Of a stretch of DNA of 64,000 nucleotides, positions 1-64,000 are shown piece by piece. The notes under the pieces are model-generated. The model was not told where the DNA came from. It did no database searches and was given only the letters and a program-made list of their open reading frames with translations. Within the stretch, counting starts at the first letter, position 1; the number at the start of each line of letters is the position of its first letter. This DNA is from an uncultured Candidatus Saccharibacteria bacterium (GTDB taxonomy: Bacteria > Patescibacteriota > Saccharimonadia > Saccharimonadales > JACDBH01). The DNA lies in NCBI GenBank assembly GCA_964490245.1, contig CAZBAF010000001.1, positions 25,149 to 89,148 of the forward strand, read 5' to 3'. Position numbers and translations under genes: made by a program.

Positions 1-1
1 A

Positions 2-1108
2 GAGGTAGAGGGTCAAAAGAAGCGTATTGCCATTACTCGCGCCCATCTGGAAGCCGATGCCGGCAAATCGACGCATCCGGAGGGCCAGGACTACAGTCTG
101 GTTGACCTTAACCGTGCCGGTACGCCGCTGCTTGAGATAGTTTCTGAGCCGGTTCTACATACGCCGGCCGAGGCAAAGGCCTATGCCCGCGAGCTGTACC
201 TGCTCATGAAGTACGCCGGTGTCAGCGATGTCGATCTGTATCACGGTAATATGCGTTTTGATGTGAATGTATCGGTCAGCAAAACAGATGCGCTTGGTAC
301 CCGTACCGAGACTAAAAACCTCAACTCGTTCCGCAGTGTCGAGAAAGCAATCGAGTATGAAATCAAACGCCAGATAGACGTTTTAGAAAGCGGCAAGCAG
401 GTTGTGCAGGAGACGCGTGGCTGGGACGATGCCAAGCAAAAGACCTTCAGCCAGCGCAGCAAAGAAGATGCCCATGATTACCGTTACTTTCCTGATCCTG
501 ACTTGCCGCCGGTGGTGCTGGACGATAAGTTCATTGCCCGTATTCAGGCTGATATGCCTGACCTGCCGGCCGTGCTGCGTAAAGTGTTTGCCACACTTAA
601 GCTGGACAGCTCGCAGGTGGATGTGCTGCTGGAGGAGCCGGAGCTGGCTAACTTTGTGCGCGCAATCGCTGATGCGCACGATACCAAAACTGCCCGCACC
701 ATTGCTAACTGGCTGACCGGCGAGGTGCAGCGCTGGGTGGCCGAGGGGACTGCGACGTGGTCGCAGGTGCTGGACAAGCAGTCGCAGCTGACCGATCTGG
801 TGGGGATGGTAGATGGCGGGCTGCTGAGCTCGACGGCGGCCAAAGAGGTGCTGAGCGATGTCATGCAATCCGGCGATGATCCTAAAAAAATCGCCGAGGC
901 CAAAAACCTTATCCAGGAGTCCGACGAATCTGCGCTGGTGATGATTGTCGGCCAGGTACTGAGCGAAAACCAAAAGGCCGCCGATGACGTACGTGCCGGC
1001 GAAATGAAGGCCATCGGCTTCCTGGTGGGCCAGGTAATGAAAGCCAGCCAGGGCAAGGCCAACCCGGCCGTCGTGCAACAGATTATTAGAAAACAATTGG
1101 GGGTATAA
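2..1108 (+). CDS. gatB: Asp/Glu-tRNA(Asn/Gln) amidotransferase subunit B, 5' end cut by window edge
   Basis: Frame is open from base 2. Translation reads EVEGQKKRIAITRAHLEADAGKS...SLVDLNRAGTPLLEIVSEP, with a GatB/YqeY-type C-terminal tail (IANWLTGEV, GFLVGQVMKASQGKANP). Confidence 0.93.
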   Translation, partial: EVEGQKKRIAITRAHLEADAGKSTHPEGQDYSLVDLNRAGTPLLEIVSEPVLHTPAEAKAYARELYLLMKYAGVSDVDLYHGNMRFDVNVSVSKTDALGTRTETKNLNSFRSVEKAIEYEIKRQIDVLESGKQVVQETRGWDDAKQKTFSQRSKEDAHDYRYFPDPDLPPVVLDDKFIARIQADMPDLPAVLRKVFATLKLDSSQVDVLLEEPELANFVRAIADAHDTKTARTIANWLTGEVQRWVAEGTATWSQVLDKQSQLTDLVGMVDGGLLSSTAAKEVLSDVMQSGDDPKKIAEAKNLIQESDESALVMIVGQVLSENQKAADDVRAGEMKAIGFLVGQVMKASQGKANPAVVQQIIRKQLGV

Positions 1109-1109
1109 A

Positions 1110-2012
1110 GTGAAGAAAACGGTCAGAAAAGCAGTGATTGCCGCGGCGGGGTTTGGGACGCGGTTTTTGCCGCAAACCAAAGCTATGCCAAAGGAAATGC
1201 TGCCCCTGATCGACAAGCCCATTATTCAGTACATCGTCGAGGATATGGTTGCTGCCGGCATCAAAGATATTATTATCGTTGGCAGCAGCAACAAGCGTTC
1301 AATTGAAGATCATTTTGACGTGCCCAGCGAGGATCTGCTGGCTAACCTGCGGGCCGGCGGCCCCAAAAAGCAGCCTTTTATTGATCAGATAGAGGCCATC
1401 GCCAATCTGGCCAACTTTGTCTACGTGCGCCAAAAGGGACCATATGGCACGGCGACGCCGGTGATGAATGTGGCGCATCTGATTGGTGATGAGCCGTTTA
1501 TTTACGCCTTTGCGGACGATTTGACGGTCGGTACGCCGAATGCTTTTGAGCAGATGATTGCTCACTACGAAAAGCATCAAAGCATCATCCTGCCCAGCAT
1601 CAGGCTAACTGAGGACAGCGCCTATGACCGCTATGGCGTACTGGGCGGCGAGCAGGTGGAGGATGGTGTGCTGCGGGTCAGCCAGATTGTTGAAAAGCCC
1701 GGCCGCAAGGCAGCACCGTCTGATATGGCAAGCGTGGGCGGCTATCTGCTGACACCCGAGGTTTACCCCTATATTGAGGCAGGTTTTAAGAGCCTGCAGC
1801 CCGACCGGGAGTTCTATCTGAGCGATGAAGTACTTGCCCCGATGCTCAAGGATGGCATTCCTGTCTTTGGCTGCGAAATCAAGGGCATGCGTTACGACAC
1901 CGGTGATAAGCTGGAGTACCTCAAGACAGTGACCGATTTTGCGCTGAGCCACCCGGAGCTGGGCGAAGACTTCAGGCAGTATCTGCAGCGCAAACTTGAC
2001 AAAGGTGTATAA
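1110..2012 (+). CDS. galU: UTP--glucose-1-phosphate uridylyltransferase
   Basis: GTG start 1 nt after the gatB stop. N-terminal KAVIAAAGFGTRFLPQTKAMPKEMLP nucleotidyltransferase motif; 300 aa. Confidence 0.9.
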   Translation: MKKTVRKAVIAAAGFGTRFLPQTKAMPKEMLPLIDKPIIQYIVEDMVAAGIKDIIIVGSSNKRSIEDHFDVPSEDLLANLRAGGPKKQPFIDQIEAIANLANFVYVRQKGPYGTATPVMNVAHLIGDEPFIYAFADDLTVGTPNAFEQMIAHYEKHQSIILPSIRLTEDSAYDRYGVLGGEQVEDGVLRVSQIVEKPGRKAAPSDMASVGGYLLTPEVYPYIEAGFKSLQPDREFYLSDEVLAPMLKDGIPVFGCEIKGMRYDTGDKLEYLKTVTDFALSHPELGEDFRQYLQRKLDKGV

Positions 2013-2023
2013 TAGAGGGGCAT

Positions 2024-2284
2024 ATGGAGCAAGCTGCGGAGATATTGGTCATCATCCTGTCAGTCGTACTGGCGATATTCCTGATCGTTGGCATTGCTCT
2101 TTTGATCCTGCTGATAAAACTCACCAAAACCATTAAACAGGTTGTCGAGAAAGCCGAGGGTGTTATAACCGATGTTGGAGCGGCCGCGCATTCGTTTAAG
2201 AATGTCGCGGGGCCTTTATCTATAGGCAAGCTGCTCATTAATCTGGCCGGAACTGTTCTTAGTGGCAAAAAAAAGAGGAGGTAG
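2024..2284 (+). CDS. small membrane protein, DUF948-like architecture (N-terminal TM helix plus coiled region)
   Basis: 86-aa ORF with a hydrophobic N-terminus (ILVIILSVVLAIFLIVGIALLILLI). It lies directly upstream of a YtxH-like gene, a pairing common in Gram-positives. Confidence 0.55.
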   Translation: MEQAAEILVIILSVVLAIFLIVGIALLILLIKLTKTIKQVVEKAEGVITDVGAAAHSFKNVAGPLSIGKLLINLAGTVLSGKKKRR

Positions 2285-2288
2285 TTTT

Positions 2289-2690
2289 ATGGGTAAAAAC
2301 ACGGGCAAGTGGGCGGCCGGTGCATTGGCTGCCGGTATCATAGGCTATATGGCGGGTATTTTGACTGCGCCTAAAAGCGGCCGCGAGACGCGCAAAGATA
2401 TAAAAAACGCTGCCGTAAAGGCCCGTTCAGAGGCCGAGAAAAAGCTCAAGGCCGTACTGGCGGATCTGAATGACCGGCTGGAGGATGTTAAAAAGCGTGG
2501 TGCCAAGCTGAGCGGCAAAGCCAAAGACGAATTTGAAAAGGTTCAGGCCCGCGGTATTATCGCTAAAGACAAGGTACGCGAGATTTTGAGTATGATTCAC
2601 GAGGGTGACGCGGATGATCCCGAGCTTAAGAAAGCGCTTAAAGACGCTAAAGAGGCACTGAAGCACCTCGATGCCTACGTCAAAAAATAA
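2289..2690 (+). CDS. YtxH domain-containing protein
   Basis: ATG 2289 is preceded by GAGGAGG at 2273-2279. The YtxH signature is GILTAPKSGRETRKDIK followed by a long charged helix. The ORF-track start at 2262 overlaps the upstream gene and is less likely. Confidence 0.75.
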   Translation: MGKNTGKWAAGALAAGIIGYMAGILTAPKSGRETRKDIKNAAVKARSEAEKKLKAVLADLNDRLEDVKKRGAKLSGKAKDEFEKVQARGIIAKDKVREILSMIHEGDADDPELKKALKDAKEALKHLDAYVKK

Positions 2691-2937
2691 AAAAGACAAA
2701 GCCAAAGATTATGAACAGCTGGGCCGGATTGTAGCCTCGGTCTACGAATCAGGCTATCTTGACGCTGCAAAAAGCTACCGGATGTCGTTACTTAAAGGCG
2801 TGATGCAGGGCCTGGGTGGTGTGGTCGGCGCAACGGTTGGCATTGCACTGCTGATCTGGATTCTTTCTTTATTTGGCGAACTGCCGCTGATTGGTAATTT
2901 CGTCGATGCGGTGCGCCGGACAATCGAACAACGATAG
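2671..2937 (+). CDS. small membrane protein (DUF5665-like)
   Basis: 88-aa ORF: YLDAAKSYRMSLLKGVMQGLGGVVGATVGIALLIWILSLF, with one or two TM helices. Overlaps the ytxH-like gene by 20 nt. Confidence 0.5.
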   Translation: MPTSKNKKDKAKDYEQLGRIVASVYESGYLDAAKSYRMSLLKGVMQGLGGVVGATVGIALLIWILSLFGELPLIGNFVDAVRRTIEQR

Positions 2938-3007
2938 ATCAATTTGACTTAATTATCCCTGTTAGATTCGGCCGCGCGGGCCGTAAGCGTGTATAATTAG
3001 TAGTTGA

Positions 3008-6000
3008 ATGACAAAGCAGGGGAACAAGTTATCGCCGAGTGATTATGTGCATTTGCACAATCATTCGCATTACAGTCTGCTGGACGGACTTAGCAAGCTG
3101 CCGGCCATGCTGGACTATGTAAAATCCGTGGGCATGGAGGCAGTGGCGCTGACTGATCACGGCACGTTGTCGGGCCTGATCGAATTTTATAAAGAGGCCC
3201 AGGCCCGCGGCGTCAAACCTATCATGGGCATGGAGGCGTATGTTGCGCCGCGTAAGCATACGGACAAGGATGCCGGCAAAGACAAGCAGTATTACCACTT
3301 GATCCTGCTGGCGATGAACATGACCGGCTATCAGAACCTCATGCGTCTGAGTACCATAGCCAATCTGGACGGTTTTTATTACAAGCCGCGCATTGACCGC
3401 GAACTGCTGCAGCAGTACAACGATGGCGTCATTGCGCTGTCGGCATGCATCGGCGGCGAGGTTGGCGATGCGCTGCGGCAGGGTCAGTACGAGCAGGCCA
3501 AACAGCACGCCGAGTGGTACAAGTCGGTTTTTGGTGATAGGTACTACCTGGAGGTGCAGGACCACGGCCACCCTAAACACCCGACCGTGTGGGACGAGCA
3601 GGTGCGCATTAACGAGCAGTTGTTCAAGTTGTCAAAGGAGCTTGATATACCATGTGTGCTTACCTGCGATGCGCATTATCTGACGCATGCTGATCAGGAG
3701 GCTCACGAGATACTGCTGTGTGTCCAGACCGGCTCGTATCTGTCCGATACCAACCGCATGAGCCTGGCAAACATGGAGCTGCACATCACTGATCCGGCCG
3801 AGTTAATCGAGCGGTGGGGTGCTGATCATCCTGAGGTTATTCAAAACACCCGGGCGATCGCTGACCGCTGCGATATCAGTCTCGAGCTGGGCAAGATTCT
3901 TATCCCCAAATTTCCGACACCGGGCAACGAAACAGAACACTCCTATCTGCACAAGCTGGTCTGGCGCGGACTGGCGTGGCGCTATGGTGATAAAAGCGAG
4001 GAAGAAGCCGCCGGATTAACGATAGAGCAGGCTCGGCAGCTTATCCCCCCGTCCGTTGCCGAACGGGCTGATTACGAGCTGGGTGTGATCGAAAAAATGG
4101 GCTTTAACGGCTATTTCCTTATTATCTGGGACTTTATTAAATGGGGCAAGGATCAGGGGATTGTGTTCGGGCCGGGCCGCGGTTCGGCGGCGGGATCAAT
4201 TGTGGCTTATGCGCTGAGAATCACCGAGCTGGACCCGATTGGATATGACCTGCTGTTTGAGCGCTTTTTAAACCCCGATCGTATCAGCATGCCCGACATC
4301 GACATCGACATTCAGGATACGCGGCGCGGCGAAGTCATTCAGTACTGCGTTGACAAGTACGGCTCGGAACGTGTTGCCAATATTGTGACCTTTGGCAAAA
4401 TGGCGGCCCGTAATGCTGTGCGTGATGTGGCGCGTGTACTGCAGGTGCCTTATGCCGAGGCCGACCGGCTGGCCAAAATGATTCCGCCGCCGGTGCAGGG
4501 CCGGCATATTCCGTTGACCACCTCATTGGTCGATGACGCCGATCTAAAGCGCGAAAACGAAACCAACGAACAGTCCGCGCGTGTGTTTAATCTGGCCACC
4601 AAACTGGAAGGCACCATCCGCAGCCACGGTGTGCATGCGGCCGGCGTGGTGATCGCACCTGATGATATCGTGAAGTTTGTGCCGCTTGAAATGGCTCAAA
4701 AAGGTGTTGTGGCCACCCAGTATTCAATGGGGCCGATTGAAGAGCTGGGCCTGCTGAAGATGGACTTTTTGGGGCTGAGCAACCTTACGATTATCAAGAA
4801 CGCGCTTAGAATTATTAAAAAGGTTTATCAAAAAGAAATAGATATCAACACGGTGCCGCTTGATGACGCCAAAACTTTCGAGCTGTTACAGCGGGGCGAT
4901 ACGACCGGAGTTTTCCAGCTGGAGTCCTCCGGCATGAAGCGCTACCTCAAGGAGCTTAAGCCAACCGAGTTCAGCGATATCATTGCCATGTGTGCACTGT
5001 ACCGGCCCGGACCATTGACAGCCGGTCTGACTGACTCCTTTGTTAAGCGCAAAAACGGCCTCGAAGAGGTCACCTATGATCACGAACTGGCCCGCTCGGC
5101 GCTGCAGTCCACCTACGGCGTTATCGTTTACCAGGAACAGGTGATGCAGATGAGTAAGGAAATGTGCGGTTTCACCGGCGGCGAGGCTGATACGCTGCGT
5201 AAAGCGATCGGCAAAAAGAACCGCGAAGTTATGGACAAAATGGGTCAGCAGTTTATTGACGGAGCCGTCAAAAACGGTGTGCCCGAACACGTCGTGCAGA
5301 AAATCTGGAAGGATATTCTTGGTTTTGCCGATTATGCGTTTAACAAATCGCACTCTGCCTGCTACGCCCTGATTGCCTATCAGACAGCGTACTTAAAAGC
5401 CCATTATCCATCGGCTTTTATGGCCGCGCTTATGACCAGTGATTATGATGATACTGATCGGCTCAGTATTGAGATTAACGAATGCACGCATGTCGGTATT
5501 GAGGTTTTGCCGCCGGATGTCAACGAATCTTATCTGGAGTTTGCCGTGGTGCCAAAAGGCGATCCGCTGCATGACCCCATCCGCTTTGGCTTGAATGCGG
5601 TTAAAAACGTCGGCACCGGTGCGGTCGAAGAGATTCTGCGCGCCCGTGAAGTGGTCGGGCATTTTGGCAAGCTCGAGGATATCTTTACTCATGTCAATCC
5701 CCGTATCGTTAACCGCAAGGCGCTTGAAAGCCTGATTAAGGCCGGTGCGCTTGATAATTTTGGCCCCCGGGGTCAGCTGCTGGCCAATGTTGACGTGTTG
5801 TTGGCGTTTGCTAACCGTATTCAGAAAGAACAGGCACTTGGCCAGGTTGGATTGTTTGGCGAAGATTCGGATGCCGGTGCGCACATGCTGCCTCAGATTG
5901 TGCTGGAAAAATCAGACCTGCCCGAGAACCGTCAAGAGCAGCTCAAGTGGGAGCGCGAACTGCTGGGTCTGTATCTCTCTGAGCATCCGCTCAAGACATA

Positions 6001-6664
6001 TGAGACGTATTTAAGCGAACTGACCGTGCCGCTGGCCGAACTAAAGCCCGAAATGGACAACCGGATGGTCACCATTGGCGGTGCAATCGAGGACGTGCGC
6101 GAAATCACCACCCGCAATGGCCAGAAGATGGCTTTTGTAAAAATTATCGACTTAACGGGTGAGACAGAGGTGATACTATTCCCTGGTACCTACCAGCAGA
6201 CAGCCGGCATCTGGGAGCGCGATCGGATTGTGCTTATTAAGGGCAAGATAAACGGCAAGGACCGTATGACCGGCGAGCCAACGGCAGAGGTGAAGGTGCT
6301 GGTTGATGAAGCGCGTGAAATCACTCTGACACAGGCCGAGGCTTATCAACCAACCGGCAAGCGGCAAAAAATCCCCGGCAGCGGCCGCAAAGCTGCGGTC
6401 AGCTCGCTGGGAGCCAAAAAAGCTCAAGCACCAGTTAAAGACCCGCGCGTCTACATACGTTTACCCGACAGCAATAATGAGCAACAACTCTTGTCGCTTA
6501 AATCAGTGCTTGATGCCCATGTTGGCACAGTAGAGGTGGTGCTGGTGCTGGGACCCTCGGATAAAAAGCAGATCATCAAACTGCCAAGCGGCGTGGAGCC
6601 TGCCGAAGACGTACTGAGTAAGCTGCGCGGGCTGGTCGGTGATCAGCACGTGGTGGTGCAGTAG
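3008..6664 (+). CDS. dnaE: DNA polymerase III alpha subunit
   Basis: 1218 aa. PHP domain HLHNHSHYSLLDG, FGPGRGSAAGSIVAYAL, FNKSHSACYALIAYQTAYLKAHYP, and a C-terminal OB region. Confidence 0.97.
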   Translation: MTKQGNKLSPSDYVHLHNHSHYSLLDGLSKLPAMLDYVKSVGMEAVALTDHGTLSGLIEFYKEAQARGVKPIMGMEAYVAPRKHTDKDAGKDKQYYHLILLAMNMTGYQNLMRLSTIANLDGFYYKPRIDRELLQQYNDGVIALSACIGGEVGDALRQGQYEQAKQHAEWYKSVFGDRYYLEVQDHGHPKHPTVWDEQVRINEQLFKLSKELDIPCVLTCDAHYLTHADQEAHEILLCVQTGSYLSDTNRMSLANMELHITDPAELIERWGADHPEVIQNTRAIADRCDISLELGKILIPKFPTPGNETEHSYLHKLVWRGLAWRYGDKSEEEAAGLTIEQARQLIPPSVAERADYELGVIEKMGFNGYFLIIWDFIKWGKDQGIVFGPGRGSAAGSIVAYALRITELDPIGYDLLFERFLNPDRISMPDIDIDIQDTRRGEVIQYCVDKYGSERVANIVTFGKMAARNAVRDVARVLQVPYAEADRLAKMIPPPVQGRHIPLTTSLVDDADLKRENETNEQSARVFNLATKLEGTIRSHGVHAAGVVIAPDDIVKFVPLEMAQKGVVATQYSMGPIEELGLLKMDFLGLSNLTIIKNALRIIKKVYQKEIDINTVPLDDAKTFELLQRGDTTGVFQLESSGMKRYLKELKPTEFSDIIAMCALYRPGPLTAGLTDSFVKRKNGLEEVTYDHELARSALQSTYGVIVYQEQVMQMSKEMCGFTGGEADTLRKAIGKKNREVMDKMGQQFIDGAVKNGVPEHVVQKIWKDILGFADYAFNKSHSACYALIAYQTAYLKAHYPSAFMAALMTSDYDDTDRLSIEINECTHVGIEVLPPDVNESYLEFAVVPKGDPLHDPIRFGLNAVKNVGTGAVEEILRAREVVGHFGKLEDIFTHVNPRIVNRKALESLIKAGALDNFGPRGQLLANVDVLLAFANRIQKEQALGQVGLFGEDSDAGAHMLPQIVLEKSDLPENRQEQLKWERELLGLYLSEHPLKTYETYLSELTVPLAELKPEMDNRMVTIGGAIEDVREITTRNGQKMAFVKIIDLTGETEVILFPGTYQQTAGIWERDRIVLIKGKINGKDRMTGEPTAEVKVLVDEAREITLTQAEAYQPTGKRQKIPGSGRKAAVSSLGAKKAQAPVKDPRVYIRLPDSNNEQQLLSLKSVLDAHVGTVEVVLVLGPSDKKQIIKLPSGVEPAEDVLSKLRGLVGDQHVVVQ

Positions 6665-6668
6665 GTCT

Positions 6669-7748
6669 TTAGCGGACGGCGCCGCTGGCCGACAGCAATA
6701 CAAAGCCCAAATAGACAATAGCCAGTACGGTCAGGTCGATATGCAGATGGCGGGCAATAAAACGTTCGCCCGAGGCGAGGCGTTTTCTGATGTGGAAACC
6801 TTTATGCAGGGCCCAGAGCAAGCCCACACTGCAGACAGCCAGGATGACAGCAGCGGCGCTAAAGAATGTGTTGTCTATCCCGAACAGCTGCACGCGTCTG
6901 GTAGTAAGAGGCGCGGCTGCGATAGTGTCGTCGTCTTCAGTCAGCGAGACGGCAATGATCTCCTCTTCTTTTTGGGCCGGTTCGGGTTCGGGTTCCGGCG
7001 TGGGCTCGGCAGCCGGCTCTTCCGGTGCGGCGGTCGGTTGCGGTGACGGTGCTGACGGAGTTGGCTTATTGGCGGCGGGCTGCACTGCGGACGGTGCTGC
7101 CGCTGGCGGCGGACTGGCGGGGGGCGGGGCGGCAGCCGAGGCCACCTGCGGTTTGGCATACATAGCGACGACGACGGTCTGTTGCCCGTGTCCGATAAAA
7201 TCCGGGCTGTTGGCTATGCCAAAGCCGACCTCTGTGTAATTGGTCGAGAGCAGGTTGGCTTTGTGTCCCGGACTGTTCATCCAGCCGGTTACCGCCGCTG
7301 CGCTGGTCATATAGCCATAGGCCAGATTTTCACCGGCGGCAAGATACTGATAGCCCGCATTGACAATAAATACCCAGGGCTGCTGTCCGTCCGGTGTCTG
7401 ATGTGACCAATAGTTGCGATTAACCATGTCATTGGCTTTGGCTTGGGCGGCGGCGTTGAGCAGTCCGTTAGCCGAAAGTGCCGCCACGCCGTTATTGGCG
7501 CGCTGCACGTTGGTGGCGCTGAGCAGTCCGGCCTGGCTGACATTGGTAGCATAGGCAAGGACACCGTCGTTATCGGCATTCCACTGCAGTCTGTGCAGGT
7601 GCGGTTGCCACGACAGTCCGGTCGCAAAAATGGTGAGCGCAATGGCCGGCACATACCGGCTGCGGCGCAGGACGCGACGCCATTTGCTGACGGGGGCGGT
7701 TGAACGGGTAAGGCGCGGTTTTCGGGCAGGCTTTTTGGTTTTTTTCAT
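6669..7748 (-). CDS. CAP/SCP (YkwD-like) domain protein with Pro/Ala/Glu-rich linker and TM segments at both ends
   Basis: CAP-domain motifs NYWSHQTPDGQ...GENLAYG...GWMNSPGHKANLL. Linker PPPASPPPAAAPSAVQPAANKPTPSAPSPQPTAAPEEPAAEPTPEPEPEP. Hydrophobic C-terminal segments. Confidence 0.75.
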   Translation of the reverse strand: MKKTKKPARKPRLTRSTAPVSKWRRVLRRSRYVPAIALTIFATGLSWQPHLHRLQWNADNDGVLAYATNVSQAGLLSATNVQRANNGVAALSANGLLNAAAQAKANDMVNRNYWSHQTPDGQQPWVFIVNAGYQYLAAGENLAYGYMTSAAAVTGWMNSPGHKANLLSTNYTEVGFGIANSPDFIGHGQQTVVVAMYAKPQVASAAAPPPASPPPAAAPSAVQPAANKPTPSAPSPQPTAAPEEPAAEPTPEPEPEPAQKEEEIIAVSLTEDDDTIAAAPLTTRRVQLFGIDNTFFSAAAVILAVCSVGLLWALHKGFHIRKRLASGERFIARHLHIDLTVLAIVYLGFVLLSASGAVR

Positions 7749-7798
7749 ATCTGTTTTTAAAGCTTTAGCTTAAGTATAGAACATACATCACTTAACTG

Positions 7799-8293
7799 CT
7801 AGTGAAATCTCAGCCGGTACAACGCCATGGCTGCGGCCTGGATTACATTAAGGGATTCTTTGCGTCCAAACATGGGTATTTCGACCACATCAGAGGCAAG
7901 AGCGCACAGCTCAGGATCCAGGCCCTCGACCTCGTTGCCGAGCAGCAACGCGACTTTTTCGGGCGGTTGCCACTGGTGCAGGGGTACGGAGCCTTTGGCC
8001 TGCTCGAGGGCGGCAACTGCGTAGCCCTCGGCTTTAACCTGTCTGATTATCAGCGCGATGTCAGGTTCGTACTGCCAATTAACCATTGTGCCGGCTCCCA
8101 GAGCGGTCTTATCTATCTGCTTGTCTATTTTTGCCGCTAGGTACGGCAGGCGTTTATCATCGGGCATGCCGGGGTACGGGGTGTATCCGGTCAGAAAAAC
8201 CTTCTTTACCCCCATGCCGTCGGCCGTACGCAGCAGCGAGCCGACATTATGGGTGCTGCGCATATCGTGGGCAATGACAACCAAATTCCTCAT
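7799..8293 (-). CDS. TrmH/SpoU family RNA 2'-O-methyltransferase
   Basis: 164 aa. HNVGSLLRTADGMGV, LLLGNEVEGL and SLNVIQAAAMALY are SpoU methylase motifs. Confidence 0.85.
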   Translation of the reverse strand: MRNLVVIAHDMRSTHNVGSLLRTADGMGVKKVFLTGYTPYPGMPDDKRLPYLAAKIDKQIDKTALGAGTMVNWQYEPDIALIIRQVKAEGYAVAALEQAKGSVPLHQWQPPEKVALLLGNEVEGLDPELCALASDVVEIPMFGRKESLNVIQAAAMALYRLRFH

Positions 8294-8310
8294 AACCTAC
8301 CTAGCTTATC

Positions 8311-8352
8311 AGTTTTTAATTTTCAATCATTAATTTCTAATTTTCATTGAAT
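8311..8352 (-). repeat. degenerate heptad array, GAAAATT family (reads GAAAATT on the minus strand)
   Basis: Plus strand reads agttttt aattttc aatcatt aatttct aattttc attgaat. It ends 18 nt upstream of the minus-strand trmH-like start. Confidence 0.7.
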
Positions 8353-8407
8353 TTTCAATATCTCAATGTTCAGGCTGTTTCGACTATTGCGTTATTGCTT
8401 ATTGAAT

Positions 8408-8435
8408 GAAATTGCCAAATTAGAAATTGAAAATT
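8408..8435 (+). repeat. degenerate heptad array, GAAAATT family
   Basis: gaaattg ccaaatt agaaatt gaaaatt, immediately upstream of the pilB promoter-like TTCCCA-N17-TATAAT (8435-8463). Inverted relative to 8311-8352. Confidence 0.7.
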
Positions 8436-8472
8436 TCCCATGCCGTGCGCTTATGGCTATAATGTATCCATA

Positions 8473-10098
8473 ATGAGTTCACCAGCTCGGCGGGAAGAAG
8501 AACAGAATACGCAGCGGCGTGCCCAGATCCTGGGCTTGCCGTATATTGATACGACCCAGCTGCCCAACCGCCAGCTGTATCTACACTTTCTGACCGTGCC
8601 GGAACTGCGTAGACTGCGCGCTGTGCCTCTGACGGCCGACCAGAGTAACGTGACCTTTGGTATTACTAACACGACTTCCCAGACCACCATGCGTCAGCTG
8701 CAGCAACGCTTTGCCGATTATCGCGTCAGCTTTGCCCTGATATCCGACACCAGCTATGACGATTACATGAAGCTGTATGACCCGCCTAAAGAGGTTAAGT
8801 ATGAAGACATCGAACTGAAGCCGCCGGCCCCCGAGGCACAGGAGGGTGAGGTTCAGGCTGATCAGACTGATTCAATCTCGGCTATCCTGTCACAGGTGCG
8901 CGCCGATGATATGTTGGCGTATCTGGTCAAGCAGGCCTATCAGCTTAAGGCGTCTGATATTCATCTTGAGACTGCCCGCGAGAAAGTGCGTATCCGCCTG
9001 CGCGTCGACGGCGTGTTGCATCCGGTGGCCGAGCTGTCGGCGGACAAATACCGCCTTCTGCTGGGGTCTATCGCCAGTGCGGCCAATATTTCTACCGTAT
9101 CCGAGGACGCACAGACCGGTCACATCGAACGCACCTACCGTCTGGCCGACAATTCCGAGGTGACAGTAAACCTGCGGGTTGAAACCGTGCCGTCCGTGCA
9201 TGGCCAGGATGCGGTGCTCAGGCTGTTTAATTTCCGGCCGGAGTTTCTTAAGCTCGAAAAGCTGGGCCTAAGCGACAGCGAGCATGCGGTAATAGATGAT
9301 ATACTGCGGCATCCGACCGGGTTGGTCCTGATTGTCGGCCCGACCGGTTCGGGCAAGACGACGACGCTCTACAGTATGCTCAACGAGCTTAACACGCCCG
9401 AACGCAAGCTGATTACCCTTGAAGACCCGGTCGAATACGTTATCGAAGGCGTGACTCAGATACCCATCAATTCGCGCGCTGACAAAGAAGGCTTTGCGGG
9501 CAAGTTGCGGGCGGTGTTGCGTCTGGACCCGGATGTGATCATGGTGGGCGAAATCCGCGATCTCGATACCGCCCGGACCGCTTTACAGTCATCACTGACC
9601 GGTCATCTGGTGCTGAGCACCTATCACGCCAACTCGGCAGCTGCGGCGCTGACGCGCATGCTGGATGCCATTGGCGAAAACCCGTTGTTTATTAACTCGA
9701 TCCGGCTGATCACTTCCCAGCGTCTGGTGCGGCGGCTGGATGATACGACCAAACAGGCCTATCAGCCGGACGAAAATGTTATGCAGTTTATTCGCCAGGT
9801 TGTCGAGTCGCTGCCGGCGGATGTCGAACGGCCCAATCTGGATCACGTGACGCTTTATCACCCCGGCGCGTCAGAGGAGTTCCCTTACGGCTTTACCGGC
9901 CAGTTTGCCATCCGGGAGTTTATGCTGATGACACCAGAGTTGCAGACGATTTTACGTAAACCGGCCCGCGATATTACCACCGCCGAGCTGGAGACTGCTG
10001 CCGTGCGCGGCGGCATGCTGAGCCTGCAACAGGCTGGCGTGCTTAAAGCGCTGGCCGGCGAAACCACCATTGAAGAGGTGTATCGCGTGGTGGGATAG
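8473..10098 (+). CDS. pilB: type II/IV secretion (type IV pilus assembly) ATPase, GspE/PilB family
   Basis: N-terminal T2SSE_N-like AQILGLPYIDT, Walker A GPTGSGKTTTLYS, VIMVGEIRD, and a His box LTGHLVLSTYHAN. ATG 8473 is preferred because TATAAT 8458-8463 lies 9 nt upstream; the ORF-track start is 8440. Confidence 0.9.
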   Translation: MSSPARREEEQNTQRRAQILGLPYIDTTQLPNRQLYLHFLTVPELRRLRAVPLTADQSNVTFGITNTTSQTTMRQLQQRFADYRVSFALISDTSYDDYMKLYDPPKEVKYEDIELKPPAPEAQEGEVQADQTDSISAILSQVRADDMLAYLVKQAYQLKASDIHLETAREKVRIRLRVDGVLHPVAELSADKYRLLLGSIASAANISTVSEDAQTGHIERTYRLADNSEVTVNLRVETVPSVHGQDAVLRLFNFRPEFLKLEKLGLSDSEHAVIDDILRHPTGLVLIVGPTGSGKTTTLYSMLNELNTPERKLITLEDPVEYVIEGVTQIPINSRADKEGFAGKLRAVLRLDPDVIMVGEIRDLDTARTALQSSLTGHLVLSTYHANSAAAALTRMLDAIGENPLFINSIRLITSQRLVRRLDDTTKQAYQPDENVMQFIRQVVESLPADVERPNLDHVTLYHPGASEEFPYGFTGQFAIREFMLMTPELQTILRKPARDITTAELETAAVRGGMLSLQQAGVLKALAGETTIEEVYRVVG

Positions 10099-10380
10099 TG
10101 CGCCTATTTTTGGTGTGATAATTTACCCCAGGCCGTTGACACTTCTTCTTCGTATGTTCATATACGTCTTTAAAATGGAGGCCTGACCTCAGGACAAATT
10201 ACCCTTGTCCACAAAATAGCCGCTTAACAGTGGTTTTCCCGTCACAAATTTCATCTGTAGCTTTACAGGGCTAGTTGGCAGGGTTGTTTGGAAAAACCGC
10301 CCGCTGCAAGAAGATAAAATTTCAGGCCAGAGTTTTTGATTTTGACAGTACAAAACTTACCTGGCTTCATACACGCTATC

Positions 10381-10534
10381 TTTTTATTATAGCATACTTG
10401 TCAAGAGTTTGTCAATATCTACCCCTGTTACATGTTATAGACTAGCCAACGTTACCAAGAGAGATATCCTGCCTAAACCCCATATTTCCTGTTTCTTATT
10501 CCATATTTCATATTTCTCTGCAGCGAACCATAAT
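10381..10534. repeat. left copy of a 154-bp perfect inverted repeat (partner 22707-22860)
   Basis: Verified base by base: the reverse complement of 10381-10534 equals 22707-22860. Imperfect homology extends to about 10295-10566. Confidence 0.95.
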
Positions 10535-10568
10535 CACCTATTATCTATTACTCTAGAGTTGCCGCGTC

Positions 10569-11702
10569 CTAAACAATAACCCTGGCAACAGCCTCAACCA
10601 CGCCGGGATCAAACGGTCCGGGGATAATCTTTTCAGCTGTTGGCTGCGGCACAAGGTCGGCCAGGGCCTGAGCGGCGGCCAGTTTATGCTGGTCGGTGAT
10701 TTTAGTAACGCCGTTATCCAGCGCACCTCGGAATATTCCCGGGAAGCCAAGCGAATTATTAACTTGATTCGGGAAATCGCTGCGGCCGGTGGCGATCACG
10801 GCGGCGCCGGCCTCGCGGGCCAGGTCGGGCAAGATCTCGGGCTCGGGGTTGGCCATTGCAAAAATAATCGGATTATCAGCCATGCTGCGTACCATATCGG
10901 CCGTAAGCAGGCCGGCCCGGGACACACCGATAAACACATCGGCGCCCATCAGGGCGTGCTCGAGCGAGCCGTTGAGGTGCTTGGGGTTGGTAAAGACCAG
11001 CAGTGAACGCTTTTCTTCATTCAAATCCGTACGATCCTTACTGATAATACCCTTGCTGTCGACGGCTACAATCTCTGCCTGCGTGTAGAGATTAAGCAGT
11101 TTAATAATGGCCGTGCCGGCGGCTCCGGCACCCACGACCACAATGCGGGCTTCGTCCAGTTTGCGGCCGGTCAGTTTGGCGGCATTGATCAGGCCGGCCA
11201 GAGTCACGATGGCTGTGCCGTGCTGGTCGTCGTGCATGACCGGTATATTCAGCTCGGCTTTTAGGCGCTCTTCAATCTCGAAACACTTGGGGGCAGAAAT
11301 ATCCTCCAGGTTAATACCGCCAAAGGACGGCGCGATGGCTTTGACGGCAGCGATAATCTCTTCCGGTTCGTGCACATCCAACACAATCGGTACAGCGTCG
11401 ACGTCGGCAAAGTGCTTAAACAGCATCGCTTTGCCCTCCATGACCGGCATGGCGCCATGCGGCCCGATATCGCCCAGGCCCAGTACGGCTGAGCCGTCCG
11501 ATACCACCGCCACCAGATTATTGGTCCAGCTGAGCTGGCGCAGCTCGTCGGGGTGTGCGGCCGCGTATTGTGCCACGCCGCCGACTCCGGGGGTGTAGTA
11601 CATGCTGAGCTTCTCTTTGCTGTCCGGAATGTCGCGCAGTGAGGTTGATATTTTGCCTTTTTTTTCGCGGTGCAGGTTTAGTGCTTCTTCATAAATATCC
11701 AT
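10569..11702 (-). CDS. NAD(P)-dependent malic enzyme (short form)
   Basis: 377 aa. LSMYYTPGVGGVA, VVSDGSAVLGLGDIGPHGAMPVMEGKAMLFK and VVVGAGAAGTA are malic enzyme motifs. Confidence 0.9.
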   Translation of the reverse strand: MDIYEEALNLHREKKGKISTSLRDIPDSKEKLSMYYTPGVGGVAQYAAAHPDELRQLSWTNNLVAVVSDGSAVLGLGDIGPHGAMPVMEGKAMLFKHFADVDAVPIVLDVHEPEEIIAAVKAIAPSFGGINLEDISAPKCFEIEERLKAELNIPVMHDDQHGTAIVTLAGLINAAKLTGRKLDEARIVVVGAGAAGTAIIKLLNLYTQAEIVAVDSKGIISKDRTDLNEEKRSLLVFTNPKHLNGSLEHALMGADVFIGVSRAGLLTADMVRSMADNPIIFAMANPEPEILPDLAREAGAAVIATGRSDFPNQVNNSLGFPGIFRGALDNGVTKITDQHKLAAAQALADLVPQPTAEKIIPGPFDPGVVEAVARVIV

Positions 11703-11722
11703 GTCAATCAGTGTATAGTTTT

Positions 11723-11772
<50 letters not shown>

Positions 11773-11907
11773 CGCTATTGATGCCATGATTGTTTAGGTA
11801 TGTAGGCATCAGCTTTGATGTATACAGCTTTGGGCGCCGGCTTTTTTTTAGAATCGCCGTAAAATTATCGAATTTTAAAAATTGTAATTTTAAAATGATT
11901 CCTACTC

Positions 11908-11936
11908 TTGCTTTAAGAGGTGAAATAGCGTATACT
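11908..11936 (+). promoter_or_regulatory. sigma70-like promoter TTGCTT-N17-TATACT, 10 nt before the rplS ATG
   Basis: Hexamers and spacing read directly. No Shine-Dalgarno fits between the -10 box and the ATG. Confidence 0.45.
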
Positions 11937-11946
11937 TGTCCGAGTT

Positions 11947-12462
11947 ATGCAAACAGCAATCAAGTCTTTAGAGAACGCGCACAAAAAACATCAGGTCGTG
12001 GACGTCATGTCCGGCGACACAGTGCGCGTGCATCAGAAAATCCGTGAAGGCAATAAAGAGCGTATTCAGGTGTTCGAGGGTCTGGTCATCCGCGCCAGTC
12101 GCAAAAACTCATTAACCAGCACGATTACCGTCCGCCGTATTGCCAGCGGTATTGGCGTTGAGAAAACCTACCTGCTGCATTCTCCGCTCGTGGTCAAGAT
12201 CGAGGTAACCAAGCGCAGCAAAGTTCGCCGCAACTACCTGACATACATGCGTGACCGGCGCGGTAAGTCTGCCCGTCTGCAGGGTCAGGCTTTCGATAAA
12301 GAAGCAGTTAACACTATTGGCGAGGATCCTGCCATTGCCGCCGCCGAAGCCGAGCTGAAGGCCGCACAAGAGGCCGAGCACCAGGCAAAAGCCGCCCAGG
12401 AAGCAGAAGAAAAAGCCAAAGAAGACGCCAAGTTCGAAGAAGCCGTCTCGAAACACGAATAA
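11947..12462 (+). CDS. rplS: 50S ribosomal protein L19 with ~55-aa Ala/Glu/Lys-rich C-terminal extension
   Basis: GDTVRVHQKIREGNKERIQVFEGLVI...ITVRRIASGIGVEKTYLLHSPLV is the L19 core. 171 aa, versus roughly 115 aa for a typical L19. Confidence 0.95.
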   Translation: MQTAIKSLENAHKKHQVVDVMSGDTVRVHQKIREGNKERIQVFEGLVIRASRKNSLTSTITVRRIASGIGVEKTYLLHSPLVVKIEVTKRSKVRRNYLTYMRDRRGKSARLQGQAFDKEAVNTIGEDPAIAAAEAELKAAQEAEHQAKAAQEAEEKAKEDAKFEEAVSKHE

Positions 12463-12488
12463 GCAATTGCCGTTCAGCGCACAATCAA

Positions 12489-12517
12489 CCGCCCGCACCA
12501 GTCGGGCGGTTTTTTTA
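12489..12517 (+). terminator. rho-independent terminator after rplS
   Basis: CCGCCCG-caccagt-CGGGCGG followed by TTTTTTT. Confidence 0.85.
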
Positions 12518-12558
12518 TGCCCATTGTTATGGTATAACTGAACCATAAAGGAGTATCT

Positions 12559-13173
12559 ATGAAGTCCAGCAGACAGCAGCGGCTTGATGAGCTTTTTGAC
12601 CGGTACGATGCATACGTAAAGGCACGCAACCCGTATGAGGTCGGCCGTATCGGTGCGGAACTCATGATTGCCCAAATGGTCGGAGCGCGCCAACGGCCTG
12701 TGAGCACGGTGTTTTCTTTAAGGGGTGTGCCGGTCTCGGCCCGCAAGAATCCCCCTAGATCTGAAGTTAGTTTTAAAGACGGCTTCAGGCAAGTCTTGCA
12801 GGCACAAATAGCCGGTGCCCATGCCGCCGTGCAGGCCTATCAGCCCCAGGTGCCGAAAGGTCGTGATCCTTCCTTTACGACCAGCGGTGATCTGGCGACG
12901 TACTATACGCCTCTGGGCGCTGCGCTGGTGCGGCGCGTGCCGCTGGTGTTTTTGGAGCGGCGGGTTCGCTATCCTGATGTGCTCAAACATATAGACCCGG
13001 ATTACCAGCCGGATGAAGACGAACGCAAGCTGCCCGTAATAGATATAGATATTATTGCCGCTCATGCTGCAGCGACCAAAGAAGATGTCAGTCGGGAATA
13101 TCCTTCTGTTACGGCCGATAGGATGGCGGGATTGATTGAGGCTGCTCACAAAGAGGGTCTTTTGGCCGCGTGA
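12559..13173 (+). CDS. hypothetical protein
   Basis: 204-aa ORF. Its stop overlaps the rnhB GTG start (GTGA). No motif recognised. Confidence 0.55.
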   Translation: MKSSRQQRLDELFDRYDAYVKARNPYEVGRIGAELMIAQMVGARQRPVSTVFSLRGVPVSARKNPPRSEVSFKDGFRQVLQAQIAGAHAAVQAYQPQVPKGRDPSFTTSGDLATYYTPLGAALVRRVPLVFLERRVRYPDVLKHIDPDYQPDEDERKLPVIDIDIIAAHAAATKEDVSREYPSVTADRMAGLIEAAHKEGLLAA

Positions 13174-13727
13174 TCGGCATAGACGAAGTCGGGCGGGGTG
13201 CGTGGGCCGGCCCGCTCCTGGTGGTGGCGGCGCGGCAGCTGCGGCCACTGCCGCACGGTGTGACCGATTCTAAAATTCTTACCAGACTGCGGCGTGAAAT
13301 CCTGTATGACGAGCTTAAAAAAGTATGCGAGTTCGGCGAGGGCTGGGTGGTGCCGGCCGAGATTGACCAGCTTGGTCTGGCTGAGGCCATGCGGCTGGGA
13401 ACAGCCCGGGCGCTGCATCGGCTGAACGCCGATAAGTCAGACAAAATAGTCATGGACGGCTCGGTCAATTACTGCAGTGTGGATTTTTACCGTTCAAGCG
13501 CTGTTATTGATGCCGATGCTCTGTTTCCTGCCGTCAGCGCGGCCAGTATTTATGCAAAAGTTGTCAGGGACGCGTATATGATGCAGCTGCCCGCCAGATA
13601 TCAGGTGTATGGTTTTGAACGCCATGTCGGCTATGGCACCCGGCTGCATATTGAGCGGTTAAAACAGTACGGGGTCAGCGATATACACCGGCGTTCGTAC
13701 GCGCCGATACGGAAGTTATTAAAATGA
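13170..13727 (+). CDS. rnhB: ribonuclease HII
   Basis: GTG start. IGIDEVGRGAWAGPLLVVAA (DEVGRG catalytic motif), DSKILT, and SIYAKVVRD. Confidence 0.9.
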   Translation: MIGIDEVGRGAWAGPLLVVAARQLRPLPHGVTDSKILTRLRREILYDELKKVCEFGEGWVVPAEIDQLGLAEAMRLGTARALHRLNADKSDKIVMDGSVNYCSVDFYRSSAVIDADALFPAVSAASIYAKVVRDAYMMQLPARYQVYGFERHVGYGTRLHIERLKQYGVSDIHRRSYAPIRKLLK

Positions 13728-14068
13728 AAAACACCACCAGCACTGGCAACAGGGCCGAGCAGGCGGTGGCCGAAGCGCTGGTGCGACAGGGTTATCAGAT
13801 TTTGATGCTTAACTGGAAAACCCGCTTTGCCGAAATTGACATAGTCGCCCAAAAGGGCACCACTCTGTACTGCATCGAGGTAAAATACCGCCAAAACACC
13901 GCTGCCGGTGATGGCTTTGATTACATTACCCCGCAAAAACTGCGCCATATGCAGCGTGCCGCCGAGGCGTGGGTGATGGATTATGACTGGCGCGGCGAAT
14001 ACACGCTGTTGGCAGCGTCGGCAGTCGGACCGCTGGATGATCCGGCGGTAGATATCAGGGAAGTCTAG
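13724..14068 (+). CDS. yraN: YraN family (UPF0102) endonuclease-like protein
   Basis: GNRAEQAVAEALVRQGYQILMLNWKTRFAEIDIVAQKG..LYCIEVKYR. 4-nt overlap with rnhB. Confidence 0.85.
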   Translation: MKNTTSTGNRAEQAVAEALVRQGYQILMLNWKTRFAEIDIVAQKGTTLYCIEVKYRQNTAAGDGFDYITPQKLRHMQRAAEAWVMDYDWRGEYTLLAASAVGPLDDPAVDIREV

Positions 14069-14088
14069 ACTGGTTTTAGCGGGTGCAA

Positions 14089-16674
14089 TCAGCTGCGGGC
14101 CAGATATTCGAGCAGTTTAATCAGGTCGCGCTCTTTCCAGGCAATTTGCCATTCCAGCATTTCGCGACCCTGTTTTATGCTGCGCTCCAGGCCCGGGGAC
14201 ATTTTTGAACCGAAGAAATCATCGTATTGACCTAAAAAGTCAGAGGAGCTGAAGCTGCGTGCGGCATAAGTGGGCATACGGAAGAAGCCAAGATCGCCGC
14301 CCAGTGCGTCCTCCAGCCAGCTCCAGCGGTTTTTGAGCCACTGCCAGGTCAGGTCTTTGGTGTGGTGGTTCATGAAGCTGTAAATCAGCCAGTAGGTCGC
14401 GTCCTGGCGGCGGACGGTGGCAGTCGGGATCAGATCCAGCGCTTTCTCGCCGAGTTCGGCCTGTTTAAACGAGGTTAGTGCTGCCGCCAGCGTCACACGC
14501 TCTTCACTTAGGGCGGTGTCATTGTGGAATTTCAGTAATTTATCGAATGTTTTGGCGTCGCCGTGACGGGCAGCGGTAACAAAGACCACGCTCCGCAGGT
14601 CCGCATGGATATCCTGCGTTTTTTGGGCACGTTTAAAACTGTCATGGCACCACTGCAGTACGTCGGGTTCATCAGCGCTGGCCGCCAGCCCTAGCAGTGT
14701 CGGGCGGAGCAGTTTATCAAAGTAGGTGTCGGTCTTTTTCTCGTCGTATCCCAGACGTTCCAGTTGCTCGGCTGTCAGCCGGACAATGAACGGCTTGATG
14801 GTTTCGCGCAGTGCTTCGTCATCCATGACACGGCGGATTTCGCCCAGGTTGGCGGCAATGATATCCCAGACCGGAGCGCTGTCTTCTTGATGATAGGCCT
14901 CCAGTAGCTTGAGGGCGTCCGTGACCGGCGTGTAGCCGGCTTTGGCGGCCTCAAAGGTATCAGACAAAAGACCAAGCCGGTCCAGCGGCTCGTAGGAACC
15001 TAAATCTTCGGCCAGTGCGTCGAGCAGGTCGCTGCTGTAGAGCGTGCGGTAAAAACCGCTCTGGCCCTGGTTAAGCTTGGTAAAATGAGCCGTATCATAT
15101 GCCATAGAAGTGGTATCAAGCCGTCCGGGGGCATCCTGGTGCGCCAGGAGAGGGATCGGCCAGTGATGCGTGGTCTTTCTGGCGGGTTTTTGCAGGTAGA
15201 ACCGCTCCTGATACAGCTGGATCTGACCCTTGTTGCGGCTGACGGTTACCAACGGGAAGCCGGGCAGCGAGGTCCAGGCGTGCATAAAGCTTTTTACCGG
15301 TTTGCCCGAGGCTTGCTCCAGTGCAGCCCACAGATCTTTTGTGTCGGTGTTGCCGTACGCGTGCTGCTTGAGGTAATGCCGCAGTCCGTCGCGGAAATCC
15401 TTCTCGCCTAAGTATCCGTGCAGCATATGAATTACGCCGGCACCCTTGCTGTAACTGATAGTGTCAAAGATAGTGCGGATTTCGTCGGGGTGGTGAACCG
15501 GTACTTCAACCGGGTGCGTGTTATCCAGAGCATCAAGCTTAAAGGCCGGCTGCTGTTCGCTGACGCCAAACTGGGTCCACATCTGCCAGTCCGGGAACAG
15601 GTGATGGCAGGCCAGGTACTCGATCCACGAGGCAAAGCCCTCGTTCAGCCACAAATCGGTCCACCAGCGCATGGTCACCAGATTGCCAAACCACTGGTGG
15701 GCCAGCTCGTGTGCAATCACCATGGCAACATATTGCTTTGCATTAAGAGAAGTGTGTTTTGGGTCCACCAGCAGCGCCTGTTCGCGGTAAGTGATCAGTC
15801 CCCAGTTTTCCATGGCGCCGGCGGCAAAATCCGGCAGTGCCACCATATCGCACTTTTCAAGCGGGTAGGGTATGTCAAAATAATCCTCATAATATTCCAG
15901 ACAGCGCACTGAGGTTTCGAGGGCAAAATCCGTCAGTTTGACGTTGTCCGGCGTGGCATAGGTGCGCACAACGGTGCCGCGCTTGGTTTTGGCCTCTTTG
16001 TATCCCATCTCGCCGTAAACAAAGGCCAGCAGGTAGGTGCTCATTATCGGGGTTGTTTCGAACTGGGTGGTGACAAGCTCTGATTGCCGGGTGGTCTTGG
16101 GCTTATCTGTGTCCTTTGCCTTCTGTTGGGGTTTGGACTGCTTTTTAACGGGCGTATTTGCCAGCACCTCACCGCCTGGCGGCGTGCACAGGGTCAGGTC
16201 AAAGGTCGCTTTGGCTTCGGGTTCGTCTATGCAGGGGAAAACCTCGCGGGCGTGGTGGCTCTCGAACTGTGTTGCCAGCAGTTTCTTATCGGCACCGTCA
16301 TGTTTAAAATAGCAGGGGTAAAGGCCGTGCATTTGATCGGTAATTTTGCCGCTGAATTCGACCTCAATGGTGTACTCGCCCGGATAGAGCATCTGCGCGC
16401 TGTGCAGGCGTAATTCGTCATAAGCTTTGTGGGTATTAATGCGCTCAACCGTCAGGTTTTCGTCTTCCTTTTTGCCGTGTCTGACAAGTTTCGCGGACGT
16501 TACTTTTAGATCTTTCTGATGCAGGGTGATGCGGTGGCTGGGCCGGCCGGTTTTTTTGGCCCTTATCCGCACCTGGCCGTTGAAGCGCATTGCCTCCGGA
16601 TCCAGCTCGAGTGTCAATTGGTAATTACTGGGTTTGAGATCGGCAAACAGCCGGGTAACATTTTTCTTCATCAA
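14089..16674 (-). CDS. pepN: M1 family aminopeptidase N
   Basis: 861 aa. GAMENWG exopeptidase motif and HELAHQWFGNLVTMRWWTDLWLNEGFA zinc motif. Confidence 0.93.
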   Translation of the reverse strand: MMKKNVTRLFADLKPSNYQLTLELDPEAMRFNGQVRIRAKKTGRPSHRITLHQKDLKVTSAKLVRHGKKEDENLTVERINTHKAYDELRLHSAQMLYPGEYTIEVEFSGKITDQMHGLYPCYFKHDGADKKLLATQFESHHAREVFPCIDEPEAKATFDLTLCTPPGGEVLANTPVKKQSKPQQKAKDTDKPKTTRQSELVTTQFETTPIMSTYLLAFVYGEMGYKEAKTKRGTVVRTYATPDNVKLTDFALETSVRCLEYYEDYFDIPYPLEKCDMVALPDFAAGAMENWGLITYREQALLVDPKHTSLNAKQYVAMVIAHELAHQWFGNLVTMRWWTDLWLNEGFASWIEYLACHHLFPDWQMWTQFGVSEQQPAFKLDALDNTHPVEVPVHHPDEIRTIFDTISYSKGAGVIHMLHGYLGEKDFRDGLRHYLKQHAYGNTDTKDLWAALEQASGKPVKSFMHAWTSLPGFPLVTVSRNKGQIQLYQERFYLQKPARKTTHHWPIPLLAHQDAPGRLDTTSMAYDTAHFTKLNQGQSGFYRTLYSSDLLDALAEDLGSYEPLDRLGLLSDTFEAAKAGYTPVTDALKLLEAYHQEDSAPVWDIIAANLGEIRRVMDDEALRETIKPFIVRLTAEQLERLGYDEKKTDTYFDKLLRPTLLGLAASADEPDVLQWCHDSFKRAQKTQDIHADLRSVVFVTAARHGDAKTFDKLLKFHNDTALSEERVTLAAALTSFKQAELGEKALDLIPTATVRRQDATYWLIYSFMNHHTKDLTWQWLKNRWSWLEDALGGDLGFFRMPTYAARSFSSSDFLGQYDDFFGSKMSPGLERSIKQGREMLEWQIAWKERDLIKLLEYLARS

Positions 16675-16866
16675 TCTATTGTAGCAGTGCCCGGCTGCAT
16701 GCTAAACTGATAATGCTTACAACAAAAATAAAAAAAGGAAAAACTAAATGTTTGGATGGCAGCAAGACCGCGAATCGCGGCAATTAGTTAGATAGTTCTA
16801 AATTCGGGAATAAGCCTGACGGCCGTCAAAGTTATTCCTGAATCATTGTTTTTGAGCACGACAAAG

Positions 16867-16890
16867 ACCGGCCGGGTGGGGCCGGTTTTT
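16867..16890 (+). terminator. hairpin plus T-run (intrinsic-terminator-like)
   Basis: ACCGGCC-gggtgg-GGCCGGT followed by TTTT and preceded by AAAG, so it could be bidirectional. There is no annotated plus-strand gene upstream. Confidence 0.5.
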
Positions 16891-16897
16891 GCTATGG

Positions 16898-16927
16898 TTT
16901 ACATGCGGGGTGCAGACATGGTATACT
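16898..16927 (+). promoter_or_regulatory. promoter-like TTTACA-N18-TGgTATACT (extended -10) in the nusA upstream region
   Basis: Hexamers read directly. The extended -10 TG is at 16919-16920. Confidence 0.5.
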
Positions 16928-16939
16928 GTGGGCACGTTG

Positions 16940-16963
16940 CCCGGCCGGAAGGTCGGGTTTTTT
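16940..16963 (+). terminator. leader hairpin plus U-tract about 6 nt after the predicted nusA-leader transcription start (candidate attenuator)
   Basis: CCCGGCC-ggaa-GGTCGGG (one G-U pair) followed by TTTTTT. It lies 113 nt upstream of the nusA ATG. Confidence 0.55.
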
Positions 16964-17021
16964 GATGCCAGGGGGGTGTGCGCGTGGCGGCAAAGCCCGG
17001 TAGACAACTAAGACTCACCGC

Positions 17022-17056
17022 CATTAACCAACCACTGGCAACTAATCACTAAAAGA
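17022..17056 (+). repeat. degenerate heptad array, TAANCAC family
   Basis: cattaac caaccac tggcaac taatcac taaaaga, in the nusA 5' leader just before the AAAGGAG Shine-Dalgarno. Confidence 0.6.
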
Positions 17057-17075
17057 CCAAAGGAGAAATGACAAA

Positions 17076-18230
17076 ATGGATTTTGACCTAAAGAGCCTGG
17101 GGGCGGCCATAAAGGCAATTGCCGAAGAAAAGAATTTATCAGAAGAAACCGTGCAGGAGGTGGTCGAGCAGGCGCTGGCTGCTGCCTACCGCCGCGACTG
17201 GGGTGACCGTGAGCAGGACGTTCGTGTCACCATGAACCTCAACACCGGCGAGGTAGACGCGTATATCACCAAAACCGTTGTTGACGAAGTCGAGGACGAG
17301 TACCTGGACATCAGCCTTAAAGATGCAAAAGCTCTCAAAAAGGACGCCGCAGTTGGTGATACCATTGAGATTCATCAAAAGGTTGAGTCATTCGGCCGCG
17401 TAGCCGCCCAGACCGCCAAGCAGGTTATTCTGCAGCGCCTGCGCGAGGCCGAGCGCGAAATTGTCATGAACGAGTTTGAGGACAAGATCGGCACTGTTAT
17501 TAACGGTATCGTCAGCCGCGTAGAGGGCAATATTGTCCGCATGGAGCTGGGCAAGGCACAGGCCATTATGCCGCGCAGCGAGCAGATTCAGAACGAGCGC
17601 TATTATCCCGGCCAGCGGCTCAAAGTTTATCTTAAGGACGTTGAGCGCGGTTTCCGCGGTCCGCAGCTGGTGGTCAGCCGCGGCTCAAAGGAGTTTATCG
17701 AATGGCTGTTCAGGGCTGAGGTACCCGAAATGGAAAGCGGCGCCGTGCAGATTAAAGCCATCGCCCGCGAGGCCGGCGTGCGCAGCAAAATCGCTGTTGC
17801 CAGCACCGTACAGGGCGTCGACCCGGTCGGCACCTTTGTGGGCGGTCACGGCACTCGCGTGAATGCCGTCATGTCAGAGGTTGGCGAGCAGGAAAAGATC
17901 GACATCGTGGTGTGGGACGAAGACATCAAGACCTTTATATCGAATGCGCTGAGCCCCACTAAGGTGAACAGCGTCAGTATTGATGAGGCAGCCAAAAAAG
18001 CCATTGTTACGGTAGACGAGGATCAGCTTAGCATTGCCATCGGCAAGAGCGGTCAGAACGTCCGCCTGGCCAGCAAGCTGGCAGAGTACGATATCGACAT
18101 CGTGGCCGAAAAACAGACGGCTGGTGAATCCGAAGCGGTTGTCGAGGCCGTCAAACCGGTCCAAAAACTCAAGCGCAAGGACCAGCTCGAAAGCAGTCTG
18201 CTCGAGGCTATCGAAGAACACGGAGAATAA
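17076..18230 (+). CDS. nusA: transcription termination/antitermination factor NusA
   Basis: 384 aa with N-terminal domain, S1 domain (GTVINGIVSRVEGNIVRMELGKAQAIMP) and two KH domains (GVDPVGTFVGGHGTRV, IAIGKSGQNVRLASKL). Confidence 0.95.
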   Translation: MDFDLKSLGAAIKAIAEEKNLSEETVQEVVEQALAAAYRRDWGDREQDVRVTMNLNTGEVDAYITKTVVDEVEDEYLDISLKDAKALKKDAAVGDTIEIHQKVESFGRVAAQTAKQVILQRLREAEREIVMNEFEDKIGTVINGIVSRVEGNIVRMELGKAQAIMPRSEQIQNERYYPGQRLKVYLKDVERGFRGPQLVVSRGSKEFIEWLFRAEVPEMESGAVQIKAIAREAGVRSKIAVASTVQGVDPVGTFVGGHGTRVNAVMSEVGEQEKIDIVVWDEDIKTFISNALSPTKVNSVSIDEAAKKAIVTVDEDQLSIAIGKSGQNVRLASKLAEYDIDIVAEKQTAGESEAVVEAVKPVQKLKRKDQLESSLLEAIEEHGE

Positions 18231-18285
18231 AGTGGGCGCAGGACGCGCAGAGTACGGCAGTTCAATACATCACCAGAAGGGATTG

Positions 18286-18960
18286 ATGCGTGTTGCCGGG
18301 GCTGTGTTGGCGGGCTCTGCGCTTATCGGCTGCGGTCATGATGGCGCACGGGAAGTCCTGTCGGCGCCAACGACAAGTACCAGTACGACCATTGCAGAGA
18401 GGACGCCGGAGACGGTTGCGCCGGATTATGAGACGCAGGCCAGAACAGCGGTCAATAGCACGCTTGAGCAGCTGCGACAAAACGGACTGGCACAGGCGGC
18501 TGGCACGTTTCTGGTTGCCAAAGATGTCTGTATGTCATGGAATACGCATGACGGCAGAACAGTGGTAGTGGCGCATTATGTTCAGTACCGGCATCAAAAT
18601 GACGAAGAGCGGCTATGGCTCAATTTTGCTATGGCCCGCGATGCGGCAACCGGCCTGAATATTCCGCAAGAGGGTACCTTTACCTGGGGTCTGATGCAGA
18701 AAGGCGGCAAAAATCCGCGAGCAGAAACAACCGTTGATACTGCACACGTACCAGGAGAGACCGCATACATAAGTGCACGCGGGCCGCAAGCCGGCCAAAT
18801 CGTTGATTTTGGCAACGATGCTTTTTTGGCGGACGGCGAGTTCCCGGCACTGCTGACCGATGATGGTCAGCAGGTTGCTGTGACATTCGCAGGCAGCAGG
18901 CAGGGTGCACAGGAATTTGTCGACAGATACTGCAGCTTTCCCGGCATGGAAATCAATTAG
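18286..18960 (+). CDS. putative lipoprotein, hypothetical
   Basis: ATG 18286 follows AAGG. Signal peptide with lipobox: MRVAGAVLAGSALIGC. The ORF-track start at 18034 would overlap nusA and is rejected. Confidence 0.6.
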   Translation: MRVAGAVLAGSALIGCGHDGAREVLSAPTTSTSTTIAERTPETVAPDYETQARTAVNSTLEQLRQNGLAQAAGTFLVAKDVCMSWNTHDGRTVVVAHYVQYRHQNDEERLWLNFAMARDAATGLNIPQEGTFTWGLMQKGGKNPRAETTVDTAHVPGETAYISARGPQAGQIVDFGNDAFLADGEFPALLTDDGQQVAVTFAGSRQGAQEFVDRYCSFPGMEIN

Positions 18961-19025
18961 TCTTTTTAAGAGCCTATAACTGGACGGAGTTCAGGATCTG
19001 GGCAACAGATGACACGCAATCACTT

Positions 19026-19052
19026 TTAGCACTCTTGACCCGCGAGTGCCAG
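19026..19052 (+). promoter_or_regulatory. CIRCE-like inverted repeat overlapping the clpC promoter
   Basis: TTAGCACTC-ttgacccgc-GAGTGCCAG against the consensus TTAGCACTC-N9-GAGTGCTAA (left arm 9/9, right arm 7/9). TTGACC (19035-40)-N16-TGcTATACT (19054-62) is embedded in it. Confidence 0.65.
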
Positions 19053-19127
19053 ATGCTATACTTAGTAGAGCTGGTACTTTGGCTGCATGCCGAAGACTAA
19101 GGTCTACCAGCTAAGGATTGTGTATTA

Positions 19128-21623
19128 ATGATGCCATCATCACCTGATTTTCAGGAATTTTTGAATCATCTTACGGACAATGCGCTGCAAAGTCTTAAGC
19201 ATGCAGACGCCATTGCCCGCAGCTTTAACAGCCCGTACATTGGTACGGAGCATTTGCTGTTGGGTGTGCTGGCCCAGGACAGCTCAATGGGGGCCAAGAT
19301 GCTGGAAGGTGCAGGCGTGACGCTGGAGCGCGCCCGGGTTGCGCTTAACCTGACGCCAAAAAGCATTGTTATTAATATGGGGGCAAAGGGCCTGAGCGAG
19401 ACTGCCAAGCTGACGCTCAAGATGGCCTACGAACTGGCCCAGGAATTTAACCAGGAATTTTGCGGGACCGAGCACATTCTCTACAGTATTCTCAGTCAAA
19501 AGAACGCCCGCGCCACCACGCTGCTGCGTGATATGAGTGTCAACGTAGACGGTCTGACGGGCGAACTCGAGCAGTTCCTCAACCGCCAGCAGTACGAGGA
19601 CAACAGCGATACAACTTCGCGCCGCCGTGCCAAGCGCAGCCGCGGTAAAACAGCACTTGATATTTACGGTACAGATCTAACAGCTCAGGCCAGAAGCGGC
19701 AAGCTTGATCCGGTTGTGGGGCGCGAGGCGCAGATTCGCCGGGTTATTACCATCCTCAACCGTCGCACCAAGAACAACCCGGTTCTGATCGGTGAGCCCG
19801 GTGTCGGTAAGACTGCCATTGTCGAGGGTCTGGCGCAGCGCATTATTGCCGAGGACGTGCCGGACAGCCTGATCGACAAGCGGATTATCACCCTTGATCT
19901 GGCCGGTATGATTGCCGGTACCAAGTACCGCGGTGAGTTTGAAGAGCGGCTTAAGAAAGTCATGGCCGAACTCGAGCAGGACAATAAAGCCATCATATTT
20001 ATTGATGAGCTGCACCTGATTGTCGGCGCCGGCGCTGCCGAAGGGTCGATGGACGCCGGAAACATTCTTAAACCGTCTCTGGCCCGCGGACACATACAGC
20101 TGATTGGCGCCACTACTACAAACGAATACACCAAATATGTTGAAAAAGACGCCGCACTTGAGCGCCGCTTCCAGCCGGTACAGGTGCCCGAGACCACAGT
20201 GCCCGAAACACTGGCCATCTTAAAGGGCCTGCGCAAGCATTACGAACAGTTCCATAGTGTCGCCATTGGTGACAGCGTGCTTGAAGACACCGTGACTTTA
20301 GCTAAGCGCTATATCAATGACCGCTTTATGCCCGACAAGGCAATAGACCTGCTGGATGAGGCAGCTGCCCACCTGCGTGTCGACAAGGGCAAGACGCCGC
20401 CGGCCTTGCGCAAGCTGCAAAAAGAGCTCAAGCTGCTTAATATCCGTATCGATGATGCAGTCGACAGCGAAGATTACCAGAAGGCTGCCGAGTACAAGCA
20501 GCGCGCTTCACAGATTCGCGCCGAGATTGAAAAACTCCAGGCTAAGGGCGCCGGCGGTCGCAAGCTCAAGCTGACCAGCGAAGACGTGGCTGACGTTGTG
20601 GCCCGTATGACCGGTGTACCGGTTAACAAGGTTATCCGCAGCGAGGCCAAATATCTGCGCAATCTTGAGCAAAACCTGAGCAAGCATATTATCGGCCAGG
20701 ACGAAGCAGTTGAGGCGCTGGCGCGTGCTGTGCGCCGTAACCGCGTTGGCATTGGTCAGACATCACGTCCGATCGGCTCGTTCATTTTCCTGGGCCCCAC
20801 CGGTGTGGGTAAGACCGAGCTGGCCCGCGTGCTGGCCCGCGAATTCTTTGGGTCGGATAACGCGCTCGTCAAAATCGATATGAGCGAGTTCGGCGAACAC
20901 CACACAGTCTCGCGGCTGGTCGGTGCACCGGCCGGTTATGTCGGTTACGATGACGGCGGCCAGCTGACAGATAAGATTCGCCGCCAGCCCTACAGCGTCG
21001 TGCTGTTTGACGAAATCGAAAAAGCCCACCCCGAGGTCTTTAACATGCTGCTGCAGCTGCTCGAGGACGGGCGGCTCAGCGATGCCAAAGGTCGCGCCAT
21101 TGACTTTACTAATACCATTGTCATCATGACCAGTAACATCGGTGCCGAAAAGCTGCAAAAAGAAGCCAGCTTCGGGTTCCAGGCGGCAGGCCGCAAAGAC
21201 ATAGAGGATCTGGACGAACTGCACGCCGAGAACAAGCACAAGGTGCTGGACGATCTCAAAAAACTTCTGCGTCCGGAGCTGCTGAACCGTATCGACAAGA
21301 CCATCGTTTTCCGCGCCCTTACCAAAAAAGACGCGTTGAGCATTATGGATCTGCAGCTTGATGAGCTGCGTTCGCGGCTGGTCAAACACGGTATTGGCCT
21401 GCAGGTCTCGCCGGCCGCCAAGCAGGTGCTGCTCGAAAAGGGCTACGATGCCAAGAACGGTGTCCGGCCTATGCGCCGGCTGATTGCTGATGACATTGAG
21501 GACCGGATTGCCAACGGTTTGCTTGATGAGGAGTACCAGAAGGGCGACATCGTTCAGGTTGGTGCCGCGAAGGGCAAGCTGGCCTTTAGCGTCCTGCAGG
21601 AAAAGGCCGCCCGGGTCAGCTAG
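19128..21623 (+). CDS. clpC: ATP-dependent Clp protease ATP-binding subunit ClpC
   Basis: 831 aa. Two Clp_N repeats, two AAA+ modules ([15 protein letters not shown]; [15 protein letters not shown]) and a UVR-like linker ([23 protein letters not shown]). Confidence 0.93.
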
Positions 21624-21705
21624 GCCCTGCGCACTGGGGCGGCCGCGGATGGCGGTAAAAAATTACACCGCCCTAAATACAAGTAAGCTATAATTGTCTT
21701 GATAT

Positions 21706-22674
21706 ATGCGCATCGGGAAGGTACTGGGTTTTGGAACGGTGTTGCTGTCGCTGGCAGCCTTGCTGCTGATGACAGTGTTCCGGCAGGATATCCAGGACTG
21801 GCGGCGTCTGCAGGGATACACGCCGCCGCCCGAAATCGTCGCTTTGGCCCAGGACACCACAATGTTGGATTCTGCCCGGCGTCTGTTTTATATTCAGCAC
21901 CCGCAGCTTACCGATAAGGTGACTTTTAATGAGCATTGCCGTCAGAACGAGCAAAGTATTGTGCTGGGGTGTTATGTCAGCAATCACGGTATCTACCTGC
22001 TGGATGTCACTGATGAACGGCTGGCCGGTGTAAAGCAAGTCACAGCCGCGCACGAGCTGCTGCATGCGGCGTATGAGCGTTTGTCTGACAAAGAGCGCCG
22101 TCAGGTTGATGGCTGGCTCCAGCAGGTCTATGACGGGCTCAATGACGAGCACGTCAAAAAAACCGTCGAGCTGTACCGCGAACATGACCCGTCCGTGGTC
22201 CCGAACGAGCTACATTCCATTATCGGCACCGAGGTGCGCGACCTGCCCGTACATCTTGAGGAGTACTACAGCCGATATTTTAGCGACCGGCTGAAGATTG
22301 TGGCGTTCTCTGAACAGTACGAGCAGGCCTTTATCGAGCGCCGCAACCAGATACGCGGCTATGACGAGCAGTTGGCAACGCTCAAAGGCCGGATAGAAGG
22401 CCTGCAGAATGACCTGGCGTCAGCACATGCCGAGCTGACCGGACAGCGCAGCCACATGAACCAGCTGCGCCGCGATGGCCAGATAGAGGCCTACAACAGC
22501 GAGGTACCGCGCTACAACGCGCGCGTCAACCAGTACAATCGTGATATAGACCGGCTGCAGACGCTAATTGCGCAGTATAACGATCTGGTTCAGCAACGTA
22601 ACGCCATTGCCAGCGAAGAAGCCGAACTGGTGGAGGCTATCGACAGCCGGACTGCTATTCCGCGGCAACTCTAG
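21706..22674 (+). CDS. membrane-anchored hypothetical protein with HExxH motif and C-terminal coiled coil
   Basis: N-terminal TM helix (VLGFGTVLLSLAALLLMTVF), VTAAHELLHAAY, and a heptad-rich C-terminus (RYNARVNQYNRDIDRLQTLIAQYNDLVQQ). Confidence 0.6.
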   Translation: MRIGKVLGFGTVLLSLAALLLMTVFRQDIQDWRRLQGYTPPPEIVALAQDTTMLDSARRLFYIQHPQLTDKVTFNEHCRQNEQSIVLGCYVSNHGIYLLDVTDERLAGVKQVTAAHELLHAAYERLSDKERRQVDGWLQQVYDGLNDEHVKKTVELYREHDPSVVPNELHSIIGTEVRDLPVHLEEYYSRYFSDRLKIVAFSEQYEQAFIERRNQIRGYDEQLATLKGRIEGLQNDLASAHAELTGQRSHMNQLRRDGQIEAYNSEVPRYNARVNQYNRDIDRLQTLIAQYNDLVQQRNAIASEEAELVEAIDSRTAIPRQL

Positions 22675-22706
22675 AGTAATAGGTAATAGGTGATAGATAA
22701 TAGGTA

Positions 22707-22860
22707 ATTATGGTTCGCTGCAGAGAAATATGAAATATGGAATAAGAAACAGGAAATATGGGGTTTAGGCAGGATATCTCTCTTGGTAACGTTGGCTAGT
22801 CTATAACATGTAACAGGGGTAGATATTGACAAACTCTTGACAAGTATGCTATAATAAAAA
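22707..22860. repeat. right copy of the 154-bp perfect inverted repeat (partner 10381-10534)
   Basis: See the left copy. Imperfect homology extends to about 22664-22945. Confidence 0.95.
22826..22855 (+). promoter_or_regulatory. strong sigma70-like promoter TTGACA-N18-TGcTATAAT inside the repeat, pointing toward radA
   Basis: Hexamers read directly. The mirror copy on the minus strand at 10386-10415 points toward the pilB 3' end. Confidence 0.6.
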
Positions 22861-22962
22861 TATAGGGTGCATGAAGCTAGGCAAGCTTTGTACTGTCAAA
22901 ATCCCACCAGAGGCCTTAAGTTTGCTTAAGGTTTGCGGCGGGATACACGTTATACTAAGGCT

Positions 22963-24309
22963 ATGGCCAAAAAGGGAAGTGTCAAATACGTCTGCCAGAA
23001 CTGCGGGGCTGTCCATACGTCGTGGATGGGGCGCTGCAGCACTTGCGGCGAATGGAACACAATCTCGGAGCAGCTTGATGCCGCTACGCTCAGCAAGCCT
23101 ACTGGCCGCCAGTTGCCGGTTACGGATGCAAAAACGGTGGCAAAGGCCAAGAAGCGTCCGCGTATTGGCGCCGGGCTTACCAGCGTCAATGACGTTTTAG
23201 GCGGCGGCTTTGTGCCGGGCTCGGTGACGCTGATAGCCGGCCAGCCGGGTATCGGCAAAAGCACATTATTATTACAAATTGCTTATGAAGCGGCCAAGAG
23301 TACCCGAGTGCTGTATATAAGCGGCGAGGAATCGGTCGAGCAGGTGGGGATGCGGGCCGGTCGACTTGGCGCCAATCATCAGGATTTGCAGCTTGCCTCC
23401 AGCACATCGGCTGATGATATTGCTGCCACACTGGCAGCCGGCGATCATGATCTGGTGGTGGTGGATTCTATTCAGACGGTTTCGGTGGCAGCGGTGGCGT
23501 CGGCTGCCGGGTCGGTGGCCCAGATCACTAACAGCACTCAGCTGCTGATGCATGCCGCCAAAGCCAGCAACACCGCTCTTTTGTTGGTAGGCCACGTGAC
23601 CAAAGAGGGCTCCATAGCCGGACCAAAGGTGCTCGAGCACGTCGTTGATGTGGTGCTGCAGCTGGAGGGCGACCGCTACGGCGGCTTCAAAATCTTACGC
23701 AGCGTCAAAAACCGGTTTGGCTCTACCAGCGAGTCAGCTATTTTTGAAATGAAAGAAAACGGCCTGATACCGGTCGATAACCCATCGGCCGCCCTGCTTG
23801 AGGAACGTCAGGTCAGTGACGGTTCGGTGGTGCTGGCTACTATTGAGGGCGCCCGGCCGCTGCTGGTCGAGGTGCAGGCGCTGGTCAATACCACCGCCTA
23901 TGGGTACCCTAAACGTACTGCAGCCGGCTTTGATCTGAACCGGCTAAATCTGCTGGTGGCTATGCTGGAGCGCCGTACCAAACTTAAATTGTCTGACAAG
24001 GATATTTATATCAACATCGTCGGCGGGCTGCGCCTGAGTGATCCGGCGGCCGATCTGGCGGTATGTATGGCGGTGGCGTCGGCTGCTAAGGGTATGCAGC
24101 TTAAGGACGATGCCGTAGTGTTTGGTGAGGTGGGACTCAGCGGCGAAGTCCGCCGGGTGCCGTTTGCCGATAAGCGTGTGGCTGAGGCGGCCAAGCTGGG
24201 GTTTTCGGGTGCCATTGTACCGGCTAAAAGCGCCGACAAAAAACATGCCGCATTTGTGCACGAGGTGCGCACCGTACGCGAGGCACTGAACAGCTTCCTC
24301 AGCAAATAA
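22963..24309 (+). CDS. radA: DNA repair protein RadA/Sms
   Basis: ATG 22963 follows AAGG. Zinc finger YVCQNCGAVHTSWMGRCSTCGEWNT, Walker A GQPGIGKSTLLLQ, KNRFG motif and a Lon-like C-terminus. Confidence 0.95.
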   Translation: MAKKGSVKYVCQNCGAVHTSWMGRCSTCGEWNTISEQLDAATLSKPTGRQLPVTDAKTVAKAKKRPRIGAGLTSVNDVLGGGFVPGSVTLIAGQPGIGKSTLLLQIAYEAAKSTRVLYISGEESVEQVGMRAGRLGANHQDLQLASSTSADDIAATLAAGDHDLVVVDSIQTVSVAAVASAAGSVAQITNSTQLLMHAAKASNTALLLVGHVTKEGSIAGPKVLEHVVDVVLQLEGDRYGGFKILRSVKNRFGSTSESAIFEMKENGLIPVDNPSAALLEERQVSDGSVVLATIEGARPLLVEVQALVNTTAYGYPKRTAAGFDLNRLNLLVAMLERRTKLKLSDKDIYINIVGGLRLSDPAADLAVCMAVASAAKGMQLKDDAVVFGEVGLSGEVRRVPFADKRVAEAAKLGFSGAIVPAKSADKKHAAFVHEVRTVREALNSFLSK

Positions 24310-24329
24310 GTTACCCGGCTGACAGATTA

Positions 24330-27300
24330 TCAGTACGAGACTGTAATGACATTGGAGACCGCGTCGCTGTTGTCCTTGCCGTACACCCGCGTGCCCGATG
24401 GCAGGGTGGCTTTGGGTACATTGTTACAGCTGCCGCCGCTGCAGACCTGGGTGTTATTATCTTCGCGGTACACCCGTACGTTGCCGCTGGCACCTGACCA
24501 GTCAAAATCTATATGAGCGGCAGAAGTAGTAAAGGAAAGGCTGAACCCGCCCGAGGCCACAAAGTTGGTAGTGACCGGATTGGAGGTGCTGCTATAGAGG
24601 ACACTGTCGATGACCTCAGCAGTGACGGTGGCAGTACCGCTTTGAGTTGGCGTATAGCTGATGCCGGCTTGAGCCTCGGCTATGGTAACCGAGCCGCCGC
24701 TGACTGTCTGGCCGTTGACTTTAAAGTTGACGACACCGGCACGGTCTTCGCTGTTAAGCGGGTGGGTACCCTGCGTCACCGTGGCGCGCAATGTATAGGT
24801 CGGCCCGCTTCCCAGCACTGCAACTGTGGCACTCGGTCGTGCGTCAGTACACAAGTGCACGTCATCCCGCTCGCTGATATTGCTGTCGCCGCTGGCAGCA
24901 TCCACAAAGGTATCGCCGCTGTGCTGGGTGGCAGAGCCGGTGGTCTCCTCTCTTTTGGCCAGTTCCGGTGTGCACTCGGTGGCCAGCTTGCCCGAGACAA
25001 TATCAATCACCTGCCGTTCGCGGTTGCCGCTGCGCCGCTGATACCACGAGGGGTAAAGATCGTTTTCGGGGCTGGGCTCGATGGTGCCGTTACCCACATG
25101 GTGACGGATGACATAAGCCGGCAGGGTCTGGACGCCGCCGGGCCGCTGCCAGTCCTGTGGCTCGAGTTCGCGGTGGACCCGTGTCATCCAGTTGTTGAAT
25201 ATGGGCCGTGTCATGACCTCCATAGCGCCGCTCATGGGCCGTGTACGGTTGTGATAGCCAACCCAGACGGCGGCCGCGTACTTAGTGGAGTAGCCGGTCA
25301 TCCAGCCGTCTTTGGCGTCGTTGGTGGTACCGGTTTTAACAGCAAACTTCCATTCACCCTTGTTGCCGCGGAAGCGCTGGATCTTTTGCCCGAAGTAGCT
25401 GGCCCGCGGGTCAGACAGCATGTCATTCATGATATAGGCGGTGTCCGGCCGGACTGTTTGAATGCCGCCCTCAAGCTTCCATTCGTTGATGGGTTTGTTG
25501 TTGGAGTCCTCAATTTTAAGGATGTAAGTGCGCTTGAGGCTGAGGCCGTTGCGGCTGAGTGTGGCCAGACCGTGGACGTGCTCGTCCATCTTTAGATACG
25601 CACCGTCACCGATGGCTGCCGAGGCATAGCATTGGTCTTCGTTGGCCGGGATAAACTCGACCGTCTCGGGCGCATAGCAGTTATAGCCGTAGCCTTTGGG
25701 GTTGCTGGCATTCATGATGTTTTCGGCTGTTTCGATGGTCTTGTCGACGCCGGCGATCAGCATGGCCTTAACAGCCGGTACGTTACGCGAGGCACCCAGT
25801 GCATAGCGGATGGTGACCGGGCCGGGGAAGCGCCGGTCAAAGTCATGCAGACAGTTGCCGCCGTGCTGCGGCAGAGCGTGGTTAGTACAGGGGTAGCCGG
25901 GCAGCGGGGCTTTGTTGTCATAGAGCACCGTACCGGCCCCGACGTTGTTGGTGTTTTCTATAAGTGCAGCATAGTCATACGGCTTGATGCTCGAGCCGGG
26001 CGGCAGCGGCATACGGGCATAGTTGTTTTTGCCGTAGGTCTCGTTGTTGAAGTCCGGACCGCCGACCAGCGCTATGATCTGGCCGGTCTCGACGTCTTCG
26101 GCTGCAAAGGCCGCCACGTTGCCGCCCTGCCTGATGACCTGGGCCATGCCGTTGGCAACTTCTTCTTCGGCAATCTGTTGTTTTTCCAGATCAAGCGTGG
26201 TGATGACTTTCCAGCCACTGCGGTTAACGGTTTCGGCGCCGTAATCGGCGTCAAGCTCTTCTTTGGCGGCCAGCACAAAGTACGGTGCTTTAATGCCGTC
26301 ATATTTGCTGTCGGGCCGCTGAACGGTTGCAATCACGTCAATTTCTTTGGTTGCATCGCGCTCTTCTTTGTCGATAAAACCCATTTCATGCATGATGTCC
26401 AGCGTGTAATGCATGCGATAGGTCAGTGCCTGCCGGCCGGTTGTGCCCTGAGAGTTCTCTTCATTAAAGTAGGCGCCGTAGGGTGAGTAATAGCTGGGAG
26501 CCTGCGGAATAGCGGCCAAAAAGACAGATTCCGCCAATGTCAGATCTTTGGCGTCTTTACGGAAGTAGTCCTGGGCGGCAGCCTGGGCGCCGTACTGAAT
26601 GTTGCCGTACGGGGCGGCGTTAAGATAACCGGTCAGGATTTCATCTTTGGTGTAGCTGCGCTCCATCTCGACCGCAATAATCAGCTCGCGGACCTTGCGG
26701 GTATAGGATCGGTCGGCGCTCCAATCCAGGGACAGCTTGACCAGCTGCTGGGTAATGGTTGAACCGCCCTGACTGGTTGATCCGCCGGTCATGTTGGCCC
26801 AGGCGGCACGGGTGATGCCTCTTACGTCAAAACCGCCGTGTTTATAAAAGTCGCGATCTTCCAGTGCAATGGTGGCGTGTTTAAGATGCTCGGCAATCTG
26901 GTCACTCGGTACCGGCACACGCTTGACGGCGTCATAATCCTCCCACAGCAGCGTTTGCCCGGTTCGGTCATAATAGCGGATACTGCCGCCGATGTTATTG
27001 CCGGAGATATCGCGCAGGTTGGGCAGGTCTTTACGGAAGTAGGCAAACACACCGATCATCAAAAAGAACAGTACAAAAACGCTGATGCCGGTGACCTTAA
27101 GGGCCATGATACCGCCCTCGCGGCTGAACCAGTAAGCCGCCAGGCGCTTGGGGTGCAGGCGATAAAAGAAGCGTTTAACCCGGCTTTTGGGCATGCCTTT
27201 CAGGCGTTCGGCTTTGCGCAGGGCTTTCTCATCGCGGGCCGCTTTAATACGGTCGCTTAAAGAGGTATGAACCTTAATAGTCTTGCCGCTTTTGGTCACA

Positions 27301-27356
27301 TGGACGTTGCGGGGTCTGCGGGTCTTGGCAGAACCGGCAGGTTGTTTTTTTGCCAT
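24330..27356 (-). CDS. class A penicillin-binding protein (glycosyltransferase plus transpeptidase) with long C-terminal beta-rich extension
   Basis: 1008 aa. GT51 motifs EDRDFYKHGG and GGSTITQQLVK; transpeptidase motifs SSIKP and KTGTTND. The ~250-aa Thr/Ser/Gly-rich C-terminal region looks Ig-like. Confidence 0.9.
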   Translation of the reverse strand: MAKKQPAGSAKTRRPRNVHVTKSGKTIKVHTSLSDRIKAARDEKALRKAERLKGMPKSRVKRFFYRLHPKRLAAYWFSREGGIMALKVTGISVFVLFFLMIGVFAYFRKDLPNLRDISGNNIGGSIRYYDRTGQTLLWEDYDAVKRVPVPSDQIAEHLKHATIALEDRDFYKHGGFDVRGITRAAWANMTGGSTSQGGSTITQQLVKLSLDWSADRSYTRKVRELIIAVEMERSYTKDEILTGYLNAAPYGNIQYGAQAAAQDYFRKDAKDLTLAESVFLAAIPQAPSYYSPYGAYFNEENSQGTTGRQALTYRMHYTLDIMHEMGFIDKEERDATKEIDVIATVQRPDSKYDGIKAPYFVLAAKEELDADYGAETVNRSGWKVITTLDLEKQQIAEEEVANGMAQVIRQGGNVAAFAAEDVETGQIIALVGGPDFNNETYGKNNYARMPLPPGSSIKPYDYAALIENTNNVGAGTVLYDNKAPLPGYPCTNHALPQHGGNCLHDFDRRFPGPVTIRYALGASRNVPAVKAMLIAGVDKTIETAENIMNASNPKGYGYNCYAPETVEFIPANEDQCYASAAIGDGAYLKMDEHVHGLATLSRNGLSLKRTYILKIEDSNNKPINEWKLEGGIQTVRPDTAYIMNDMLSDPRASYFGQKIQRFRGNKGEWKFAVKTGTTNDAKDGWMTGYSTKYAAAVWVGYHNRTRPMSGAMEVMTRPIFNNWMTRVHRELEPQDWQRPGGVQTLPAYVIRHHVGNGTIEPSPENDLYPSWYQRRSGNRERQVIDIVSGKLATECTPELAKREETTGSATQHSGDTFVDAASGDSNISERDDVHLCTDARPSATVAVLGSGPTYTLRATVTQGTHPLNSEDRAGVVNFKVNGQTVSGGSVTIAEAQAGISYTPTQSGTATVTAEVIDSVLYSSTSNPVTTNFVASGGFSLSFTTSAAHIDFDWSGASGNVRVYREDNNTQVCSGGSCNNVPKATLPSGTRVYGKDNSDAVSNVITVSY

Positions 27357-27512
27357 TTGAATTAACCTTACCTCGAGCTCCTTAGTGTCTTTCCTAGTAT
27401 AGCAAAATGCTTATTGCAAAACATACTTTTTAGGAGTTTTAGTGTCCTTCAGATAGGATATAATATGAACGGCTATCATACTAACCTAAACAAACTGAGA
27501 GCAACCTTAGAA

Positions 27513-28763
27513 ATGACTTTATCAGAAGAACTGGCCTGGCGCGGCTTTGTCAACCAGACGACATTTACTGATCTGACCCGCATAAACGGCAATCCGATTA
27601 GTTTTTACTGGGGCGTGGATCCTTCGGCTGATTCCATGCAAATTGGTAACCTGGCGGCAGCCATGATGGTCCGGCACTTTATCAATCATGGTCACAAGGC
27701 AATCCTGCTGGTTGGCGGTGCTACCGGCATGATTGGCGACCCTGACGGCAAAAAGCAGGAGCGGGATCTGTTAAGTCTCGAGCAGATCGCTGCCAACAAG
27801 GCGGCCATTGCACAACAGTACCGGACAGTCTTTGCCGGGCAGGACTTTGAGGTGGTGGATAACTATGACTGGTTTAAAGATATAAATTATCTGGAATTTT
27901 TGCGTGATGTCGGCAAGCACGTGCCGATGCGCCAGATGTTGGGACGTGATTTTGTGCAGACACGGCTGTCTGATGACGGCGCCGGTATCAGCTATGCTGA
28001 GTTCAGCTATTCACTGATTCAGGGCTATGATTTTTTGCATTTGTACCGGCATAAGGGCGTGACTCTGCAGCTGTCGGGCGCTGACCAGTGGGGCAACAGT
28101 ATTGCCGGCGTCGAACTGATACGCCGGATTGAAGGCGGCGAAGCTCACGTCTGGACAGCGCCGCTGATAGTCAATAAGGCAACCGGGATTAAGTTCGGCA
28201 AAACCGAGGGCGGCGCTATCTGGCTGGATGCAGGCAAAACCAGTGTCTACAAGTTTTATCAGTTCTGGCTGAACCTTGACGACGAGACAGCCAGCGAGCT
28301 GCTTAAGATCTACACCCTGCTTTCAAGGGAGCAAATTGAAGATATTTATAGCCGTTTTGAGGCCGACCGGGCGTCACGCCTGGCTCAGAAAACACTGGCT
28401 TATGAGGTGACCAGTCTGGTGCACGGCCGCGAGCGCGCCGAGTCGGTCAAGCGTATTAGCGAAGTACTATTCGGCGGCGGTGACTATGCGCAGCTGTCGG
28501 GCGAGGATTTTGTGCAGCTAAAGGCGGAATTGCCGGTAGTGCAGGCCCGCATAAACGATACTTCACTTGTCGAGGCGCTGGTTACAGGCGGCCTGGCAGG
28601 CAGTAACGGCGAGGCACGGCGGTTCTTGCAGTCCGGTGCGGTCTATATAAACGGCCGGCAGACGCCTGCTGACACCGCGATGTTCAGCGAGGCCGACAAT
28701 CTTGCCGGTCATGCTATCATAAGACGCGGCAAGAACACGTCTGCCGTGGTTGAATTTGTATAA
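27513..28763 (+). CDS. tyrS: tyrosine--tRNA ligase
   Basis: MTLSEELAWRGFVNQTT aligns with canonical TyrS N-termini. KFGKT (KMSKS-type) motif and a C-terminal S4 domain are present. Upstream ATGs at 27465 and 27414 overlap a TATAAT box, so 27513 is preferred. Confidence 0.9.
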   Translation: MTLSEELAWRGFVNQTTFTDLTRINGNPISFYWGVDPSADSMQIGNLAAAMMVRHFINHGHKAILLVGGATGMIGDPDGKKQERDLLSLEQIAANKAAIAQQYRTVFAGQDFEVVDNYDWFKDINYLEFLRDVGKHVPMRQMLGRDFVQTRLSDDGAGISYAEFSYSLIQGYDFLHLYRHKGVTLQLSGADQWGNSIAGVELIRRIEGGEAHVWTAPLIVNKATGIKFGKTEGGAIWLDAGKTSVYKFYQFWLNLDDETASELLKIYTLLSREQIEDIYSRFEADRASRLAQKTLAYEVTSLVHGRERAESVKRISEVLFGGGDYAQLSGEDFVQLKAELPVVQARINDTSLVEALVTGGLAGSNGEARRFLQSGAVYINGRQTPADTAMFSEADNLAGHAIIRRGKNTSAVVEFV

Positions 28764-28779
28764 TCTAAACGAGAATTTT

Positions 28780-29637
28780 ATGGCAACACCTAAAAACAGC
28801 AAAAAATCCAAGCCTAAAGCGCTGGCACGCGATACGCGGGCCAAGCGCTCGGTCCCGGCCGCATCCGGCACACCCAAAGCCGGCCAAAAAAAGGCCGACC
28901 AGTACGACGACCCAAGCCATAACTATCTGCGTTATTGGGACGGGCGCGATTATGAACATGCGGCTGAAGTCATAGCCATAGACAAGCTGTTGCGCGGCAA
29001 ACGCTTTAAGCACGCAGTCGATGTGGGCGGCGGGTATGGCCGCCTCAGCGCGGTTTTGACCAAGTACGCCGATAAGGTCACGCTGGCCGAACCCAGCCAG
29101 CAGCAGCTGGATATTGCCGAGGAGTACCTCAAAGATTTCCCGACCGTTGAGCGCAAGCTGCTTCAGGCTGATAATCTCAAGCTCAAGGACGGCAGCGTTG
29201 ATCTGGCGGTTGTAGTGCGGGTGATTCATCATCTGCCCGATCCGTCGGCCGAGTTTGTCGAGATTGCACGCGTACTGGAGCCGGGCGGCTACTTCCTGCT
29301 GGAGTTTGCCAACTACAGTAACTTCAAAAACCGTATCAAGCACACGCTTAAGGGCAAAAAACTGCCGCTGGAGCCGATTGATATCCGTTCTGAGGCAAAC
29401 AAGCGCGAAGACGTTATTCCGTTTGTAAACCACAATCCCCGCACGGTGCGCCGGCAGTTGGCGCATGCCGGCCTCAAGGTCGAGCGGGTGCTGTCTGTGT
29501 CCAACCTGCGCAACCCGCGGCTAAAAAAGGTCATTCCGCGCGGCGGTATGCTGGCAATAGAGAGCCTAATGCAGGGCGGTCTGGCCAAGACTTATTTTGG
29601 CCCGTCTACGGTTTTTCTTGCCCGCAAGCCTAAATAG
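28780..29637 (+). CDS. class I SAM-dependent methyltransferase
   Basis: VDVGGGYGRLSAVL (motif I) and LEPGGYFLLEF. ATG 28780 is preferred over TTG 28750, which overlaps tyrS. Confidence 0.75.
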   Translation: MATPKNSKKSKPKALARDTRAKRSVPAASGTPKAGQKKADQYDDPSHNYLRYWDGRDYEHAAEVIAIDKLLRGKRFKHAVDVGGGYGRLSAVLTKYADKVTLAEPSQQQLDIAEEYLKDFPTVERKLLQADNLKLKDGSVDLAVVVRVIHHLPDPSAEFVEIARVLEPGGYFLLEFANYSNFKNRIKHTLKGKKLPLEPIDIRSEANKREDVIPFVNHNPRTVRRQLAHAGLKVERVLSVSNLRNPRLKKVIPRGGMLAIESLMQGGLAKTYFGPSTVFLARKPK

Positions 29638-29846
29638 CACCCTTAGATAGGCAGGTTGGTAAATGCAGTCGGCGTTGTGGCTATAAATTGTACTGCGGCT
29701 GTTGCTATAGGTGTTGATTTCATACACTGTCGGTACAGCAGTGTTAAGTTGCGCGTTAAAAGCTGATATTTGTATTAGACCCTATCTTCTTATAATAACA
29801 TACTTGTGGTCATTATGTCAAGTACCGTATCTGTTATACTACTGCT

Positions 29847-31874
29847 ATGACAGAGGCGGATTTGACTGTGCTGAAAGGCATCGGACCGGCGACGGCCAGG
29901 GCTTTTGCTGCTATTGGTATTAATTCTGTAGCTGATCTGCTGCAGTACTATCCGCGGACATATCATGACTATTCAGTAATCACGCCAATCAAGTCGGCCA
30001 AACCGGGTATGGTTACGGTGCGTGCGGCAATCAAGCAGGCGACCGGGCGTTATGTTCGCCGCGGTCTGCATATTACCGAGGCAGTGGCTTCTGACGCGAC
30101 CGGCAGTGTCCGGCTGGTGTGGTTTAACCAGCCATACCGGGCCGATGCACTTAAAGGCGGCCACGAGTATTTTGTGACCGGCAAGCTCGAACTTAAATCC
30201 GGCCGTTTTGCCATACAAAACCCCGGGGTTGAGCTGGTCAGCGACATGCCGGTTCACACAGCGCGTATCGTGCCGGTGTACCGTGAACGTAAAGGCGTGA
30301 CCACGCAGACGATCCGCAAAGCTATGGCTGATGCTGTAGCACGTGCCGGCAGTCTGCCTGATGTGTTGCCCGAATGGGTCCGCCGCGGCAATAAACTTTT
30401 CACGATGGGCGAGGCCGTGCGCGAGCTGCACTTTCCGGCCAGCGCCCAAACGCTCGAACGGGCCAGGCGCTCATTAGGGTTTTTAGAGGTGTTTGAGCTG
30501 ATGCTGGCGTCCAAAATGCTCAAAGCCGAGATAGAGGCGGAGCTGGCGCCGGCCATACCTTTTAATGAAAAGCTGGCTAAACAGTTTGTGACTGCATTGC
30601 CATTTACGCCGACAGACGCCCAGCGCAAGGCCATGTGGCAGATACTGCAGGATATGGAGCAGCCCCGGCCTGCCAACCGGCTGCTGGAGGGCGATGTCGG
30701 CTCGGGCAAGACAGCGGTGGCGGCAATGGCAGCCGTGATGGCGGTGAATGCGGGCTATCAGGTAGCACTGTTGGCACCCACCGAGATTCTGGCCCGGCAA
30801 CATGCGGATAGTATCAGCGAGCTGCTTAAGCCGCTTGGCCTGGATAAGGGAGTGGGTCTTTTGGTGGGCAGCCTGAAACAGGCGCAAAAAAAGCGTGCCC
30901 AGGAAGCGCTGGCCAACGGCAAGATCCGCTTTGTCATTGGTACGCACGCGCTGCTGCAGGGGCTGACTATGCAAAATCTTGGGCTGGTTATTGTTGATGA
31001 ACAGCACCGTTTCGGGGTTGAACAGCGTAAGCAGCTGCTTAAATCAACCAAACTGATGCCGCATGTTTTATCCATGACAGCCACGCCAATCCCGCGCAGT
31101 CTGGCCCTGACGCTGTACGGCGAACTTGATATCAGTCTGCTGGATGCCATGCCGCCCGGCCGCCGCCCCATCACCACCCGGATTGTCTCGCCTAACAGCC
31201 GCCAGCCAATGGAGGACCATATCCGTGAGCAGGTGTCTGCCGGACATCAGGTGTATGTGGTTTGCCCGGTAATTACCGAGGACAACAAGCTGCAGGCTGT
31301 CAGTGCCGAGGCTACCTATAAACGGCTGCAAAGCACCTTTAAGGGGCTCAGTATCGGCCTGCTGCACGGCAAACTTAAGAATGAGGATAAAACTGCCGTC
31401 ATGGAACAGTTTGTGGCCGGCCGGCTTGATATCCTGGTTGCGACCACGGTGATAGAGGTGGGGGTCAACGTGCCCAATGCCACCATAATGGTCATAGAGG
31501 GTGCCGAACGGTTTGGTCTGGCGCAGATGCACCAGCTGCGCGGACGGGTGGGCCGCAGCACGGCGCAGGGTTTTTGCTACATTGTGCCCAGCGGCAGCGA
31601 GGCGCCCAGCCGGCGTCTGCGGGCGCTCGAGCAATCGACTGACGGTTTTAAGCTGGCCGAGCTTGATCTGGAGCTGCGCGGTCCAGGGGCTATTTACGGC
31701 ACGCTGCAGCACGGCGCGCTTGATCTGCGCTTTGCCAATCTGACTGATCATCGTCTGCTGGCTGCCGTCCGTCAGGCGGTAAGACACTTTATTGATAAGG
31801 GCGAACAGCTGTCTGATTATCCTGAGTTGGCCCGCCGGGTGCGTCTGGCGCAGGCCGTCATCACCCTAAACTAA
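29847..31874 (+). CDS. recG: ATP-dependent DNA helicase RecG
   Basis: 675 aa. OB wedge region, GDVGSGKTAVAAMA, VIVDEQHRFG, MTATPIPRSL and QLRGRVGR. Confidence 0.95.
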   Translation: MTEADLTVLKGIGPATARAFAAIGINSVADLLQYYPRTYHDYSVITPIKSAKPGMVTVRAAIKQATGRYVRRGLHITEAVASDATGSVRLVWFNQPYRADALKGGHEYFVTGKLELKSGRFAIQNPGVELVSDMPVHTARIVPVYRERKGVTTQTIRKAMADAVARAGSLPDVLPEWVRRGNKLFTMGEAVRELHFPASAQTLERARRSLGFLEVFELMLASKMLKAEIEAELAPAIPFNEKLAKQFVTALPFTPTDAQRKAMWQILQDMEQPRPANRLLEGDVGSGKTAVAAMAAVMAVNAGYQVALLAPTEILARQHADSISELLKPLGLDKGVGLLVGSLKQAQKKRAQEALANGKIRFVIGTHALLQGLTMQNLGLVIVDEQHRFGVEQRKQLLKSTKLMPHVLSMTATPIPRSLALTLYGELDISLLDAMPPGRRPITTRIVSPNSRQPMEDHIREQVSAGHQVYVVCPVITEDNKLQAVSAEATYKRLQSTFKGLSIGLLHGKLKNEDKTAVMEQFVAGRLDILVATTVIEVGVNVPNATIMVIEGAERFGLAQMHQLRGRVGRSTAQGFCYIVPSGSEAPSRRLRALEQSTDGFKLAELDLELRGPGAIYGTLQHGALDLRFANLTDHRLLAAVRQAVRHFIDKGEQLSDYPELARRVRLAQAVITLN

Positions 31875-31897
31875 TAACTTGGATTATAATAAGAGAG

Positions 31898-32710
31898 ATG
31901 TATTCAGGTTTTGCACTCACCAGATTCTCCGGCCGTGTTATGGGCGCCCACCAGCAGGTGGACCGCGTGGCGCGGCGTCATTTGAGCGAGCTGCTGCAGG
32001 CCGAGGACGCGGCTTTCCCATCCTTTAGCCAGATTGTCCGGTTTGAGGGCCGCAATGGCCCGGATGGTATTAAGGTAAAAAGCCCCGGCCGCAATGAACC
32101 CTGGCATTATCTCAATCCGCTGGATGTCGATAACAAGGTGTATCTGTCCATGATTCGCGATCATTACGACACGTTAGTGAAAAGTTTAAAAAAGCAGAAC
32201 GAGGCCCGGGCGGCGTTTGAAGCGGCCTGGCTGGCGCACGCCATTGTCGACGGTATGACGCCGGCACACCATTATCCGTACGAGACCATGATAGAGGAGC
32301 TGCGCGGGGGTTTGGGCCTGGAAAGCCGTGACACCAAGCTTAAGAAAATCGTTTTTAAGGGCGAGACGGTGTCGCAGACCATCGGTAACATGTACCGGGT
32401 CTATGGACCGCGTGGTCTGTACACGGCGCATCATATCTTTGAGTTTGGCGTTATGCTGCTGCTGCGGCCGCTGAGGCTATCCGATGCGCGGCCAACCCGG
32501 CGGGATGTGCAAACAGTGCTTACAATCGGGCCCGAGCAGTACTTTTTACTTAATGCGCGCGAGGTTGCATCGCTGGATCTGTACGATGAATATTTAAAGA
32601 ACGGCTGGACATCGCGGCTCAGCAACCGCATCCGTCATAAGCTGGCACCAACGGTGGTTAAGACAGTTACGCTCATCTGGTATGCGGCGGCACGCGAGGC
32701 GGCAAAATGA
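31898..32710 (+). CDS. hypothetical protein (His/Asp-rich, possibly zinc-dependent phospholipase C-like fold)
   Basis: 270-aa ORF containing AAWLAHAIVDGMTPAHHYPYE. The family assignment is uncertain. Confidence 0.55.
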   Translation: MYSGFALTRFSGRVMGAHQQVDRVARRHLSELLQAEDAAFPSFSQIVRFEGRNGPDGIKVKSPGRNEPWHYLNPLDVDNKVYLSMIRDHYDTLVKSLKKQNEARAAFEAAWLAHAIVDGMTPAHHYPYETMIEELRGGLGLESRDTKLKKIVFKGETVSQTIGNMYRVYGPRGLYTAHHIFEFGVMLLLRPLRLSDARPTRRDVQTVLTIGPEQYFLLNAREVASLDLYDEYLKNGWTSRLSNRIRHKLAPTVVKTVTLIWYAAAREAAK

Positions 32711-33240
32711 GGATCATCAGCGGCGACCTGGGCGGTCGGGTGTTCAATGACGTGCCCGGACACCGGACCCACCCTATGGCCGAGAAAATTCGCGGCGCTC
32801 TGTTTAACACACTAGGGGATATTACGGGCCTAAGCGTGCTCGACGCCTACGGCGGCACTGGCGCGCTGGCTTTTGAGGCATTAAGCCGCGGGGCGGCACA
32901 CGCGACTATTCTTGAAGCCGACAAAAACGCCGCCCGCACCATAAAAGAGAACATTCAGGCGCTGGGTCTGGGTGACCGTACGACCGCCAGCCGCATGTAT
33001 GCGCACGCCTGGAGCCGGCGTAATCCCGACGTGCAGTTTGATCTGGTGCTGCTTGATCCGCCGTATGATGCGGTCGAACCTAAGGATTTACTGCGGCTTG
33101 CCGCACACACCAGGCCGGGCGGCATGATTGTTCTGTCCTTGCCGCCGGACAGCGGGTTTCGGTATGCCGCCAGCCGGCAGGAGCTTTTACAGCACAAGAA
33201 CTATGGCGACGCCGAACTATTCTTCTACCGCCAAAGCTAA
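32707..33240 (+). CDS. rsmD: 16S rRNA (guanine966-N2)-methyltransferase RsmD
   Basis: RIISGDLGGR...HRTHPMAEKIRGALFNTLGD, LDAYGGTGALAFEALSRGA and VLLDPPY. Confidence 0.88.
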   Translation: MRIISGDLGGRVFNDVPGHRTHPMAEKIRGALFNTLGDITGLSVLDAYGGTGALAFEALSRGAAHATILEADKNAARTIKENIQALGLGDRTTASRMYAHAWSRRNPDVQFDLVLLDPPYDAVEPKDLLRLAAHTRPGGMIVLSLPPDSGFRYAASRQELLQHKNYGDAELFFYRQS

Positions 33241-33244
33241 CCCC

Positions 33245-33279
33245 TAGCCACTAATCACTAGTCACTAAACACTGATCAC
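33245..33279 (+). repeat. degenerate heptad array, TAANCAC family
   Basis: tagccac taatcac tagtcac taaacac tgatcac, between the convergent stops of rsmD and the 33279-33932 gene. Confidence 0.75.
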
Positions 33280-33932
33280 TACCCCTTGTCAACTTCCCTA
33301 TAACGCAGAGCAAAGGCCATCGTATAAAGCGTAGACAAAATCGTGCCCGCTACCTGTCCAAGCGGACCAAGCGAGGTTAGCAGGTTAAATAACACCACCA
33401 CACCCAGCACGCCGTAGATGGGCCATTTGTATTGTTTTGATTTCTTAAACGAGGTCTTTAGCGCTTCGAATATGCCGAGGTTTTTATCCAGCAGAAAGTA
33501 CGGTGCCAGCACAAAACCCCTCAGCAAAATAATACCGGGCAGGATAAACAGGGCCAGACCCGCAATCACGCTCAGCAGAATAGTCAACCACAGTGCCAGC
33601 AGACTCATGTAACGACGCGAGCCGCCGCTTATGGCCTGCTTGATCGTGACATGGCCCTTTTTGGCCGCCTGCAGTTGTGCGTAAGTCAAAAAAGGATAAA
33701 AAATCAGCGACATGACCGACCCTGCCACCATAAAAGGCGTAATGGCTGCCCGCGTTGCCTCTATCAGCTCACGCAGGCTGGGTTCCTCAGAGAGCTCAGG
33801 AGCCTGCCCGGTGACAGTACTCAGCAGCAGCGGCAGGACCAAAAACAACCCAAAAACCGGCAGATTATCACGCACCAGCTTGGCGCTGGGCAGAAGCAGG
33901 TCTATTGCCGGAACCGGTTTTTTGTTGGCCAT
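33279..33932 (-). CDS. multi-pass membrane protein, hypothetical
   Basis: 217 aa with about 5-6 hydrophobic helices. No motif recognised. Confidence 0.6.
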   Translation of the reverse strand: MANKKPVPAIDLLLPSAKLVRDNLPVFGLFLVLPLLLSTVTGQAPELSEEPSLRELIEATRAAITPFMVAGSVMSLIFYPFLTYAQLQAAKKGHVTIKQAISGGSRRYMSLLALWLTILLSVIAGLALFILPGIILLRGFVLAPYFLLDKNLGIFEALKTSFKKSKQYKWPIYGVLGVVVLFNLLTSLGPLGQVAGTILSTLYTMAFALRYREVDKG

Positions 33933-34061
33933 TGGCTGTCATCATACCGTTTTTGCCGGTTTAGCGCGAGCAGATCTATACAATAACAGATGAGAATGCT
34001 AGAATAAGCTGATTGCACGGATGTTGCTCAATGCAACATTTATCCTGTAGTCAATTAGTTT

Positions 34062-34145
34062 GCCGGGGTGGCGAAATGGTAGACGCACTAGCCTTAGGAG
34101 CTAGCGAGGCAACTCATGGAGGTTCAAGTCCTCTCCCCGGCACCA
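34062..34145 (+). tRNA. tRNA-Leu (anticodon UAG), type II with long variable arm, CCA encoded
   Basis: Hand-folded cloverleaf. Acceptor GCCGGGG/CCCCGGC, anticodon stem CTAGC/GCTAG with loop CTTAGGA, variable arm CGAGGCAACTCAT, T arm GGAGG-TTCAAGT-CCTCT, then A-CCA. Confidence 0.92.
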
Positions 34146-34253
34146 AACTAGAGAATTTATTTATGAAAGTTACCGACATTCTGAGCCGGAAAACTGCGTC
34201 AGAAGCAGTCATCGGCTACTGGTTCACAAGATACTCACTCTTCTACTGATTAT

Positions 34254-34832
34254 TTAACGTTTATCTCTTAGCAGGAACTGTTTTTGATTATTACCGGTCT
34301 GGAGGCTTTCAATGACTCCATGTGCCGTAAAGACAACCGCAAAAACAATAAATATAATCCCTAATACTTTCCAGTCTCTTGGCGGCAGGCGAAGAATACT
34401 TTCACGCATGGCTCTTTGCCTGAGGTATATATTTCCTGCAATAGGCAGAGTGGCAACAAGCGAAGCCAGTGGGATAGTATAAATTGCCGATGATTCGGCC
34501 GTAGAGCATGTCTGCTTAAAACAGGAGCTGAACGTGATAGCAAAACCTATCATTCCTCCGCATATAATCCCCGCCAGAATAGGCAGCAGTATGGCTATTT
34601 TTGGCAGCAATAAAGCATAAAACTTTTGAAGAGACTTAACAAAGGGCGTTGCCAAAAGGACAAAACCGATCATGGCTATCAGGAAGCCCAAACCAACAGT
34701 GTCCTCAATTGCGGCTGAAGTACGCTCGTCAATAAGACTGTACTCTTTTTGAAGAAGTGTCTGATATTCTCTGCACTGGCCGGTGGTCTGACAGATGTTT
34801 TCTGCCTCTCTCAGTGATATCACGTGCGACAT
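34254..34832 (-). CDS. membrane protein, hypothetical
   Basis: 192 aa with 4-5 TM helices. AT-richer than its neighbours. Confidence 0.55.
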   Translation of the reverse strand: MSHVISLREAENICQTTGQCREYQTLLQKEYSLIDERTSAAIEDTVGLGFLIAMIGFVLLATPFVKSLQKFYALLLPKIAILLPILAGIICGGMIGFAITFSSCFKQTCSTAESSAIYTIPLASLVATLPIAGNIYLRQRAMRESILRLPPRDWKVLGIIFIVFAVVFTAHGVIESLQTGNNQKQFLLRDKR

Positions 34833-35015
34833 ATTTTATGTAGTAACACTTCATCTTAATAGCGAAGCACCCCGTAGTTAGTAGGCATGAAATAGCGAAT
34901 AAAAAACCATAGCCACTCCCAAAGGGGTAAGTGTTCGATAAATCAGAGTATATGGTCGGGTTGGCGAATGTATAAACCCCTTGTGGTATAATTCGATGAA
35001 ACAGGGGAAGAGGTA

Positions 35016-35603
35016 ATGGCCAAAGACATACAGTTTATTGAGCACAGCAATGAGGGTGCCGGCAAACCGGGTAACCGTATTGTTGTCAATGAGCGCGAAG
35101 AGTTTTTTGCTGCGCTGGAGCGGGCTGAGGGCTTGGTAAAGGGCGAGAGCGCCCGCGCAAAAGTTCTGATTTATGTGGCGGCACTGGAGCGCAGCCTGCA
35201 AGAGGTTCTGCGCAATGTATTGGTGCCCAGCAACCAAAAAGAGGACACCCTGCTCACTAAGATTGCCAGCACCTTTGAGGCTCAAATTGACCTGGCTTTC
35301 CGTACCGGTGTGGTCAGCCATAATCTGTGGCGTGATCTGCATATCTTCCGCGAGCTGCGCGACGACTGCATGGGCCGGATAGAGAATTTCAGCTTTGAGC
35401 ACGCGGCGATTAAATCCAGTGTGGCTATGCTGGAGCGTAACGTCGGCAAACAGGCCTTCAGCGGCCTGCCGGTGCTGCGTATGGATGCCGAGGACAAGTT
35501 TGCTTTTTTGGCGCGTATTTTTCTGGTTACTCTGGACAGCCTGAAGGAGCGCGTGCCGCGTATCAGCGAGGCCCGTCAGGAAAAGCTTTACAAGGACAGC
35601 TAA
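35016..35603 (+). CDS. hypothetical protein, MtlR/MltR-like helical domain suspected
   Basis: GGAAGAGG Shine-Dalgarno before the ATG. FEAQIDLAFRTGVVSHNLWRDLHIFRELRDDCMGRIENFSF resembles the MltR-type motif. The antisense 265-aa ORF (34878-35675) is rejected. Confidence 0.55.
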   Translation: MAKDIQFIEHSNEGAGKPGNRIVVNEREEFFAALERAEGLVKGESARAKVLIYVAALERSLQEVLRNVLVPSNQKEDTLLTKIASTFEAQIDLAFRTGVVSHNLWRDLHIFRELRDDCMGRIENFSFEHAAIKSSVAMLERNVGKQAFSGLPVLRMDAEDKFAFLARIFLVTLDSLKERVPRISEARQEKLYKDS

Positions 35604-35778
35604 CAGGGGTAATACTTGACAAAGTGCACGTAAGTGTGCTACAATAAAAAGATAGGCCCTTTGCGTGCCAGGCATCTCTTATCCAAAACCAGCCCAAAAG
35701 CCGTTCTGTTCATAACACCAAATCAGCGCCCCGGCTTTTTATTTATAAAGACCGGTAACGTATAATAAAGACCAATAT

Positions 35779-37095
35779 ATGAGCCTACCAATCCAACCCT
35801 ACAAAGGCGCCCGTGATTTTTATCCGGAAGATAAACGGACGCTCGAGAAGATCTTTGCCAGCTGGCGCAGCGTGGCTAAAAGCTTTGGCTATGAAGAGTA
35901 CGACGCGCCGATTATAGAACCGGCCGAATTGTTTGAGGCAAAATCCGGCGATGAGCTGGTCAACGAGCAGTCCTATGTGTTTACAGACCGCGGTGATCGC
36001 CGGGTCATGCTCAGGCCGGAGATGACGCCGAGCGTCTCGCGGCTGGTGGCCGGCAGGCGTCAGGAGCTGCCGCTGCCGATCCGCTGGTTTAGTATTCCTA
36101 ATTGCTGGCGTTATGAGCGGCCGCAGAAGGGCCGTGGTCGCGAATTTTATCAGCTTAATATTGATCTGTTTGGCGCTGTAGGTTTGCCGGCCAATGTAGA
36201 AATGCTGCAGCTGGTCGATGCCTTGATGCGCGATTTTGCAGCCCGCCAGGACATGTATGAGATACGTGTTAATAACCGTGAGCTTATGAACCACATCTTA
36301 GGTAGCTACCTGGGGCTGGACGAAGTCGAGCAAAAAACCATTGCGCGCCTGATTGATCGCCGTGCCAAACTGCCGCCGGGCGAATTTAAGGCGCTGGTAG
36401 AGGCGTCCATTGCGCCGTCTTTGCGTGAACAGGGTGCCGCCGACAAGCTGTTCGCTCTGCTTGAGGCTGCCAGCCTCAGCGATCTGCCGGCCGAGCTGCA
36501 AGAGCACGAGGCGGCCAAAGAAATTGCCGAGCTGCTGCGCACCTGCCAGGACTTAAGCATAACGAACGTGATCTTTGACATTACCCTGATGCGCGGGCTG
36601 GATTACTACACCGGCTTTGTGTTTGAGGTGTTTGATACCCACCCCGACAACAACAACCGCAGTCTGTTCGGGGGCGGGCGGTACGACGGACTGGTCGGCC
36701 TGTTTGGCGTTGAGCCTATTCCGACGGTTGGCTTTGCAATCAGTGATGTGGTGCTGATGGAGTTTTTGAAGGTTCATGATCTGATGCCGCAGGCAGGTGT
36801 TGAGACCGAAATCTGTGTTATTCCGATTGGCGAGGTCTATGGTCAGGCGCTTAAAGTGTCCGGCGAGCTGCGCGAAATGGGCGTAAATGTCAGTCTGGAT
36901 ATTACGGCCCGCAAAACCGACAAAATGCTGAAAAGCGCCATCAAAGCGGGTGTGCCATACGTGCTGTTTGTGGGACAGCAGGAGGTTGAGACCGAGCTGT
37001 ACAAGCTTAAAAACCTCGCCACCGGCAACGAAGAACCGCACTCCCTGCAGCGCATCGTAAGCATCATTAAAGACCACCGGGGAAGCAGCCTGTAG
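35779..37095 (+). CDS. hisS: histidine--tRNA ligase
   Basis: 438 aa. GARDFYPED, MLRPEMTPSVSR, RYERPQKGRGREFYQLNIDLFG and GGGRYDGLV. Confidence 0.95.
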   Translation: MSLPIQPYKGARDFYPEDKRTLEKIFASWRSVAKSFGYEEYDAPIIEPAELFEAKSGDELVNEQSYVFTDRGDRRVMLRPEMTPSVSRLVAGRRQELPLPIRWFSIPNCWRYERPQKGRGREFYQLNIDLFGAVGLPANVEMLQLVDALMRDFAARQDMYEIRVNNRELMNHILGSYLGLDEVEQKTIARLIDRRAKLPPGEFKALVEASIAPSLREQGAADKLFALLEAASLSDLPAELQEHEAAKEIAELLRTCQDLSITNVIFDITLMRGLDYYTGFVFEVFDTHPDNNNRSLFGGGRYDGLVGLFGVEPIPTVGFAISDVVLMEFLKVHDLMPQAGVETEICVIPIGEVYGQALKVSGELREMGVNVSLDITARKTDKMLKSAIKAGVPYVLFVGQQEVETELYKLKNLATGNEEPHSLQRIVSIIKDHRGSSL

Positions 37096-37163
37096 CGGCA
37101 ACAATTTTAAAATAGGCTGGCTGTCTGTCAATCAAATAACCTCAGTTTGCTACTGTATTCAAT

Positions 37164-37191
37164 GAAATTTAGAAATTGTAAATTGAAAATC
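37164..37191 (+). repeat. degenerate heptad array, GAAAATT family
   Basis: gaaattt agaaatt gtaaatt gaaaatc. Its last unit supplies TTGAAA (37183-88), which with N17 and TACAGT (37206-11) sits 8 nt before the tig ATG. Confidence 0.7.
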
Positions 37192-37219
37192 ACCACTGTA
37201 TCTGTTACAGTGGCTTTCT

Positions 37220-38503
37220 ATGCACATAACTCGCAACAATCTCGAACCAACCAAAGTCAAACTGGTCGTTAGCGCAGGCGCTGACGAGCTTAGTAAGGTA
37301 AAGGCGCAGGTGCTGAAAAAGCTGGCTCACGGCGTCAAGGTGCCGGGCTTTCGTGCCGGACATGTGCCGGCTGCAGTCGTAGAAAAGCATGTCGATCAGA
37401 ACATGCTGCAGGCTGAGGTGATTGAAGAAACATTGAACCGCCTGTACGCTGCCGCGGTCCGCCAGGAGGATCTGCGTCCGGTGACCAACCCGGAAGTCTC
37501 AATTAAAAAGTTTGTGCCTTTCACCGAGCTGGAGGCAGAAATGGAACTGCCGGTGGTGGGTGCTATTAAACTGGCTGACTACAAAAAGATCAAACTTGCC
37601 AAAAAAGAAGTCAAGGTAGAGGACAAGGATATCGACGAAGTCATCGAATCGCTTAAGCAGCGCGCTGCCGCCCGGACAGAAGTGACGCGGGCTGCCAAAT
37701 CCGGCGACCAGCTGACCATTGATTTTAAGGGCACAGATAGTAAGGGTCAGCCGGTGAACGGCGCAGATGGCAACGATTATCCGCTGGTTTTGGGCAGTAA
37801 TACGTTTATTCCGGGTTTTGAAGACAATCTGATTGGCGCCAAGCCGGGCGACACCAGGACATTTACCGTCACATTCCCGAAAGATTATGGCGTTAAGGCA
37901 CTGCAGAACAAGAAAGTCACCTTTGAAGTCAGCGTCAAGCAGGTTGCCGAGCTGGTCGCCCCAGAGGTGGACGATAATTTTGCGGCGGCCGTCGGGCCGT
38001 TCAAGTCGCTTGATGAGCTGAAGGCGGATATCAAAAAGCAGCTGGAGATGGAGCGCCAGCGCGAGACAGATCGCGCCTTCGAGAACGAGCTGCTTGAGAA
38101 AATCGCCGACAAATCTTCTGTCGAACTGCCGGATGTACTGATCGATCAGCAAATTGACCGCATCGAGCAAGAAGAAAAGCAGAATCTGGCCTACCGCGGC
38201 CAGACCTGGGAAGAGCACCTCAAAGAAGAGGGCGTTACCGCTGACGAGCACCGCGACCAAAAACGTGCCGCTGCCGAGCAGCGTGTCAAAGCAAGCATTC
38301 TGCTGACCGAAATTGCCGAAAAAGAAGGCGTACAGGTAAGCGAAGAAGAACTGCAGGCCCGGCTCGAGCTGCTGCGGCAGCAGTATCGTGATCCGGCTAT
38401 GCAGACCGAACTGGATAAACCTGAAGTCAGGCGTGATATCGGTGGGCGTATCATGGCCGAGAAGACACTGGAAAAGTTAACTGCCTATGCAGGAGCCAAA
38501 TAA
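37220..38503 (+). CDS. tig: trigger factor
   Basis: 427 aa. N-terminal ribosome-binding region with GFRAGHVP, an FKBP-type middle domain and a helical C-terminus. Confidence 0.93.
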   Translation: MHITRNNLEPTKVKLVVSAGADELSKVKAQVLKKLAHGVKVPGFRAGHVPAAVVEKHVDQNMLQAEVIEETLNRLYAAAVRQEDLRPVTNPEVSIKKFVPFTELEAEMELPVVGAIKLADYKKIKLAKKEVKVEDKDIDEVIESLKQRAAARTEVTRAAKSGDQLTIDFKGTDSKGQPVNGADGNDYPLVLGSNTFIPGFEDNLIGAKPGDTRTFTVTFPKDYGVKALQNKKVTFEVSVKQVAELVAPEVDDNFAAAVGPFKSLDELKADIKKQLEMERQRETDRAFENELLEKIADKSSVELPDVLIDQQIDRIEQEEKQNLAYRGQTWEEHLKEEGVTADEHRDQKRAAAEQRVKASILLTEIAEKEGVQVSEEELQARLELLRQQYRDPAMQTELDKPEVRRDIGGRIMAEKTLEKLTAYAGAK

Positions 38504-38942
38504 GCATCCTCAACTAAGCCAAGAGGTAGGTGTGGTGTCCGCGGATGTGCAATCGCTAGGCGAAGCAGCCGGCTGTTTGTTGAGTGATTTTCCGGGTGTA
38601 GCTGACGAGGTCAAGTCTATTATTGAGTCTGATGCACCGACGGAGGTGAGTGCTTTTCAGCTGGAGGTGCTTCGCTGGGATCTTGAGCGCCGGCGTGACG
38701 AGATTTTTGCCGACGTCGAGCCAGAGGAGCTGTCACCCTGGACACCGGCGTTGCCACAGTCCGTATCCCAGTCCGAACTTATAGACCGCATAACACCGCG
38801 GCAGCTGGCTACGGGCGCCAGCTGCTTGTTCCTGGCCGGTGCTTCGATAGGGCTGGCCAGCGGCGAGTATGACCAGGCCGGCCGGGCCGGTATGATCGCA
38901 GCGTTTTTGTTGGGAATCAGCAGCTTTTTAAAGAAGAATTAG
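38487..38942 (+). CDS. hypothetical protein with C-terminal TM helices
   Basis: 151-aa ORF overlapping the tig end by 17 nt. Acidic N-terminal part; GASCLFLAGASIGLA and MIAAFLLGISSF are hydrophobic. Confidence 0.5.
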   Translation: MQEPNKHPQLSQEVGVVSADVQSLGEAAGCLLSDFPGVADEVKSIIESDAPTEVSAFQLEVLRWDLERRRDEIFADVEPEELSPWTPALPQSVSQSELIDRITPRQLATGASCLFLAGASIGLASGEYDQAGRAGMIAAFLLGISSFLKKN

Positions 38943-38965
38943 CACTCGGGCTTGACGACTGCTAA
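38939..38965 (+). promoter_or_regulatory. CIRCE-like inverted repeat overlapping the clpP promoter
   Basis: TTAGCACTC-gggcttgac-GACTGCTAA (left arm 9/9, right arm 8/9). TTGACG (38952-57)-N17-TACACT (38975-80) is embedded in it. Confidence 0.7.
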
Positions 38966-39071
38966 CTCGCCGCGTACACTGGACTTATCATGTGTTCGGT
39001 TAAGGATTTTGGCTTCAGGCAGCCGGCGCATGCAGCGAATTTAGTGTTTAGAACCAGAAAGGAATAACTCT

Positions 39072-39668
39072 ATGGGTAATCCGACCAGCATTCTTATCCC
39101 CACCGTTATCGAACAGGAGGGCCGTATTGAACGTGCCTATGACATTTACTCACGCCTGTTAAAAGACCGCATTATTTTTATGGGCGAGGATGTTAATCCC
39201 CATACTGCCAACCTGATTGTGGCACAGCTGCTGTTTCTGGATAACGAGTCAAAGGACAAGCCGATTCATCTGTACATCAACAGCCCCGGCGGCAGTGTGT
39301 ACGATGCGCTGGCGATTTATGACACCATGCAGTTTGTCAAACCGGCTGTACATACCTATGGTATTGGCGTGCAGGCCAGCGCGGCTGCCTTTATACTTTC
39401 TTCCGGCGAAAAGGGTAAACGGTTTCTGTTGCCGCACGCTACGGTAATGATCCACCAGCCCAGCAGCGGCACGCGCGGTAAGGTGACTGATCAAGAGATT
39501 GATTTGCGCGAATCACTTCGTGTTAAAAAGCTGCTTGAGAAAATCATGGCTAAAAACACCGGTCAAAAGGTGGAGAAGATCCATGATGATATGGAGCGCG
39601 ACAAATGGCTGACCGCCGCAGAGGCTAAAGAGTACGGTATTGTCGATGAGGTGATTACCGAGCTGTAG
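39072..39668 (+). CDS. clpP: ATP-dependent Clp protease proteolytic subunit
   Basis: 198 aa. [32 protein letters not shown] (Ser), MIHQP (His) and ERD (Asp). Confidence 0.95.
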
Positions 39669-40048
39669 CTGCTCTCATGGCTCTTGACTCATGTCCCGTA
39701 ACTCTGTAAACTATACAGTAGAAGTAGTGTAGGTAGCTGCTCGTGATATTTAACGCGTATGAATATCGCCAAAAAGTATGCTCCTAGTGATCCTTCGGCC
39801 GAAACAACTAAAGCGCTAAAACAGATACAAAAGCAGTACAATTTATCAACAGATTCGCAGCTTTTTGCGCTTGAGACAGATTCAGTGCGGTAACACGGAA
39901 TGTATGTAAGCCGTACGTAAGTATCGACTGCATATACCGGTCGGAACCACGCCGAATATGACCAAGAGGCTGCCAGATGGCGGCGGCTTTGCCGGCGACA
40001 TGTCAGCGGGCGCAAAAGTTTGCGACTTAAGTGGGAGTAATTTTGAAT

Positions 40049-43000
40049 ATGGCAAAAGCCAGTACAAAGACCTCTGGCGCGCAGGGTAAGCGCGTATACT
40101 TCACTAAAACGCAGGACATCCTAGATCTGCCAAACCTGGTCGAACACCAGAACCGCTCGTTCGACTGGTTTGTTAAAGACGGCCTGGGCGAGCTGTTGGC
40201 TGAAGTCAGCCCGATTGATGACTATACCGGCGGCAAGCTGAGCCTGCGCTTCAAGGACTACCACTTTGAAGAGCCCAAGATGACCGAGGCCGAAGCCCGC
40301 GAGAATAACGTTTCATTCGATGCGCCGCTGAAGGCAGTTGTCGAACTGACCAACAAGGTCACCGGCGAAGTCAAAGAGCAGGAAATCTATCTGGGTGATT
40401 ACCCATGGATGACCAGCCGCGGCACGTTCATTATTAACGGTGCCGAGCGTGTCGTGGTCAGTCAGCTGATCCGTTCAGCCGGTGTATTCTTTACGGCTGA
40501 TGCTCACGGCGGTGCGTTCCAGTATGGCGCAAAGGTTATCCCGGGCCGCGGTGCATGGCTCGAGTTTGAGACCGCCAACAACGGTGCGCTGTACGTCAAG
40601 ATTGACCGCAAGCGCAAAATCCCGGTTACTACATTGCTGAAGGCACTTGGCATGACCGAAAGCCAAATCAAGGATGCTTTCAAGCATGTTGACCAGGGCA
40701 AAACCAGTCATATCGGCATCACGCTCGAGAAAGATCCCAGCAAGGGCTCGTCAGAAGCGCTGATCGAGGTATACCGCCGTTTGCGTCCCGGTGATCTGGC
40801 GACTGTTGATAACGCCCGCTCACTGCTGGAAAACATGTTCTATAACTACAAGCGCTTTGACTTCTCCCGCGTTGGTCGCTACAAGATCAACAAGCGTCTT
40901 AATCTGGATGTGCCTAACACTGCCGAAAACCGCATTATGCGGCTGGAGGACCTGATTGCCATCATTGCCGAAATTATTCGTCTTAACAATACGCAGGAGC
41001 CTGCCGATGACATTGACAGCCTTGCCAACCGCCGCGTTAAGCTGGTTGGCGAGCTGGTGCAGCGTCAGTTCCGCATTGGCCTGCTGCGCATGGAGCGCAA
41101 CGCCAAAGACCGTATGTCCATGTCAGAAATCGAAACCGTTACCCCTGGCCAGCTGATCAACGCCCGTCCGGTGGTTGCCGCTGTTCGCGAGTTCTTTGCC
41201 AGCTCACAGCTGAGCCAGTTCATGGACCAGATCAACCCGCTTTCTGAGCTGGCCCACAAGCGTCGCCTCAGTTCGATGGGCCCCGGCGGCCTGTCGCGTG
41301 AGCGCGCCGGCTTTGAGGTTCGTGACGCCCACGCCACTCACTACGGGCGTATCTGTCCGGTAGAAACGCCTGAAGGCGCCAACATCGGCCTGGTATTGAA
41401 CCTGGCTGCCTATGCCCGTATCAATGATTACGGCTTTATTGAGACGCCTTATCTTAAGGTTGTCAATGCGGTGACTGCCAAAGAGGCCGCCGGCCATATT
41501 GCCCGCGCTGATCTGGAGGATGAAAACGGCAAAGTCATCGTTAAGAAAGGTAAGACCATCAGCAAAGAAGACGCTGCCCGTCTTGCCAAAGTCAAAAACC
41601 AGGCCACCTGGCCGGTTAAGGCAAAGGTAACAGACGAGGTTGTCTATCTGGATGCTGCCGAAGAAGAAAAGACCATCATTGCCGGTTCTGACAGCGAATA
41701 CGACGAAAACGGCTATTTTGTAAATGAGCGTGTCTCGGCCCGCCGCTATCTGCAATCCGGTGAGGTTGATGCCGATGATGTTGCCTACATCGATGCTGCC
41801 CGCCGTCAGGTTATCGGCAGCAGCGCCGGTCTGATTCCGTTTATTGAGAAGAACTTCGTGTACCGAAGCCTCATGGGCAGCAACCAGCAGCGCCAGGCGG
41901 TGCCGCTGATCAGCCCCTCAAGTCCGATTGTCGGTACCGGTATGGAGAGCGTGGCTGCGCGCAACACCGGACAGCTTATTGTGGCCGAGGCAGACGGTGA
42001 GGTTATTGCTAGTACTGGTGCCGAAGTCAAGGTCAAATACAAGGAAGGCACCGTTACCTACACGCCAAGTCACTTTATTCGTTCAAACGAAGGTACCAGC
42101 ATCAACCAGAAGGTAGTGGTGAATACTGGTGACAAGGTTAAGAAGGGTGATGTCCTGATTGAAGGCATGTCCATCGAGGCCGGCGAGCTGGCTCTCGGAA
42201 AAGACCTGCTGGTGGCATTCATGCCCTGGAGCGGCTATAACTTTGAAGATGCGATTATTATTTCGCGCAAACTTGTCGAAGACGATACGCTGACCAGCAT
42301 TAACATTGTTGACTACATGACAGAGGTTCGTGAGACCAAGCTGGGCCCCGAAATCGTGACCCGCGACATTCCTAACGTCTCTGAGGACGCACTACGTCAT
42401 CTGGACGAAGAAGGTATTGTCCGCATCGGTGCCGAGGTGCACCCCGGCGATATCCTGGTTGGTAAAATCACACCAAAGGGCGAACAAGAACTCAGCTCTG
42501 AAGAGCGCCTGCTGCGTGCCATCTTCGGCGAAAAGGCCAAAGAAGTGCGCGATACATCACAGCGCATGAGCAACGGCAAGCACGGCAAAGTGGTCGGTGT
42601 GAAGATCTTCAGCCGCGCCAATGGCCATGAGCTCAAAGCCGGAGTCATCATGCAGATCCAGGTCTTTGTGGCCCAGATGCGCAAGATTCAGGTCGGCGAC
42701 AAGCTGGGTGGCCGCCACGGAAACAAGGGTGTTATTGCCCGGATTCTTCCGGTCGAGGACATGCCGTTTACCGAAGACGGAACACCAATTGACATCATCC
42801 TCAACCCGCTTGGTATCCCGTCCCGTATGAACATCGGTCAGCTGTTTGAGGCTCACCTGGGTATGGCAGCCCGTGCACTTGGCTATAAAGTAGCCAGCCC
42901 GTCATTTAACGGTGTACCGATCGAAAAGATTCAGGACTTACTGGAAGAGGCCAACCTGCCGCGCGACGGCAAACAGCAACTGTATGACGGCCGTACCGGC

Positions 43001-43624
43001 GAAGGCTTCAAGGAGCGCACAACAGTCGGATCAATGTATATGATCAAGCTCAACCACATGGTGACAGACAAGATTCATGCCCGCTCGACCGGTCCGTACA
43101 CCATGGTTACCCAACAGCCGCTGGGCGGTAAGGCACAGAACGGTGGCCAGCGCTTTGGCGAAATGGAAGTCTGGGCGCTTGAGGCATACGGCGCCAGCAA
43201 CACTTTGCAGGAAATGCTGACAATCAAGTCTGATGACGTCTACGGCCGTTCAAAGGCGTATGAGTCGATCATTAAGGGCACCGAGATTGTCGGGCCTAAG
43301 GTTCCGGAAAGCTTTAACGTGCTTGTTAAAGAGCTGCAGGGCTTAGGTCTTAAGGTTGACCTGCTTGATACCACCGCTAACAAAACCGTTGATGCCGAAG
43401 AGATTCTGGCCAGCAATATCAAGCACGAGGCCGCCAACACTTCGGAAGTCGAGGTATTCGAGAATGATGTCGCAACTGTCGATGTCAGCGAAGAATCTAT
43501 TGAAAACGAATTCATGACCGTCGGTGACGCAGATGATGAGTCGAGCGATGACGCGGTCATGGTGTCCACAGGCGATGATGAGGTTGTCGCCACCCAAGAT
43601 GAAGAAGAGGAGGCAAACGTATGA
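40049..43624 (+). CDS. rpoB: DNA-directed RNA polymerase subunit beta, with ~80-aa acidic C-terminal tail
   Basis: GGGAG Shine-Dalgarno 12 nt before ATG 40049. Motifs GTFIINGAERVVVSQL, NPLSELAHKRRLS, RHGNKGV and GGQRFGEMEVWALEAYGA. The tail reads ...GDADDESSDDAVMVSTGDDEVVATQDEEEEANV. Confidence 0.97.
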   Translation: MAKASTKTSGAQGKRVYFTKTQDILDLPNLVEHQNRSFDWFVKDGLGELLAEVSPIDDYTGGKLSLRFKDYHFEEPKMTEAEARENNVSFDAPLKAVVELTNKVTGEVKEQEIYLGDYPWMTSRGTFIINGAERVVVSQLIRSAGVFFTADAHGGAFQYGAKVIPGRGAWLEFETANNGALYVKIDRKRKIPVTTLLKALGMTESQIKDAFKHVDQGKTSHIGITLEKDPSKGSSEALIEVYRRLRPGDLATVDNARSLLENMFYNYKRFDFSRVGRYKINKRLNLDVPNTAENRIMRLEDLIAIIAEIIRLNNTQEPADDIDSLANRRVKLVGELVQRQFRIGLLRMERNAKDRMSMSEIETVTPGQLINARPVVAAVREFFASSQLSQFMDQINPLSELAHKRRLSSMGPGGLSRERAGFEVRDAHATHYGRICPVETPEGANIGLVLNLAAYARINDYGFIETPYLKVVNAVTAKEAAGHIARADLEDENGKVIVKKGKTISKEDAARLAKVKNQATWPVKAKVTDEVVYLDAAEEEKTIIAGSDSEYDENGYFVNERVSARRYLQSGEVDADDVAYIDAARRQVIGSSAGLIPFIEKNFVYRSLMGSNQQRQAVPLISPSSPIVGTGMESVAARNTGQLIVAEADGEVIASTGAEVKVKYKEGTVTYTPSHFIRSNEGTSINQKVVVNTGDKVKKGDVLIEGMSIEAGELALGKDLLVAFMPWSGYNFEDAIIISRKLVEDDTLTSINIVDYMTEVRETKLGPEIVTRDIPNVSEDALRHLDEEGIVRIGAEVHPGDILVGKITPKGEQELSSEERLLRAIFGEKAKEVRDTSQRMSNGKHGKVVGVKIFSRANGHELKAGVIMQIQVFVAQMRKIQVGDKLGGRHGNKGVIARILPVEDMPFTEDGTPIDIILNPLGIPSRMNIGQLFEAHLGMAARALGYKVASPSFNGVPIEKIQDLLEEANLPRDGKQQLYDGRTGEGFKERTTVGSMYMIKLNHMVTDKIHARSTGPYTMVTQQPLGGKAQNGGQRFGEMEVWALEAYGASNTLQEMLTIKSDDVYGRSKAYESIIKGTEIVGPKVPESFNVLVKELQGLGLKVDLLDTTANKTVDAEEILASNIKHEAANTSEVEVFENDVATVDVSEESIENEFMTVGDADDESSDDAVMVSTGDDEVVATQDEEEEANV

Positions 43625-43745
43625 TTTGCATGAAGCTAAGGGAAAAGAGCAGCCAGAGCGGCGATTCATTCGACGCCCTGCGCGTTGAGAAAAACCGTAG
43701 GTTTGTCTCAAAAGGCGAAGCCGTCAAAATAGAGGAGGAAGCGTA

Positions 43746-47579
<3,834 letters not shown>

Positions 47580-47608
47580 GGTCTCTATTAAACAAAAACC
47601 CTACGAAG

Positions 47609-47635
47609 AGGCGCCCTTACCGGGCGCTTTTTCTT
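47609..47635 (+). terminator. rho-independent terminator after rpoC
   Basis: GCGCCC-ttacc-GGGCGC followed by TTTTTCTTTT. Confidence 0.85.
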
Positions 47636-47917
47636 TTACCCTCTAACAACAGGTTTCATTTTTTGTGTCCAAAAAACCAGCTTTTTCATGAGTTTGCAAC
47701 CAGTGTGCTTCATCAGTTTTTACAAAACCGAGAGAAGGGCAGAAGCCCGCTAGGGGGGACGTTCTTCGCCGCCTGTTCCGACCACTATCTACTGCCTGCC
47801 AACTGCTTAGTCAACCCTCTCTCCGCACTTCTAGCTCTCAACCTCTACCACTTCCGACCGCTCAGATTCCTCTCATGCTTGCAATAAGTGATAAATTGAC
47901 ATAACGTTAACATAATT

Positions 47918-48508
47918 ATGATACAAAGCTACCCTGTTAGCTATCGGTTGGATAATAGTAATGAAGTCCTTGAGGCCTTAAGCTACGACCCGATGACTGC
48001 CATTACCGAAATTCAGACTGAGCTCGCTTTGACTGACTGCGGTTTAGCGATTATTGCTGCAGCAGATTTGCTCACAACTGGCATTCAGGATCGAGCAGAG
48101 CTATACAAGCACAACGCTTTTACCACTGCAGGCATCATAGCCTGCGGTGCCTTTATGGAATCGGATGCCCCAGCTGAACTTCGTAACCACACGCTCTCTG
48201 CTTTATCTATGCGAAGCGCCCCCATTAACCTGCTCTCAGATAAGTCAGAGGAAACGCTAAGGGCTTTTGAGGAGCTGTCGGATAATGGCCACGCCGCACA
48301 TCCGGAGTTTGGGCCACATACGAGGATTGTCGTGGAATACTATACAGAGGTCACGCAAAATACGGCAATCGGAAGATGCGCTTTCTTGGGCGCAGGATAT
48401 ACGCTCTATCAGCTTGACCGGGCTTGGGATAGGGCGCGGGATGTCGGCATTGATAAAATTGTCAAAGAAGAAACAGCCAAAGCCGACTGGGACAAGTTGC
48501 TGCAATAA
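47918..48508 (+). CDS. hypothetical protein
   Basis: 196-aa ORF and the first gene of the island. No motif recognised. Confidence 0.5.
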   Translation: MIQSYPVSYRLDNSNEVLEALSYDPMTAITEIQTELALTDCGLAIIAAADLLTTGIQDRAELYKHNAFTTAGIIACGAFMESDAPAELRNHTLSALSMRSAPINLLSDKSEETLRAFEELSDNGHAAHPEFGPHTRIVVEYYTEVTQNTAIGRCAFLGAGYTLYQLDRAWDRARDVGIDKIVKEETAKADWDKLLQ

Positions 48509-48582
48509 AGCTGTGCGGCCCATGCCCATAAGCTTGGCGATCTAAATAAAGACAGAGTAGTATAACTCATGGAGGGTTGTGT

Positions 48583-48883
48583 ATGGGCGATCTGGTAAAG
48601 CTACAGCAGAAGGTAGTGGCATTCAGAGATGCACGCGAATGGAAACAGTTCCGGATATAGCTCTGTCGCTCGTGCTGGGGCCGCGGAGGTACTGGAGCAC
48701 TTCCAATGGAAATCACCGGATGAGATAGAAAGGTATCTGGAGTCAAATAGACAAGACTTCGCCGACAAGCTGATAGATGTGTTGTAGTGGGTACTTGTCA
48801 TGGCTCATGACTTCGATATTGATATACACCGAGTTATAAACTATGCAAACAGCAGTCATTATCAAGCCAAACGCAAAGCATAA
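48583..48883 (+). pseudogene. decayed MazG-like nucleotide pyrophosphohydrolase
   Basis: A GGAGGG Shine-Dalgarno precedes ATG 48583, which gives MGDLVKLQQKVVAFRDAREWKQFRI*. MazG-like sequence continues in two other frames: DIALSLVLG, then AAEVLEHFQWKSPDEIERYLESNRQDFADKLIDVL*WVLVMAHDFDIDI. This implies frameshifts near 48650-54 and 48677-81 plus an in-frame TAG at 48785-87. Confidence 0.7.
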
Positions 48884-49067
48884 GGAAGAAGTGATTCAGG
48901 CTGATGACGGCAGTCTGGTTGTTTATACCAAAGCGCCGGCAATCGAGGGCAAGGCAAATCAGGCAGCAATTGAGCTGCTTGCCAAGCATTACGGCGTCAG
49001 CAAAAGCCAAATACAACTCCTCCGCGGCCACACGTCCAAAAGAAAAATTTTCAAGATAAATATGTAG
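48843..49067 (+). CDS. DUF167 (YggU-like) family protein
   Basis: 74 aa: IIKPNAKHKEEV...LVVYTKAPAIEGKANQAAIELLAKHYGVSKSQIQLLRGHTSKRKIFKI, matching the DUF167 pattern. Confidence 0.75.
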   Translation: MQTAVIIKPNAKHKEEVIQADDGSLVVYTKAPAIEGKANQAAIELLAKHYGVSKSQIQLLRGHTSKRKIFKINM

Positions 49068-49185
49068 CACTCACCGCGTCAGCCAAGAATGTGACTTATA
49101 TAATTAATGCCAAAAGTGCTTGATTTTGGGTTTAAATGAGCGTATTATCCCATGTTCGCCTGTAAGCGAACCCAGAAAGAGGACT

Positions 49186-49566
49186 ATGTCTTTATTAAAT
49201 AAGTATCAAGAAATCAAAAACAATCCACGCGCTGGCGGTTACAGCGATATCCGCATGTGGCCCTGCTATGTGGCACTTTGTTTGAGTACCCTATTTTTCG
49301 CGCAGTGGTTGGGGTTGTTTTGGAGCTTTACCGTTATAGGTTTGCCAGTATTTGCTATTAGCTTACTGGCTGTAGGCATACATAAGCCAGAGAAAGCACC
49401 CATCAAATCCTGGAAGATGTACGAAGCTATCGAGCAAAAGAATAGGGAATTTGAACGCAGTAATTACCTATTACGCCGCAACATGAAGATTATCCAAGAA
49501 GACGAGCGGATCGTGCGCCAGCTCAAGAAGGCAGACCGCGTCCACCGAAACGCACGCAGCGCCTAG
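49186..49566 (+). CDS. small membrane protein, hypothetical
   Basis: AAAGAGGA Shine-Dalgarno before ATG 49186. Two TM helices, then a basic helical tail. Confidence 0.55.
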   Translation: MSLLNKYQEIKNNPRAGGYSDIRMWPCYVALCLSTLFFAQWLGLFWSFTVIGLPVFAISLLAVGIHKPEKAPIKSWKMYEAIEQKNREFERSNYLLRRNMKIIQEDERIVRQLKKADRVHRNARSA

Positions 49567-49616
49567 CGGATGGTATGTAAAGATAGTAGAATATGGCTAA
49601 AGATTAGGAGCAAATT

Positions 49617-51434
49617 GTGGACGGGTTCAGTGCCGATATTAAAGACGAGCAATACAAAAAACTTAAAGAATTATTCCCAGAAGTTTTTTCAGAAGGAAAG
49701 ATAGACTGGGATAAGCTAAGGGCTACACTTGGCGAGCATATAGATTTTAGCGAACGCTACGGCCTAAGCTGGAAGGGTAAGTCCGGCGTCTTTGCCAAGA
49801 TTCAGGAAAAAACCGTCAGCACCCTCCATCCGCAGCGCGAAGAATCGGTTGATTGGGACGCGACCGGGAACATGTTCATAGAGGGCGACAACTTAGAGAC
49901 TCTCAAGGTGCTCCACAAAGCCTACTACGGCAAAGTCAAGATGATTTACATTGATCCGCCGTACAACACGGGCAATGACTTCATTTATAGCGATAGCTTC
50001 AAACAGTCCCGCCGCGATTACGAAGAAGAGGCCGGTCTGGTTGATGAAGAAGGTAACACCACACGCGACGATGGCATGCGCGTCAATTCCGGCGGCAACA
50101 AGCACAGCAATTGGCTGAATATGATATACCCACGTCTGTGGCTCGCAAAGAACCTTTTACGGCAAGATGGCGTGATCTTTATCAGTATTGACGGCAACGA
50201 AGTCCATAACCTCCATCTCATCATGAACGAGATTTTTGGGGAAGAGAATTTTGTTGGTATTTATGTCAAGCAATCAAAAGTTGGCGGTGGAAGCGATTCT
50301 CGTCACATTGTCCAGGAGCACGAATACTGTGTGGTATATGCGAAAAGTGTTAATGATCTTCCTGATATGTATATAGAGCACAGCCCTGATTACTTGAAGC
50401 GGTATAAAGAAAAGGATGAGAAGGGTAGGTATTTTTGGGATACGTTTGCACGACCGGGGCTAAAAAATCCAATTTACTATGACATAGCATTACCAGATGG
50501 AACGGCAGTGAATAAGGGCTGGATATGGAGTAAGGACAGATTTGAAAGAGGGATTAAATCTGGTGAGGTAGTGATACGTCAGACGACGAAAGGTAGTTGG
50601 GGTGTATATTTTAAGCAAAGGCTTAATGAGAGCGGGAAGAAGCCGCGTTCATTAACCATGGATTTTGGAGGTACGGCACAGGGTAAGATAGATACTGGCT
50701 CGCTTTTTGATAACGTATCTATGTTTGAGTATCCGAAGTCGGTTAAATACATCAAGGAGTTAATCCGCACGATAGGCGATAAGGAAGCTGTAATTCTAGA
50801 CTTCTTCTCTGGCTCAGGCACGCTCGCTCACGCTGTGATGGAGCTCAATGCTGAAGACGACGGCAACCGCAAGTGGATTTGTGTGCAACTGCCAGAACTG
50901 ACCGACAAAAAGAGTGAAGCATATAGGGCTGGCTATAAGACCATTGCCGAGATTGCTCGCGAACGCATCCGCCGCGCCGCCAAGAAAATAGCCGAGGGTT
51001 ACAAAGACAAAATTGCTGAGCGCGAGACGCCACTTTATCTTGGTTTCCGCTCGTACGTCTTGGGTGATAGTAACTTCAAAAAGTGGAATGAGCTGGTACG
51101 CGACCCAGAAGAAATTCGCCAGCAGACTTTGGAGCAGATAGATCCAATTGAGCCAGGCGCTTCTGATGAAGATTTGCTAACCGAAATCCTGCTCAAGCAC
51201 GGCATTTCACCACTTGCCAAACTGGAGCAGCATGACGGCTTTATCTACGTGCCGTCAGACAATCTGGCAATTTCACTGACGCACAACATGACAAAAGAGC
51301 TGTTCAAGTCCATGCTCGCCAAAAACCCAAGCCAAATCATCGTACTAGACATGGCGTTTAGCGATGATTTAAACCTAAAAACCAACCTATCTCTGCAAGC
51401 TGAACAGAGAAACATCATCCTGGAGGTGTTGTAA
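49617..51434 (+). CDS. mod: type III restriction-modification DNA methyltransferase (Mod), beta-class N6A/N4C
   Basis: AGGAG Shine-Dalgarno (49606-10) precedes the GTG start. Motif IV IYIDPPYNTGNDF lies upstream of motif I VILDFFSGSGTLAHAV, with a variable region between them, which is the Mod order. 605 aa. Confidence 0.88.
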   Translation: MDGFSADIKDEQYKKLKELFPEVFSEGKIDWDKLRATLGEHIDFSERYGLSWKGKSGVFAKIQEKTVSTLHPQREESVDWDATGNMFIEGDNLETLKVLHKAYYGKVKMIYIDPPYNTGNDFIYSDSFKQSRRDYEEEAGLVDEEGNTTRDDGMRVNSGGNKHSNWLNMIYPRLWLAKNLLRQDGVIFISIDGNEVHNLHLIMNEIFGEENFVGIYVKQSKVGGGSDSRHIVQEHEYCVVYAKSVNDLPDMYIEHSPDYLKRYKEKDEKGRYFWDTFARPGLKNPIYYDIALPDGTAVNKGWIWSKDRFERGIKSGEVVIRQTTKGSWGVYFKQRLNESGKKPRSLTMDFGGTAQGKIDTGSLFDNVSMFEYPKSVKYIKELIRTIGDKEAVILDFFSGSGTLAHAVMELNAEDDGNRKWICVQLPELTDKKSEAYRAGYKTIAEIARERIRRAAKKIAEGYKDKIAERETPLYLGFRSYVLGDSNFKKWNELVRDPEEIRQQTLEQIDPIEPGASDEDLLTEILLKHGISPLAKLEQHDGFIYVPSDNLAISLTHNMTKELFKSMLAKNPSQIIVLDMAFSDDLNLKTNLSLQAEQRNIILEVL

Positions 51435-51435
51435 C

Positions 51436-52392
51436 GTGCAGGTTGTGCGTGTTCAGGAATCAAAAAGAGGGAACAGCTACATTATTAAGACTCTTAAAGA
51501 TAAAAAAACGATTGTATCTCGTGCTATTATTATGTTTTCGCCTGGCGGAAAATCATTGAAGCTTGGTCGTTATTATAAAGATAGCGGTAAGCTTGTGTCT
51601 AATTCTCCAAAAAGTGAACTAACCCTAGACGATGATGAGCTAAAAAATCTTGTTAAGCATCTTGCAGATAATTATCGTTTAGTATTGCGCAATCCGGGTT
51701 CATATATTAAGACTGACGATGCGTTGGATGAGGAGTTATTGCGCAAATTAAAATTCATCTTTACAAGCAAAAAACGAGATGATGTGATTAATTTTCTTTC
51801 AAATAATCCGTTTTTGCCTTCTGACATAGAGAATCTATTGGAGATCAAAAGAAGACAAAAGGCAGTAGAAGAATTTCGTGCCAAGCTAAATACTAACGAA
51901 ACTGAATATGAGTGGCAGAAATGGTTCTCTGAAAACGACTGGGTACTAGGAAATGATTATGCGGAAATATTAGAAGAAAGGCAGATTAATACGCGAAACA
52001 TTGCCGATTTTTTGGTGCGTGATTTCGATGGATTTGTTGACTTGATAGAGATTAAGCGGCCAGAAGGTGGCTTATCATTCTGGGCTAGTCAACGTGATCA
52101 CGGCAATCTAGTTCCCCATAGCGACTTAATAAAGGCAATCACTCAGGTACAAGTATATCTATACGAATTAGAAAAAGAGCTGGATAGCATTACGACGCAA
52201 CAGCGCTTGTCAGGTGCGTCCATAATCAAGCCTCGTGCTACTTTGATATTTGGCCGCTCATATGATTGGAGTGATGACGAAAGAAATGCGTATCGCATTC
52301 TGAACGCCAGCTATTCCAATATATCCATACTGACTTATGATCACGTATCAAGAAGGGCACAGAAATTAATTATGAAGAAAGAAAAACAATGA
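51436..52392 (+). CDS. DUF4263 (Shedu SduA-type) PD-(D/E)xK nuclease-domain protein with unrecognised N-terminal domain
   Basis: GGAGG (51422-26) precedes GTG 51436, which is 1 nt after the mod stop. C-terminal half: ETEYEWQKWFSENDWVLG, then ADFLVRDFDGFVDLIEIKRPE (D..D..ExK, nt 52006-52065), then RATLIFGR...NISILTYD. Its stop overlaps the res ATG (ATGA). Confidence 0.75.
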   Translation: MQVVRVQESKRGNSYIIKTLKDKKTIVSRAIIMFSPGGKSLKLGRYYKDSGKLVSNSPKSELTLDDDELKNLVKHLADNYRLVLRNPGSYIKTDDALDEELLRKLKFIFTSKKRDDVINFLSNNPFLPSDIENLLEIKRRQKAVEEFRAKLNTNETEYEWQKWFSENDWVLGNDYAEILEERQINTRNIADFLVRDFDGFVDLIEIKRPEGGLSFWASQRDHGNLVPHSDLIKAITQVQVYLYELEKELDSITTQQRLSGASIIKPRATLIFGRSYDWSDDERNAYRILNASYSNISILTYDHVSRRAQKLIMKKEKQ

Positions 52393-55169
52393 AACTCCAA
52401 TTTGAACCGAACCAGCAGTATCAGCTAGATGCCATCAAAACAGTTGTTGATGTGTTTGAAGGCCAGCCGAAGGATAAGGGCGGGATTGTGTTCGGCGGTC
52501 AAGGCGAGCTGGATTTACCTGGCAAACAGTTAAGCCTTGAAGACGCCAGTGCGAGCGGCAATACACTAGTGTTAAGCAATGAGCAGCTTATTAAAAATGT
52601 TCATGCTGTGCAAGGCCAGCTTGATCTTCCGCTGGCTGAAGTGATCGACGAGGACGATGTGCTTACAACCGAATCAGGTGAGCCAAATGTAACCGAAGAT
52701 GGCGATCCGCTGGAAGCTTCTTTGGGTTCAAGTTTAATGCATGGCCTTAACTTCTCCATTGAAATGGAAACCGGCACAGGCAAAACCTATGTGTACTTAC
52801 GCACAATCCATGAGCTATACCAAAAGTACGGCTGGAAGAAGTTTATTATCGTTGTACCGAGCGTGGCGATCCGCGAAGGCGTGCTGAAAAACTTAGATAT
52901 CACGCGTGAGCATTTTGCTGAGCTGTACAACAAGCCCGAGATGAATTATTACGTTTGGGATAGCAAAAAGACCGGCCAGGCGCGTGAATTTGCCGTCAAC
53001 GATACACTGCAAATCATGGTCGTCAACATTGACAGTTTCTCTAAAGCTGAAAACATCATGAACAAAGACAGCGATTACGGACGGCCGCTTGATTTTATCC
53101 GCGCTACCCATCCGATCGTTATTATTGACGAGCCGCAGAATATGGAAACCGAGGTGCGCCGCAAGGCTATAAACAGCCTGAACCCGCTTTTTACTTTGCG
53201 CTACAGTGCTACTCACAAGCATGTCTATAATTTGCTGTATCGTTTAACACCGGTAGATGCGTATAACCTGGGGCTGGTTAAAAAGATTGAAATCCATAGT
53301 GTGGTGAGTGAGGACAGCTATAACGGTCCGTATATCAGCGTGCTTTCGCTAGAGCGGACAAGCAAGCGGAGTTCATACACCAAGATTGAAGTTGATGCAA
53401 GTGACAAGCGTGGCTTGCAGCGCAAAGTTGTTAAAGCTGGCCCGGGCGTAGATTTAGCACAACTGACGGGGCGCTCTGTGTATGAAGGCTTTTACATTGA
53501 AGCTATAAATCACACCGAAAACTGCGTGGAGTTTAGCAACGGCAAAAAGGTATATGTCGGTCAGAAAGATGAAGCATTGCGCGAAGAAATCCTGAAACGG
53601 CAGATTGAGTTGACCATAGAGGATCATTTTGAAAAGCAGCAGAAGCTGGCCAGTCAGAACATAAAGGTGCTAAGCCTGTTCTTCATAGACAAGGTGGCGA
53701 ATTACCGCGAGTACACCGAGGCTGGTTGGACAAAAGGTAAGTTCGCGCGCTGGTTTGAAGAGCTGTATGAGAAGGTGGCCGCCAAATATCCCGGCGTCAT
53801 AGATGACCTGACGGCCGAACAAGTACATAACGGCTACTTTGCCGCCGATAAGAGCGGCTATTGGAAGGATAGTAAAGACACTAAGGGTGAAGGCGCCAAG
53901 ACGAAGGACGATGACACGGCATACCAACTGATTATGAAAGACAAAGAGCGGCTATTGGATATCAACGAACCGTTAAGGTTCATCTTTAGCCACTCTGCGC
54001 TGCGTGAGGGCTGGGATAACCCGAACGTCTTTAACATCTGTACGCTCAATGAGACATCAAGCGAGATGAAAAAGCGACAAGAGATCGGCCGCGGCCTACG
54101 CTTGCCGGTCAATGCCAATGGCGAGCGAATTTATGACGAGAACATCAATGTGCTTACGGTGATCGCAAACGAAAGTTATGAAGAATTTAGCCGCAAGCTG
54201 CAGACCGAGATTACTGAAGAAACGGGCGTTGAATTTAGTAAGGGCAACATCAAGAACCGTGCTGACAGGCAGAAAATCAGCTTCCGCAAATCTGTAATGC
54301 TAGATCCGAACTTTAAAGAGCTCTGGGAACGTATCAAACACAAGACGACGTATCACATAAACATTGGTCCGGATAAGCTAGTTGATGAGGTCGTACGGCG
54401 ACTTGAAGATATGGCAATCGTGCCGCCGCAGATTTCTGATACGCGAACGCTGATTAGTCACATGGGTGAGACGTTTGAAAGGAAGAAGCAGGAAGGCTTG
54501 GATCGTGCAAGCCGTTCGGGCGTGCAGCACGTGCCCAATATCCTTGAAGAAATTCAAAAACGCACGCACCTGACGCGCAAGCTAATCTTTGAAATCCTTG
54601 ACCGCGCAGATATATTCTCGTACCTGGCGCTCAATCCGCAGCAGGCTGTTGACGGAGTAAGCGAGGCGGTTATACAAATCAAGCAGCAGCTTGCAGTTGA
54701 CGGCATTAAGTATGAGCGCACCGGCGACGTGTACGATGTAAGGCTGTTTGAGAATGAAGAGCTTGAAAGTTACTTGTACAACGCTATGAGCAAGAATGGT
54801 GCAGTCAAAGCGGAGCAAGAGGACAAGACAACCTATGACTACGTCGTGGTGGATTCTGATGTAGAGTATCAACTCATGAATGTTTTGGAGAACACGGACA
54901 GTGTGAAGTTTTATACCAAGCTCCCAGGCTGGTTCAAAATTGATACGCCGCTTGGTACATACAATCCTGACTGGGCGATCGTGTTTGAGGACGACAAAAA
55001 GATTTACTTCGTCGCCGAAACGAAAGGAACGGATAATCTGTATGACGAGTCGTTACGCGAACACGAGCGCGGCAAGATCAAGGCAGGCCGGAAGCATTTT
55101 GAGGAAATCGGCATGCCTTATGCTGCGCCGGTTTCATCGCTCCAAAGTGCACTGCGTAAGCTGATATAG
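52389..55169 (+). CDS. res: type III restriction enzyme Res subunit (SF2 helicase plus C-terminal endonuclease)
   Basis: 926 aa. N-terminus MKLQFEPNQQYQLDAI, Walker A METGTGKTYVY, motif II VIIDEPQNM, SHSALREGWDNPNVF, and a C-terminal nuclease YNPDWAIVFEDD..IYFVAETKG. Confidence 0.88.
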   Translation: MKLQFEPNQQYQLDAIKTVVDVFEGQPKDKGGIVFGGQGELDLPGKQLSLEDASASGNTLVLSNEQLIKNVHAVQGQLDLPLAEVIDEDDVLTTESGEPNVTEDGDPLEASLGSSLMHGLNFSIEMETGTGKTYVYLRTIHELYQKYGWKKFIIVVPSVAIREGVLKNLDITREHFAELYNKPEMNYYVWDSKKTGQAREFAVNDTLQIMVVNIDSFSKAENIMNKDSDYGRPLDFIRATHPIVIIDEPQNMETEVRRKAINSLNPLFTLRYSATHKHVYNLLYRLTPVDAYNLGLVKKIEIHSVVSEDSYNGPYISVLSLERTSKRSSYTKIEVDASDKRGLQRKVVKAGPGVDLAQLTGRSVYEGFYIEAINHTENCVEFSNGKKVYVGQKDEALREEILKRQIELTIEDHFEKQQKLASQNIKVLSLFFIDKVANYREYTEAGWTKGKFARWFEELYEKVAAKYPGVIDDLTAEQVHNGYFAADKSGYWKDSKDTKGEGAKTKDDDTAYQLIMKDKERLLDINEPLRFIFSHSALREGWDNPNVFNICTLNETSSEMKKRQEIGRGLRLPVNANGERIYDENINVLTVIANESYEEFSRKLQTEITEETGVEFSKGNIKNRADRQKISFRKSVMLDPNFKELWERIKHKTTYHINIGPDKLVDEVVRRLEDMAIVPPQISDTRTLISHMGETFERKKQEGLDRASRSGVQHVPNILEEIQKRTHLTRKLIFEILDRADIFSYLALNPQQAVDGVSEAVIQIKQQLAVDGIKYERTGDVYDVRLFENEELESYLYNAMSKNGAVKAEQEDKTTYDYVVVDSDVEYQLMNVLENTDSVKFYTKLPGWFKIDTPLGTYNPDWAIVFEDDKKIYFVAETKGTDNLYDESLREHERGKIKAGRKHFEEIGMPYAAPVSSLQSALRKLI

Positions 55170-55186
55170 AATAAGATTCTAGACAA

Positions 55187-55696
55187 TCAACGAAATATTA
55201 GGGAAAATATGCGGTCGCTGAGGTTTTGGTGGTAGGTTCTGCCATAATAGTTTTTAGTCTTCAGGGATTTGGGTTTTGAAAGTTGGGCAATGGGTATTTT
55301 GCCAGGCAAGGGCGCGCTACACTTGCGGATCACATTTGGGCTGATGATTTTATACCAATTCTTTCCTTCGGTTGTGAAAAGATAGATATACTTAGTATGG
55401 TAATGGCGCGCTGTAATGCACATGCGCTTTGCAATGCCTTTAGTCAAGTCTTTGCGGTATTGCTTGACTTCAATAATTGCACGGGCTGTGCGGCCAAAGT
55501 CGTCAACAGCCAGTTCAAAGTCTGGTGTGTATGTTTTTCCAACATGTTTGATGCCAAGCTGTGGCCTTAGCCACTGGCCGCTGAAATTATACTTGGTGAT
55601 AAATTGCTCGAGAGCCTTGAACTCAGTTTTTGAATCAAGCCATACAGTCTGGCCATCAATAGTGACCTGGTGCCTGTGTCCTCTCCTATAAGCCAT
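55187..55696 (-). CDS. stand-alone PD-(D/E)xK nuclease, TnsA-endonuclease-N-like
   Basis: 169 aa: LDSKTEFKALEQF...GKTYTPDFELAVDDFGRTARAIIEVKQYRKDL resembles the TnsA N-terminal catalytic pattern (E...PDF...D...EVK). No tnsB or tnsC nearby. Confidence 0.5.
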   Translation of the reverse strand: MAYRRGHRHQVTIDGQTVWLDSKTEFKALEQFITKYNFSGQWLRPQLGIKHVGKTYTPDFELAVDDFGRTARAIIEVKQYRKDLTKGIAKRMCITARHYHTKYIYLFTTEGKNWYKIISPNVIRKCSAPLPGKIPIAQLSKPKSLKTKNYYGRTYHQNLSDRIFSLIFR

Positions 55697-56059
55697 GCCC
55701 GGATTATCTCTATAAATAGCTTGTTTTGCAATATCCTAAGTTTAGGAGGGTAAAGGAGCGAGAAAGGTCAACTAAGCAAAGATACGAAAGCTACAGAAGA
55801 CCGCGAGACCAGGGTGAGTCATGCAATATTCTCTAAAACTACTAATAAGTGTTACGGGGGTAACAGTTATTTATAATTTATGGGGACACGCTTTTGCGCT
55901 GGAGTTGCTGTGAGGAAATGTCAAACTGTGGTAGAGGGTTCTAGATCGTGTCCGGCACGTCAAACACTTGTGGACAGTGAAATGCCACGTTAAAAAACTG
56001 CGCTTATGCTTGCAGAGGAGAGACTGGATCTTAACAAGCAATAATTTCGTAAAAACAGG

Positions 56060-56455
56060 TCAGTTTTCTTTGGACCTGTTGATCTCGACACCTTGCCGCA
56101 CAAGATCGGACAGTGCATCTTCGTCCACACGCGTACCTTCTTTAAACTCGATGGCGCGGTCGGTGCTGCTTTTAAGCCGGGCATTAAAGAGTTCTGACGG
56201 GTCTTTCATGAAAGCACCTTTGACAAAAACCAGCTTGATATTATCCTTAAAGGTCTCTGCCAAGCAGACATTGCCGTTAGACGTCCAAACGGGCAGTCCT
56301 TCGGGCCGGGTGGGCATCTTCCATTTGATCTCTTCAGTAATTTCCGTCGAGGCGGTCGTTATCACACGGCGCAGCCACGACAGAGTCTCACCCTTCCAGC
56401 CGCCGTATAGTTTGATAATGTCATCGATCTGTTCTGATGCCGGTTTGTCTGCCAT
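56060..56455 (-). CDS. DUF1801 (YdhG-like) domain protein
   Basis: 131 aa: LRRVITTASTEITEEIKWKMPTRPEGLPVWTSNGNVCLAETFKDNIKLVFVKGA. The hairpin AACAGGTC/GACCTGTT (56054-56080) spans its stop codon. Confidence 0.65.
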   Translation of the reverse strand: MADKPASEQIDDIIKLYGGWKGETLSWLRRVITTASTEITEEIKWKMPTRPEGLPVWTSNGNVCLAETFKDNIKLVFVKGAFMKDPSELFNARLKSSTDRAIEFKEGTRVDEDALSDLVRQGVEINRSKEN

Positions 56456-56577
56456 GTCATGTCCTTTTTAAGTATGCTTTTTTATTCTACACCCAATGGA
56501 GAGTGTTCGAAGTGCTGACAAGACACATGCTTCCTAAGCGGCTGCATTCGGCGTGCATTTGTAGCATAATAGACACT

Positions 56578-57027
56578 ATGAATGATGATCAGAATATGCA
56601 GATAGCCATTGACGAAGCCCGCACCGCGCTTATGGGAGGCGGCATACCGATTGCAGCCTGCCTGGCAGACAGTCAGGGAAAAGTCATTGCCGTTGGCCAT
56701 AACGAGCGTGTGCAGAAGGGCGACCCGATTGCCCACGGCGAAATCGCCTGTCTGCGTAACGCTGGCCGGCAGAAAAGTTACGCCGGTTATACGCTCTACA
56801 CCACGCTCAGTCCGTGTGCCATGTGCCGTGGTGCTATTGAACTGTTTAAAATCCCGCGCGTGGTCGTAGGCGAAAACGAGACTTTTGCCGGTGATTTGGA
56901 CAAACTGCGTGCCACCGGCGCCGAGGTGGTGCTGCTGGATAGCGAAGACTGCAAACGAATGATGCGCGAGTTTCAGGCCAAGCATCCTGATATATGGAAC
57001 GAAGATATCGGAATGGCGACTACCTAG
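56578..57027 (+). CDS. cytosine deaminase, FCY1/CDA-fold type
   Basis: 149 aa from ATG 56578: GGIPIAACL...GHNERVQKGDPIAHGEIACLRNAG...TLYTTLSPCAMCRGAIELFKIPRVVVGEN...DIWNEDIG. This resembles yeast Fcy1-type cytosine deaminase closely; HxE and PCxxC zinc ligands are present. Confidence 0.75.
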   Translation: MNDDQNMQIAIDEARTALMGGGIPIAACLADSQGKVIAVGHNERVQKGDPIAHGEIACLRNAGRQKSYAGYTLYTTLSPCAMCRGAIELFKIPRVVVGENETFAGDLDKLRATGAEVVLLDSEDCKRMMREFQAKHPDIWNEDIGMATT

Positions 57028-57075
57028 TTCGGCTTACTTGATGCCGTTTATGTAAATGCGGGCCCTAACAGTCTG

Positions 57076-58596
57076 CTATGACTTGTTTGTGCGGTTGCTG
57101 CCAGCTTCTTGATCGACAGCATGTGGCCCGGCAGTCTCTGCCGATGCGCCCAGAGCCAGCCGGGCAATACGACTGTGCTTACGACCGGCCTTCAGTTGCG
57201 CCAGCATAAAATCAACGAACGGTGTGATGTTGCGCATCCGAACAGAACGCTGATTAAACGGACGTGCCAGCATGTTGCCGAACGACGCCCCGGCCGCTAT
57301 TGCAAGCGCGGTTGTAAAAGCTGTTAAAAGCGTACCGACACCCTTAAAAAACAGCGGGTCGCCCGGCGGATAATTAACCAGCTGCATCAGGCCGTTATAT
57401 AAGGCAAGACCGGGCACCAGCGGAATAATACCAGCGGCAATGCTGCCCGAGGCGGGGGTGTGCCAGATCCGTGACAGAGTCTTGGCCAGCACGCCGACAA
57501 TCAGCGCCGCTATACCACTGGCCGGAACAACAGAGATACCAAAATCCCGAACAGTATAAAGCACCGTGACTGCCACGCTGCCCAGCAGTCCGGCCCATAT
57601 CACTGCCCGCAGACGCGTATGCCCGACCAATGCAAAAGAAGCCGAGGCAATGCCGCCGCCGATAATTCTATACCGCAGCCCGGTCAGGCTCAGCGGCTCG
57701 GCAGAAACAGCAATGCCAATACCAAGCTTGCGTGCTACATACAGACCGATCAGCACACCCATCACAATGCCCGAGGTCAGCATCAAGACTTTCAATATCC
57801 GGGCGTTAGCTGTGACATAGTATTCATCAATTGCATCCTGGATCGCACCAACAATAGCCAGACCTGACAAGAGCATAATAATACCGCCAACAACGACCAA
57901 AGTCGGGTTTATACCCTCAAAAAAACTCACCCCGTTGTCGGCAAATGCGTTCACCACAGCCGCAGAAATTGTCACTACACACGCCGCGGCAGCCTGCCGA
58001 AAGAACGTGGTCAGTGCGTTTTTATAGAGAAAACTCATGAACTGCTCAACCAGGTACGCAATCACAAACGTCACCAGCAGTATCCGCCAGTTGGTTGTAA
58101 ACATCAGGCCGACACCGGTGGCAATGCCGGCAGCCGCCAGCGGATGCAGCCAGGCCGGATAGGCTGCCGGCTTTTTGAGAATGTTTTCAAGCTCTTTTTC
58201 GGCCGCTGATAGCTCGAGCCGACCCGACCTGATCCGATAGACTAGATCCTGTATGGCCTGCACAGTCATATTATTAACCGGGCGTGCCACCGACGGCCTA
58301 ATGAGTGTCAGCGGCTCTTTCTCCACACCCCTTAGCTGCGACAACATAATCAGGTTCGAGACAATATCAACGTGCACCGGCTGCCTGCAGTACGTTTCGG
58401 TAATATCAAGCGCCTTGGATACCACATTCGCGGCCGGAATATTCATAGAGAGCAACTGATCACTGACGGTCAGCGCCAAGCGCAAAGCGCGCAGATTGGG
58501 GCTCAGGGTCTCGCCGGCTTTTTCCGGTCTTAGCCCACCCAGCTGCGTTTCTGTATCTGTATGCTGTTTTAGTTTCAGCCAGTTTTGTAATCTCAT
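57076..58596 (-). CDS. threonine/serine exporter family protein (ThrE-like, DUF1212 plus DUF3815)
   Basis: About 10 TM helices. The N-terminal soluble region, LRLALTVSDQLLSMNIPAANVVSKALDITE, is typical of the family. Start ATG 58596 is preferred; the ORF-track start is 58653. Confidence 0.7.
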   Translation of the reverse strand: MRLQNWLKLKQHTDTETQLGGLRPEKAGETLSPNLRALRLALTVSDQLLSMNIPAANVVSKALDITETYCRQPVHVDIVSNLIMLSQLRGVEKEPLTLIRPSVARPVNNMTVQAIQDLVYRIRSGRLELSAAEKELENILKKPAAYPAWLHPLAAAGIATGVGLMFTTNWRILLVTFVIAYLVEQFMSFLYKNALTTFFRQAAAACVVTISAAVVNAFADNGVSFFEGINPTLVVVGGIIMLLSGLAIVGAIQDAIDEYYVTANARILKVLMLTSGIVMGVLIGLYVARKLGIGIAVSAEPLSLTGLRYRIIGGGIASASFALVGHTRLRAVIWAGLLGSVAVTVLYTVRDFGISVVPASGIAALIVGVLAKTLSRIWHTPASGSIAAGIIPLVPGLALYNGLMQLVNYPPGDPLFFKGVGTLLTAFTTALAIAAGASFGNMLARPFNQRSVRMRNITPFVDFMLAQLKAGRKHSRIARLALGASAETAGPHAVDQEAGSNRTNKS

Positions 58597-58680
58597 GCGT
58601 ATAGATCGTGTGCCGGTACCGGCTCTGCCTTCAGTATAGCCAGGGGCTATCACAAAAACCAGGGCGGAGATTTTTTATCA

Positions 58681-58708
58681 GTGTTAAGTTATTAGTGGTT
58701 AGTGTTTA
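58681..58708 (-). repeat. degenerate heptad array, TAANCAC family (as read on the minus strand)
   Basis: Plus strand reads gtgttaa gttatta gtggtta gtgttta; minus strand reads taaacac taaccac taataac ttaacac. It lies upstream of the minus-strand ThrE-like gene. Confidence 0.65.
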
Positions 58709-58810
58709 GGGGTGCGGAGAAGAAAGCTAACAGTAGCTAGTCGTTAATAAGAGCGGCAGCAGCCATCGTTTCTGATAAAATACCAAACCATAAGTAAGCA
58801 GGGGCGAACT

Positions 58811-59230
58811 ATGGACGAAAAACAGCAAATCACCGTATCGGCAACTATTCAGGCTCCAGCAGAGAGGGTCTGGGAATATTATGTAACACCCGAGCACCTG
58901 ACAAGGTGGAATAACGCCTCAGATGACTGGCACACCACCAACGCTACCAGCGATCTGCGCGTTGGCGGCGAGTTCAAATATCGCATGGAGGCAAAAGACG
59001 GCTCTGAAGGTTTTGATTTTGGCGGCACCTACACAAAGGTCGAACCGCCGCGACTGCTTGCCTATACGCTCGGGGACGGACGCACGGTTAACATAACTTT
59101 ATCACCGGAAGGGGATGCGACACAGGTAGCCGTCACTTTTGATACCGAAACATTCAACACACCCGAAGTACAGCGTCAAGGCTGGCAGGCAATCCTGGAT
59201 AACTTCAAAAAGTACGTTGAGAAAAACTAA
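58811..59230 (+). CDS. SRPBCC superfamily protein (AHSA1/START-like)
   Basis: 139 aa: ITVSATIQAPAERVWEYYVTPEHLTRWN...GGEFKYRMEAKDGSEGFDFGGTYTKVEPPRLLAY...GWQAILDNFKKYVE. Confidence 0.75.
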   Translation: MDEKQQITVSATIQAPAERVWEYYVTPEHLTRWNNASDDWHTTNATSDLRVGGEFKYRMEAKDGSEGFDFGGTYTKVEPPRLLAYTLGDGRTVNITLSPEGDATQVAVTFDTETFNTPEVQRQGWQAILDNFKKYVEKN

Positions 59231-59358
59231 CTAAGGCTAAGATCGTCATGACTAAAAGAGGGCAAGCAGCTCATCGTCCTGGACTGGAATTAGTACGATC
59301 CCAAATTTGATTGATCGTGTCTTTGCTTGCTATCTTGCGTGCATAAGGGAGGCGAGAG

Positions 59359-59640
59359 ATGGCTGCAGAAGAACAATTTGCATGTTCTGATTCTACATTA
59401 AGGCTACCGATTGATGCGGGCGCTGAACCTATGGATTACATAAAACAGTGCAAAAATAGATATGAAAATCCTGGTGGTTCATGCCGCTTCGCCCAGGCAG
59501 CACTTCGTGATAGCGCGTCGCTGGAGCATATTGTTCAGGACTGCCCGGCGTTCATGAAAAAAATGCATGCTCAAGGCGCACCTACAGAGATAAAATGTGC
59601 CATCCAACTTATAGGGTTCGCTAGCGCAACAAACGACTAA
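59359..59640 (+). CDS. hypothetical protein (Cys-containing, 93 aa)
   Basis: A strong Shine-Dalgarno GGGAGG lies 7 nt before the ATG. No motif recognised. Confidence 0.5.
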   Translation: MAAEEQFACSDSTLRLPIDAGAEPMDYIKQCKNRYENPGGSCRFAQAALRDSASLEHIVQDCPAFMKKMHAQGAPTEIKCAIQLIGFASATND

Positions 59641-59740
59641 GCTCACTTGATGCTGTAAGGTAATCAGTCAACTTATATAATTCATCGTTTAAGTTCGTCT
59701 GTTCACGGCCGCATTCATGAACTTACAGTTCGTGGGCATC

Positions 59741-59858
59741 GGCTTTTGGCTTGAGCAGATGTCAAGCAGACGCTTTTAGGCAAAGCTCAACCCGAGTCTC
59801 TTGACACACTTTCCTACGCCCCACTTGGCGGACCAGGAAAGTGTGTCGGCCAAAAGCC
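59741..59858. other. nested inverted repeats predicted to form a three-stem structure (about 118 nt)
   Basis: Outer pair GGCTTTTGGC (59741-50) / GCCAAAAGCC (59849-58). Pair TTGAGC (59751-56) / GCTCAA (59785-90). Inner pair GACACACTTTCCT (59803-15) / AGGAAAGTGTGTC (59835-47), with CGCC/GGCG in its loop. Confidence 0.6.
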
Positions 59859-60054
59859 TAATAATCAGGACTTTACCGAAATATCCTAATAAAAAATAAA
59901 GCCCCTCACTTTTCATAAAGCCTATATCTTGCTTCAGATAACCATATCTGTTAAAATACCTACTGGCATTAACGAGTTTAATTCAGCAATCTAGGGGAGG
60001 CTGGCTGCTGCCAGATTAACTCTTCTCGACAACGATTTAAAGAAAGGAATCACA

Positions 60055-60468
60055 TTGCCTACAATTAACCAACTCGTCCGTAAGCCGCGCAAGTCTGCCA
60101 GCTCCAAGAGCAAAAGCCCTGCGCTGCATAAAGTGACGAACAACCTCAAGACCAAGTCATACGAAAAACCATCGCCTTTTAAGCGCGGTGTTTGTATCAA
60201 GGTCACAACCAAAACACCAAAGAAGCCAAACTCAGCGCTTCGTAAAGTTGCCCGTGTCCGTCTGAATAACGGCCATGAAGTCTGGGCCTACATCGGTGGC
60301 GAAGGTCATAACCTGCAGGAACACGCAGTCGTTATGATCCGCGGTGGCCGCGTGCCGGATCTTCCCGGTGTGCGTTACCACATTGTCCGTGGCGCGCTCG
60401 ACCTCCAGGGTGTTGCCAACCGTAAGCGTGGCCGCAGCAAGTACGGCACCAAGAAGGATGGTAAGTAG
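60055..60468 (+). CDS. rpsL: 30S ribosomal protein S12
   Basis: TTG start follows [19 protein letters not shown]...[28 protein letters not shown]...[23 protein letters not shown]. Confidence 0.96.
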
Positions 60469-60479
60469 TCACTATGTAT

Positions 60480-60528
60480 CATTTACCCTTTACCAATTGC
60501 CATTTACCAATTAATTTGCATTTGCCAT
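60480..60528 (+). repeat. degenerate heptad array, CATTTAC/CAATTGC family
   Basis: catttac cctttac caattgc catttac caattaa tttgcat ttgccat, directly after the rpsL stop. Confidence 0.65.
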
Positions 60529-60555
60529 TTATCAAAACCGCGACCCCGTCGCTGC

Positions 60556-60590
60556 CACAATTGAAAACTGAAAATTGTGAATTGAAAATT
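60556..60590 (+). repeat. degenerate heptad array, GAAAATT family
   Basis: (acaatt) gaaaact gaaaatt gtgaatt gaaaatt, 24 nt upstream of the rpsG ATG and before the GAGGAG Shine-Dalgarno. Confidence 0.7.
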
Positions 60591-60613
60591 GCAAGTCCCA
60601 GAGGAGTTGCCTA

Positions 60614-61090
60614 ATGCCTCGTAAAGTAACCAAAGCCCTCGTCCGCGAGGCCGCACCGGATCGTGTATATAACAGCCAGCAGGTAACTCGTGTTATTAAC
60701 CGCGTCATGCGTGATGGTAAAAAGCAAGTTGCCGAACGCCTTGTGTACAAGGGCATAGAGAAAGCCGCCAAGAAGGTAAAAAGCGATAATCCGCTGGAAG
60801 TCTTTGAAAAGGCTATGAACAACATCAAGCCGCATCTTGAGACCCGCTCCCGTCGTGTCGGTGGCGCAAACTACCAGATTCCGTTTGAGGTCAAGGGCCA
60901 GCGCCAGCACCACCTGATGACCATGTGGTTTGTGCAGGCTGCACGCTCACGCAAGGGCATGAGCATGGAAGACCGCATCGCACAAGAAATCGTCGACGCC
61001 TTCAACAACACCGGCGCAGCCGTCAAGAAGCGTGAAGACGTCCACAAGATGGCCGAATCTAACCGTGCCTTCGCACACTTCGCGAGATAG
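60614..61090 (+). CDS. rpsG: 30S ribosomal protein S7
   Basis: 158 aa: MPRKV...PDRVYNSQQVTRVINRVMRDGKK..AERLVY...RRVGGANYQIPFEV...EIVDAFNNTGAAVKKREDVHKMAESNRAFAHF. Confidence 0.96.
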   Translation: MPRKVTKALVREAAPDRVYNSQQVTRVINRVMRDGKKQVAERLVYKGIEKAAKKVKSDNPLEVFEKAMNNIKPHLETRSRRVGGANYQIPFEVKGQRQHHLMTMWFVQAARSRKGMSMEDRIAQEIVDAFNNTGAAVKKREDVHKMAESNRAFAHFAR

Positions 61091-61093
61091 ACA

Positions 61094-61510
61094 ATGCCTG
61101 ATCTGTGCTCCGGCTGCCCGCTACCCCGTGTCATCGAAGAGATTAAGGACGCAGCCGAAACACAGGAACAAAAAATTGTTGTCGGATTCTTAGAGTTACT
61201 AAGAACAGTCTATGAAAATGGCGATCCGGACTCTTATACGGGGCCTAAGACAGAAGAGCACCTTGAGGAATTGGCATGTGTTAAAATCACCGAATGCTGT
61301 CAAGAAGAGGCGCAGCTGGACAACATAGACCCTTTCATCATTGCAATGGAAGGCCTTGTCACCACAAAAAGGCTGACCGTAACAGGTTCCAGTAAAGATG
61401 GCGCCGCCCGGGAGAGAATAGCGTACGAGACCCTTGTAAGCGGTCAACTGGTAGAGACATATGAATATTTTGAAATCCCCGAGAAACAAGATGATGGCAA
61501 CGATGGATAA
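61094..61510 (+). CDS. hypothetical acidic Cys-containing protein inserted between rpsG and fusA
   Basis: 138-aa ORF whose ATG lies 3 nt after the rpsG stop. It is AT-richer than the flanking genes. No motif recognised. Confidence 0.5.
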   Translation: MPDLCSGCPLPRVIEEIKDAAETQEQKIVVGFLELLRTVYENGDPDSYTGPKTEEHLEELACVKITECCQEEAQLDNIDPFIIAMEGLVTTKRLTVTGSSKDGAARERIAYETLVSGQLVETYEYFEIPEKQDDGNDG

Positions 61511-61580
61511 AAAGGCAAGTGTAGCATGGGGGCATATTACCCTGATGCGCTTCAGTAACTAAGCAACTAAGAGGATAGAA

Positions 61581-63665
61581 ATGGCACAAAAAAGAGCAGA
61601 GATGAAAAACATCCGCAACTTGGGTATCATCGCCCACATCGACGCGGGTAAGACAACCACGACCGAAGGTATTCTGTACCGCACGGGCATTAACCACAAA
61701 ATCGGCACCACCCATGAGGGCGAATCCACAACTGACTGGATGGCTCAGGAGCGTGAGCGCGGTATTACCATCGTAGCCGCGTCGGTTACCTGTTTCTGGA
61801 AAGGCCACCAGATCAACATTATTGACACCCCTGGCCACATTGACTTTACCGTTGAGGTAGAGCGCTCGCTGCGTGTTCTGGACGGCGCCTGTGTTGTCTT
61901 TGACGGCAAGATGGGTGTAGAGTCCCAGTCAGAAACCGTCTGGCGCCAGGCCGACAAGTACGGTGTGCCGCGTATCTGTTTTATCAACAAGATTAACCAG
62001 ACCGGTGGCGACTTCTACAAATCACTCGACAGCATTCACAACCGCTTGAGCAAGCGCGCTTTCCCGGTGCATCTGCCAATCGGGTTTGAGCAAAGCGTTA
62101 ACGGCGTAGTCGATCTGGTCGAGATGAAGGCTTACACCTACACCGACTTCCACGATCACGAACTGGTCGAGGGCGAAATCCCCGCCGACATGATGGACCA
62201 GGTCAAGAAATACCGCAGCTTACTGATCGAGAACGCCGTCGCAGAAGACGAAGCCATGCTTGAGAAGTACTTTGAGGTTGGTGAAGAGGGCTTAAGCGTT
62301 GAGGAAATCAAGCAAGCTATTCGCAGCGCCGTGCTGACCGGCCGCTTCTTTGCGGTTACCGGCGGTGACGGTCGCGGTGTTATTGTTGAGAAAGTCCTGG
62401 ACATGGTGACTGATTATCTGCCAAGTCCGCTGGATATCGGTTCCACCTGGGGCACACACCCCAAAACCGGCGAACAGATCGAACGCAAAGCCAGCGAGAG
62501 CGAGCCGTTCGCCAGCCTTGCCTTCAAGATCACAACCGACCCGTTTGTCGGTAAGCTGGCTTATTTCCGCGTCTATTCGGGCAAAATCACAGCCGGATCA
62601 TACGTTCTTAACGCCTCAACCGGCGAAAAAGAGCGTGTCGGCCGTATTGTCCGCCTGCATGCAGACAAGCGCGATGAGGTCACTGAGGTGGGCGCTGGCG
62701 ACATTGCCGCTATTGTCGGCCTTAAAGCCACTACAACCGGCCATACTCTGGCTGACCCCAACAACCCGATAGTGCTTGAAAGCATTTCATTCCCCGAGCC
62801 GCCGGTGTCGATTGCCATCGAGCCAAAGACCAAGTCAGACCAGGAAAAAATGTCCCTGGCCCTGCAGCGTCTGGCCGAAGAAGACCCGACTTTCCGCATT
62901 AAAGTAGACGACGAGACCGGCCAGACCGTTATTTCTGGAATGGGTGAGTTACACCTGGAGATTCTGGTCGACCGCATGAAGCGCGAGTTTAATGTCGAGG
63001 CCAACATCGGTGCACCGCAGGTTGCCTACCGTGAAACGATCAAGAAGTCCGATGTCGAAGCACAGGGCAAGTTTATCCGCCAGAGCGGTGGACGCGGCCA
63101 GTACGGTGACGCATGGGTGCGCATCAGCCCGAACGAGCAAGGCAAGGGCTTTGAGTTCATCAACAGCATCAAGGGCGGCGTTATCCCCGGCGAGTACATC
63201 AAGCCGGTAGAAGAAGGCGTCAAAGAAGCCATGACCACCGGTGTGGTTGCCGGCTATCCGGTTGTGGACGTCAAGGTAGAGCTGTATGACGGCAGTTACC
63301 ACGATGTTGACTCCAGTGAAATGGCCTTTAAGATTGCCGGTTCGATGGCCTTTAACGAAGCCATGAAAAAGGCAGGACCGGTTCTGCTGGAGCCTGTCAT
63401 GAAAGTTGTCGTGGTGACCCCCGAAGAGTTTATGGGTGACGTCATTGGCGACCTCAACAGCAAGCGCGGCCGGATTGAGTCCATGGAAGATCTGCAGGCA
63501 GGCATTAAAGAAATTACTGCCTACGTACCGCTGGGCGAGATGTTCGGTTACACCACCAGCCTGCGCAGCGCCACTAAGGGCCGTGCCAGCAGCAGTATGG
63601 AGCTGGACCACTATGCCGAGGTGCCGGGCAACGTTGCCGAAGCAATTGCCTCAAAGCGCACCTAG
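61581..63665 (+). CDS. fusA: translation elongation factor G
   Basis: 694 aa. AAGAGGA Shine-Dalgarno. [30 protein letters not shown], and domains III-V ([16 protein letters not shown]). Confidence 0.97.
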
Positions 63666-63689
63666 TCAGCCGCTTTGCACAGCACCCTA

Positions 63690-63715
63690 AAAAGGCCCGG
63701 CTCCCGGGCCTTTTG
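63690..63715 (+). terminator. rho-independent terminator after fusA (A-run/T-run flanked, possibly bidirectional)
   Basis: AAAAGGCCCGG-ctc-CCGGGCCTTTT. Confidence 0.85.
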
Positions 63716-63774
63716 CATGTACCGTGCGCAAGCTTTTGCAATCTGTAAATAGACGTCCTATACTTAGCTGGAAG

Positions 63775-64000
63775 ATGGCTGATTTTCCCGAACAGCAAAA
63801 CCAGGATTCAAAACGCCTCAAAAGAGCATTCATACCGTCACCGCTTGAAATAGCCGTGCTTATGATAGGCAGTTTTTTGTTTTTGGTGGCAGTCAACAGC
63901 CTGCCGGCCTTTCGCAGCGTCGACGGCGCTAATTATGAGCTGGTCATTGGCTACATTCAGGACGTGGCCGAAAAACTGCTTGCCCCTGTTAATAACCAAC
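63775..64000 (+). CDS. hypothetical membrane protein, 3' end cut by window edge
   Basis: ATG 63775 opens a frame that runs to the window end: MADFPEQQNQDSKRLKRAFIPSPLEIAVLMIGSFLFLVAVNSLPAF... It is absent from the ORF track because no stop lies in the window. It is not tuf. Confidence 0.4.
   Translation, partial: MADFPEQQNQDSKRLKRAFIPSPLEIAVLMIGSFLFLVAVNSLPAFRSVDGANYELVIGYIQDVAEKLLAPVNNQ

Follow-up and report, generated by a model that had tools for sequence, protein, structure and literature searches.

To our knowledge, heptanucleotide over-representation in bacterial intergenic DNA has been known since 1990 and 2007, and its origin and function are still unexplained. The over-representation and a slippage hypothesis are treated in PMC4679880 and PMC4692102, both citing Mrazek 2007. 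As far as these sources present them, the heptanucleotide LSSRs (including the cyanobacterial STRR and the GGGAATC repeats of Xanthomonas and Nostoc) are tandem 7-nt units with a strong intergenic bias, a patchy distribution among lineages, frequent inverted pairs, and lengths and sequences that vary between relatives; no function is established in these accounts, and a polymerase-slippage bias has been proposed. The TAACTGA repeats of marine Beggiatoaceae, cyanobacteria, and Bacteroidetes (PMC4679880) consist of a single unit in short arrays of 2-6 copies, placed in forward orientation over the ribosome-binding site, a few nucleotides from the start codon, of housekeeping genes that include ribosomal-protein and RNA-polymerase genes; their scattered phylogenetic distribution suggests transfer. 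The best experimentally studied 7-bp repeats acting as promoter-upstream protein-binding sites are the A/T-rich TTTTGAT heptads of Vibrio cholerae ctxAB (bioRxiv 10.1101/2021.05.14.444153), which are perfect repeats at a single locus, lie upstream of and extend into the core promoter, vary in copy number among strains, and have known binders (ToxR, ToxT, and H-NS). In Haemophilus influenzae, the phase-variable adhesin genes hmw1A and hmw2A have long perfect heptanucleotide tracts between promoter region and gene, in which the number of repeats changes by slippage (PMC8262952, PMC12721329). Finally, MITEs, the Correia elements of Neisseria, and REPINs (PMC3116915) are imperfect palindromes without coding capacity, about 110-145 bp long and bounded by inverted termini, present in several dispersed copies and inserted in intergenic DNA as well as inside operons.

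Here, a 64-kb window (the whole stretch of DNA analyzed, 64,000 nt) of a Candidatus Saccharibacteria genome was compared with these systems and with about 20 kb from each relative, for which the gene calls are crude longest-ORF calls. The window shares with the LSSRs and STRR the head-to-tail 7-nt copies above chance, the intergenic bias, and whole-unit changes in copy number. However, its arrays come from a lineage of the candidate phyla radiation (CPR) whose genomes measure about 1 Mb, fall into several families of A/T-rich units where the LSSRs have one G-rich unit, and are short, degenerate, and block-copied between loci. The heptanucleotide-repeat phenomenon is known and appears here in a different form; its presence in a streamlined genome of ~1 Mb was unexpected. 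Unlike the TAACTGA repeats, the Saccharibacteria sites mostly have a -10 hexamer between array and ATG, several families coexist, and none of the arrays at trmH, pilB, tig, the malic-enzyme gene, rpsG, and nusA lies a few nucleotides from a start codon over the ribosome-binding site. In contrast to the ctxAB heptads, they are known from sequence alone, and in contrast to the hmw1A/hmw2A tracts, only one array, a (TAGTGGC)7 before a metabolic gene, is perfect. The best explanation, which we consider somewhat probable, is that these are small non-coding elements with a 7-bp beat that undergo whole-unit slippage and block copying between intergenic sites.

Repeat stretches were defined as those with at least 14 of 21 self-matches at lag p. 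Among the ~6 kb of intergenic DNA in the window, 11 stretches have period 7, compared with zero or one for each of the other periods from 4 to 12. Dinucleotide-preserving shuffles of the same DNA (n = 300) gave 0.26±0.52 period-7 stretches, with a maximum of 3, so the period-7 signal claimed in the preliminary description of this sequence exceeds its shuffled controls. Just two such stretches were found in the 58 kb of coding DNA, and 10 of the 25 non-redundant Tandem Repeats Finder (TRF) arrays have period 7. These lag-p scans replaced the counting of exact or 1-mismatch GAAAATT, which was dropped as too strict (two clusters only) for units this degenerate; exact GAAAATT occurs only six times inside the arrays. 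Period 7 is the sole enriched period in the intergenic DNA and is common to at least five unrelated unit sequences (GAAAATT, GCCACTA/CACTAAT, TAATAGG, GAAATAT, and CATTTACC), such that GAAAATT is not a special unit. The elements occupy about 11-12% of the intergenic DNA in the window. At other Saccharibacteria loci, 114 kb of intergenic DNA contain 33 stretches and 1.22 Mb of coding DNA contain 26. Besides the window, a few lineages (L036, L026, L005-7, and L049) show strong enrichment; across 1.3 Mb of other Saccharibacteria loci it is weak. One further 'array', CTTGACTCTTGACTC, was flagged at several loci and is the conserved rpoB promoter, so it is not a repeat element.

Four GAAAATT arrays, each on the strand of the adjacent gene, had been described at 8311-8352 (minus strand) and 8408-8435 (plus strand) between trmH and pilB, at 37164-37191 before tig, and at 60556-60590 before rpsG. 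The sequence confirms all four, with lag-7 self-identities of 0.57, 0.62, 0.67, and 0.71, respectively; in both trmH/pilB arrays lag 8 nearly equals lag 7, and the period there is therefore mixed 7/8. These two arrays are the arms of one palindrome, designated F1:

8318..8435, no strand assigned: F1 element, a 118-bp imperfect palindrome filling the trmH-pilB divergent spacer
8303..8311, minus strand: TGATAAGCT, putative extended -10 of trmH, 9 nt before the ATG at 8293; leaderless type
8435..8463, plus strand: TTCCCA-N17-TATAAT, putative promoter of pilB, 9 nt before an ATG at 8473; 10/12 matches in the promoter scan

The arms (8318-8367 and 8386-8435) form a 50-nt inverted repeat that is 74% complementary, with 18 nt between them, in agreement with the reported mutual inversion of the arrays. 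The element ends in perfect 9-bp inverted termini (AATTTTCAA and TTGAAAATT), and its fold as single-stranded DNA has a z of -3.8. In related genomes, the trmH-pilB spacer is ~75 nt and without arrays. The left array does lie 18 nt from the trmH ATG, and the right one adjoins the predicted pilB -35, ending at the TTCCCA listed above. The true pilB start is probably 8473 rather than 8440; in relatives, pilB is preceded by TATAAT or TATACT, 9-10 nt, and the ATG. Because the arrays are arms of one palindrome, their gene-facing orientation is trivial at this site. Moreover, 11 bp separate TTGAAA from the -10 at trmH, and 25 bp do so at pilB, which indicates that the units are not -35 boxes there.

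The array before tig is a partial copy of F1 and ends in a promoter element:

37157..37193, plus strand: tig-proximal array, partial F1 copy; its last unit provides the putative -35 TTGAAA at 37183-37188
37203..37219, plus strand: conserved extended -10 of tig, TGTTACAGT (promoter scan); hexamer at 37206-37211, then 8 nt and the ATG at 37220

This array is identical to 8332-8352 (in inverted orientation) at 20/21 nt and to 8420-8435 at 15/16. The reported arrangement TTGAAA(37183)-N17-TACAGT(37206)-N8-ATG(37220) is exact, and a TG is also present upstream of the -10. The motif aTCTGTTAnAgT-N8-ATG is kept in about 25 Saccharibacteria loci, and tig is the only site where a unit puts TTGAAA 17 bp from a conserved -10. 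An independent Logan assembly has the tig array and a part of the TAGTGGC array with identical sequence, so that neither is an assembly artefact. The Logan contigs match the window exactly, and one of them breaks within (TAGTGGC)7; no close relative exists to compare for strain-level copy number.

The remaining arrays belong to family F4 or to other unit types, and one of them is duplicated within the window:

11707..11781, minus strand: F4 copy upstream of the malic-enzyme gene, (GCCACTA)7 followed by AAAACTAT-ACACTGAT; TATACA-N9-ATG
33240..33276, plus strand: F4 copy ACCCCTA(nnCACTA)3AACACTGAT, filling the whole spacer between two convergent genes
58677..58713, minus strand: F4 copy 24 nt upstream of a thrE-like gene
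22668..22761, plus strand: TAATAGG and GAAATAT arrays, which open a ~245-bp segment upstream of radA
10338..10580, minus strand: inverted duplicate of the radA-upstream segment, arrays and promoter included, within the convergent pilB/malic-enzyme spacer
17020..17055, plus strand: weak CACTnnn/AACTAAT array 20-45 nt upstream of nusA (NusA domains found), before its Shine-Dalgarno (SD) sequence
11861..11895, plus strand: A/T-rich and quasi-periodic stretch, with a period of ~7.5/15, before the promoter of rplS
11908-11936: rplS promoter TTGCTT-N17-TATACT

The (GCCACTA)7/(TAGTGGC)7 array at 11723-11772 is perfect (7.1 copies, 100% by TRF), and this F4 copy has the ACACTGAT end and CACTA units in common with the others. 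The copies at 33240-33276 and 58713-58677 are 84% identical over 37 nt, and F4 copies share both flanking motifs. Since the former fills a convergent spacer entirely, it has no promoter context; orthologous spacers in relatives are 12-23 nt. The radA-upstream segment also carries TTGACA-N18-TATAAT (22826-22855), and its inverted duplicate matches it at 96.7% identity, apart from an indel of 14 nt, or two heptads, within the TAATAGG array.

Whole-unit slippage and block copying are both demonstrated by these sequence comparisons. For slippage, the evidence is the 14-nt indel between the duplicates, together with the perfect 7.1-copy array. For block copying, alignment scores were compared with those obtained after permuting the 7-mers of one partner 1000 times. 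The F1 element is collinear with the hisS-tig spacer of L006 (score 83 vs 27.8±6.6 with permuted units, 0/1000), and the tig array scores 42-46 against F1 (vs 20-23±4.6, 0/1000). A third family, F3, which matches on both strands, occurs twice in L005, at hisS-tig and, 7 kb away, at rpoB-rpoC (88 vs 24.5±6.7, 0/1000), and in L036 an exact 16-mer is common to the tyrS and rpoB-rpoC arrays. Because non-orthologous copies share the order of degenerate units, whole blocks were copied, rather than modules built separately at each promoter. The same observation weakens the notion of plain simple-sequence repeats, in which heptamers slip independently in place and then decay, with neither copying nor function. 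The perfect (TAGTGGC)7, the two-unit indel, and the differing unit types in the hisS-tig spacers of related genomes would fit such repeats, as would the fact that, in many bacteria, no other long simple-sequence repeats are as over-represented as those of heptanucleotides (PMC4679880, PMC4692102). However, the order of degenerate units is shared far beyond the permuted controls and F4 copies also share non-repeat flanks, which leaves this explanation very unlikely. The data thereby separate unit slippage from block copying, which are usually conflated.

Under the favored explanation of slippage combined with block copying, elements of 35-145 bp, non-coding and with an internal 7-bp beat, lengthen or shorten by replication slippage of whole units. 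Block copying carries finished, already degenerate arrays to further intergenic sites, in many cases as an inverted pair that makes up an imperfect palindrome, within the genome and apparently also between Saccharibacteria lineages. They would survive where a 7-nt unit is harmless, namely in the gap from a stop codon to the next core promoter, at operon junctions, and between convergent genes. Multiple dispersed copies are present, as for MITEs and Correia elements, and F1 is likewise a small non-coding unit with terminal inverted repeats. In contrast to those elements, the copies have a 7-bp internal periodicity, F2 (the family of the rpsG array) and F4 are not palindromic and lack inverted termini, and the window genes that were scanned include neither a transposase (cognate or other) nor a RAYT. 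A target-site duplication was not recognised either, and the F1 flanks in the window and L006 share no direct repeat. Given the lack of a transposase in the window and of a recognised target-site duplication, we infer rather than observe the copying mechanism, with transposition, recombination, or template switching as candidate routes. The preference for 7 may reflect a bias in polymerase slippage or a protein reading 7-bp steps, and these arrays offer a concrete system for testing "why 7?". Two observations against the favored explanation would also fit a selected function, namely that TTGAAAA and GGTAAAT units recur in distant lineages and that TTGnnA lies exactly 17 bp from the -10 in all four array-bearing tig promoters.

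The spacer between rpsL and rpsG (145 nt) is filled by a composite element of family F2:

60469..60613, plus strand: F2 composite element, the 145-nt rpsL-rpsG spacer
60471-60530: F2 left array, CATTTACC-type
60540-60552: F2 GC hairpin
60559-60593: F2 right array, five AATTGAA units, corresponding to the rpsG array of the preliminary description
60591-60610: F2 hairpin GCAAGTCC/GGAGTTGC, covering the SD sequence

In 28 of 31 Saccharibacteria loci, arrays are absent and either rpsL and rpsG are 1-4 nt apart or rpsL is not directly upstream of rpsG. As judged from alignment, the rpsG element has a true homologue in the distant Saccharibacterium L052: the two spacers align with a score of 102 vs 11±5 (z = 18), and with the SD hairpin left out the score is 80 vs 21±6.2 for permuted 7-mers (0/1000). 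Related arrays occur at tyrS in L044, rpoB-rpoC in L036, and rpsG in L049. The spacers of the window and L052 are ~70% identical and the Tig proteins of these two genomes only 54%, which suggests purifying selection or transfer rather than neutrality. A promoter within the rpsG array was considered and rejected, as TTGAAA-N17-GAAAAT is present in the window and absent from the homologous L052 spacer. The hairpin over the rpsG SD is kept in both, as might be expected if the arrays acted in RNA where they are transcribed (rpsL-rpsG, rpoB-rpoC, and the nusA leader), as translational enhancers, S1/CsrA-type sites, or RNase III processing sites, through A/U-rich repeats or long imperfect hairpins. 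The rpsG and nusA arrays are 12-45 nt upstream of SD-led start codons, within probable transcripts, and a role of this kind would parallel that proposed for TAACTGA repeats (PMC4679880). However, the arrays at trmH, pilB, tig, and the malic-enzyme gene lie upstream of leaderless-type -10 hexamers and therefore outside the mRNA. Furthermore, the RNA folds of two spacers barely beat those of shuffles (z = -1.8 and -2.1), and no Rfam family was found at the gathering threshold in the window or at E ≤ 1 in the two spacers. An RNA-level function of the arrays is accordingly hard to credit.

TANNNT hexamers peak at -14 before 1090 Saccharibacteria genes, and the leaderless-type core promoter consists of the -10, 8-10 nt, and the ATG. 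The arrays at trmH, pilB, tig, the malic-enzyme gene, and rplS are located immediately upstream of the -35/UP position of such promoters or overlap it; the element between array and ATG is a -10 hexamer at the first four of these genes and an SD at rpsG and nusA. An UP-element position (A/T-rich, about -40 to -60, adjoining the -35) is occupied at pilB, tig, and rplS, and not at rpsG, nusA, or in the convergent spacer. Array numbers by spacer type (30/7/5) are proportional to intergenic length (65/21/11% of bases), with no enrichment in promoter-containing over convergent spacers. Arrays also occur inside the rpsL-rpsG and rpoB-rpoC operon junctions, which in most relatives are 1-4 nt or array-free. 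That such split junctions, and elements making up roughly one-tenth of the intergenic DNA, persist under strong deletion pressure argues against simple junk.

The suggestion that the arrays are promoter or UP-element modules thus stands in part. In its strongest form, the A/T-rich heptads would be dedicated UP elements or a -35 ladder, under selection for recruiting sigma region 4 or the alpha C-terminal domain of RNA polymerase. At the core promoters of pilB, tig, trmH, the malic-enzyme gene, and rplS, the arrays do extend from -35 to about -70, an ATTG/TTG core is common to the F1, F2, and F3 units, and in the window, L005, L006, and L007 TTGnnA is exactly 17 bp from the conserved tig -10, whereas array-free relatives have poor -35 boxes there. 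However, the spacing of TTGAAA is wrong at trmH and pilB, TTG is absent from GC-richer families such as GCCACTA, arrays are found in the convergent spacer (33241-33278) and inside operons, and no rpsG promoter is conserved. An apparent enrichment of TTG 16-18 bp from the -10 beside arrays (4/6 vs 74/320) was set aside, since all four cases are tig orthologues and not independent evidence. Some sites may have a promoter role, without this being a general rule, and selection for dedicated modules appears unlikely. As members of a larger set of slipping, copied 7-base elements, the GAAAATT arrays are not a dedicated promoter signal.

Correia and IS elements can donate promoter parts to neighboring genes. 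A comparable process would follow from block-copied heptad elements, which ties the arrays to leaderless promoter architecture. Many genes appear to be of the leaderless type, with the -10 about 8 nt before the ATG, and any element landing upstream would become the -35/UP region. Because TTGnnnn units recur every 7 bp, about three in seven insertions would put a TTG 16-18 bp from the -10. A hybrid promoter seems to have arisen in this way at tig, like the outward-facing -35 boxes of IS or Correia elements. Any effect on expression would then be a site-specific by-product and not the reason why the arrays exist.

Alternatively, the arrays may be bound by an oligomerising protein that steps by 7 bp, such as an omega-type ribbon-helix-helix (RHH) repressor or centromere-binding protein or an H-NS-like silencer, with the families read by paralogues or through DNA shape. 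The omega-type operator heptad has the consensus WATCACW, which the F4 units AGCCACT, AATCACT, AGTCACT, AAACACT, and GATCACT resemble. In the F4 copy at 33240-33276, one of five units matches this consensus exactly and three have one mismatch; F1 and F2 do not match. Direct and inverted arrangements beside promoters, the retention of F2 across distant lineages, and the precedent of the ctxAB heptads, which bind ToxR, ToxT, and H-NS and whose number tunes the promoter (bioRxiv 10.1101/2021.05.14.444153), are consistent with such binding. The remark that successive units face different sides of the helix needs qualification: three units make 21 bp, or two turns, and every third unit is on the same side. 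However, at least five unrelated unit sequences in a ~1-Mb genome, a single exact match among the five F4 units, neighboring genes that form no coherent regulon (trmH, pilB, tig, rpsG, nusA, malic enzyme, thrE, and radA), and the lack of an identified candidate protein make protein binding a doubtful explanation. A more far-reaching proposal, which we regard as improbable, is that CPR bacteria have a previously undescribed kind of portable intergenic cassette with heptad periodicity, represented by these arrays and mobilised or read by a 7-bp-stepping protein. Such cassettes would act as transferable promoter-upstream or operon-junction modules and would rewire core genes (tig, rpsG, rpoC, and pilB) in extremely compact genomes.

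For the origin of the sequences, searches of viral DNA gave only chance matches to the F1 pattern in A/T-rich viral coding DNA and none to the F2 pattern, and a phage origin was rejected. A replication origin within the window was ruled out by the monotonic cumulative GC skew. Among 5.8 billion proteins, the nearest homolog of the TrmH encoded beside F1 is 68% identical.

The four GAAAATT-type arrays of the preliminary description were confirmed by re-reading the sequence, each at its position and on the strand of the adjoining gene.

8311-8352, minus strand: trmH array (lag-7 self-identity 0.57), 18 nt from the trmH ATG
8408-8435, plus strand: pilB array (0.62), reaching the predicted core promoter TTCCCA-N17-TATAAT (8435-8463)
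37164-37191, strand of tig: tig array (0.67)
60556-60590, strand of rpsG: rpsG array (0.71)

All four are degenerate, and for the trmH and pilB arrays the self-identity at lag 8 almost equals that at lag 7. An independent Logan assembly reproduces the tig array and half of the neighboring TAGTGGC array without differences, so these arrays are not assembly artefacts. A Logan contig from the same sample (L082, SRR7082966; compared at window 11743) breaks within the (TAGTGGC)7 array, which is uninformative on heterogeneity because a perfect 49-nt repeat is expected to break a short-k-mer assembly.

The period-7 signal extends beyond these sites, whereas GAAAATT did not hold up as the unit, given that unrelated units share the period. 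Of the window's 25 non-redundant short tandem repeats, ten have a 7-nt period, with mutually unrelated units (TAGTGGC, seven perfect copies; GTAATAG; GAAATAT; CACTAAT; TTAGTGG; CATTTGC; AATTGAA). A self-match scan (at least 14/21 matches at lag p, p = 4 to 12) of about 6 kb of intergenic DNA found 11 stretches at p = 7 and 0-1 at each other lag, compared with 0.26±0.52 at p = 7 (maximum 3) in 300 dinucleotide-preserving shuffles; the 58 kb of coding DNA has two. Arrays cover about 695 of the 5,998 intergenic bases. In 80 other Saccharibacteria loci (1.3 Mb), period 7 is mildly enriched overall (57 stretches vs. 30-41 at control periods), strongly so in a few lineages (loci L036, L026, L005-L007, L049, and L044), and array density is 14-fold higher in intergenic than in coding DNA; these figures draw on 64 kb of source-genome sequence and, for each relative, on no more than about 21 kb, with gene calls in the relatives based on longest-ORF heuristics. 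The source genome belongs to Saccharibacteria (TM7, Saccharimonadales); its closest Tig among 185,579 species representatives has 67% identity and its closest TrmH among 5.8 billion proteins 68%.

Several arrays belong to families that were copied as blocks. The trmH-pilB spacer is a single 118-bp imperfect palindrome (8318-8435; arms of 50 nt, 74% complementary) with termini AATTTTCAA and TTGAAAATT and a single-stranded DNA fold at z = -3.8; relatives with the same divergent pair have a spacer of about 75 nt without arrays. This palindrome is collinear with a sequence at another locus of another genome, the hisS-tig spacer of L006 (score 83 vs. 22.7±6.3 in dinucleotide shuffles). The score also exceeds that obtained with the 7-mers of one partner permuted (27.8±6.6; 0/1000), a result that weakens the alternative of repeats born independently in place, which we consider quite improbable. 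The window tig array shares 20/21 nt with the left arm and 15/16 with the right arm (score 42-46 vs. about 22±4.6). Another family fills the hisS-tig spacers of L005 and L007; in L005 it is also present between rpoB and rpoC (between the L005 sites, nhmmer E = 6e-17; score 88 vs. 24.5±6.7). The rpsL-rpsG spacer of the window is homologous to that of L052 (z = 18; score 80 vs. 21±6 without the SD hairpin), despite only 54% identity between their Tig proteins. Related arrays are found before tyrS in L044 and L036, and in L036 also between rpoB and rpoC. Among the 31 loci with rpsG, array inserts precede this gene in just three (the window, L052, and L049); the other 28 have none, with an rpsL-rpsG gap of 1-4 nt or a different gene before rpsG.

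The L049 insert (20160-20470) consists of more than 25 TTTCAAG and GCCAAAT heptads with an assembly gap inside. After these heptads and directly before rpsG, the final ~30 nt of rpsL, with their internal SD, are present again in diverged form, so the insertion either duplicated the original junction or left it intact. In the window, the rpsG SD is covered by a hairpin, GCAAGTCC-(4 nt)-GGAGTTGC (60591-60610), whose stem is identical in the distant L052 while the loops differ (CAGA and GGAA). This hairpin could be a translational operator, e.g., for S7 autoregulation.

A further family comprises ACCCCTA, CACTA-type heptads, and AACACTGAT.

33240-33276: copy filling a convergent spacer
58713-58677: second copy
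Before the malic-enzyme gene: expanded form, (GCCACTA)7

A segment of about 245 bp also occurs twice, inverted, at 22662-22903 (plus) and 10580-10338 (minus), with 96.7% identity; it contains TAATAGG and GAAATAT arrays and a predicted near-consensus promoter, TTGACA-N18-TATAAT. The sole indel between the copies is 14 nt, exactly two heptads, within the TAATAGG array. This indel and the perfect seven-copy TAGTGGC array together show that heptad units are gained and lost over a short time scale. The plus-strand copy precedes radA. The other falls in the 470-nt spacer where the convergent pilB and malic-enzyme genes end, and the only target of its promoter there would be a 35-codon ORF (10263-10370) or an unknown RNA; Rfam gave no match at 10338-10580.

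With moderate confidence, we read the arrays as heptad-periodic intergenic repeat elements, in which slippage of units alters array length, blocks are copied between sites, and copies are retained where a 7-nt unit does no harm, incidentally giving leaderless-type promoters -35/UP-like DNA, with tig the most convincing case. Within this reading, the data show the periodicity, the families, the block copying, the unit indels, and the promoter geometry, whereas the way in which blocks are copied, the reason for the bias toward 7 nt, and any influence on transcription are inferred. Among 1,090 Saccharibacteria genes, TANNNT hexamers show a sharp maximum 14 nt ahead of the start codon (103 vs. a background of about 25), apart from an SD-like peak at -14 to -9. 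The TANNNT peak is, on sequence grounds, a signature of leaderless or near-leaderless transcripts, and suggests that about one fifth of the genes produce such mRNAs. Window examples of a -10 just before ATG are at 8303-8311 (minus), 8458-8463, 37206-37211, and 11931-11936. At tig, aTCTGTTAnAgT-N8-ATG is conserved in about 25 genomes; other predicted core promoters are as follows.

8303-8311, minus strand: trmH, TGATAAGCT-N9-ATG
TATAAT at 8458-8463: pilB, TATAAT-N9-ATG(8473)
Malic-enzyme gene: TATACA-N9-ATG
TATACT at 11931-11936: rplS, TTGCTT-N17-TATACT-N10-ATG

Since the -10 lies 8-10 nt before the ATG at trmH, pilB, tig, the malic-enzyme gene, and rplS, the arrays there are upstream promoter DNA and not mRNA. 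At rpsG and nusA, the SD comes after the array and the arrays are probably transcribed; many arrays begin at the stop codon of the gene before them or overlap it. RNA-level roles at operon junctions are very improbable. The longest pilB ORF starts at 8440, yet the TATAAT falls within it and the ATG 9 nt further on, at 8473, is in frame; relatives likewise have a -10, 9-10 nt, and then ATG, and the true start is probably 8473. The tig -10 is spanned by a palindrome with 8-bp stems, CCACTGTA-TCTGT-TACAGTGG (37193-37213), which could be an operator; L006 has a similar palindrome, and most relatives have none.

Dedicated promoter modules, as first proposed, would have the heptads serve as UP elements or as a ladder of -35 boxes. 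The arrangement TTGAAA-N17-TACAGT-N8-ATG, with TG preceding the -10, matches exactly at tig, but the spacing is 25 bp at pilB and 11 bp at trmH. In each of the four tig promoters with arrays, TTGnnA sits exactly 17 bp from the -10; the four amount to two or three events, and TTG every 7 bp would give a match at 16-18 bp in about 3/7 insertions by chance. Promoter-containing spacers are not favored either, as the 30 co-directional, 7 divergent, and 5 convergent arrays match the respective shares of intergenic bases (65, 21, and 11%). We therefore regard this alternative as unlikely.

PMC4679880 and PMC4692102 describe intergenic heptanucleotide repeats as over-represented in many bacteria, often as inverted pairs, with polymerase slippage proposed; examples are cyanobacterial STRR, GGGAATC of Xanthomonas and Nostoc, and TAACTGA of Beggiatoaceae. 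The window arrays show all three tested defining features of this class, but differ in four respects: the phylum, the combination of several A/T-rich families, the palindromic organization of about 120 bp, and the demonstrable block copying. The last two traits resemble MITE, Correia, and REPIN elements, although no transposase was found among the window genes scanned and no target-site duplication was recognized. None of the matches listed for literature on Saccharibacteria with tandem or heptamer repeats names Saccharibacteria. Functional 7-bp promoter repeats are known at ctxAB (bioRxiv 10.1101/2021.05.14.444153) and hmw1A/hmw2A (PMC8262952, PMC12721329). Arrays serving a protein with 7-bp steps, for instance an RHH protein of the omega type or, as at PctxAB, an H-NS-like silencer, appear improbable here. 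A purely neutral view leaves two main facts unexplained: the rpsL-rpsG element is conserved across distant lineages, and the same unit types recur.

The period-7 scan also flagged the rpoB-operon promoter, which was rejected as a dispersed element because it is a conserved promoter (TTGACT-N17-TAAACT, 39684-39712, with a weak 7-nt ACTCnnn beat); in several relatives (L011, L012, L036, L054, and L078), TTGACT is present a second time at an offset of 7 bp. Upstream of clpP (38939-38965), an inverted repeat, TTAGCACTC-N9-GA(C/G)TGCTAA, overlaps a TTGAC -35 box and is conserved across the Saccharibacteria loci inspected. The repeat is CIRCE-like, which suggests HrcA-type control of clpP. Finally, the region between rpoC and rpsL (~47900-59650) has a GC content of 0.43-0.49 vs. 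about 0.54 and encodes an N6/N4 DNA methylase, a Shedu SduA_C protein, a ResIII helicase-endonuclease, a cytidine/dCMP-type deaminase, and several ORFs without a Pfam match. The tig-to-rpsG distance is 23 kb in the window vs. about 10 kb in most relatives, and the region looks like an inserted defense island.

Follow-up and report, generated by a model that had tools for sequence, protein, structure and literature searches.

The rpoC-rpsL junction of an uncultured Candidatus Saccharibacteria bacterium, analysed here within a window of 64,000 nucleotides, is a conserved synteny junction interrupted by an insertion of about 12.3 kb. The inserted DNA is likely to be a mosaic accessory island that lacks mobility genes, probably arose in two or more steps, and occupies a spacer that is variable across the phylum. 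Its core, from 49.6 to 55.2 kb, is an apparently intact Type III restriction-modification (R-M) operon, mod-sduA-res, in which a Shedu nuclease gene lies between the two R-M subunits. The island is real and a fairly ordinary patchwork. Its features and flanks are as follows (window coordinates, strand, identity).

43746-47579, + strand: rpoC (1277-aa ORF), the left conserved flank
47605-47640, + strand: intrinsic-terminator-like hairpin and U-tract after rpoC (stem pairs 47605-47633)
47918-48508, + strand: hypothetical gene, 196 aa (GC3 0.508)
~48583-48835, + strand: MazG-like nucleotide pyrophosphohydrolase pseudogene (repaired translation matches PF12643)
48843-49067, + strand: small DUF167 (YggU family) gene (PF02594, 1.8e-20; TIGR00251, 2.2e-21)
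49183-49566, + strand: small predicted membrane protein (ORF can start at 49120; hydrophobic stretch read from the translation)
49617-51434, + strand: mod, Type III R-M methyltransferase (PADLOC MTase_III, 4e-186; PF01555, 4e-29)
51436-52392, + strand: sduA (DUF4263), Shedu nuclease gene between mod and res (PADLOC and Pfam matches)
52389-55169, + strand: res, Type III R-M restriction subunit (PADLOC REase_III, 1.8e-276; PF04851 and PF19778)
55187-55696, - strand: predicted orphan PD-(D/E)XK-fold nuclease of a small uncharacterised family, 169 aa
56060-56455, - strand: DUF1801 protein (PF08818, 1.4e-17; GC3 0.591)
56578-57027, + strand: FCY1-type cytosine deaminase (mechanical ORF from 56437; PF00383, 6e-23)
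57076-~58596, - strand: ThrE-family threonine/serine exporter (PF06738, 4.9e-50; PF12821)
58811-59230, + strand: SRPBCC/AHSA1-family protein (PF08327, 9.8e-28)
59359-59640, + strand: hypothetical gene, 93 aa (GC3 0.383; present on Logan contig L099)
59803-59847, + strand: hairpin in the island's last non-coding stretch (13-bp stem, -29.9 kcal/mol, z -4.5)
59920-60054, + strand: native rpsL leader and promoter-like region, the right insertion boundary (by nucleotide homology)
60055-60468, + strand: rpsL (PF00164, 1.1e-35), the right conserved flank
60614-61090: rpsG, downstream of rpsL
61581-63665: fusA, downstream of rpsG

The rpoC-rpsL gap measures 12,475 bp (rpoC ends at 47579, rpsL starts at 60055). 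On both sides of it gene order is collinear with that of relatives (tig-clpP-rpoB-rpoC and rpsL-rpsG-fusA), the RpoC C-terminus being 69-84% identical to RpoC at 80 Saccharibacteria loci and RpsL 81-94% identical to relatives' RpsL. The hairpin after rpoC, with a 12-bp stem (-20.8 kcal/mol, z -4.5) followed by a U-tract, is missing from the short spacers of several close relatives, and the hairpin at 59803-59847 has no Rfam match. Nucleotide homology to relatives restarts at 59920-59946. Close relatives' spacers share, by eye, the motif ATCTGTTAAAAT...AATTCAGCAATC...CGACAAC. Of the 75 relatives, 36 have a -10-like TGTTAnAAT about 100 nt 5′ of rpsL; the window has it at -106. Since the native rpsL leader runs from about 59920-59946, the inserted DNA spans approximately 47580-59920. 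Contigs assembled independently in Logan from two sequencing runs match 58543-60159, 50681-52518 and 47787-48858 at 100% identity, thereby reproducing the right junction (L099) and the 47918-48508 gene (L098, which begins at 47787). The first-pass annotation had placed an island between the rpoC terminator and rpsL, and its coordinates and gene content were essentially as found here. The rpsG-fusA spacer holds a 138-aa ORF that is a singleton at 90% clustering.

The gap was compared with that in 75 related genomes having the same tig-clpP-rpoB-rpoC-rpsL-rpsG-fusA order, a set that spans species and genera and comes no closer to the window than ~84% RpoC C-terminal identity. The relatives' gaps reach at most 8,471 bp (median 164 bp), and all 75 are shorter than the window's. 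With collinear flanks and so short a median spacer, the proposal of an insertion at a conserved synteny break is borne out; the interval is short in most relatives, and island genes are absent from all 80 related loci. Sixty-two of the 75 spacers are 500 bp or less. The 13 longer than 500 bp carry cargo that differs per genome, including a histidine kinase, large unknown proteins, a histidine phosphatase, IspH and, by eye, a likely GIY-YIG gene. Variation recurs at the rpoC-rpsL spacer, with unrelated cargo in each genome. Nine island proteins that were looked up, the 196-aa product of 47918-48508 among them, are all singletons at 90% clustering.

Composition divides the island into unlike parts. 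Its overall G+C is 0.475 versus 0.543 for the background, and ranges from 0.405 to 0.548 at the 1-kb scale; hand counts as low as 25% in the first-pass annotation were not reproduced, the lowest gene, sduA, having a G+C of 0.381. Tetranucleotide correlation to the background, measured in 2-kb windows, is 0.2-0.5 at 48-56 kb versus ~0.8-0.9 for the background itself, and 0.81-0.82 at 56-59 kb (cytosine deaminase, ThrE). For the R-M segment (6.6 kb) the L1 distance is 0.337, whereas 300 equally long segments drawn at random from the background reach no more than 0.182. The right-hand 4.2 kb falls inside the background range (0.201; background maximum 0.206), and the 1.5-kb left part is also inside it, near its top and borderline atypical. 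GC3 is 0.354 in sduA, the lowest in the window, 0.53-0.57 in mod and res, and 0.59-0.61 in ThrE, the deaminase and DUF1801 (background 0.62 +/- 0.06). Mann-Whitney tests gave p ~1e-6, which is approximate because the windows overlap. Composition marks the 48-56 kb core as foreign, and the island is a mosaic rather than a single foreign block, because its 56-59 kb part has native-like composition. The suggestion that the whole island was acquired horizontally therefore finds support in the core, where G+C and tetranucleotides deviate, but not in the native-like right-hand part, and the left part is borderline.

The operon reported by the first-pass annotation as mod/DUF4263/res is well supported by PADLOC and Pfam, and its DUF4263 protein is SduA (PADLOC SduA PDLC00385, 7e-107, full length; PF14082, 1.2e-22). 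A 1-nt spacer separates mod from sduA, and sduA and res overlap by 4 nt, so that the three genes appear to form a single translationally coupled operon. The catalytic motifs of both R-M subunits are intact: Mod has DPPY at residue 113 and FSGSG at 397, and Res has GTGKT, DEPQ and a C-terminal PD...ExK, from which both are predicted to be active enzymes. SduA carries a D...ExK motif at 191-207. Res scored 339 bits against the NCBIfam Type III endonuclease equivalog model, below the cut-off of 564, and would therefore belong to a distinct subfamily.

Mod, Res and SduA have incongruent affinities. Mod is 56% identical to Mod of two loci (L082, L083) that also encode the closest Res (69-71% identical) and carry unrelated genes between mod and res. 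Nucleotide homology of mod to its closest relatives is confined to 49586-50256 and 50777-51433; the central target-recognition region between them (~50257-50776) differs. In another locus (L097) a YhcG/DUF1016 nuclease occupies the mod-res slot. The nearest SduA homologues, at 58% (L092) and 53% (L093/L094), are both in mod-sduA-res operons whose Res and Mod are only 21-41% and 31-43% identical to those of the window. More distant SduA relatives (46% identity) follow Type I hsdM-hsdS or AAA_21/RloB genes. No SduA homologue above 58% identity was found, the few named ones belong to other phyla, and the exact SduA sequence sits in a two-member cluster. G+C was measured in three sduA operons, and in each of them sduA falls below both its mod and its res. 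These patterns point to sduA as a separately travelling, lower-G+C cassette independent of the Mod/Res backbone, and to the mod-res junction acting as a slot for different accessory nuclease genes in related operons. Res is 65-71% identical to many proteins, one of them from TM7 genomosp. GTL1, which places Mod and Res in a gene pool extending to Saccharibacteria. Given their many close relatives, some of them Saccharibacteria (few are named), a large share of the "foreign" DNA may have come from within the phylum.

The left part (47.6-49.6 kb) comprises the unknown gene at 47918-48508, which has no match in Pfam, NCBIfam, PADLOC or PHROGs, the MazG-like pseudogene, the DUF167 gene and the small membrane ORF at 49183-49566, which has no family match. 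The MazG-like gene was correctly called a pseudogene in the first-pass annotation: two frameshifts spread it over three frames, an in-frame TAG lies at 48785-48787, and the repaired translation matches PF12643 above the cut-off of 27 (31.8 bits, 1.8e-7). It is 51% identical to an intact MazG-like gene paired with an SLFN-type helicase in a defence island (L095) that also carries Pycsar-type genes and, ~4 kb from the MazG-like homologue, the closest homologue (52%) of the window's 169-aa nuclease. The nuclease family has 31 representatives in 1.84 billion proteins, with invariant residues that include E25, D59, E76 and K78. Its AlphaFold2 model (pLDDT 93) gave weak restriction-endonuclease-like matches among the best 50 fold matches listed (top E 4e-3), none of them TnsA. 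A TnsA identity is not supported, the TnsA_N Pfam match (E 0.017, 16 bits) being below the cut-off of 26.5; the earlier label "TnsA-like" reduces to a generic PD-(D/E)XK nuclease. By homology, the pseudogene and the lone nuclease look like debris or orphans from a defence-island gene pool.

The right-hand block has a different character. The cytosine deaminase, which likely starts at 56578 rather than 56437, matches structures of yeast cytosine deaminase (Fcy1; e.g., 1uaq, 1p6o) at 2.5e-37 in phmmer and TadA at 2e-15, in agreement with its original FCY1-type assignment. ThrE is widespread in Saccharibacteria, and its best homologues are 72-75% identical, those with names belonging to Saccharimonadales or Saccharibacteria; in one relative with a 153-bp rpoC-rpsL spacer, ThrE follows the atp operon. 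The ORF at 59359-59640 has no family match. Either relocation of native DNA or import from a related donor could account for this block.

The island bears no sign of self-mobility. Scans with Pfam, NCBIfam and PHROGs found no integrase, transposase, TnsB/C or relaxase, a tRNA search found none in the island, the Rfam scan gave no match, and no flanking repeat was convincing or significant, in keeping with the earlier account, which had likewise listed no integrase, tRNA or flanking direct repeat and had suggested a search for attachment-site repeats. No phage family was matched in PHROGs, and the sole relative on a viral contig is distant. It is quite improbable, then, that the entire 12.3 kb arrived in one insertion as an integrative element, Tn7-like transposon or prophage remnant, even though the block is contiguous, lies exactly within the intergenic spacer and encodes a nuclease with a faint resemblance to TnsA_N (E 0.017). 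A 15-nt imperfect direct repeat at 49094 and 59671 could be taken for element ends, but it is AT-rich, does not lie at the island's ends, and belongs to a class of which an estimated ~4 chance pairs are expected per 13.5 kb. The 50 fold matches listed also speak against TnsA, and the segments are sharply unlike in composition and in the affinities of their homologues. Moreover, homology to the closest R-M loci ends at 49586 and ~55122-55169, so that elsewhere the R-M module exists apart from the island's other segments.

Descent without horizontal transfer, with the region either ancestral and lost in relatives or a native variable region moved internally, is unlikely, if somewhat less so. The right-hand third is native-like in composition, ThrE diverges at about the level of an orthologue (66% identity to a CAZXOA MAG versus 68% for Tig), and in three other genomes defence genes occur no more than 10 kb from ThrE, so a native "ThrE plus defence" neighbourhood could have been transposed as a unit. 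However, the spacer is short across relatives with 69-84% RpoC C-terminal identity (62 of 75 gaps at most 500 bp), so that an ancestral island would have had to be deleted precisely, and independently, many times. The composition of the 48-56 kb core also lies far outside that of the background, SduA homologues reach at most 58% identity with the few named ones in other phyla, and the presence of a pseudogene and of orphan genes suggests DNA that was imported and is decaying. The remaining explanation, chimeric joining of foreign DNA to a Saccharibacteria contig during assembly or binning, is hardly credible. The close relatives are all metagenome-assembled, and this genome therefore probably is too; the core is compositionally unlike the flanks, and Logan coverage begins at 47787, past the left junction. 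Yet the island is entered right after the rpoC terminator and left exactly at the conserved rpsL leader with gene order kept, which argues against a chimera, as a chimera would not restore synteny. The 100% Logan matches from two runs cover three segments and include the right junction, and Res (65-71%) and Mod (56%) resemble many relatives, some of them named Saccharibacteria or TM7. A mosaic island put together in steps remains our preferred reading.

By homology to characterised Type III systems, Mod would methylate one strand of a short asymmetric site, and the Res-Mod complex would use ATP to find and cut DNA with unmethylated sites. The embedded Shedu PD-(D/E)XK nuclease would be a second effector, perhaps acting on the same invading DNA, for example at free ends made by Res, or alternatively backing up restriction when phage DNA escapes. 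Such Shedu-Res cooperation is speculation, and the co-location may simply reflect selfish co-transfer. The Saccharibacteria-type cargo on the right would have moved in from elsewhere in the genome or arrived from a related donor. Competence and recombination have been reported in Saccharibacteria, according to the available text of one study (PMC10633639). Entry may have been by natural transformation and subsequent recombination, possibly guided by the strong conservation of rpoC and rpsL on either side. Insertions land 5′ of the rpsL promoter-like element, and the str operon would therefore keep its own promoter.

Classical Type III systems (EcoP15I/EcoP1I) are single operons with mod 5′ of res; their Mod carries DPPY and AdoMet motifs as well as a variable central target-recognition region, and their Res combines SF2 helicase motifs with a C-terminal PD-(D/E)XK domain. 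The window resembles them in its mod-before-res order, Mod and Res motifs and variable central Mod region, and differs in having a third gene between mod and res that is apparently translationally coupled to both. Both Shedu within R-M operons and R-M islands in Patescibacteria have been published. In the accessible part of their preprint, Gu et al. (bioRxiv 10.1101/2023.08.10.552793) reported 602 Shedu genes within R-M systems, Type III included, and suggested that Shedu complements R-M. The present DUF4263 nuclease gene inside an R-M operon is like their cases. It differs, as far as that part extends, in its host phylum, Saccharibacteria, which is not named in the taxonomic breakdown given there, in the direct evidence of separate cassette and Mod/Res histories, and in the presence of other nucleases in the same mod-res slot of sister operons. 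A Patescibacteria genomic island with a complete Type I R-M system was predicted by IslandViewer in a study that found most transfers to be within Patescibacteria and invoked competence (PMC12455944). Both are compositionally detected islands with a complete R-M system in streamlined CPR genomes; the one in the window differs in its mosaic Type III plus Shedu content, its rpoC-rpsL site and its delimitation by synteny against 75 relatives. As in the E. coli pan-genome hotspots described in the available text of PMC10121019, a conserved flank pair is mostly empty and elsewhere holds varied cargo, and many occupied sites there, like this one, have no recognisable mobility genes. Unlike those hotspots as that text describes them, the relatives' rpoC-rpsL cargo is mostly not recognisable as defence, and the comparison here extends across species and genera rather than strains of one species.

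Outside the island, the window encodes housekeeping functions (DnaE, PBP1, Clp ATPase, RecG, HisRS, trigger factor and ClpP) at a G+C of ~0.54. The C-terminal 399 residues of RpoC (43746-47579) were searched against GTDB species-representative genomes, yielding 356 relatives, and the best 80 of these (69-84% identity, nearly all labelled Candidatus Saccharibacteria or Saccharimonadales) were taken as comparison loci. The window thus belongs to a Saccharibacterium (TM7, Patescibacteria). With the window's proteins as tblastn queries against these 80 loci, gene order proved to be conserved both to the left of the gap (tig-clpP-rpoB-rpoC) and to its right (rpsL-rpsG-fusA), while no island protein had a match covering at least half of its length in any of them. 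A synteny check of the rpoC-rpsL interval, proposed in the first-pass annotation, supports an insertion: the median gap in the 75 loci with both genes is 164 bp (interquartile range 130-265, maximum 8,471 bp), against 12,475 bp between the rpoC stop (47579) and the rpsL start (60055) in the window. The insertion into this conserved junction is therefore real and correctly read as such.

rpoC is followed by a hairpin with a 12-bp stem (47605-47633, -20.8 kcal/mol, z -4.5) and then a U-tract, and beyond the rpoC stop no nucleotide homology to relatives was found. Homology restarts at 59920-59946, and the inserted DNA therefore spans ~47580-59920. The last ~110 bp before rpsL share with the short spacers of close relatives a common leader, ATCTGTTAAAAT...AATTCAGCAATC...CGACAAC...AGGA. 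The insertion lies upstream of a promoter-like element of rpsL, which occurs ~100 nt upstream of that gene in 36 of 75 relatives, several of them with insertions of their own. A scan with consensus promoters and terminators gave counts equal to the shuffled expectation and missed the rpoC hairpin, and was therefore set aside. The right junction is confirmed by a Logan contig from another run (L099, an independent assembly), which is 100% identical to 58543-60159; two further Logan contigs, L081 and L098, confirm 50681-52518 and 47787-48858, so that of the two junctions only the right one lies inside independent coverage.

The gene list of the first-pass annotation was correct in substance, as judged by coordinates and family matches, and reads as follows.

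Gene content of the island (window coordinates; strand where assigned)
47918-48508: 196-aa gene, function unassigned by family (no family match)
48583-48835: MazG-like pseudogene, in three reading frames with an in-frame TAG; the repaired translation matches PF12643 above threshold
48843-49067: DUF167 gene, by family match
49120/49183-49566: small membrane ORF, read from translation
49617-55169, plus strand: mod / DUF4263 / res operon, by profile matches
49617-51434, plus strand: mod
52389-55169, plus strand: res
55187-55696, minus strand: 169-aa ORF, PD-(D/E)XK-type fold
56060-56455, minus strand: DUF1801 gene, by family match
56578-57027: cytosine deaminase, 2.5e-37 to yeast Fcy1 structures
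57076-~58596, minus strand: ThrE gene, by family match
58811-59230: SRPBCC gene, by family match
59359-59640: 93-aa ORF, no family match

Exact copies of SduA and of the 196-aa and 93-aa proteins were found on short Logan contigs only, and all ten proteins looked up (nine from the island plus a 138-aa ORF of the rpsG-fusA spacer) are singletons at 90% clustering. The 300-bp non-coding stretch from the last island ORF to the native rpsL leader contains a strong hairpin (59803-59847, 13-bp stem, -29.9 kcal/mol, z -4.5) with no Rfam match and no U-tract after it.

The island differs in composition from the rest of the window (G+C 0.475 vs. 0.543). In 2-kb windows, tetranucleotide L1 distance to background averaged 0.332 inside and 0.225 ± 0.031 outside (Mann-Whitney p ~4e-6, which is approximate because the windows overlap). 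AT-rich patches had been put at down to 25% G+C, a figure that gives way to a minimum of 0.405 at 1-kb scale and 0.381 for the lowest gene, sduA. The signal is not uniform over the island. Tetranucleotide correlation with background is 0.2-0.5 in 2-kb windows at 48-56 kb and 0.81-0.82 at 56-59 kb, background itself being about 0.8-0.9. Compared with the maxima of 300 random background segments of equal size, L1 is 0.337 for the 6.6 kb at 49.1-55.7 kb (maximum 0.182), 0.201 for the right 4.2 kb (maximum 0.206) and a borderline 0.340 for the left 1.5 kb (maximum 0.359). GC3 agrees with this pattern, at 0.62 ± 0.06 for background genes, 0.354 for sduA, 0.425 for the Mod target-recognition region, 0.53-0.57 for mod and res overall, and 0.59-0.61 for DUF1801, the deaminase and ThrE. 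The horizontally acquired island originally proposed fits the atypical composition of 48-56 kb, and fails at 56-59 kb, where composition is not atypical; absence extends to 80 of 80 related loci. Judged by its sequence, the island is a patchwork in which a Type III-Shedu operon that is clearly foreign and apparently functional occurs together with defence genes that have decayed or been orphaned and with cargo of near-native type; it has no apparatus for self-mobility.

By subunit and operon criteria the core classifies as Type III R-M; its predicted activities are ATP-dependent cleavage of DNA carrying unmethylated sites and hemimethylation by Mod. Mod, an N6/N4 DNA methyltransferase by family, matches PADLOC MTase_III (4e-186) and PF01555 (4e-29), and carries the catalytic DPPY at 113 and the AdoMet-binding FSGSG (FxGxG) at 397. 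Res matches PADLOC REase_III (1.8e-276), PF04851, PF00270 and PF19778, with the SF2 helicase/ATPase motifs GTGKT and DEPQ and a C-terminal endonuclease motif PD..ExK at 860-879; against the NCBIfam equivalog PRK15483 it scores 339 bits, under the cut-off of 564. Homologues of Res number in the thousands, the best 120 being 64-71% identical and one of these coming from TM7 genomosp. GTL1. The middle gene product, SduA, matches PADLOC PDLC00385 (7e-107 over residues 17-315) and PF14082 (SduA_C; 1.2e-22, 81 bits vs. a cut-off of 27), and has the D...ExK motif DFLVRDFDGFVDLIEIK at residues 191-207; it is a Shedu-family homologue, a putative PD-(D/E)XK nuclease with a predicted anti-phage role. All three genes lie on the plus strand with mod first, separated by a 1-nt spacer (mod-sduA) and joined by a 4-nt overlap (sduA-res). 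sduA is thus not stand-alone, here or in its closest relatives, but embedded in a Type III operon and apparently translationally coupled. Since embedded Shedu genes are documented, this weakens the stand-alone description and not the Shedu homology.

The backbone and the middle gene have different relatives. The closest Res loci examined, L082 (71%) and L083 (69%), both with Mod at 56%, lie at other genomic positions and carry other genes between mod and res: 468-aa and 249-aa proteins in L082, and 109-aa and 242-aa proteins in L083, those adjoining res having a weak HEPN resemblance. Nucleotide homology between the window and these two operons runs from 49586 to ~55122, omitting the Mod target-recognition region and the middle gene. 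The closest SduA proteins (58% in L092, 53% in L093/L094) are likewise encoded between mod and res, with junctions just as tight, but Res there is only 21-41% and Mod 31-43% identical to the window's. SduA relatives at 46% lie downstream of Type I hsdM-hsdS or of AAA_21/RloB genes, and a scan of JGI metagenomes with SduA returned four loci only, at ≤46% identity, none with a related mod or res, which show the cassette in other defence contexts. In L097, an IMG/VR contig whose Res relative is 48% identical, the position is occupied by a YhcG/DUF1016 PD-(D/E)XK nuclease, the PADLOC candidate PDC-S02. Wherever an sduA operon was measured, the G+C of sduA lay below that of the adjoining genes, and the middle genes of L082 (7849-10004), L083 (8950-10004) and the Shedu-bearing operons measured fall below mod and res (middle genes of the other loci: L097 6997-8004; L092 2019-2969; L093 8001-8987). 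Since Res kin carry other middle genes and SduA kin have distant Mod and Res, backbone and cassette differ in history, and the mod-res junction appears to behave as a slot for accessory nucleases.

The 169-aa ORF had been labelled TnsA-like, a label that goes back to a sub-threshold Pfam match (TnsA_N, E 0.017, 16 bits vs. a cut-off of 26.5) and that we do not retain. Its family is small (31 representatives among 1.84 billion proteins), with invariant residues including E25, D59, E76 and K78, a restriction-endonuclease-like pattern. The AlphaFold2 model is confident (pLDDT 93); its fold matches are weak, the top ranks all having the restriction-endonuclease-like fold (best 3ijm, E 4e-3), and TnsA is absent from the 50 top Foldseek PDB matches listed. 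A Tn7-like element was rejected, no transposase or AAA+ partner (TnsB/TnsC) having been found in the island. The closest homologue (52%) lies in another genome's defence island, L095, where it stands within ~5 kb (8001-12977) of Pycsar-type genes (cyclase and PycTM) and of an SLFN-type helicase gene. An intact MazG-like gene overlaps this helicase gene and shares 51% identity with the window's pseudogene; the helicase and MazG-like genes of L095 may form a two-gene system. Two separate features of the island therefore share one defence-island gene pool as their source, and the MazG-like gene of the window looks like what decay has left of an earlier system.

The right-hand block has a different affinity and resembles common Saccharibacteria DNA. 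ThrE has 396 homologues at E ≤ 1e-20, the named ones all from Saccharimonadales or Saccharibacteria and the best 72-75% identical. In the MAG that supplied the related locus L008, where the rpoC-rpsL spacer is 153 bp, a 66% identical ThrE follows the atp operon and an MIP channel gene, a divergence resembling that of trigger factor between the same two genomes (68%). Relocation of a native segment or import from a related donor may account for the block. ThrE was also seen within ~10 kb of restriction or other defence genes in three other genomes (L082 15993-17447; L085 10001-21461; L086 10001-20017), namely Type III R-M, an Eco57I-type enzyme with an SNF2/PLD protein, and GmrSD with an EcoRI methylase and SocA/Panacea; in this phylum, ThrE may lie at the edge of a variable region.

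Occupation of the rpoC-rpsL spacer recurs. The gap is ≤500 bp in 62 of the 75 loci, >500 bp in 13, >1 kb in seven and >3 kb in three, and two more contigs extend 2.4-3.0 kb beyond rpoC without reaching rpsL; the window's insert is the largest among the spacers compared. Cargo is unlike in every occupied genome examined: L004 has a histidine kinase, L015 a likely GIY-YIG gene (recognised by eye), L017 an unknown protein of 1101 aa with an HTH protein, L045 a histidine phosphatase with a weak 2H-phosphoesterase-like match below threshold, L053 three large unknown proteins, and L068 IspH with a likely Nudix/IDI gene. Common flanks, a mostly empty site and unrelated cargo where occupied, the marks of a core-gene-flanked variable hotspot, were all found.

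Other spacers of the window vary as well. Within the str operon, the rpsG-fusA spacer (61091-61580) also varies and makes a second such spot: in 60 relatives its median is 354 bp, with >1 kb in 10 of 60 and a maximum of 3,067 bp, and in the window it holds the 138-aa ORF (61094-61510, plus strand; low G+C of 0.477, GC3 0.475), which matches nothing in Pfam or PHROGs and is a singleton when clustered at 90%. tRNA-Leu (34062-34145, plus strand) is followed by a low-G+C patch to 35700 (G+C 0.44-0.52, tetranucleotide r 0.57-0.62) with two minus-strand ORFs, 34254-34832 and 34878-35675, lacking Pfam and PHROGs matches; 34062-35700 may be a second small islet, beside a tRNA. Just upstream of rpoB, clpP is flanked by a 151-aa ORF (38487-38942, plus strand) and a 108-aa ORF of atypical GC3 (39689-40015, minus strand; 0.431). 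Neither matches Pfam, relatives gave a single weak match (24%), for the 151-aa ORF only, and the spacers around clpP also differ in length among relatives. Small GIY-YIG-like ORFs (95-139 aa), recognised by weak Pfam matches and in one case by eye, recur beside defence genes (L083 12769-13170; L085 13808-14095; L086 15138-15557; L015 6295-6621), one of them inside the rpoC-rpsL spacer of another Saccharibacterium, and may be selfish homing-type genes.

As to how the island entered, the absence of integrase, tRNA and flanking repeats reported at first pass was borne out by domain, tRNA and repeat searches. Pfam, NCBIfam and PHROGs scans found no integrase, transposase, relaxase or phage-family gene in the island; the only tRNA of the window is at 34062, outside it; Rfam gave no match at E ≤ 1 across 47000-61700; and short repeat pairs occur at chance level, with none at the island ends. 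A classical integrase-borne island, which would bring integrase or recombinase domains, a tRNA/tmRNA target and flanking direct repeats, is accordingly not supported. A phage origin found no PHROGs match among seven small island proteins; IMG/VR offered one contig only with a Res relative (48%), and none carrying the 196-aa gene. A plasmid origin was considered for sduA and rejected, its best relative on a plasmid reaching 37% identity over 67% of the protein. Entry could have taken two or more steps of DNA uptake and recombination, with the conserved rpoC and rpsL flanks as guides. Cloned DNA reportedly integrates through homologous recombination in Saccharibacteria, according to a study of their competence. 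Natural competence of these bacteria is reported in PMC10633639 and its preprint, and a Patescibacteria survey (PMC12455944) reports genomic islands, one R-M island included, with transfer mostly intra-phylum. Given no mobility genes, reported competence and intra-phylum transfer, we infer that uptake with flank-guided recombination is the most economical route.

Saccharibacteria are ultrasmall epibionts with streamlined genomes of ~1 Mb, and 12 kb of accessory DNA between two of their most conserved operons is therefore a sizeable investment. The island shows one way to gain defence and transport genes without recognisable mobile-element machinery. A joint reading, which we hold to be rather unlikely as a whole, would make the rpoC-rpsL spacer a phylum-wide, integrase-free hotspot and the mod-res slot a site that swaps nucleases cooperating with Res. 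The hotspot may also include the rpsG-fusA spacer and may be served by natural transformation and recombination via ultra-conserved flanks; the slot may take Shedu, YhcG/DUF1016 and HEPN-like cassettes, Shedu for instance attacking DNA ends made by Res. If the slot reading were true, the operon would be a three-component restriction machine and not two co-located systems, and a mod-sduA-res operon with an exchangeable middle gene makes cooperation of an embedded Shedu with restriction enzymes directly testable. The rpoC-rpsL site is easy to locate in any metagenome-assembled genome and could be a marker locus for accessory gene flux across the phylum. Since natural insertions appear to spare the rpsL promoter-like element, genetic engineering could plausibly use the spacer as a neutral landing site; the resident Type III-Shedu operon would be a transformation barrier relevant to engineers. 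Two leads merit a wider survey: a possible hotspot role, throughout the phylum, of the rpoC-rpsL spacer (and of the rpsG-fusA spacer), and the exchange of genes in the mod-res slot.

The island does not overturn current understanding, and each of its ingredients has precedent: Shedu inside R-M systems, R-M islands in Patescibacteria, and core-gene-flanked hotspots. Gu et al. (bioRxiv 10.1101/2023.08.10.552793) count 602 Shedu genes within R-M systems, Type III included, and propose a role for Shedu in complementing R-M, so that the association as such was already known. Compared with canonical Type III R-M systems, the operon keeps the co-oriented, mod-first arrangement, but departs from the two-gene plan in its extra middle gene.
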